Positions 1 through 25,626 of a DNA stretch of 25,626 bases are shown here, one piece after another. The DNA comes from Bdellovibrionota bacterium FG-2. GTDB lineage: Bacteria > Bdellovibrionota > UBA1018. The notes under the pieces were generated by a model. It saw nothing but the letters and a program-made list of their open reading frames with translations, did no database searches and was not told where the DNA came from. Position numbers and translations under genes: made by a program. The stretch lies in the NCBI GenBank assembly GCA_051382305.1, contig JBBCAV010000139.1, positions 1 through 25,626 on the forward strand. Direction: 5' to 3'. Position 1 is the stretch's first letter. Each line of letters begins with the position of its first letter.

Positions 1-18
1 ACATTGGGGTGGGGGGGG

Positions 19-699
19 TCAGCGCTTTCCCAAATCCTTGTCAAAACCAACCTCGGTTGCCGTATTCGTGCAAACAAGGCCTTGGGAAAACCCACAATCC
101 TTGATGAAAATCTGGGACTGTGTCGGATCGAATTCTTTTCCATTTTTTACAGACATGATGAGTTGAACGAGGAACTTGTACTCTGAGATCACAGGGAATT
201 CCTGCGCCAGAGTCGTAAAACTATAGGATTGATTGAAGTTTACAGGCATTCCGTTAAATCCCATCGTGAGACGGGAAGAAAACGAGACGGCACCGATAGG
301 CCCATTGGATTCAAAAGTGAGCTTCAGATAGGTGGGGTATTGGCTTCCGGGAGCCGCCGGCTGGTCTTTTTCGATTTTAATTGTATAAGCTTGTTTGGTG
401 GAAGTGCCGCCTTCGGGCGTCTTAACCAGTGTTCCACCGAAGGTTCCTAAAAGTGCAGCCAGGGCATCTGCTGGAATTGATGAAATATCAGTCGCGTTGG
501 GATCCATTAGGTTCACAGGAATGAGTGCAATTGGAGAGGGGCTGGGAACCGGGTCAGTGGAGGATTGCTTAATGGAGGGCTGGTTGGGGGTGGGTACAGT
601 GGATTGGGGTCCCGCGACTGGTCCGCAGCCTAAGGCCCAGATTGCGGTCGACAGGCCTAAGGTCACTGCTCTCTTATATGGACTCTTAAATTTTTTCAT
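19..699 (-). CDS. Putative lipoprotein of unknown function
   Basis: Basic N-terminus, hydrophobic stretch and lipobox (MKKFKSPYKRAVTLGLSTAIWALG-C), then a Pro/Ser-rich linker. GGAG at 713-710 favours ATG 699 or 705 over GTG 720. Confidence 0.7.
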   Translation of the reverse strand: MKKFKSPYKRAVTLGLSTAIWALGCGPVAGPQSTVPTPNQPSIKQSSTDPVPSPSPIALIPVNLMDPNATDISSIPADALAALLGTFGGTLVKTPEGGTSTKQAYTIKIEKDQPAAPGSQYPTYLKLTFESNGPIGAVSFSSRLTMGFNGMPVNFNQSYSFTTLAQEFPVISEYKFLVQLIMSVKNGKEFDPTQSQIFIKDCGFSQGLVCTNTATEVGFDKDLGKR

Positions 700-733
700 A
701 AACATCTTACTCCACTTCACAATCCGAGACTAT

Positions 734-749
734 TGCATGGGGGGTGCCA
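734..749 (-). promoter_or_regulatory. Sigma-54 (-24/-12) promoter for the lipoprotein gene
   Basis: Minus strand reads TGGCAC-CCCCC-ATGCA. The GG-N10-GC spacing is exact, with one mismatch to TGGCAC-N5-TTGCW, in the intergenic gap just upstream of the gene. Confidence 0.65.
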
Positions 750-826
750 TATGTGACGCATAGCGTAAGTTATCGAAAATATAGCGAAACGGCGATAGGA
801 CGAGTCTCGAAGGCGTGAAAGGGTTG

Positions 827-3505
827 TCAATAAAGTGGACAGCTGCCTAGAAAATCACGAAGTAGTCCGATTTTTTTGGTCTGTTCTTTGTAATTGTCTA
901 TAACTTCGGCAGCCGTGGTTTCAGCAAGCTCTAGCGTGCGGGGAAGTCGAATTTCTGATGTAAGTTCGCTCCAAGTAGGATGTTTCGTGGTCTCAAGTTG
1001 TTGCATGAGCATATCGCTCAAGATCGCCTGCTCGGTCTGAATTTCCAAATGAGCGCCGGCTTCGGTAAATAGGAGGATTTGTTTCTGGGCACTCTTATGT
1101 TGCTGGATTTGAGTAATCGGATGGTGGTTGGGCAGATTGCCGCTCAGGGAGACCCCCGGGTGAAGCGTGAAACTGACGGACTCTCCCTTGGGAAGTATTC
1201 GCAAAAGCTCAGCCCATTGAATTCGGCCTGCCGGGCTCACGAGCCTGCGAAGTTGAAAGAGACGGGTTTCTGCTTGTTCAAGTAATCGGGAGGCGCGCAC
1301 ATAGAGCATGGCCTTCACGTTTTGGGATTCAGCCGAATCTTCTGCTTTATTGACGAATTCCAGAGTTTCTTGTGGTTTGGTGCCCAGTTCAGAGGCAATG
1401 CGCTCCCAGGGGCCGGGCAGTGGGGTTGCAAACGAAGTTTGCGCGCTTAGGGCGTTTGCGAAATTCTTAGGAATCGGAATCCATCTCACCCCTTGTTCCG
1501 AAAGCGCCCAAAGTTTTTGTTTTCGTTCGGCATGATGATCTAGCCAAAGGGTAACGTCTTTTGAACTCAAATAGGCAGATAAAGGGGCGATCCAGGTCTC
1601 GTTGGGAAACAAAATGATTAAGCCGTTTCCGCTCAAAGGCGAAGTCCCCGCACGCAGAGGGCGCACGTCTAAACTGCGCTCGCCTGTGGGAGTCAAACAG
1701 GATTGCACCCAGATTCCGCAGGAGGGGAGGGCGCCTACAGGCGCCCTCATAGGTGCGTCTGTATTGAATGCACGCACCGTCGCCAAGTTTGCCAGAGGGA
1801 TGGATCCGGTCTTGAGTTTTTCCAGGGTCTTTAAGACTTCCATTGAAGTGGGGAGTGGCCAATGCTCCAGCCATTCTCTTTGTGAGGTGGGGCTTTGGAT
1901 CTTTTGGATCTTCCAGGCAATGTGTGTATTTTGACCTTCTCCATTTGCGGTGCTGAGATTTAGGGCTTCTTTAAGAAGCGGAGCTACTTCTACGTGACTT
2001 CGAATCACTCCGCTGGCTGTAATTCTCAAGGGGCGGTGGAGTAGGCGTTTTTGGGTTTCCGGCTCACGAACAAAAAGATAAAGGTAAGAGGGAAAAAGGG
2101 GGCGCTTTACTGAAAACAAAGCTTCGACCGCTGAGAAGTCCCACTCGGCGGCCATTTTTGCTTTGTCTAGAAGAAACCCCAAAGCGCTTTTGCCATCCGT
2201 GGGTGAAAGTGGGGTTTCTCTTGCCCACCAAAACAGGCCCCCGGGGCGAACTTTGGAAAGGGCTACACATGCCTGGAGATCCCCTTGCGTGGTTCCTGCT
2301 TCTTTGAGTTTGCCAAAATAGGGAAAGTTTTCGAGTTCTTCTTTGAAATGCAGCGCGGACAGGGATTTTCCTTGAGTTCGAATTGCGCATTCTTCGACCA
2401 CAAAGGCGAAATCACAAGACTCGATATCAGCCACTTGGGAAGTGAGGGTGGGTTTGGGGGAGATCATCGCAAAATTCACTTGTTCGCGAGGATGAGCTTC
2501 CAGCCCGGAGCCCAGCGTCCAAAGCGGAGGAGTGGAGGGGCCCCACCAAAGTTGCGCAAGCTCGGTGAGTGCGAGTTGAAAAGGATTGGATTCAAAGCCA
2601 AGCCAGCTCAACGAAACAGAGCCTGTGCGCACCACCGCTCCATCTCGTAGGGTGGGTGAAAAACATAATTTGTTTTTGCGAGAAACGGGGGGGGCGGATT
2701 CTTCGCCCAACAGGGAATTTTCCCATAAGGCACTGAAAAAGCGCGGATCATATCCCGTTTGCAAGCGCTGTTTGGGCGTTCTAATCGACGCGTTTGTAAG
2801 AAGCGCAAGCAAGCTATCCGGCCCTTCATGCGCAATTCGCAGGGGGGCCAGCGTTTTCCAGATGAGCTGTTGCATTTCAGGGTCTGGATTGAACCAAGAG
2901 TAAATGTTGCGATTGGTAAGCCACCACCCTTCTCGATCCAGAGGAACGTAGGGTTTCAGTGCCGAAGAGAGGGCCCAATTCAGACGCCCTAGGTCCTGTT
3001 CGCTCCAGCTCCGGAGTCCCCGATCTGACCAGGCTTTGAGAACCAAGGATTGTCCGAGGAAAATCGTGGCCACTTCTTCGAGATATTTTTTAAGGGCGAG
3101 TTCTTGAGCCGCGGTTCGAGAAGCAGCGATCCAGCCGGTGAAGTCGCCAGTGTCTTTAATATTTTCGGGGGCGCTCTCCATGCCGGAGAGTGTGCAAAGA
3201 TAACGAAAAACAGCCACCCTTCTACCGGGGTTGAGGGCCTGCAGCTTCGAAACCTGATTGAAAAGCCTCTCTGTGATTTGAACTCGGAGGGAGAAAAAAC
3301 AGGAGGAGATTCCGCCGTTTGTTTGTGGGTCGGGGGCGCCAGCCGGGGCACAAACTGGAGCGTGTGACGTTTGGGGAGTGAACAAGGCTTTTGCCTGGCC
3401 GCTTGCGGTCGTAGCGGGAAGATCGTGAAGTAGTGAGCGCAAAAGTGCGGAGCGATTTCTCGGTTCCATTGTTGTTTCTGGTTTCCCCTCTAACCCCAAA
3501 TCCAA
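827..3505 (-). CDS. Large hypothetical protein with a degenerate N6-adenine DNA methyltransferase-like (Eco57I/TaqI-type) architecture
   Basis: 892-aa ORF. Ordered segments IYSWF, FSPTLRDG, GFESNPFQLALTEL, CDFAFVVEE, VRPGGLFWW, EWDFS and YLSSK...WIPIP echo type IIG MTase and TaqI_C motifs, but there is no NPPY or DPxxGxG. Start codon uncertain. Confidence 0.55.
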   Translation of the reverse strand: MDLGLEGKPETTMEPRNRSALLRSLLHDLPATTASGQAKALFTPQTSHAPVCAPAGAPDPQTNGGISSCFFSLRVQITERLFNQVSKLQALNPGRRVAVFRYLCTLSGMESAPENIKDTGDFTGWIAASRTAAQELALKKYLEEVATIFLGQSLVLKAWSDRGLRSWSEQDLGRLNWALSSALKPYVPLDREGWWLTNRNIYSWFNPDPEMQQLIWKTLAPLRIAHEGPDSLLALLTNASIRTPKQRLQTGYDPRFFSALWENSLLGEESAPPVSRKNKLCFSPTLRDGAVVRTGSVSLSWLGFESNPFQLALTELAQLWWGPSTPPLWTLGSGLEAHPREQVNFAMISPKPTLTSQVADIESCDFAFVVEECAIRTQGKSLSALHFKEELENFPYFGKLKEAGTTQGDLQACVALSKVRPGGLFWWARETPLSPTDGKSALGFLLDKAKMAAEWDFSAVEALFSVKRPLFPSYLYLFVREPETQKRLLHRPLRITASGVIRSHVEVAPLLKEALNLSTANGEGQNTHIAWKIQKIQSPTSQREWLEHWPLPTSMEVLKTLEKLKTGSIPLANLATVRAFNTDAPMRAPVGALPSCGIWVQSCLTPTGERSLDVRPLRAGTSPLSGNGLIILFPNETWIAPLSAYLSSKDVTLWLDHHAERKQKLWALSEQGVRWIPIPKNFANALSAQTSFATPLPGPWERIASELGTKPQETLEFVNKAEDSAESQNVKAMLYVRASRLLEQAETRLFQLRRLVSPAGRIQWAELLRILPKGESVSFTLHPGVSLSGNLPNHHPITQIQQHKSAQKQILLFTEAGAHLEIQTEQAILSDMLMQQLETTKHPTWSELTSEIRLPRTLELAETTAAEVIDNYKEQTKKIGLLRDFLGSCPLY

Positions 3506-3584
3506 AGTGAGCCAGTGATAGCAGTCTCAAAAATCATTTGGCGAGGAAAAAACCGGAAATAATTAATGACGCGGCATAAAGAAT

Positions 3585-3612
3585 TAAAGTGTAATCCGTT
3601 TTATACCGAACA
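3585..3612 (+). promoter_or_regulatory. Possible sigma-28 (FliA)-type promoter
   Basis: TAAA-N16-ACCGAACA versus consensus TAAA-N15-GCCGATAA, about 20 nt upstream of ATG 3633. Imperfect match. Confidence 0.3.
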
Positions 3613-3632
3613 AACAAATATAGAGGTGCGAG

Positions 3633-4163
3633 ATGGCAGCACAAGAAGATATTAACAAGATTATCAATGAGATCGAGGAACTTGAGGGTAAAATTGATTC
3701 GACGCATCAAGCTTCGAATCCAGAACCCCAAGGGTTTCATGACCCCGATGGGGTGCCAGATGGGGTGAATGAAGCTAGGCCTTCGAGCGAGCCAGAAAAG
3801 GCGCCAGCCGCGCTTTCTGTCGCGGCGGCCATTCAAGAACTTGAGAGTTATCAGGAAATTGAAGCACCCGAGGCCGCGCTAGAAAGCACGGGAGTGGATG
3901 ATTCTGGTCCCGATGCTGATGCCATTGCGCATCATGATCCTTCTCCGATTCATGAGATTGGGGCTGACCACAGTCCAAGTCCTTCGGATGAAGGGACTCT
4001 TTCGATGAAGCTGACGGGAAATATGACCTTGAGACTTCAATACGAGTGTTTTGGTCAGGAAATCACGGTCAGCTTCTCGGGGCAGGTGTTTCATGTACAG
4101 CTCTCTGATGGCACCGAGTTTAAGATTCCGGTTGCAAGGCGACATCTCCACAGGGTGGCTTAA
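3633..4163 (+). CDS. Hypothetical protein with an N-terminal helix, acidic Pro-rich disordered linker and small beta-rich C-terminal domain
   Basis: 176-aa ORF with RBS GAGGT before the ATG. First gene of a closely spaced plus-strand run. Confidence 0.75.
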   Translation: MAAQEDINKIINEIEELEGKIDSTHQASNPEPQGFHDPDGVPDGVNEARPSSEPEKAPAALSVAAAIQELESYQEIEAPEAALESTGVDDSGPDADAIAHHDPSPIHEIGADHSPSPSDEGTLSMKLTGNMTLRLQYECFGQEITVSFSGQVFHVQLSDGTEFKIPVARRHLHRVA

Positions 4164-4165
4164 AT

Positions 4166-4801
4166 CTGATCCGCATTACGGGTGGCGCATATAAAGGGCG
4201 TATGATCAAAGCCCCCAAAGGGGATTTGACCCGTCCAACGCAATCGCGATTACGGCAGGCGCTCTTTAATTCTCTTCAGAATGTGGTCGCTGGGGCGCGC
4301 GTTTTGGACTTGTTTTCGGGTTCTGGGGCGCTTTCATTTGAGGCGCTTTCTTGGGGAGCTGCAAGCGCAGTATTGGTCGATTCATCGCGCCAAGCCCAAA
4401 AGGTGTTGGAAGAGAATATCCAGGCTCTTCACCTCGAATCGCAGGTTAGTATTTTGGGGGGATCTGTTTTTGAGGTCCTGGGTCAGATTCTGGAGAAGGG
4501 TCCTTATGATTTGGTTTTTGCGGATCCCCCTTATGCAGGCGATTGGACGCAACGTCTTCTTTTGGCACTTCCGTGGGAAATGATTCTAGCTGAAGGTGGG
4601 ACTTTCTGTTTGGAGTGGGGTGTGCAACAATCCAAAACAAAAGCGCTCCCTGAGGAACTACCTTTCTTGTTTAAAATTCGGGAAAGAATTTACGGCGAGA
4701 GCGCTCTAACGAGTTATAGGAGAAAGAGCCCTCACACCCATGAAAGTCATCCACCAGAAGAACTTAAAGAAGAATCCGAAGAAGAATCCGAAGAAGAATA
4801 G
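4166..4801 (+). CDS. rsmD: 16S rRNA (guanine966-N2)-methyltransferase
   Basis: Motifs TRPT..RLRQALFN, VLDLFSGSGAL and DLVFADPPY. The conserved N-terminal IRITGGAYKGR lies upstream of ATG 4202, implying a start near CTG 4166. Confidence 0.92.
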   Translation: MIRITGGAYKGRMIKAPKGDLTRPTQSRLRQALFNSLQNVVAGARVLDLFSGSGALSFEALSWGAASAVLVDSSRQAQKVLEENIQALHLESQVSILGGSVFEVLGQILEKGPYDLVFADPPYAGDWTQRLLLALPWEMILAEGGTFCLEWGVQQSKTKALPEELPFLFKIRERIYGESALTSYRRKSPHTHESHPPEELKEESEEESEEE

Positions 4802-5306
4802 CCATCCCCCTTTCGACCCTCCTCAGCGCGCGATCTATCCAGGATCTTTTGATCCGATCACCAATGGTCATCTTGATATTCTTGATCGGGCCTTGGCGAT
4901 TTTCCCCGAAGTGGTAGTCGTGGTCGCAGGAACGGGGCACAAGAATCCCCTGTTTTCACCCGAAGAGCGCGTGGAATTGATACGGGAAGTGACCCGCGAT
5001 CGGCCGGGTGTTCGAGTGGATATCTGGTCGGGATTGATCATGGAGTATGCAAGGAAGCATCAAATCTCTGCTGTGATTCGCGGATTGAGAGCGGCCAGTG
5101 ATTTTGAGTACGAATTCATGATGGCAAGCATGAATAAGAATTTGAATCCCGAGGTCGAAACTCTCTTTATGATGACCTCGCAGGATCTTTATTTTGTCAG
5201 TTCTTCAATGATCAAAGAGCTGTTTCTGTATGGGGGGGATATTACTTCCTACGTTCCGCCTTTGGTGTTTAAGAGGCTTCAAGAGGCAAAAAGATGCAAA
5301 AAGTAG
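4740..5306 (+). CDS. coaD: Pantetheine-phosphate adenylyltransferase
   Basis: AIYPGSFDPITNGHLDI, IRGLRAASDFEYE, VSSSMIKE, in the usual position after rsmD. Confidence 0.96.
   Translation: MKVIHQKNLKKNPKKNPKKNSHPPFDPPQRAIYPGSFDPITNGHLDILDRALAIFPEVVVVVAGTGHKNPLFSPEERVELIREVTRDRPGVRVDIWSGLIMEYARKHQISAVIRGLRAASDFEYEFMMASMNKNLNPEVETLFMMTSQDLYFVSSSMIKELFLYGGDITSYVPPLVFKRLQEAKRCKK
4755..4802 (+). repeat. Imperfect 12-bp tandem repeat (4 units) in the rsmD/coaD overlap
   Basis: CAGAAGAACTTA AAGAAGAATCCG AAGAAGAATCCG AAGAAGAATAGC. Confidence 0.9.
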
Positions 5307-6520
5307 GGGCGCCGGCGCCTTCGCCGGCTCAATCAAGGATCTCTTCGCGTTTAGATGGAATTCACGAGAGTGCGACGCTCAGGCTTAATGCGCTCGTTCA
5401 GGCAATGAAAGCTCGCGGCGAGGATGTGATCAACTTGACCGCCGGCGAGCCTGACTTCGATGTCCCCGAGCCAGCCAAGGCGGCGGTGCTTGCTGGCGTT
5501 CGAGCAGGTCATTCAAAATATACCGCCGTGGCGGGGATTCCTGCGCTGAGGGCCGAGATTGCGCGCAAGACCACGTTGGTCCAGGGGGTGAGTTGGAATC
5601 CTTCTCATGTGATTGTCACAAATGGGGCAAAGCAAGCTCTCTACAATGCGTTTATTACGCTTCTTGAACCTGGCGATGAGGTCTTGATTCCTTCTCCTTA
5701 TTGGTTGAGCTATCCGGAGATGGTCAAACTCGCGGGGGGAATTCCGAAGTTTCTGCCCACTTTATTTGAGCAAGGGTTCAAACTCACTGCTGACAAGTTA
5801 CGCCAAGCATTGGGGCCTCGGGTGAAGGCGATCATTTTCAATTCCCCGAGCAACCCCACGGGAGCTCTGTATACCCGTGATGAGTTTCATGCCCTGGGGC
5901 AGATTCTTGAGGATTCGGGCGTTTGGATCATTAGCGATGAGATCTATGATCGCATTGTTTTTGCGCCTTCGAAATTTTGTTCTTTCTTAGCGGCAAATCC
6001 GGGACTTCAAGATCGCACGGTGACGATTAACGGAGTTTCCAAGAGTGCCGCAATGACTGGATGGCGCGTGGGGTGGTCTGTCGCGCCTCAAGATGTTACG
6101 GATGCCATGAGTATCGTGCAGGGGCAGTGCACCTCGGGCGTCAATGCTTTGGCGCAGGACGCATGCCTGGCAGCACTTGAAATCGCGGAGAGTGAATTTA
6201 TGTCGCAAGTGGAGAGATTTAAGGCAAGACGGGATCTTGTCTTGGAAATTTTGTCAAAAACCCGCAAACTAAGAGTTGTGGCCCCCCAGGGCGCGTTTTA
6301 TGTTTTTGCGAGTGTTGCGGAGTGTTTGAAGCCAGGGGAAGACGCGTCCCTGTTTGCGGAGCGGTTGTTGAGTGCTACGGGAGTGGCCGTGATGTCGGGC
6401 TCCCCTTTTGGTGAACCTGAATATATTCGACTGAGTTTTGCGACCGATGAGCAGACGCTAAAAATAGGATGTGAGCGATTGGTGAGGTTTCTAGAAACGG
6501 AGAGTGGGAGAATTGTTTAA
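5294..6520 (+). CDS. aspC: PLP-dependent class I/II aminotransferase (aspartate aminotransferase-like)
   Basis: GEPDF, NSPSNPTG, SDEIY and the PLP-lysine motif SKSAAMTGWRVG, plus YIRLSFA. Confidence 0.88.
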   Translation: MQKVGAPAPSPAQSRISSRLDGIHESATLRLNALVQAMKARGEDVINLTAGEPDFDVPEPAKAAVLAGVRAGHSKYTAVAGIPALRAEIARKTTLVQGVSWNPSHVIVTNGAKQALYNAFITLLEPGDEVLIPSPYWLSYPEMVKLAGGIPKFLPTLFEQGFKLTADKLRQALGPRVKAIIFNSPSNPTGALYTRDEFHALGQILEDSGVWIISDEIYDRIVFAPSKFCSFLAANPGLQDRTVTINGVSKSAAMTGWRVGWSVAPQDVTDAMSIVQGQCTSGVNALAQDACLAALEIAESEFMSQVERFKARRDLVLEILSKTRKLRVVAPQGAFYVFASVAECLKPGEDASLFAERLLSATGVAVMSGSPFGEPEYIRLSFATDEQTLKIGCERLVRFLETESGRIV

Positions 6521-7487
6521 GTTTCAACGCATCAGTATCGTACTTGGTTTCATTTTTGTTTTCTGTTTTGTTTCCTGTTCGGCTCCGCCCTACGATGGAG
6601 GAAACCCCAACGGTCGGGCTGCGATAATTGATTCGGCGAATATCTCGCTGTCTCGTGAGGAGTGCACGGCGGGCATTGCGATGTTAGAGGGTCTTTATGG
6701 GTCAGCCAATACGGGCAATGACGTGCGAATGCTCATGGCTTCGGCCTACGGGTGTGCAACCGGGATCAATTTTTTTGAATTTGTTGCCACCTTGGGCTCG
6801 AATGCAGGGGATCTGGCGGGGGCGGGGTTTTGGAAGCTCATGACAAAGCTTTTTCCCTCCACGACACGCGATAAAATTATGGAGGCCTCCCTCTTGGGAA
6901 CGGACGCACTTTTGTCTGCGGTGATGCCCGGCACGATTCTGATGGGGCAATCTTTGATTTTGAATGCAGGGGGAGCCAATCCGGGGTCTGCCCTTGCGAC
7001 GGATCGTATTGCTGAGAGCAATGTTTACCTGGTGCTGATGAGTATGGCGACGATCGGTTCTCTGCAAAGCCGAAACGGCGCGCCTGACCCCACGACTTTT
7101 CTTAAGACAAAAAGCTTGCCTTGGGGGACTGCGACGACGGTCGATAGTGATGGCTGCGCCTATGCCTCATCGATCGTTAATTTTGTAGATGCATTGGGAG
7201 CGACTTCTGGAACCGTAGAGGGATCGATTTCTAAGACGATCAAAACTCTTCATGATGCTTTTGCCACGGTGATTTACATGGCCTGCAGCACCGGATGCCT
7301 GGGGACTCCGGCGCTTTGGGGAGGGGTCTCTTCGGGGTGCACGGCTGCGGTGGACTGCGCTGATTGTCCTCTGGCTCTGAGAAACCGCACGTCCTGCACG
7401 GGGGAAGCAGATAATTTGCCTTCTTGCGCGGCCGCCGGGATCGTGAATTTTATCAACAATGCCCCCGTCGGGTGGCAGAGTTTATGA
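6504..7487 (+). CDS. Cys-rich putative lipoprotein
   Basis: Signal peptide with lipobox FVS-C, a TPR-like helical start and 10 Cys in the mature part. Stop overlaps the next ATG (ATGA at 7484-7487). Confidence 0.75.
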   Translation: MGELFKFQRISIVLGFIFVFCFVSCSAPPYDGGNPNGRAAIIDSANISLSREECTAGIAMLEGLYGSANTGNDVRMLMASAYGCATGINFFEFVATLGSNAGDLAGAGFWKLMTKLFPSTTRDKIMEASLLGTDALLSAVMPGTILMGQSLILNAGGANPGSALATDRIAESNVYLVLMSMATIGSLQSRNGAPDPTTFLKTKSLPWGTATTVDSDGCAYASSIVNFVDALGATSGTVEGSISKTIKTLHDAFATVIYMACSTGCLGTPALWGGVSSGCTAAVDCADCPLALRNRTSCTGEADNLPSCAAAGIVNFINNAPVGWQSL

Positions 7488-8572
7488 AAATATTTTTCGT
7501 GAGCTTTTTCGTTTTTGTGGGACTTTTGGTGACGCTGGGCTTTGAGCAGCCTAGTTTTGCGCTTTCTGAACTTCGCGAACTTTATCGGGGCCCGCGCGCG
7601 CAAGCGATGGGTAACGCTTTTGTGGCGGTGGCGGATGATGAACAGGCGATTTTTTACAATCCTGCAGGCCTTGCGGGAAACACGAAAACAAAAATCACCT
7701 ATCTTGCGGCGGATCTTGAGGCCTCTAACGATTTGATTTTTGGGGTGGGCGCCAATCTTGGGGCGTTTTCAAAACTCGGCTCCGATACGATCAATAACGT
7801 GATGGGCAAGGATATTTATGCCAGGGCAACGGTTGCTCCCAGTATTACGATTCCAGGTTTTGGTCTTGCGGTCTTAGTTGATGATCAAGCGGCGTTGTTT
7901 GCGAAGAATAAAGCACTTCCTCATATTACGCTGGGGTATCAAGCCACGAATGGAATTCAAGCGGGGTTTGGTTTTGCCTTAGGGGGAAAAAAGAGAAAAA
8001 GGCGGAGTGAGCTTCGTGTGGGCGCTGCGGGCAAAATGCTTTGGCGTCGTGGGGGCTATCATGAAATTCCCTTGATGGACATGTTCAAAATTAACGCCAA
8101 TACCTTGGGGGATATGACAGGCGGATATGAACGGGGATTTGGGGGAGACTTGGGGGCGCAGTACTTGTTTGATGTTAACCCGCATTTACTGCTGAGCTCT
8201 GGCCTGGCCTACACCGATATTTTGGACACGAAGTTTGGCGGAATCGCGGACCGACAGCCGAGTAATCTCTCTACGGGGATTGCTGCTACCTATCATTTTA
8301 AGCGAGCTTCCACGACCCTGGCCTATGATTATCGTCATATGTTGACGACCACAGATTCTCGCAAAAAGAGCCATTTAGGCTGGGAATTGTCGATTCCGCT
8401 CATAAGTGTTTATGCGGGTCTCAACCAGATGGCGTTTTGTTATGGGGCGACCCTTGATCTATTCCTTTTCAAAATCAGGGCGCTCTCTTATGCTGAGGAC
8501 ATGGCGGCGTTTGCTAATTTGGAATCGCAGCGTAGATATATGTTTCATATTGATTTTAGTTTGAGGCTTTAA
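7484..8572 (+). CDS. Outer-membrane beta-barrel, FadL/PorV/TraF-like family
   Basis: Signal peptide from ATG 7484, family N-terminal motif GPRAQAMGNAFVAVADDEQAIFYNPAGLA, alternating amphipathic strands, and C-terminal FHIDFSLRL. Confidence 0.8.
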   Translation: MKIFFVSFFVFVGLLVTLGFEQPSFALSELRELYRGPRAQAMGNAFVAVADDEQAIFYNPAGLAGNTKTKITYLAADLEASNDLIFGVGANLGAFSKLGSDTINNVMGKDIYARATVAPSITIPGFGLAVLVDDQAALFAKNKALPHITLGYQATNGIQAGFGFALGGKKRKRRSELRVGAAGKMLWRRGGYHEIPLMDMFKINANTLGDMTGGYERGFGGDLGAQYLFDVNPHLLLSSGLAYTDILDTKFGGIADRQPSNLSTGIAATYHFKRASTTLAYDYRHMLTTTDSRKKSHLGWELSIPLISVYAGLNQMAFCYGATLDLFLFKIRALSYAEDMAAFANLESQRRYMFHIDFSLRL

Positions 8573-8598
8573 CATTCACAATAAGGAGAACACCTAGC

Positions 8599-9915
8599 AT
8601 GCGTAAAGCGTTTATGCTCGACACCAATGTGCTGCTTTTTGATCCGCAGGCGATTAATAAATTTGGCAACAACGATATTGTGATTCCGATCGTCGTGTTC
8701 GAGGAGATTGACCGCTTTAAAAGGGATATGAGTGAAAACGGCCGCCATGCGCGACTCTTTTCGCGGATTATTGATGAAATGCGGGCCGATGGAGAATTGT
8801 CCAAAGGCGTGAAGCTTTCCAATGGCGGCTTGCTTTGGGTGGAGCTTGGCACTGGGCAGCCCATCTCGATGGATCTTCCGCTGGACAAAGCGGATAATCG
8901 GATGCTCTCGATTGCGATGGGCTTGAAAAAAGATCAGCCCAAACGTCCGGTCGTGTTTGTCACGAAAGACATTAATCTGCGGATCAAAGCTGATGCGCTT
9001 GGGATTACGGCAGTGGATTATGAGCCCTCAAGTGTTGAGCCTGACGATCTTTATTCGGGCGAAGCGATTCTTAATGTTGAGGCGAGTCTGGTGGATGAGT
9101 TTTATCAAAACAAACGTTTGGTCTATAAAGATACTCTCTTGCGGCCCAATCAATATGTGATTCTCAAGGACTCGGCTAACCCCAATCATACTGCGATGGG
9201 ACGGTTTTCGAAAGAACTGGATTGTCTGGTTCCGATCTTTAAGCCCGTTGAAGGATTGTGGGGGATTTTCCCTAAGAACGCAGAGCAAGCCTTTGCCATT
9301 GATGCGCTTTTAAACGACGAGATTAAATTGGTGAGTCTGGTTGGAAAGGCCGGGACCGGGAAAACCCTTTTGGCGATCGCTGCAGGTCTGGCCAAGACCG
9401 TGGATGAGGGCGTGTTTCACAGACTTTTAGTGTCCCGCCCCGTGTTTCCGTTGGGTAAGGATATTGGGTTTTTGCCGGGATCACTTGAAGAAAAGCTCAA
9501 TCCATGGATGCAGCCTATATATGACAACATTGACTTTTTGTTCGGCAACACCGGCGCCAAAGGCCGCCGTGGGGCAGGGAAGGGGTGTCAGGAATTGATC
9601 AATCAAGGGCTGCTGCAAATTGAGCCGCTGACTTACATTCGCGGACGATCGATTCCGCAACAGTATCTCATTGTCGATGAGTCCCAAAATCTCACGCCTC
9701 ATGAGATCAAAACCATCGTCACGCGGGCCGGGGATGACACGAAGATCGTGCTCACGGGGGATAGTTTTCAGATTGATAACCCTTACGTGGACTCCGCGAA
9801 TAACGGCTTGGTCTATCTCGTCGATCGGTTCAAAGACGAGGCGATTTCAGCCCATATTACGCTGACCAAGGGTGAGCGCTCGAAGCTCTCGGAGCTTGCG
9901 AGTAACTTGCTCTAG
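8599..9915 (+). CDS. PIN-PhoH family protein (PhoH2/YlaK-like RNase-ATPase)
   Basis: PIN motifs LDTNVLL and VTKDINLRIKA, Walker A GKAGTGKT, YIRGRS, DESQN, GDSFQID. RBS AAGGAG. Confidence 0.92.
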   Translation: MRKAFMLDTNVLLFDPQAINKFGNNDIVIPIVVFEEIDRFKRDMSENGRHARLFSRIIDEMRADGELSKGVKLSNGGLLWVELGTGQPISMDLPLDKADNRMLSIAMGLKKDQPKRPVVFVTKDINLRIKADALGITAVDYEPSSVEPDDLYSGEAILNVEASLVDEFYQNKRLVYKDTLLRPNQYVILKDSANPNHTAMGRFSKELDCLVPIFKPVEGLWGIFPKNAEQAFAIDALLNDEIKLVSLVGKAGTGKTLLAIAAGLAKTVDEGVFHRLLVSRPVFPLGKDIGFLPGSLEEKLNPWMQPIYDNIDFLFGNTGAKGRRGAGKGCQELINQGLLQIEPLTYIRGRSIPQQYLIVDESQNLTPHEIKTIVTRAGDDTKIVLTGDSFQIDNPYVDSANNGLVYLVDRFKDEAISAHITLTKGERSKLSELASNLL

Positions 9916-9925
9916 GCCGTTGGCT

Positions 9926-10252
9926 TTAGTCAGCGCGTTTTCTTAGTGGGTTTTTGAGATAGTCATCAAGCTCGCACTCCAAGTGCCTTCGGTAGGCGCG
10001 GGTGAGGAGCCTGAGTTCCCGGGTTTCGGCAGTGTCTTCGAGCGACTTGAAGAGGACTTTGCCACGAACCATCATCGAAGGCGTGAGCTCTCCGAGACGA
10101 GTACGTTCTTCTTGAAACCTGACCATTTCTTCAAGAAGTTGAAACTTGTCCATTCCAAGAACTCGGGCTTCATAAGCCGCGTCTTCATTGTGGGAGGCCT
10201 TGATGTTTTTAAGGGCCAAGATGGAAACAACATTTGATGTTTGGTTGCTCAT
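9926..10252 (-). CDS. Small helical hypothetical protein
   Basis: 108-aa ORF with protein-like composition, convergent on PIN-PhoH and preceded by a consensus sigma-54 site. Confidence 0.7.
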   Translation of the reverse strand: MSNQTSNVVSILALKNIKASHNEDAAYEARVLGMDKFQLLEEMVRFQEERTRLGELTPSMMVRGKVLFKSLEDTAETRELRLLTRAYRRHLECELDDYLKNPLRKRAD

Positions 10253-10267
10253 ACGGGAGGCGACTTA

Positions 10268-10283
10268 AGCAAGTGCGGTGCCA
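10268..10283 (-). promoter_or_regulatory. Sigma-54 (-24/-12) promoter
   Basis: Minus strand reads TGGCAC-CGCAC-TTGCT, a perfect TGGCAC-N5-TTGCW match, 15 nt before ATG 10252. Confidence 0.8.
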
Positions 10284-10394
10284 TCGCGGGAATCTTTGAA
10301 CTGACGGGATTTTCCTGAATGATACCGTGCGTGGTGTCATGGTGCGCCTGCAGAAGAAGTGAGCAGAGTGTGTGACGGGCAGACAGTGGCAGGG

Positions 10395-10937
10395 CTACTC
10401 AAGCCAATTTTGGCTTAGGAGTTTCTCATCGGCTCTTAAAAGCCCGGATCCCTCAAGATAGCTCCTCATCTTTATATTGCAGGCGACAATTTTCTCCCGC
10501 GCGCCTTCAAACGGAAAACTATCCAGATATTGCTTAATGTCGAAATGATAAATACGGGGATGTTTTTTGATGTCATAAATAGGGAGCAGCCAGTAGTGCA
10601 CATTGCTCCCTAGCTTCGCTCTTTCTTCGTAGTACAGGTGGATGTGCTCAATTCCTAACGTTTCCCTCATGCCTTTTCTGACCTCCTGAAGAATGAGGAA
10701 AAGACGCAAATGAGTGAGTCGATCCATTTGATCAAGGGATTTGAAATAGGAGGTGGGCGATACAATATAGAATCCCGGAACGGGATGGGAGGAGTCCTGT
10801 CGGACGCATAGACCCTGGTTTTTATAGATAGGGTGCATACTCTCATCGAGGGTGTTTTCGTGTTGTTCGATAAAGAGGGGGCGGGGCGTTGGAGGTTCAG
10901 GAATTTCATCTGCAGAAGAAACGTCGATGTATTTCAT
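10395..10937 (-). CDS. HIT-like nucleotide hydrolase with a degenerate histidine triad
   Basis: PIY...VRQD..HPVPGFYIV and R..MRETLGI...YEE...NVHYWLLP follow the HIT-family pattern. The triad position reads NxHxW. Starts 3 nt after the argS stop. Confidence 0.6.
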   Translation of the reverse strand: MKYIDVSSADEIPEPPTPRPLFIEQHENTLDESMHPIYKNQGLCVRQDSSHPVPGFYIVSPTSYFKSLDQMDRLTHLRLFLILQEVRKGMRETLGIEHIHLYYEERAKLGSNVHYWLLPIYDIKKHPRIYHFDIKQYLDSFPFEGAREKIVACNIKMRSYLEGSGLLRADEKLLSQNWLE

Positions 10938-10940
10938 AAT

Positions 10941-12686
10941 TTACAGGCGGTTAGGACTCGGAATTCCCAAGATCGCTAATCCTTCTTTGAGGGTTGCCGC
11001 CGTCAACTCAACCAATTTGAGGCGGGTATTTTTTTGAGCATTGGACGAAGCCGTCTTGATTGGACACTCTTTGTAGAATCGATTGAACGTTTTGCTGAGG
11101 TCAAAGAGATAGGAGCAAAGTACCGAGGGGCGGTACTCCTTGCGCGCACTGGCTACGGCATCAGTAAATCTTTCAATCATGAGAGCGAGTTCATGATCAA
11201 AGGGCGTCGCAAATTCAAGGGGCGTATCTTCAGGATCCATTGGGACTTTTTGCAAAACACCACGACAGCGCGCATGGACATACTGCAGGTAAGGTCCGGT
11301 GTCTCCTTCGAGTTGGATCCATTCATCCAAAACAAACCGAATGATACGATTGGAGTCCACCTTTAGGAATCCGTATTTCAACGCCCCCAGCGCGATATCC
11401 CGAGCGGTCGCATCGATTTCGGACTGAGCCCAATCACCCTGGTGGACATTTAAATAGCGCTCTTTAATCGTTTGCTCCATCATCCGCGCAAGAACCTCAA
11501 GCCGAAATCCCGTACGACCTCGCGAGCTACAAGGCTCGCCCTTTTCATCTGTGACAGTTTCATAGGAGAGATGTAGGGAATCGTCTGCACTTCGCAAACC
11601 GATGAGTTCAGCTGTCTTGAAAAGCTGCTTAAAATGGAGCGTTTGACGAACATCGACGACCAGAATTGAAAGCATGACTTCGGGATTCTCAAATTTCCGT
11701 TTGAGGAGTTCAAGGTCCTTGGTCAAATACAGTGTTGTTCCGTTTGATTTTAAAAACATGGCAAAGCCAAGTCCGAATGCCGAAAGATCTGCGCCGATGG
11801 CGCCGTCACTCTTGATGAGTTTGCCTTCTTCAAAGTTTTTGAGGACAATCTCGCGGGACGGGGTATTGCATTCGCTCTCGAAGTACCAAACATCAAACTC
11901 GATTCCGAGCCAGTTCAGAATTTCGCGCATGAGCGAAAGCGAGGCTTCTCGGGTTTTCTGGTAGAGCGGGAAAAAAGAACCGCCGCCTTGCTCCAGCTCG
12001 TGAAGGATCGTTCCCATTTCGGCTTTAAAGGTCGCTTCATCCGGCGTATTGGCTTGGCTTTTTAAAAAGGCGTCTGCCTCGCCATACATATTTCCCAACC
12101 ATTCCGCGAGGTCTTTATCCGGGATCTCGGTTGCCTTAAAACGCTGAATGTACCACAGAACTTTAGCGATGTGGGTACCCATATCGCCCGGATAGATCGC
12201 ACGAACAACCGGGTTGCCGGAGGCTTCAACAATGCGGGCAATGCAATCGCCAAAAACGATGTTTCGGAGATGGCCGACATGGTAGGCTTTGTGCGTGTTG
12301 AGTTGAGAATACTCGATGATCACTTTTTTTGCGTCGACGGGGATGGGCGGCAGAAACGGCCCATTCTTGAGTTTGGTAAGTTGAACTGCCGTGAGGTGGC
12401 TGAGATCAGACACAAAATTTACATACCCAGCGGCTGCTTCGATTTTAGGAAAAAGATCGGTTTTTAAGATCTGAGCTGTCAGCTGAGCTGCGATCTGTTG
12501 GGGGGCTCTACGCAGAATCTTGGAAAGGGAATGACAGGGAAAAGCGACATGCCCGAGTTCCGTATTGGGCGGGTAAGTCAAAAGTCCCAACAGCGGAGTT
12601 AAGGCTGTATCATCCAAATTGAAAGAGGTCTTCAGTCCCTGAGTGAGCAGAATTTCCGCTTGTGCCTTTAAATAACTTTGAACCAT
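10941..12686 (-). CDS. argS: Arginine--tRNA ligase, divergent and possibly a second copy
   Basis: IEYSQLNTHKAYHVGHLRN (HIGH region), KSNGTTLYLTKDL, GDTGPYLQYVHAR and a DALR anticodon domain (FNRFY...RLKL...GLAILGI). Confidence 0.92.
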   Translation of the reverse strand: MVQSYLKAQAEILLTQGLKTSFNLDDTALTPLLGLLTYPPNTELGHVAFPCHSLSKILRRAPQQIAAQLTAQILKTDLFPKIEAAAGYVNFVSDLSHLTAVQLTKLKNGPFLPPIPVDAKKVIIEYSQLNTHKAYHVGHLRNIVFGDCIARIVEASGNPVVRAIYPGDMGTHIAKVLWYIQRFKATEIPDKDLAEWLGNMYGEADAFLKSQANTPDEATFKAEMGTILHELEQGGGSFFPLYQKTREASLSLMREILNWLGIEFDVWYFESECNTPSREIVLKNFEEGKLIKSDGAIGADLSAFGLGFAMFLKSNGTTLYLTKDLELLKRKFENPEVMLSILVVDVRQTLHFKQLFKTAELIGLRSADDSLHLSYETVTDEKGEPCSSRGRTGFRLEVLARMMEQTIKERYLNVHQGDWAQSEIDATARDIALGALKYGFLKVDSNRIIRFVLDEWIQLEGDTGPYLQYVHARCRGVLQKVPMDPEDTPLEFATPFDHELALMIERFTDAVASARKEYRPSVLCSYLFDLSKTFNRFYKECPIKTASSNAQKNTRLKLVELTAATLKEGLAILGIPSPNRL

Positions 12687-12689
12687 TTT

Positions 12690-13661
12690 TCAATTTCCTT
12701 TCAAACTTGCTATAGGATTTATACTGCCCGAAGCGAAGGCCGTTTTAAAGTGATTCATAAAAAATATTCCGAACGTCAGAGCGCCCAAAAAACAAAATCC
12801 ACTGAGAAGCAGATAAGTTGACGAATACCCTTGGTGGTCGATCGAGAGACCGACCGCAGGTCCGCAAAGTGCGGCAAAAGCACGCACACATACGCTTGCA
12901 GTAGAGTTTACCGTCGCCCGTAAGTGACCTGGAATTTTTGAATTGAGCATATCCTGCATTAAGATCGAGTTAAGGGCACGGCTGGCTGGAAAAATGAGCG
13001 CCAGGGCGGCCACTGCAGGGGAGGCGATACAGCCCATGAGGAAATATCCCAAGATGGGCAAGCAAACGACTCCAATCATCGTCCGATAGGTCCCTAGCCT
13101 GACTGCAATCTTAGAGGCGTTCTTGCCCACCATCGCGCCTGTGAGACTGATTGCTGCCCAAAGAATGCCGAAAAGCCCCTTGGACACTCCGATGTGTTGC
13201 CAGTGACCCTGAAAAGACCAGACTGCAGCGTAAGTCGTGAAGCTTACGAACATAAAGAACGGCAGAAGAAATGCCGTTCCTGTATCTTTATTGAAAAGTA
13301 GTCCGAAGACGCTTTTGAAATGGGGACTTCCCTTCTGGGCTCCTGTCGCTTTTCGCTTGGGCTCTATGAGAGATAAAGCAATAAAAAAGGGAACCCATCC
13401 AAAGACTGCATTCAAGGCAGCCGGCAGGGAGAGTGAAACGGTAGCAAGGAGTCCGCCCAAAACTGCGGCAACGGTTTCCCCCGCTTGGGTATAAAAGAAT
13501 TTTTTTGCCAAAATCTCCCGGAAAAATCCTTGGCGGTTTTCATTCCTCTCCTCAGCTTCAAACGAATCATAGATCATGGCGACGTCGCATCCCGAGGAGA
13601 AGCTCACAGCAAGGGCTGAGAGAATCTCAAAGACGGCAAAGGCTGCGCGGGCGAAGATTTT
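12690..13661 (-). pseudogene. MFS transporter lacking its N-terminal helices
   Basis: The frame is open to a TAA at 13664-13662 and begins at FAVFEILSALAVSFSSGCDVAMIYDS, a TM4-type MFS motif. The C-terminal IPGHLRATVNS motif is intact. About 320 aa versus about 400 for a full MFS. Confidence 0.7.
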
Positions 13662-13667
13662 TTAAAA

Positions 13668-14152
13668 GTGATTGCGCAGGATCTTTTAGTTAAGGGCGGA
13701 CAAGTAGAGGCGCCCGCCTATTATATGGCAAATCTCGTGCCGCTTCATATTGGGGCAATCACGCCGCGGACGCAGCGGCTCACGGTTGGCGCCAACCTAG
13801 AAAACCCAAAGTGGAATCACGAACCCAAAGATCGCAGCGCGTGCTACAAAGCGGCCCGAGAAAAAGAAGAGGCGGCGGAGAAACTGCTTGTGGACAAAAT
13901 GCATTGTAACGCTGAAACGGCTAAAATCGTCCAAGCGCTAATTCCCCGTTTCGGTGAGGCGACCAAACAGGAGTTAACACAGCTTGATCGAAGCGGTACC
14001 ACCCCAGAGCATCTAAAGCGCGCGCCTCAAGCAAATATCTCGAAGAACTCCAAGCGACGCAAGAAAAGTTTCTTGCGTCCTATAAAAAGCAAGGATGCAC
14101 AAAGAACGCACCTCAGAGCGCGCCCAATAGTGGGGCGGGAGTGGCTAGATGA
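13668..14152 (+). pseudogene. Fragment of a hypothetical gene, probably 5'-truncated and frameshifted
   Basis: No RBS or promoter space. An alternative frame open over 13988-14152 gives SSKYLEELQATQEKFLASYKKQGC...GAGVAR* and ends in an ATGA overlap with the next gene. Confidence 0.5.
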
Positions 14153-14745
14153 ATTACTTTAGGATGATAATCATTGCCGCCTTTTTTTGTTTAGAGCAGG
14201 CGAGTAGTTCTTTGGCCGCAGATCAATGTGTCGGTAAAGAGTTCGATGAATATATTTTGAAAACATCAGGAATTGCTTTTAGTACTTTATGTGAGGCGGT
14301 TCTGAATCATGCTCAAGATAAACAGCAAATGAGTCAAACCATTGGAAAAGCCCGAAGTCTAGGGTTTGCCGGCGCCAAGGCAGCTTTACTTCGCGAAATC
14401 TCAACCGTCTCGACCCGTTGCAAGAATGAAGTCGTGACGAAAGACCGAGAAGATTGTGAGAAGGAGTTGGAAATTTTTCTGGGAGATTTCAAAAGACTTG
14501 AGAAGTTGGATAGCACTTGGGGATCGAAACTGTCGTTGAATGATCGTCTTTATTTGTCAACGGTGACTCTCTATTATTCTCTCCTGAAACCTGCACTTTC
14601 AGAGCGGCATTCTAATTATCTTTTACGGTGTCAACTGAAGTACACTGAGCAATGTGCGGGAATATTGAATGACCTAGCGCTCAATGGCCAGCAAGTTCTG
14701 CAGCTCGTGCGGGTGAGTCGTATCAATGCTGACATGACCCAGTAG
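14149..14745 (+). CDS. Secreted helical hypothetical protein
   Basis: 198 aa with a Sec-type signal (…SSSLA/ADQC) and 6 Cys in the mature part. Confidence 0.65.
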   Translation: MNYFRMIIIAAFFCLEQASSSLAADQCVGKEFDEYILKTSGIAFSTLCEAVLNHAQDKQQMSQTIGKARSLGFAGAKAALLREISTVSTRCKNEVVTKDREDCEKELEIFLGDFKRLEKLDSTWGSKLSLNDRLYLSTVTLYYSLLKPALSERHSNYLLRCQLKYTEQCAGILNDLALNGQQVLQLVRVSRINADMTQ

Positions 14746-14857
14746 GCGAAGCGCCCTTGTGTGTTGCGTTATACTGTGTTTCGCTTACTCGCATCTCACG
14801 CATAAATCTCCCATCCCCCTTGTACCCGCAGTCTTTTCGCGGCATAACTGGAGGTCT

Positions 14858-17626
14858 ATGAAAAGTCTTCCGAAAAGGCCTTTGGACGCCTCCTATACCC
14901 CTGCCGGTTTTGAAACCGAAATCTACAACTTCTGGAATGAAAACGGATGCTTCCACGCCCAAGACGTCAATACCCCAGGGCAAAAGAGTTTCGCCATGGT
15001 GATCCCACCTCCTAACGTCACGGGTGTCCTTCATATGGGACATGCGCTGACGAACACGATTCAGGACATTCTGGTCCGGTGGCATCGGATGAAGGGCGAC
15101 AATACGCTTTGGCTCCCCGGCACCGACCACGCTGGGATTGCGACTCAAGCTCAGGTTGAAAAGCAAATCGCCAAAGAGGGCAAGGGTCCCACGGGTAAGC
15201 CGCTTACTCGTCACGATATGGGTCGCAAGGCGTTCTTAGAGCGCACCTGGAAATGGAAAGAAGAGCACGGCTCAATCATCACAAACCAGCTCAAGCGTCT
15301 CGGCTCGTCTCTTGATTGGCCGCGAGAGCGTTTCACGATGGATGAGGGTTTATCATCTGCCGTTCGTGAAGTGTTTGTGCGCCTCTATGAAGAAGGGCTG
15401 ATCTACCGAGGCGAACGCATCATTAATTGGTGCACTCGTTGTCGGACGGCGCTCTCGGATCTTGAAGTGATTCCGACGGATCGTAAGGGGAATTTCTGGC
15501 ATCTCATTTATAAAATCGTCGAAAAAGATGGCGCCCCCGTCAAGTCCGCAGACGGATCGCAGGTCCAGCTTGTGATTGCCACGACTCGTCCCGAAACCCT
15601 TCTTGGAGATACGGCTGTAGCGGTTCATCCAGAAGATGAGCGCTATACTTCTCTTCATGGAAAATTCGCCGTATTGCCGCTGTTGGGGCGTATGATTCCG
15701 GTGATCACCGATGAGTATGTGGATCGGGAGTTTGGAAGTGGCGCCCTTAAGATCACGCCGGCCCATGATTTCAACGACTATGAACTAGGAAAAAAACATA
15801 GTCTCCCCATGATCTCGGTCATGGGAAAAGACGGTGTGATCACGTCTGACGGCGGGCCGTACGCGGGTCTCAAATTCAAAGACGCGCGCGAAAAGGTGGT
15901 GGAGGATCTCAAGACGCAAGCGCTCCTCGTTAAAGTCGAAGATCACGCTCACAAAATCGGTCTTTGTCAGCGCTGCGAACATGTGGCGGAGCCTGTGATT
16001 TCAAAGCAGTGGTTCGTGAAAATTGCGCCACTTGCGAAGCCCGCGATTGAGGCCGTCGAGACCGGGAAAACCGTTTTCAGTCCCAAGAGCTGGGAAAAAA
16101 CCTACTTTGAGTGGATGTACAATATCCGCGATTGGTGTATCTCGCGCCAGCTTTGGTGGGGGCATCAGATTCCGGCTTGGTACTGCAGTAAGTGCGAGGC
16201 GATCACCGTTTCGCGCGAAACGCCGGGCAAGTGCACAAACTGTAGCGCTACAGGCTTGATTCAAGACGAAGACGTTTTGGATACGTGGTTTAGTTCGGCG
16301 CTTTGGCCCTTTTCTACATTGGGTTGGCCGGAGAAGACAGATACGCTCAAAACCTTTTACCCGACTTCAATTCTTGAAACCGGTTTTGACATTATTTTCT
16401 TCTGGGTTGCGCGGATGATGATGATGGGCATCCACTTCATGGGGGAAGTGCCCTTTCACAAGATTTACCTCCACGCCATGGTTCGGGATGAAAAGGGCGA
16501 GAAGATGTCCAAATCCAAGGGCAATGTGATTGATCCCTTGGTCTTAATCGATCAACACGGGGCAGACGCCTTGCGCTTCACTTTGGCCGTGATGGCGGGC
16601 CAGGGACGCGACATTAAGCTCTCCGTAGATCGGGTCGAGGGTTATCGCGCCTTTTGTAACAAGCTATGGAATGCCGTGAAGTTTTTCCATTTCCAAATGG
16701 AAAACGCTGCCTCTGTAACGGCGCCGGACGAGGGTGTAGCGGCGTGGGTAGCGAAATATAGTGCCGAACTTTTGCCTCAAAATCGTTGGATACTTTCGCG
16801 TTTTCAAGATGCGATTATCAAGGTCGAAAAAGGGCTTGAAGGGTTTGAACTCAACGAGTCGGCGCAAGCTTTATATGATTTTACGTGGCGTGAAATGTGT
16901 GATTGGTACATCGAATTTTCGAAGCTTCCGCTCCGCGAAGCAGGCCCCTCTCGTAACGAAACTATGTGGGTCTTGCACTTTGTGCTTGAGCAGCTTTTGA
17001 AACTCATGCATCCGTTTATGCCGTTTGTGACTGAAGAACTTTGGCAAAGTTTGCCTTGGAGGGCAGTCCGCCAGGACAGATCCCAACCCCTCACGCTGAT
17101 GCTCGAATCCTTTCCCGTTTTTGATCCAGCTTTTAAGGACGAAAAAATGGAAGCCCAGATCGAAGGCGTGAAGCACGTGATCGAAGCGGTGCGCAACTTC
17201 CGTGGGGAAAACAACATTTCGCCAAAAATCGAGTTTCCAGTGCGCTATACTCGGGCCTCTAAAGAAGCGCTCGAGCTTTTTGCGAGATATCGAGGCGATA
17301 TCTTGGCGCTCGCGCGTATTCAAGGACTTGAGGAGGACAAAGAGAACTCCGTCGCTGGTGTTTCGATTATTCCCCTGGCTTTGCCGTCCGTGGAGTTTCA
17401 CATCAGTCTCAAAGGCTTAGTCGACTTTGAGGAAGAAGCGAAGCGCCTGAGAAAAGAAATTGAAAAAGTAGATGCAGATATTGGCCATGTCTCGCGAAAA
17501 TTGGCGCAAGAGTCGTTCATCGCTAAGGCGCCTAAAGAGCTAATTGAGAAAGAGCGAAAGAAGATTGCCGATTTTGAGTCCAAGAAGGTCGAACTAGGAG
17601 CTGCGCTTAAGCGGCTTGAGGTTTAA
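14858..17626 (+). CDS. valS: Valine--tRNA ligase
   Basis: PPPNVTGVLHMGH, ATTRPET, DWCISRQLWWGH, KMSKSKGN and a C-terminal coiled coil. RBS GGAGG precedes ATG 14858. Confidence 0.98.
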   Translation: MKSLPKRPLDASYTPAGFETEIYNFWNENGCFHAQDVNTPGQKSFAMVIPPPNVTGVLHMGHALTNTIQDILVRWHRMKGDNTLWLPGTDHAGIATQAQVEKQIAKEGKGPTGKPLTRHDMGRKAFLERTWKWKEEHGSIITNQLKRLGSSLDWPRERFTMDEGLSSAVREVFVRLYEEGLIYRGERIINWCTRCRTALSDLEVIPTDRKGNFWHLIYKIVEKDGAPVKSADGSQVQLVIATTRPETLLGDTAVAVHPEDERYTSLHGKFAVLPLLGRMIPVITDEYVDREFGSGALKITPAHDFNDYELGKKHSLPMISVMGKDGVITSDGGPYAGLKFKDAREKVVEDLKTQALLVKVEDHAHKIGLCQRCEHVAEPVISKQWFVKIAPLAKPAIEAVETGKTVFSPKSWEKTYFEWMYNIRDWCISRQLWWGHQIPAWYCSKCEAITVSRETPGKCTNCSATGLIQDEDVLDTWFSSALWPFSTLGWPEKTDTLKTFYPTSILETGFDIIFFWVARMMMMGIHFMGEVPFHKIYLHAMVRDEKGEKMSKSKGNVIDPLVLIDQHGADALRFTLAVMAGQGRDIKLSVDRVEGYRAFCNKLWNAVKFFHFQMENAASVTAPDEGVAAWVAKYSAELLPQNRWILSRFQDAIIKVEKGLEGFELNESAQALYDFTWREMCDWYIEFSKLPLREAGPSRNETMWVLHFVLEQLLKLMHPFMPFVTEELWQSLPWRAVRQDRSQPLTLMLESFPVFDPAFKDEKMEAQIEGVKHVIEAVRNFRGENNISPKIEFPVRYTRASKEALELFARYRGDILALARIQGLEEDKENSVAGVSIIPLALPSVEFHISLKGLVDFEEEAKRLRKEIEKVDADIGHVSRKLAQESFIAKAPKELIEKERKKIADFESKKVELGAALKRLEV

Positions 17627-17631
17627 TCGTC

Positions 17632-18519
17632 TTGATCAACTCGTCTGCGAAATCTTTTTTGGTGACGGGCGCTACAGGATTCTTAGGGAGCCACTTGGTG
17701 GCGCGTCTATTGAGTGAGGGAATGTCGGTGGTCGTACTTAAGCGCCGGCAATCAGACTTGCGAAGGCTGGCTGCTGTTGAAGCTAACCTCGTTTTTTATA
17801 ATTGGGAAGAAACTCGTCTTTCTGATATTTTTGCTCGGCATTCTTTTGAGGCGGTCCTTCATTGTGCAACCGATTACGGCCGAAAAAACGCGTTCCCGTT
17901 ACGCCTCTTGGAAGCGAATCTCCTTTTGCCTTTGGAGTTGCTCGAGCTTGCCGCTCGTGCTCAGGTTCCTTCTTTTATTAATACGGATACAATTTTGGAC
18001 AAAGGGGTGAGTCATTATTCGCTTTCAAAGAAGCAATTCTTGGATTGGCTCAAGAATTATTCCTCCGAGATTCGGTGCGTGAACGTGGCGTTGGAGCATT
18101 TTTACGGCCCGGGCGATGATGAAACTAAATTTGTTTCAGCGATGACAAAGCGTATTTTTCGGGGGGAGCAGATTGCCCTCACTGCGGGTGAGCAGAAACG
18201 GGATTTTATTTATTTTGAAGATGTTGTAGAGGCCTTTTCGGTGATTTGGGGTCACGTCAGGAGTGAAGCTAAGGGCTTTTCACATTTTGAGGTCGGAAGC
18301 GGCGTGAGTACTAAAATTCGTGCACTGCTGGAGTTGATCGTCAAACTTGGGGGAGTGCAAAAAACTTCTTTGGATTTTGGTGCCCTTCCTTATCGGGCAA
18401 ATGAGGTCATGGAGTCGCAAGTGAATCTCTCGGCGTTACTTGCTTTGGGGTGGCGGCCCAAAGTGTCTTTGGAGGAGGGGTTAGGGAGAATGCTTAAGCA
18501 AGAAGGGATGATCGCATGA
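17632..18519 (+). CDS. NAD-dependent epimerase/reductase, CDP-paratose (or abequose) synthase-like
   Basis: GATGFLG, YSLSK, EHFYGPGD, GEQKRDFIY and FGALPYR. Coupled by ATGA to the tyvelose epimerase gene, as prt-tyv are in enterobacteria. Confidence 0.75.
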   Translation: MINSSAKSFLVTGATGFLGSHLVARLLSEGMSVVVLKRRQSDLRRLAAVEANLVFYNWEETRLSDIFARHSFEAVLHCATDYGRKNAFPLRLLEANLLLPLELLELAARAQVPSFINTDTILDKGVSHYSLSKKQFLDWLKNYSSEIRCVNVALEHFYGPGDDETKFVSAMTKRIFRGEQIALTAGEQKRDFIYFEDVVEAFSVIWGHVRSEAKGFSHFEVGSGVSTKIRALLELIVKLGGVQKTSLDFGALPYRANEVMESQVNLSALLALGWRPKVSLEEGLGRMLKQEGMIA

Positions 18520-19541
18520 AAGTTTTTATCACGGGTGGGTGTGGGTTTGTCGGGGCGAATCTTGCGTCAGAAGTTTTTAGGCGTAAAGAGGACTGTGTGG
18601 TCGTCGATAACCTTTCGCGCTTTGGGAGTGCGGAGAACCTTAATTGGCTGAAGTCTCTACCCTGTGCAGGGAGATTTAATTTTCATCACCTCGATACGCG
18701 GAGCTTCTCCGACATTGATTTGATCATCCAAAAAGAAAAGCCCGATGTGATTTTTCATTTGGCGGGTCAAGTTGCGATGACGACTTCGATCGCGAATCCT
18801 AGACTTGACTTCGAAACGAATGTGATGGGGACCCACAACCTTCTCGAAGCGGTCCGAAAACATACGCCGAAAGCGACCGTGGTTTATTCTTCGACTAACA
18901 AGGTATACGGCGATCTCGAGGATTATGGCTACGAAGAGAAACTCCTTCGGTATGAGGCAAAAGGTTTTCCGAAAGGTTTTGATGAATCCGTGGGGCTCAA
19001 TTTTCGGTCCCCTTATGGTTGTTCAAAGGGGGCCGCGGATCAGTATATGCTCGATTATGCCCGCATTTTTGGGCTCAATACGGTCGTCTTTCGTCACTCT
19101 TCGATTTTTGGCGGTCGTCAGTTTAGCACTTTTGATCAGGGTTGGATTGGGTGGTTTGTCACCAAGGCCCTTGAGGCGAAAGGGGGGGGCAAAGATTGCT
19201 TTACCATCTCAGGAAACGGCAAACAGGTGCGCGATGTGCTTTTTGCCTCAGACTTGATTGATTGCTACTTCGGTGCGGCAAGCGCAATCGAAAAGGTCCG
19301 TGGGCAGGCTTTCAATATTGGCGGCGGAATGGAAAACAGTCTGTCGTTGCTGGAACTTTTTTCGTTTTTGGAGTCAAAGCTCGGAGTGAAGCTCAATTAT
19401 GAGAAACTCCCTTGGCGCCAAAGTGATCAAAAAGTTTTTGTGGCAGATATTGGTAAGGCAAAGAGGCTCTTCGGTTGGGTGCCAAAGGTTTCGAAAGAAA
19501 CGGGTCTAGAAAAAATGATTGATTGGGTGGCGCGTTTATAG
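18516..19541 (+). CDS. rfbE: CDP-paratose 2-epimerase (CDP-tyvelose epimerase)
   Basis: ITGGCGFVG, FHLAGQVAMTTSI, YSSTNKVYGDL and SPYGCSKGAADQYMLDYARIFGLNTVVFRHSS..GGRQF...DQGW are characteristic of Tyv/RfbE. Confidence 0.88.
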   Translation: MKVFITGGCGFVGANLASEVFRRKEDCVVVDNLSRFGSAENLNWLKSLPCAGRFNFHHLDTRSFSDIDLIIQKEKPDVIFHLAGQVAMTTSIANPRLDFETNVMGTHNLLEAVRKHTPKATVVYSSTNKVYGDLEDYGYEEKLLRYEAKGFPKGFDESVGLNFRSPYGCSKGAADQYMLDYARIFGLNTVVFRHSSIFGGRQFSTFDQGWIGWFVTKALEAKGGGKDCFTISGNGKQVRDVLFASDLIDCYFGAASAIEKVRGQAFNIGGGMENSLSLLELFSFLESKLGVKLNYEKLPWRQSDQKVFVADIGKAKRLFGWVPKVSKETGLEKMIDWVARL

Positions 19542-19555
19542 CGCGCCAAAACGGC

Positions 19556-20554
19556 TCACCGCTTTCGGGCGACGACAATGAGACTTCCCCCACGGTTCAA
19601 CGCTACCGCTAAAATATTTTCAATGATCGCGAGGGGAAGTAACAATACGCTTCCCGCTAGGTAGCCTAGATATCGGGCGAACGCAGGCAGACGTTTTTGC
19701 GTGACAGTGTTTTGTTTTTTGAGAATTTGATACCACTCATTCGCCGGGCGCCAGAAAAGCAGCGAATTGAATGCACTTTGGATGAATCCGAATATGTTTT
19801 GATCCCAGCCTTGAGTGTCCACGCTGAGGATTTCAAATCCATGCTGATTCAGTAAAGAGAGAAGGGCCCCTTTGGGAAAATGGTAGAGGTGCCGAGGCAA
19901 GTCCAGGTGAAACCAATTCTTTCGAAAAATTCGGCTTTGAAAGCTCTTGAAGTGCGGCACTGCAATCATTAAAGTTCCGCCCATATTAAGAAGTTCATGA
20001 CAGCGGGCGAGAGTTTGAGAGGGCTTGCGAACATGCTCAAAAACATGCCAGATCGAGATTCCATCAAAGCTCCCTAATGCAAGAGGGAGGGTTTCCACTT
20101 CGCCGGTAAGAAACTGCGGTTGGCCGGGTAGCGGCGCGGCGGGGGGCTCCGGAAAAGTTGAGAGTTCAACGCCGGTGCATTGGTAGCCTTCTTTGGCCAG
20201 AGTTTTTAAAAAGGTCCCTCTGCCGCAGCCGATATCGAGGATGCGTGTTTCTTTGGGATTATGATGAGGCAGGAACCGTAGCATTCGGGAAGCGCGGATT
20301 TTGTTTTCAATCTTCGTCAGGGTTTCAATCAGAGGATTGAACTTTGCTTTGGCGGTTCCGTAATAGGCAGGCGAATAATACTTGGAGAGAACCTCAGGCG
20401 TGGGGAGCGGTTGAATCTGCGTGACCACACAATGGGCGCACTGGTAAAGGTCAAACTCCCGGGGGTCGTTACCCATCGGAGGGTCAAAGCTGGGGGCTTT
20501 GTAAAGCAGTTTTGAATTCTTTTTGCCGCAGACGCCGCATTCATAAGTTGCCAT
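19556..20554 (-). CDS. Class I SAM-dependent methyltransferase with N-terminal Zn ribbon
   Basis: CGVC...CAHC, ILDIGCGRG, WHVFEH and HLDLPRHLYHF. RBS GGAG. Confidence 0.85.
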   Translation of the reverse strand: MATYECGVCGKKNSKLLYKAPSFDPPMGNDPREFDLYQCAHCVVTQIQPLPTPEVLSKYYSPAYYGTAKAKFNPLIETLTKIENKIRASRMLRFLPHHNPKETRILDIGCGRGTFLKTLAKEGYQCTGVELSTFPEPPAAPLPGQPQFLTGEVETLPLALGSFDGISIWHVFEHVRKPSQTLARCHELLNMGGTLMIAVPHFKSFQSRIFRKNWFHLDLPRHLYHFPKGALLSLLNQHGFEILSVDTQGWDQNIFGFIQSAFNSLLFWRPANEWYQILKKQNTVTQKRLPAFARYLGYLAGSVLLLPLAIIENILAVALNRGGSLIVVARKR

Positions 20555-20589
20555 TGTCGCTCCAGCTTAGCAGGATAAAACTTTGTTGA

Positions 20590-22101
20590 TCAATAGACTT
20601 CTTTGATCCCTTTGTAACACACTTGCCTCGTCGCCCATATTTTGCTCGGGAACTCAATCCTTTCGCTGAATTCCCCCTTGTAAGCGTTTTGAGAATGTCC
20701 GAACCAGCATCCGGAAAGTTGTTTCCCTTGAGTCGAATATTTGGAAACGGGCTTCCAGTTGTAATCCGTGAAATTCAGCGCGATTTGATCACCCGTGAAA
20801 TAGCGAATCGGCCAGTAGTTCCAGAAGTTTTCCGCATAGGCCACGCAGCGTGAAGGGGGGCAGTTCTTTGAGAGCCACCGCGCCGATTGAAGGTAGGGGT
20901 CGGGCGCTTTCAGATCCACAAGCAGCGGAGTAAAAAATCTCATGAATTGAACTCCAAAAAAAAGACCCAATAGCCCACCCCATATGGCTTTCTTGAGTCT
21001 ATTATAACGACTCATGGTCTCAGTGAGGCCATCGGCTTGGAGCACAATCCAGCCAGGAACGAGACTTAGCAGATATCGTTCGTTTCCATGTATGTGAAGG
21101 CTCCTGCCACGCAAACACAGGATTACGACGATCAAAGTTGCAAGGGATTGCCCAAGCCAAAGCAAGCACATCGTTTGATCGTAGGGGGTCTTGCGCGCAA
21201 TACGCCTCCTCAAACCAGAGAAGAGGATGAAGAGGACGCTGGTAAAAACGATGACCTGCAAAAAAATAGGGGCCCAGTCATTTTGGAGCCAGAAGTCGAA
21301 GGGTTGAAATCCTGTGATGATGTTGACCATGGAGCGTATTTGGAGAAAAATCGTTCCCCCGTCGCCGCCTCCTCCCGCCACAGGTGGCGGATAGTTTCGA
21401 AGTTCTGGATACGACAAGATTAGAAAAAGACACGCGGCTTGGATAAAACGTTGTGGATGAAGTCTTCGGATAATGACCGGCAACATGGGCATCAGCACGG
21501 CCAAAACCCCAATCGGAGCCGTGGCGTGGACTTGCATCGCGAGCCCACAGATTATGGCTAGTCGGAAAAGACGAGGCTCGCCGCTTGATTGGAGGGTGCG
21601 AACGGTTCTGAGGGATTCGCTTAGAAGGAGTGAGAAAACCCCAAGAAGCAGAGTTTGGGGATAACCGATGTGGGAATAGACCAAAACGACGGGGGTGAGG
21701 GCGGTCAAGATGAGGGTGTTGAGCGCAAGTCTTTCTGACCATTTTTTGACTTCGTTAAAAAGAACATAAAAACAGCCCCAGTTGAAAAGAAGTGGGGCGA
21801 TTCGAATCATCCAGGCTTGCGCCTCAAGTTTAAAAATTTGAGTCAGAAGGACGTAGGGCCCCGAAAGTATCCAAAAGTCCGTGGGTCCCTCGTAATCGAT
21901 TACCGGATTGAGCGCAGGGAGGTGCCCCCCTAGAATTCTGTGAATTTCTTCGAGGACTAGGACATACATTCCTTCATCACCGCTCAGTCCCGGCGCATTA
22001 AGTGTGAGGAGTTGAAAAAGTAGGGTGAGGCCTGTCGTCGCAAGCGCAGCAATCCAGAGGGGGCGAAGGGGCGAGGCATGGGATGGGGTGCGGGTTGTCA
22101 T
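20590..22101 (-). CDS. Polytopic membrane glycosyltransferase (GT-C, ArnT/PMT-like)
   Basis: First TM followed by SGDEGMY, many hydrophobic segments, ERYLL and a soluble C-terminal domain. Confidence 0.65.
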   Translation of the reverse strand: MTTRTPSHASPLRPLWIAALATTGLTLLFQLLTLNAPGLSGDEGMYVLVLEEIHRILGGHLPALNPVIDYEGPTDFWILSGPYVLLTQIFKLEAQAWMIRIAPLLFNWGCFYVLFNEVKKWSERLALNTLILTALTPVVLVYSHIGYPQTLLLGVFSLLLSESLRTVRTLQSSGEPRLFRLAIICGLAMQVHATAPIGVLAVLMPMLPVIIRRLHPQRFIQAACLFLILSYPELRNYPPPVAGGGGDGGTIFLQIRSMVNIITGFQPFDFWLQNDWAPIFLQVIVFTSVLFILFSGLRRRIARKTPYDQTMCLLWLGQSLATLIVVILCLRGRSLHIHGNERYLLSLVPGWIVLQADGLTETMSRYNRLKKAIWGGLLGLFFGVQFMRFFTPLLVDLKAPDPYLQSARWLSKNCPPSRCVAYAENFWNYWPIRYFTGDQIALNFTDYNWKPVSKYSTQGKQLSGCWFGHSQNAYKGEFSERIEFPSKIWATRQVCYKGIKEVY

Positions 22102-22224
22102 TTGGCTACTTTATACCGTCCATCTTATATTTATTCTAGTAACTCATCTAGCTTAAAGCACCGCGTTTGGAAATCTTGCAGTTGTATGGCATGCTTTGGA
22201 CTTTAAGGGGTACAGAAACATTCT

Positions 22225-23931
22225 ATGTTGGATCACGTAACTGGGGGGGCGCTTGCGAGGCTCGAGCGAAAAAGAGGGCAGCTGCTTGAGCAAGTAACTG
22301 ACAATACGCTTGCGGAGTTGCTGCATTCTGAGCAGCATTCCAATCACTATCATGATCAGGTTATTGAGCAACTTTTGGGCGAAGCGCTGTATTCTGAGCG
22401 CGCGCGGATTAGGCGTGATCCTGGGAACATTTTTACGCGCCATCGGACGCAAGCGGACCGGGCGCTGTGGAATTCCGTTCATTCGTCCCTGTTGAAGCCG
22501 AGTGCCGAGTGTGACCGCAAGGAGCTTTTGAAGAGGGCGATTGCCCACTTTTCCGAGGAAATTGGCGGTCATTTTGATCCGCGGATCTATCGCTTTTCGA
22601 CCGCGGTAATCCCTTGGGGTTTTCGGTGGCTTTTGAATGCGGCCAGTGTGCAGCATTTTAAGCCTTGGGGCTTAACGGAGTCTATTCAATCAAGGATTAA
22701 GCTGGTGGGCGAGGTTCCTCAACTTAAACGGCTCTCCGAAAAAGGTACGATTCTCCTGGTTCCGACGCATCAAAGCAACATCGACAGTATTGTGATTGGT
22801 TATCTCATTTTTCTCATGGGGCTTCCGCCTTTTGCCTATGGGGCGGGTCTTAATCTTTTCTCAAATCCGATTTTGAGCTTTTTCATGGGGAGGTTAGGCG
22901 CCTATACGGTGGATCGCAAGAAGTCCAACGCGATCTACAAAGAAACGCTTAAGAACTACAGTACTGAGATTTTGCGCCAAGGCACTCATTCGATCTTTTT
23001 CCCCGGCGCGGGTAGATCTCGAAGTGGGGCCGTTGAGAGTCGGGTGAAGCTTGGGCTCTTGGGTACGGGGTTGGACGCGCAGATTGAGGCGCTACTTTCG
23101 GGTAAGCGAAAAACGAGAGTGTATGTGGTGCCGATGGTCATGAGTTATCACTTTGTTTTGGAGGCAAGTTCTCTCATTGAGGATTACCTTTCGGAAGCCG
23201 GGAAACATCGCTTTATCATTATGGATGATGAGTCCTGGCAGCCGTGGAAAGTGGGCCAATTTTTTTGGCGTTTGTTCTCATCTCAAAGTGCGATCACCGT
23301 GCGAATTGGGCGTGCCCTGGATGTGTTTGGTAATTTTGTCGATGACGAGGGCGAATCCATTGGACCCAATGGAACCTGTATTGATCCCGTGCATTGGCTG
23401 ACGACTTGTGGGGAACTCAAGCATGAGCCTTTGAGGGATAAGGAATACACGCGGGAACTGGGCAACAAACTTGTGGACCGATTCCATCGCGAAAATACTG
23501 TGCTTTCTTCTCATCTTGTGGCCTTTGCCTTTTTTGAAACTTTGAGGAAAAAGTATCCAGATCTAGATTTGTATCGGTTTTTGCGCTTATCTCAGGGCCA
23601 GCGTTCGATTTCTTATTCTGAATTTCTGATGAATGCAGAAGGGATACGGGAAAGTGTGGCGGCATCTGCCTCGCGCGGTGAACTCCATCTGAGTGAGGAG
23701 CTGCAGACATCCCAAACTGAAACTTGGGTGCAGGATGGAATCCGCTATTTGGGTCTTTTGCATGGAGCCCAGGTCGTGCGGTTGGAAAAAGGGGTCGTTT
23801 GGACTGAAGATATGTACCTTCTTTATTATTATCGTAATCGTCTCTCAGGATATGGTCTGTCTTTGAGAGCCCACATCGAGAGTGGAAAAACAGGCCCAGG
23901 AGCACATGACTCAAAAGGATTTTTGGCGTAG
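22225..23931 (+). CDS. Glycerol-3-phosphate acyltransferase family (PlsB-like)
   Basis: Catalytic HxxxxD (PTHQSNID), GAYTVDR and FFPGAGRSRSG. Directly upstream of gpsA. Confidence 0.85.
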   Translation: MLDHVTGGALARLERKRGQLLEQVTDNTLAELLHSEQHSNHYHDQVIEQLLGEALYSERARIRRDPGNIFTRHRTQADRALWNSVHSSLLKPSAECDRKELLKRAIAHFSEEIGGHFDPRIYRFSTAVIPWGFRWLLNAASVQHFKPWGLTESIQSRIKLVGEVPQLKRLSEKGTILLVPTHQSNIDSIVIGYLIFLMGLPPFAYGAGLNLFSNPILSFFMGRLGAYTVDRKKSNAIYKETLKNYSTEILRQGTHSIFFPGAGRSRSGAVESRVKLGLLGTGLDAQIEALLSGKRKTRVYVVPMVMSYHFVLEASSLIEDYLSEAGKHRFIIMDDESWQPWKVGQFFWRLFSSQSAITVRIGRALDVFGNFVDDEGESIGPNGTCIDPVHWLTTCGELKHEPLRDKEYTRELGNKLVDRFHRENTVLSSHLVAFAFFETLRKKYPDLDLYRFLRLSQGQRSISYSEFLMNAEGIRESVAASASRGELHLSEELQTSQTETWVQDGIRYLGLLHGAQVVRLEKGVVWTEDMYLLYYYRNRLSGYGLSLRAHIESGKTGPGAHDSKGFLA

Positions 23932-24937
23932 CAGCCGCATAGCGGTAATGGGGGGCGGAAGTTTTGGGACGGTTTTGGCCAATCAGGTTGCCAAGAACTG
24001 CCGCGAGGTCTTGCTCTATGTGCGGGACGAGGCGCAGGCGCGGGCGATCAATGCGACGCGGAGTAACCCCAAGCACTCCTCAAAGCTTGTCTTGCTTGAG
24101 AACGTGCATGCGCTATCTTCGTTGGAGCGTGTGTTTGCGCGCTCTGAGGGCGGCGTGCAGGGGGTGATTTGGTGTTTGCCCTCTCGGGTGTGTCGCGAGC
24201 AGGCGCGCGTGATGGCGCCGTTTTTTCATGGTGACGAGCTCGTAATTCATACGACAAAAGGGATTGAAGAAGGAACGCTGAAACGGATTTCTGAAGTTTT
24301 AAGAGAAGAACTTCCGATCGCGCGCATTGGAGTGCTCAGTGGTCCCAACTTGTCTGATGAAATCGCCCAAGGGGATCCTGCGGCCACGATGATTGCTTCG
24401 CCGTTTTCAGAAGTCGTTGAGGCGGGGGTTGCGTTGTTTGCCTCTCAGCGTTTTAGGGTCTATGGAGCGACGGATATTGTGGGGGTCGAGTGGGCGGGCA
24501 CATTAAAGAACATCTTGGCCATTGCCTCGGGCGCTTTAGATGCATTGCAGTTGGGTTGGAATGCCCGCGCCATGTTGATTACCCGAGGGTTGGCTGAAAT
24601 GGTTCGTTTTGGGCTCGCCATGGGCGGGGAAGAATCCACTTTCTTGGGGCTTGCAGGGGTGGGGGATTTGCTGGCGACTTGTATGAGTCCTTTGAGTCGA
24701 AATTATCGCGTGGGACATCGGTTAGCGATGGGCGAGAAGCTTGAGAGCATTCTGATTGATTTAATGGGCACCGCAGAAGGGGTTTGGACGACAGCTTCTG
24801 TTCGCGAATTTGCGGCGCAACGCAAAATCTATATGCCGATCACCGAAGGGGTCTATCAGTTGGTGAGTCAGGGGAAATCTTCAACCGAAATCATGACTTC
24901 AATTTTGGGCCGTCCTCCAACGGACGCGGCAATTTAG
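23906..24937 (+). CDS. gpsA: NAD(P)H-dependent glycerol-3-phosphate dehydrogenase
   Basis: GGGSFGT, TKGIE, LSGPN, LKNILAIASG and GVGDLLATC...SRNY. RBS AGGAG before ATG 23906. Confidence 0.95.
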   Translation: MTQKDFWRSSRIAVMGGGSFGTVLANQVAKNCREVLLYVRDEAQARAINATRSNPKHSSKLVLLENVHALSSLERVFARSEGGVQGVIWCLPSRVCREQARVMAPFFHGDELVIHTTKGIEEGTLKRISEVLREELPIARIGVLSGPNLSDEIAQGDPAATMIASPFSEVVEAGVALFASQRFRVYGATDIVGVEWAGTLKNILAIASGALDALQLGWNARAMLITRGLAEMVRFGLAMGGEESTFLGLAGVGDLLATCMSPLSRNYRVGHRLAMGEKLESILIDLMGTAEGVWTTASVREFAAQRKIYMPITEGVYQLVSQGKSSTEIMTSILGRPPTDAAI

Positions 24938-25470
24938 TTCGGATATTTCAGATAATAAATATCTGGAAGATTGCGGCAGCGCTCTTCCAAATCTAATCCA
25001 TAACCCACCAAGAACTGGTCCTCGATGAGGCGACCGACGTATTTGACAGGAACCTCAACCACGCGCTTTGAGGATTTGTCGAGCAGGGTAACGATTTCCA
25101 CCGAAGCGGGGCCCGCTGATTTTAGGCGCTCAAACAGAAACTTTAGAGTACGACCGCTGTCGATGATTTCTTCAACGATCAAAACGTGTTTGCCTCGAAT
25201 ATCGGCCTGAATGTCTTTCAAAATTGTAACGGTCCCGCTGGAGCTGCGGGCTTTGCCGTAGCTGGAGAGCCTAACGAATTCGACCTCCGTTTCCACGTTG
25301 AGGTGCCGAACAAGATCAGACATGAAAATGATGGCCCCTTTGAGCACTCCGACTAAGATGACGGATTTTCCGGCATAATCAGCGTTGATCCGGTTGGCGA
25401 TGGATTGAACTGCCGCATCGATTTCGTGGCGATTGAGATATTTGGTAAAGTTTTTTTCATCAAGTGACAT
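24934..25470 (-). CDS. hpt: Hypoxanthine phosphoribosyltransferase
   Basis: VLKGA..FMSDL, LSSYG, VLIVEEIIDSGRTL, FLVGYGLD and RNLP. Confidence 0.95.
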   Translation of the reverse strand: MSLDEKNFTKYLNRHEIDAAVQSIANRINADYAGKSVILVGVLKGAIIFMSDLVRHLNVETEVEFVRLSSYGKARSSSGTVTILKDIQADIRGKHVLIVEEIIDSGRTLKFLFERLKSAGPASVEIVTLLDKSSKRVVEVPVKYVGRLIEDQFLVGYGLDLEERCRNLPDIYYLKYPN

Positions 25471-25477
25471 GCTCGTT

Positions 25478-25506
25478 ATTATGGCTTGTCGCCCTTATCG
25501 CGGCAA
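25478..25506 (-). promoter_or_regulatory. Sigma-70 promoter of hpt, probably giving a leaderless mRNA
   Basis: TTGCCG-N17-CATAAT, then 7 nt, then the ATG. No Shine-Dalgarno. Confidence 0.65.
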
Positions 25507-25626
25507 CCTAATTCTTGCCCCACCTTGCGGGGCTCCCCATCAAAACGCGGGGGGGGGGGCCGTAGGGGGTGAGGGGGGGGGGGCAAATAAGGGTTTCGCG
25601 CTAAGGGGGCGAAACCAAAAGAAAAA

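Follow-up and report, generated by a model that had tools for sequence, protein, structure and literature searches.

A second, divergent arginyl-tRNA synthetase gene between two damaged neighbours in a strain-specific segment of a Bdellovibrionota genome

Layout of the locus and its flanks

The window, a stretch of 25,626 nucleotides on contig JBBCAV010000139.1 of Bdellovibrionota bacterium FG-2 (the present genome), contains three consecutive minus-strand open reading frames (ORFs), each pair 3 nt apart (Table 1). The ORF list agrees exactly with the spacing and shared orientation described in the initial annotation. The middle ORF, argS2, encodes an arginyl-tRNA synthetase (ArgRS) and is the sole intact member of the trio; on one side lies a gene for a protein with a predicted HIT fold, on the other a fragment of an MFS transporter gene. 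The trio had also been placed between a small hypothetical gene and valS. The small gene is present, but valS does not adjoin the trio, from which it is separated by two plus-strand ORFs. A promoter scan of the trio returned three promoter-like sites where chance alone predicts 4.1, none of them convincing.

Table 1. Features at the argS2 locus; G001 is a genome of the same genus.
Feature	Position	Strand	Remark
Conserved hypothetical gene, 108 aa	9926..10252	-	native flank; 92.6% identical to G001
Strain-specific 4.4-kb segment	10388..14800	.	contains the trio plus two small ORFs
Divergent HIT-fold gene, 180 aa	10395..10937	-	in-frame 23-residue deletion
argS2, second ArgRS, 581 aa	10941..12686	-	intact
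MFS transporter 3' fragment	12690..13661	-	pseudogene or remnant
ORF, 164 aa	13668..14162	+	without recognised family; absent from G001
ORF, 198 aa	14149..14745	+	hydrophobic, signal-peptide-like N-terminus; absent from G001
valS	14858..17626	+	native flank; sole valS of the genome

The trio lies in a segment that is specific to the strain. DNA of the same-genus genome matches the window at 3-10387 and again at 14801-19532 (75-86% nucleotide identity), and nothing in it matches 10388-14800. The tetranucleotide distance between this segment and the genome is 0.136, compared with 0.156 +/- 0.021 for random 4.4-kb pieces, so its composition is not atypical and gives no help with the question of its origin. 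Marks of a mobile element were sought without success: the segment ends bear no direct repeats, just short pairs at chance level. The window contains no tRNA, and no integrase-like family was found among the ORFs scanned. Neither small plus-strand ORF matches Pfam, NCBIfam or PADLOC; the 164-residue one adjoins the place where the MFS fragment is cut off and is possibly not a gene.

Both flanks belong to the lineage. The valS product scores 1095.8 bits against TIGR00422, with no second match above the cut-off in the genome, and is 88-90% identical to its counterpart in the same-genus genome and 67-72% identical to those of six other genera of the family. The ATG at 14858 is most likely its start, because conservation with the same-genus genome opens at 14801 and this ATG fits the conserved N-terminus. 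Beyond the other end of the segment, the 108-residue gene is adjoined by a PhoH/PIN gene sharing 95.7% identity with its same-genus counterpart.

The two damaged neighbours

The transporter gene had been read as an MFS exporter, a reading that fails because about 100 N-terminal residues of the complete 12-helix protein are missing. The match to Pfam MFS_1 (36.9 bits, cut-off 33.4) covers only profile positions 130-344 of 347, and full-length homologues (P0134-P0139, 400-420 aa) align only from their residues 97-112 on, in an alignment that spans window positions 13640-13643 down to 12786-12813. Absent are TM1-3 and motif A (DLxGRK). Position 13661 marks a stop-to-stop boundary, and translation could begin at the earliest from a GTG at 13607. 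The missing residues have no match of comparable identity in the window or the genome; displacement of the 5' part to another frame or contig was considered and rejected, the only other match being a distant, separate MFS gene (C28, 22-27% identity).

Searches of Pfam, NCBIfam and PADLOC assign the HIT-like protein to no family. Pfam HIT (PF01230) matches neither this protein nor two full-length relatives, and within the family it is matched only by two distant profile hits (P0228 and P0237). A HIT fold is nevertheless predicted. For the AF2 model of the protein (pLDDT 84.8), as for the model of a full-length homologue, the top PDB matches listed are all HIT proteins, with Foldseek E-values of 1e-4 to 7e-6 and target-normalised TM scores of 0.55-0.74 against HIT proteins, and Atlas neighbours carry PF01230.

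Within the HIT superfamily (HinT and MccH phosphoramidases, FHIT, the Ap4A phosphorylase Rv2613c), the likeness thus extends to the predicted fold and to the middle histidine, which acts as nucleophile in the canonical enzymes. MccH itself hydrolyses microcin C-like adenylates. The protein differs from all of these in its motif, N-V-H-Y-W-L-L-P in place of HxHxHxx, in which histidines 1 and 3 of the triad are replaced (N..W), and in about 60 extra helical residues at its C-terminus. The middle histidine is the only one of the triad that is invariant across the HIT-like family. Moreover, the copy in the window lacks a conserved 23-residue segment that is kept in 11 of 11 close homologues and that, in the full-length homologue model, is predicted to form two N-terminal strands (residues 19-25 and 31-37). 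The product is probably inactive. Of the HIT hydrolase proposed by the initial annotation, the predicted fold stands; the lack of a family match, the altered triad and the deletion depart from that description.

The HIT-like family is rare, with 180 representatives matched (E<=0.001) in a set of 1.84 billion representative proteins. Of 116 genomes of the order, the present one alone carries the gene, which is found in 2 of 401 sampled from the phylum, and the nearest homologues, 67% and 62% identical, lie on short contigs. Elsewhere, a viperin-like radical-SAM gene is near or fused to the HIT-like gene in 9 of 14 loci, and PEP-utilising-type kinases and nucleotidases are further recurrent neighbours or fusion partners of the family. 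These repeated associations point to a role of the family in an unstudied nucleotide-modifying pathway. The arrangement resembles that of prokaryotic viperins (pVips) with accessory nucleotide enzymes, yet the radical-SAM partners, whose best named match is viperin, score 49-69 bits against a cut-off of 180. No radical-SAM partner matches in the present genome at E<=1e-8, so the viperin-like pairing informs the HIT-like family and not the window. One of the loci (L034, Pilimelia, 77% GC) has unreliable ORF calls and was entered as having no argS and no radical SAM seen. Nothing on the HIT/viperin-like pairing or on the present locus was found in the literature searched. This rare HIT-fold family, outside the window, is the more promising lead.

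The initial annotation had joined the trio into a candidate resistance or biosynthesis module. Of its parts, the exporter has lost its N-terminal end and the HIT-like gene is damaged; no biosynthetic gene or tRNA-dependent enzyme is found in the window, and the trio recurs in none of the loci searched. argS is absent from all 14 HIT-like loci elsewhere, a result that goes against the expected pairing of the two genes, and neither the MFS nor the HIT-like gene occurs in the flanks (about 1.5 kb) of 16 of 16 argS2-type loci, in counts that do not extend to the loci of the nearest homologues (P0002, P0003, P0004, P0014 and P0016). Stretches of 14 kb and 9.4 kb around two of these 16 argS2 genes, those of the family members G273 and G230, likewise hold neither gene. 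No recurrent module was thus found in the loci searched. The locus fails as an antibiotic-resistance or biosynthesis module and is therefore not worth mining as such.

argS2 and its relatives

The suggestion of a divergent, extra ArgRS is borne out. A genome search for another argS found argS1 on a separate contig (C280), 82.6% identical to the sole argS of the same-genus genome; argS2 is 26.5% identical to that gene and 26% identical to argS1. argS1 is the lineage's own copy, and argS2 is a true second, divergent copy. The argS2 product scores 339 bits against NCBIfam TIGR00456 (338.6 in the genome search; cut-off 261.65) and has the three-domain architecture of an ArgRS, with PF03485 Arg_tRNA_synt_N (40.9 bits), PF00750 tRNA-synt_1d (111.8 bits) and PF05746 DALR_1 (96.1 bits) all exceeding their cut-offs.

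Sequence motifs are largely kept. HVGH, the class I HIGH signature, and LYLTKD, whose Tyr and Asp (Y..D) bind arginine in the yeast structure, occur in argS2 as in 27 other rows of its type. In the KSDG motif, argS2 alone has N in place of the D, which all 38 remaining rows, drawn from the two ArgRS types, keep; its full activity is therefore uncertain. It is changed at 5 of 125 clade-conserved columns, and other clade members at up to 6; the motif alignment omits one genome (G018), for which the longest ORF picked gave a tree branch of length 3.3. Near the arginine site the two copies differ, argS1 having GDWGKQ and GAEQ where argS2 has GDMGTH and DVRQ. To judge from its orthologues, which are the sole argS of their genomes, argS2 would aminoacylate tRNA-Arg.

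The argS2 type is common in the phylum, occurring in 175 of 401 genomes of the sample (match at E<=1e-80). It is present in 100/100 and 48/53 genomes of two families and in only 2/57 of its own family. In 9 of 9 carriers checked, including G038, G030, G040, G273, G230, G279, G204 and G369, it is the only argS. Within the order, 105 of 116 genomes have one argS, and the present genome alone has both types.

In the argS tree, argS2 joins P0014, then G273 and then G230, all of its own family, with SH-aLRT support of 100; this grouping with orthologues that serve as sole ArgRS tells against the proposed module. The closest homologue, 73% identical, is on a short contig. Identities of argS2 to G273, G230 and G279 (66, 54 and 52%) track those of valS (72, 58 and 58%). 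The best valS tree does not unite the argS2 carriers, and a clade of the carriers with the same-genus genome is not rejected by the valS data (AU p 0.147 and 0.133). Replacement in place was tried as an explanation and rejected: the genes next to argS2 in G273 and G230 have counterparts dispersed over contigs of the present genome, away from both the argS1 locus and the window.

Origin and meaning of the two-synthetase state

The most probable account, held with moderate confidence, is that argS2 is a redundant or alternate ArgRS accompanied by decayed passengers, a synthetase replacement caught midway, with no working resistance module. It is suggested by the combination of an intact second ArgRS, of the type that is the sole one in relatives, with a broken transporter and a damaged HIT-fold gene. 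The variable 4.4-kb segment carries a synthetase of a deep type that acts as sole ArgRS in many lineages of the phylum, order and family; it may have come by transfer or have long been resident and lost from other genomes. argS2 would be expressed and would charge tRNA-Arg beside argS1, and the genome would stand at the stage, with both synthetases present, before one ArgRS type displaces the other, a displacement apparently already complete in several relatives. The neighbours, an MFS gene without its 5' third and a HIT-fold gene without two beta-strands, would be passengers in decay, and the trio as a unit would have no present function. Against this account, the 3-nt spacers on either side of argS2 suggest a compacted operon whose three genes once cooperated in some genome.

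Xenologous or duplicated aminoacyl-tRNA synthetases offer a parallel, in that one genome carries two full-length ArgRSs, one native and the other the sole ArgRS elsewhere. They differ from the present case, which has no known antibiotic or stress trigger and in which argS2 lies among decayed neighbours in a small segment specific to the strain. A term search of the accessible text of a review (PMC9437257) returned no ArgRS duplication. The occurrence of both deep types in one genome is rare in the order (1/116), making argS1 and argS2 a natural pair for asking why one synthetase type displaces another and whether the two respond differently to arginine analogues or to the newly reported ArgRS-targeting tiarins.

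The operon-like spacing is also what recommends a different history, in which the trio is the relic of an immunity or self-resistance cassette. The donor operon would have joined a replacement target, the ArgRS, to an exporter and a nucleotide hydrolase or transferase of HIT fold, as protection from a compound directed at ArgRS, perhaps an aminoacyl-adenylate mimic of nucleoside type; here only the ArgRS might still protect, as an orphan resistance gene. Such a relic is unlikely. In its favour are the presence of argS2 as a second copy inside a strain-specific segment, the motif differences from argS1 near the arginine site, and one biosynthetic-looking HIT-like locus (L033) that also holds an MFS gene distantly like that of the window (24% identity). 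It also has a precedent: according to the accessible part of a preprint, tiarins are natural ArgRS inhibitors whose clusters encode resistant, immunity-conferring ArgRS copies, and both the arginine pocket and the sensitivity vary between deep ArgRS types (bioRxiv 10.64898/2025.12.02.691738). As described there, tiarin (trifolitoxin-like) clusters such as that of Legionella birminghamensis resemble the present locus in having a second ArgRS of another deep type with different arginine-site residues; unlike them, argS2 has no adjoining tfx-like biosynthetic genes, precursor, GNAT or MATE. A tiarin link elsewhere in the genome was pursued and dropped, since none of five YcaO-domain matches lies beside a Met-started RQGC/xQGC precursor, and other RQGC strings in the genome look like chance. 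Further against a relic cassette are the window's lack of biosynthetic genes, the damage to both neighbours, the failure of the trio to recur in the loci searched, and the likeness of argS2 to sole-copy housekeeping orthologues; the HIT-like family keeps just one histidine of the triad, and its recurrent partner is a viperin-like radical-SAM protein rather than a synthetase. The fuller version, in which the trio is the remnant of an undescribed operon for immunity to a nucleoside-type ArgRS inhibitor, the HIT-fold family works elsewhere with viperin-like radical-SAM proteins on modified nucleotides and argS2 is still protective, is quite doubtful. Were it true, the surviving ArgRS would shield a probably predatory bacterium from ArgRS-directed compounds of its neighbours or prey. 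That argS2 feeds Arg-tRNA or Arg-AMP into a biosynthetic pathway dependent on tRNA is extremely improbable: synthetase paralogues do this in some clusters, for example that of valanimycin (cited in the accessible part of bioRxiv 10.64898/2025.12.02.691738), but the window has no tRNA-dependent enzyme or other biosynthetic gene, and argS2 has the full housekeeping architecture and orthologues that are sole ArgRSs.

The preferred reading of a replacement caught midway differs in origin only from one in which argS1 and argS2 are old residents, both present in an ancestor inside the family and differentially lost, argS1 from G273 and G230 and argS2 from the same-genus genome. The segment would then be ancestral and deleted in the latter. 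The single clade formed by argS2 sequences of the family, the agreement of argS2 with valS identities, the typical composition of the segment and the compatibility of valS with a clade of carriers and the same-genus genome are all consistent with this history. It is nonetheless improbable: the argS2 type is found in only 3 of 58 sampled family genomes and both types together in a single one of 116 from the order, which would call for many independent losses, and the carriers are ungrouped in the best valS tree and the argS2 neighbours in G273 and G230 are not syntenic. An artefact of binning or assembly, whether an extra ArgRS from another organism or a chimeric contig, is very improbable. The genome is a metagenome-assembled genome of 433 contigs (85% complete, 4.4% contamination), and the counterparts of the two flanks in the same-genus genome lie on different contigs with other neighbours. 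Against an artefact, both flanks encode proteins 88-96% identical to those of that genome, the only valS of the genome is on this contig, and the composition of the segment is typical. A 16,448-base Logan contig, assembled separately though possibly from the same reads, spans 9000-16000 unbroken with zero differences or joints, so the arrangement is no artefact of a single assembler. A contaminant contig was rejected on account of the native flanks, the single-copy valS and this junction-spanning contig.

Two arginyl-tRNA synthetases in one genome

The initial annotation called the arginyl-tRNA synthetase (ArgRS) of the window, encoded by argS2, divergent and proposed a search for another argS; contig C280 of the FG-2 genome (G000) does carry a further full-length copy. 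This gene, argS1 (596 aa; G000:C280:12893-14680, L002:1477-3267), shares 82.6% identity along its entire length with the sole argS of the same-genus genome G001, to which argS2 is only 26.5% identical. The nearest proteins to argS2 share 73% and then 66% identity; for the second, NCBI gives a Bdellovibrionales MAG as the source. The many relatives at 43-53% include proteins of Pseudobdellovibrio, Silvanigrella, Fluviispira, and Pigmentibacter, and these matches are the ground for placing the organism in Bdellovibrionota. argS2 has complete N-terminal, catalytic, and DALR domains (Pfam) and scores 339 bits against TIGR00456 (cut-off 261.65). Of the 125 columns with ≥95% conservation in its clade, 5 are changed in argS2 and up to 6 in other members, and judged from sequence it looks intact. 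Residue 315 (window 11742-11744) is N instead of the D of KSDG, a D kept in every one of the other 38 rows, which cover both ArgRS types; this change could weaken the enzyme.

The two types are distinguished by their motifs. argS1-type rows combine a degenerate HIGH (NSYH, QIYH, NIYH, LIGH, MAGH) with a canonical KMSTRKG, argS2-type rows combine HVGH with (C/F)SSR, and the motif alignment also differs between types near the arginine site. Despite its degenerate HIGH, the argS1 type, which is the lineage's own, is the one ArgRS that most of the order's genomes have. The argS2 type matches 175/401 genomes of the phylum sample (E<=1e-80), with 100/100 and 48/53 in two families and 2/57 in the window's own; where checked, it is the only argS found (G038, G030, G040, G273, G230, G279, G204, and G369). 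Within the order, argS matches at E<=1e-60 in 107 of 116 genomes, and only two genomes have two matches: the FG-2 genome, where both types occur, and G354, whose pair scores like argS1-type rows. The G354 copies (C125:541-2283 and C150:2116-3843; 472 and 462 bits) may reflect either a true duplication or a bin that mixes two strains.

Neighbors of argS2 and the strain-specific segment

Of the proposed operon of MFS exporter, ArgRS, and HIT hydrolase, the three ORFs, their 3-nt spacers, and the complete ArgRS stand, but the outer two ORFs had been misidentified: the MFS gene reads as a fragment, and the HIT-like gene has zero family matches (Pfam, NCBIfam, PADLOC) and lacks 23 residues. Nor does the trio adjoin valS, as previously described, since two small plus-strand ORFs without family match in the same three collections intervene. 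The longest valS ORF begins at GTG 14759; ATG 14858 is the start indicated by conservation in G001 and by the conserved N-terminal sequence, with 14759-14857 as the stretch ahead of it.

The closest homologues of the MFS ORF (34-41% identity) are 400-420 aa long, and their alignments to it begin only at their residues 97-112; the missing portion includes TM1-3 and the DLxGRK motif. On its upstream side the similarity continues past the earliest codon that could serve as a start, as far as the stop at 13662-13664, and the 5' part was not found in the rest of the window or the genome. One homologue, P0138, is also short (314 aa), yet starts ahead of the DLxGRK motif. By these alignments, the window gene is a fragment. 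The 23 conserved residues missing from the HIT-like protein are absent from the window copy alone; they form two beta-strands in the model of a full-length homologue, and the DNA at the deletion reveals a clean in-frame loss. The HIT-like gene occurs in 1/116 genomes of the order and in 2/401 of the phylum sample, namely the FG-2 genome and a stop-interrupted match in G272. The latter (L049, G272:C65, 573-947) is probably a pseudogene too because a TAA stop interrupts the match.

DNA of G001 matches the window at 3-10387 and 14801-19532 and not at 10388-14800, which puts the trio and both small ORFs in a strain-specific segment of 4.4 kb. Its tetranucleotide composition is typical of the genome, and no tRNA, flanking repeats, or integrase were found in it. 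The spot between a 108-aa gene and valS is a variable region in the genus. In G001, at L030 (G001:C159, 1277-13820), valS has at least 13 kb of genes upstream, all but the last without counterpart in the FG-2 genome and the last weakly matched (34-36% identity). At L055 of G001 (G001:C307, 4214-6115), the 108-aa gene is followed by a 633-aa gene, then by genes found on FG-2 contig C84.

Features of the window and of loci from other genomes and metagenomes where the HIT-fold family has a radical-SAM neighbor or fusion
Feature	Location	Strand	Basis or remark
PIN-domain + PhoH-like ATPase fusion	window 8599-9915		95.7% identical to G001, highly conserved in genus
HIT-like ORF, 180 aa	window 10395-10937	minus	ORF reading
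argS2 ORF, 581 aa	window 10941-12686	minus	ORF reading
MFS ORF	window 12690-13661	minus	ORF reading
HIT-fold, radical SAM	L033:3258-7427		
HIT-fold, radical SAM	L036:7875-9359		
HIT-fold, radical SAM	L039:7830-9883		
HIT-fold, radical SAM	L041:7995-9556		
HIT-fold, radical SAM	L042:867-2402		
HIT-fold, radical SAM	L043:3355-6262		
HIT-fold, radical SAM	L044:4154-6986		
HIT-fold, radical SAM	L045:6632-9541		

Explanations for the synthetase pair

The pair is probably an instance of ongoing replacement. On this reading the variable segment would hold an intact ArgRS, either redundant or alternate, both neighbors of argS2 would have decayed, and the genome would represent the two-synthetase stage of a replacement already complete in relatives. 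It is already known that a genome can hold two synthetases of the same specificity and that a foreign type can displace another; this pair would be a further case. That assembly or binning produced the pair is very unlikely. The assembly, a MAG in 433 contigs, is 85% complete and carries 4.4% contamination, yet the window's contig is, on the following comparisons, native to it. A genome search finds no valS other than the window's, which is 88-90% identical to that of G001 and 67-72% to the valS of six further genera in the family, and the 108-aa gene is 92.6% identical to its G001 counterpart. One separately assembled Logan contig, which may come from the same reads, spans 9000-16000 with zero differences.

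The trio is unlikely to be the relic of an immunity cassette. The 3-nt packing is the one feature still arguing for a former operon, and recently described natural ArgRS inhibitors supply precedent: cluster-borne ArgRS copies confer immunity in tiarin clusters, and deep ArgRS types differ in inhibitor sensitivity (bioRxiv 10.64898/2025.12.02.691738). However, none of the other tiarin cluster hallmarks were found at the window's locus. The neighborhood comparison suggested by the initial annotation did not reveal recurring argS and MFS genes beside HIT homologues: argS is present at 0/14 HIT-like loci elsewhere, an MFS gene only in L033, where it is distantly related and lies within a biosynthetic-looking cluster, and neither the MFS nor the HIT-like gene is present in the flanks of 16 argS2-type loci (0/16). 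A biosynthetic role for argS2, also raised earlier, is extremely improbable. Elsewhere in the genome, five YcaO-domain matches (C328:9388-9765, C133:3961-4383, C307:17093-17437, C271:478-816, and C216:34901-35125) suggest that it holds several clusters of the RiPP type; the sequences next to these matches showed no tiarin-like precursor.

argS2 may have been imported; we would give little credence to it as an old resident, differentially lost elsewhere. A quick ML tree places argS2 next to P0014, which like P0016 is among its closest homologues, with G273 and after it G230 joining outside them, all from the window's own family (SH-aLRT 100). Its identities to G273, G230, and G279 (66, 54, and 52%) follow those of valS (72, 58, and 58%). 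The argS2 carriers are not grouped in the valS tree, but such a clade is not rejected (AU p 0.147 and 0.133). In G273 and G230, the genes around argS2 are unrelated to the window and to the argS1 locus.

The HIT-fold family and its radical-SAM partners

The HIT-like protein has 12 matches, itself included, among 5.8 billion proteins, with P0002, P0003, and P0004 as its closest homologues, and a family profile search of 1.84 billion representative proteins retrieves 180 (E<=0.001). AF2 models of the window protein (pLDDT 84.8) and of a full-length homologue (pLDDT 92.7) have only HIT-superfamily proteins as top structure matches; distant proteins retrieved by the family profile belong to Pfam HIT, and the Atlas neighbors are HIT families. 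In the family motif, N-V-H-Y-W-L-L-P, the sole histidine kept is the middle one.

Across the 14 loci examined, with flanks up to 8 kb, a radical-SAM gene lies near the HIT-like gene in nine (fused in L036); seven calls are Pfam-confirmed, and those for L044 and two L040 fragments are by BLAST clustering only. The partner is ~310 aa and has viperin as its best named match, at a score well under the cut-off. In 4/14 loci there is a PEP-utilising-type kinase, and among the database representatives there are proteins fused to radical SAM or to an NT5C-type nucleotidase. The combination appears to be a so far undescribed set of nucleotide-modifying genes; a literature search found no published account of the family and its viperin-like partners, which makes them a more unusual by-product than the ArgRS pair. 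No viperin-like partner was found in the FG-2 genome. A PEP-utilising-type kinase homologue with a distant MFS gene directly after it lies on a 5.1-kb contig of that genome (G000:C28:3080-5102), the same gene kinds as accompany the HIT-fold family elsewhere.
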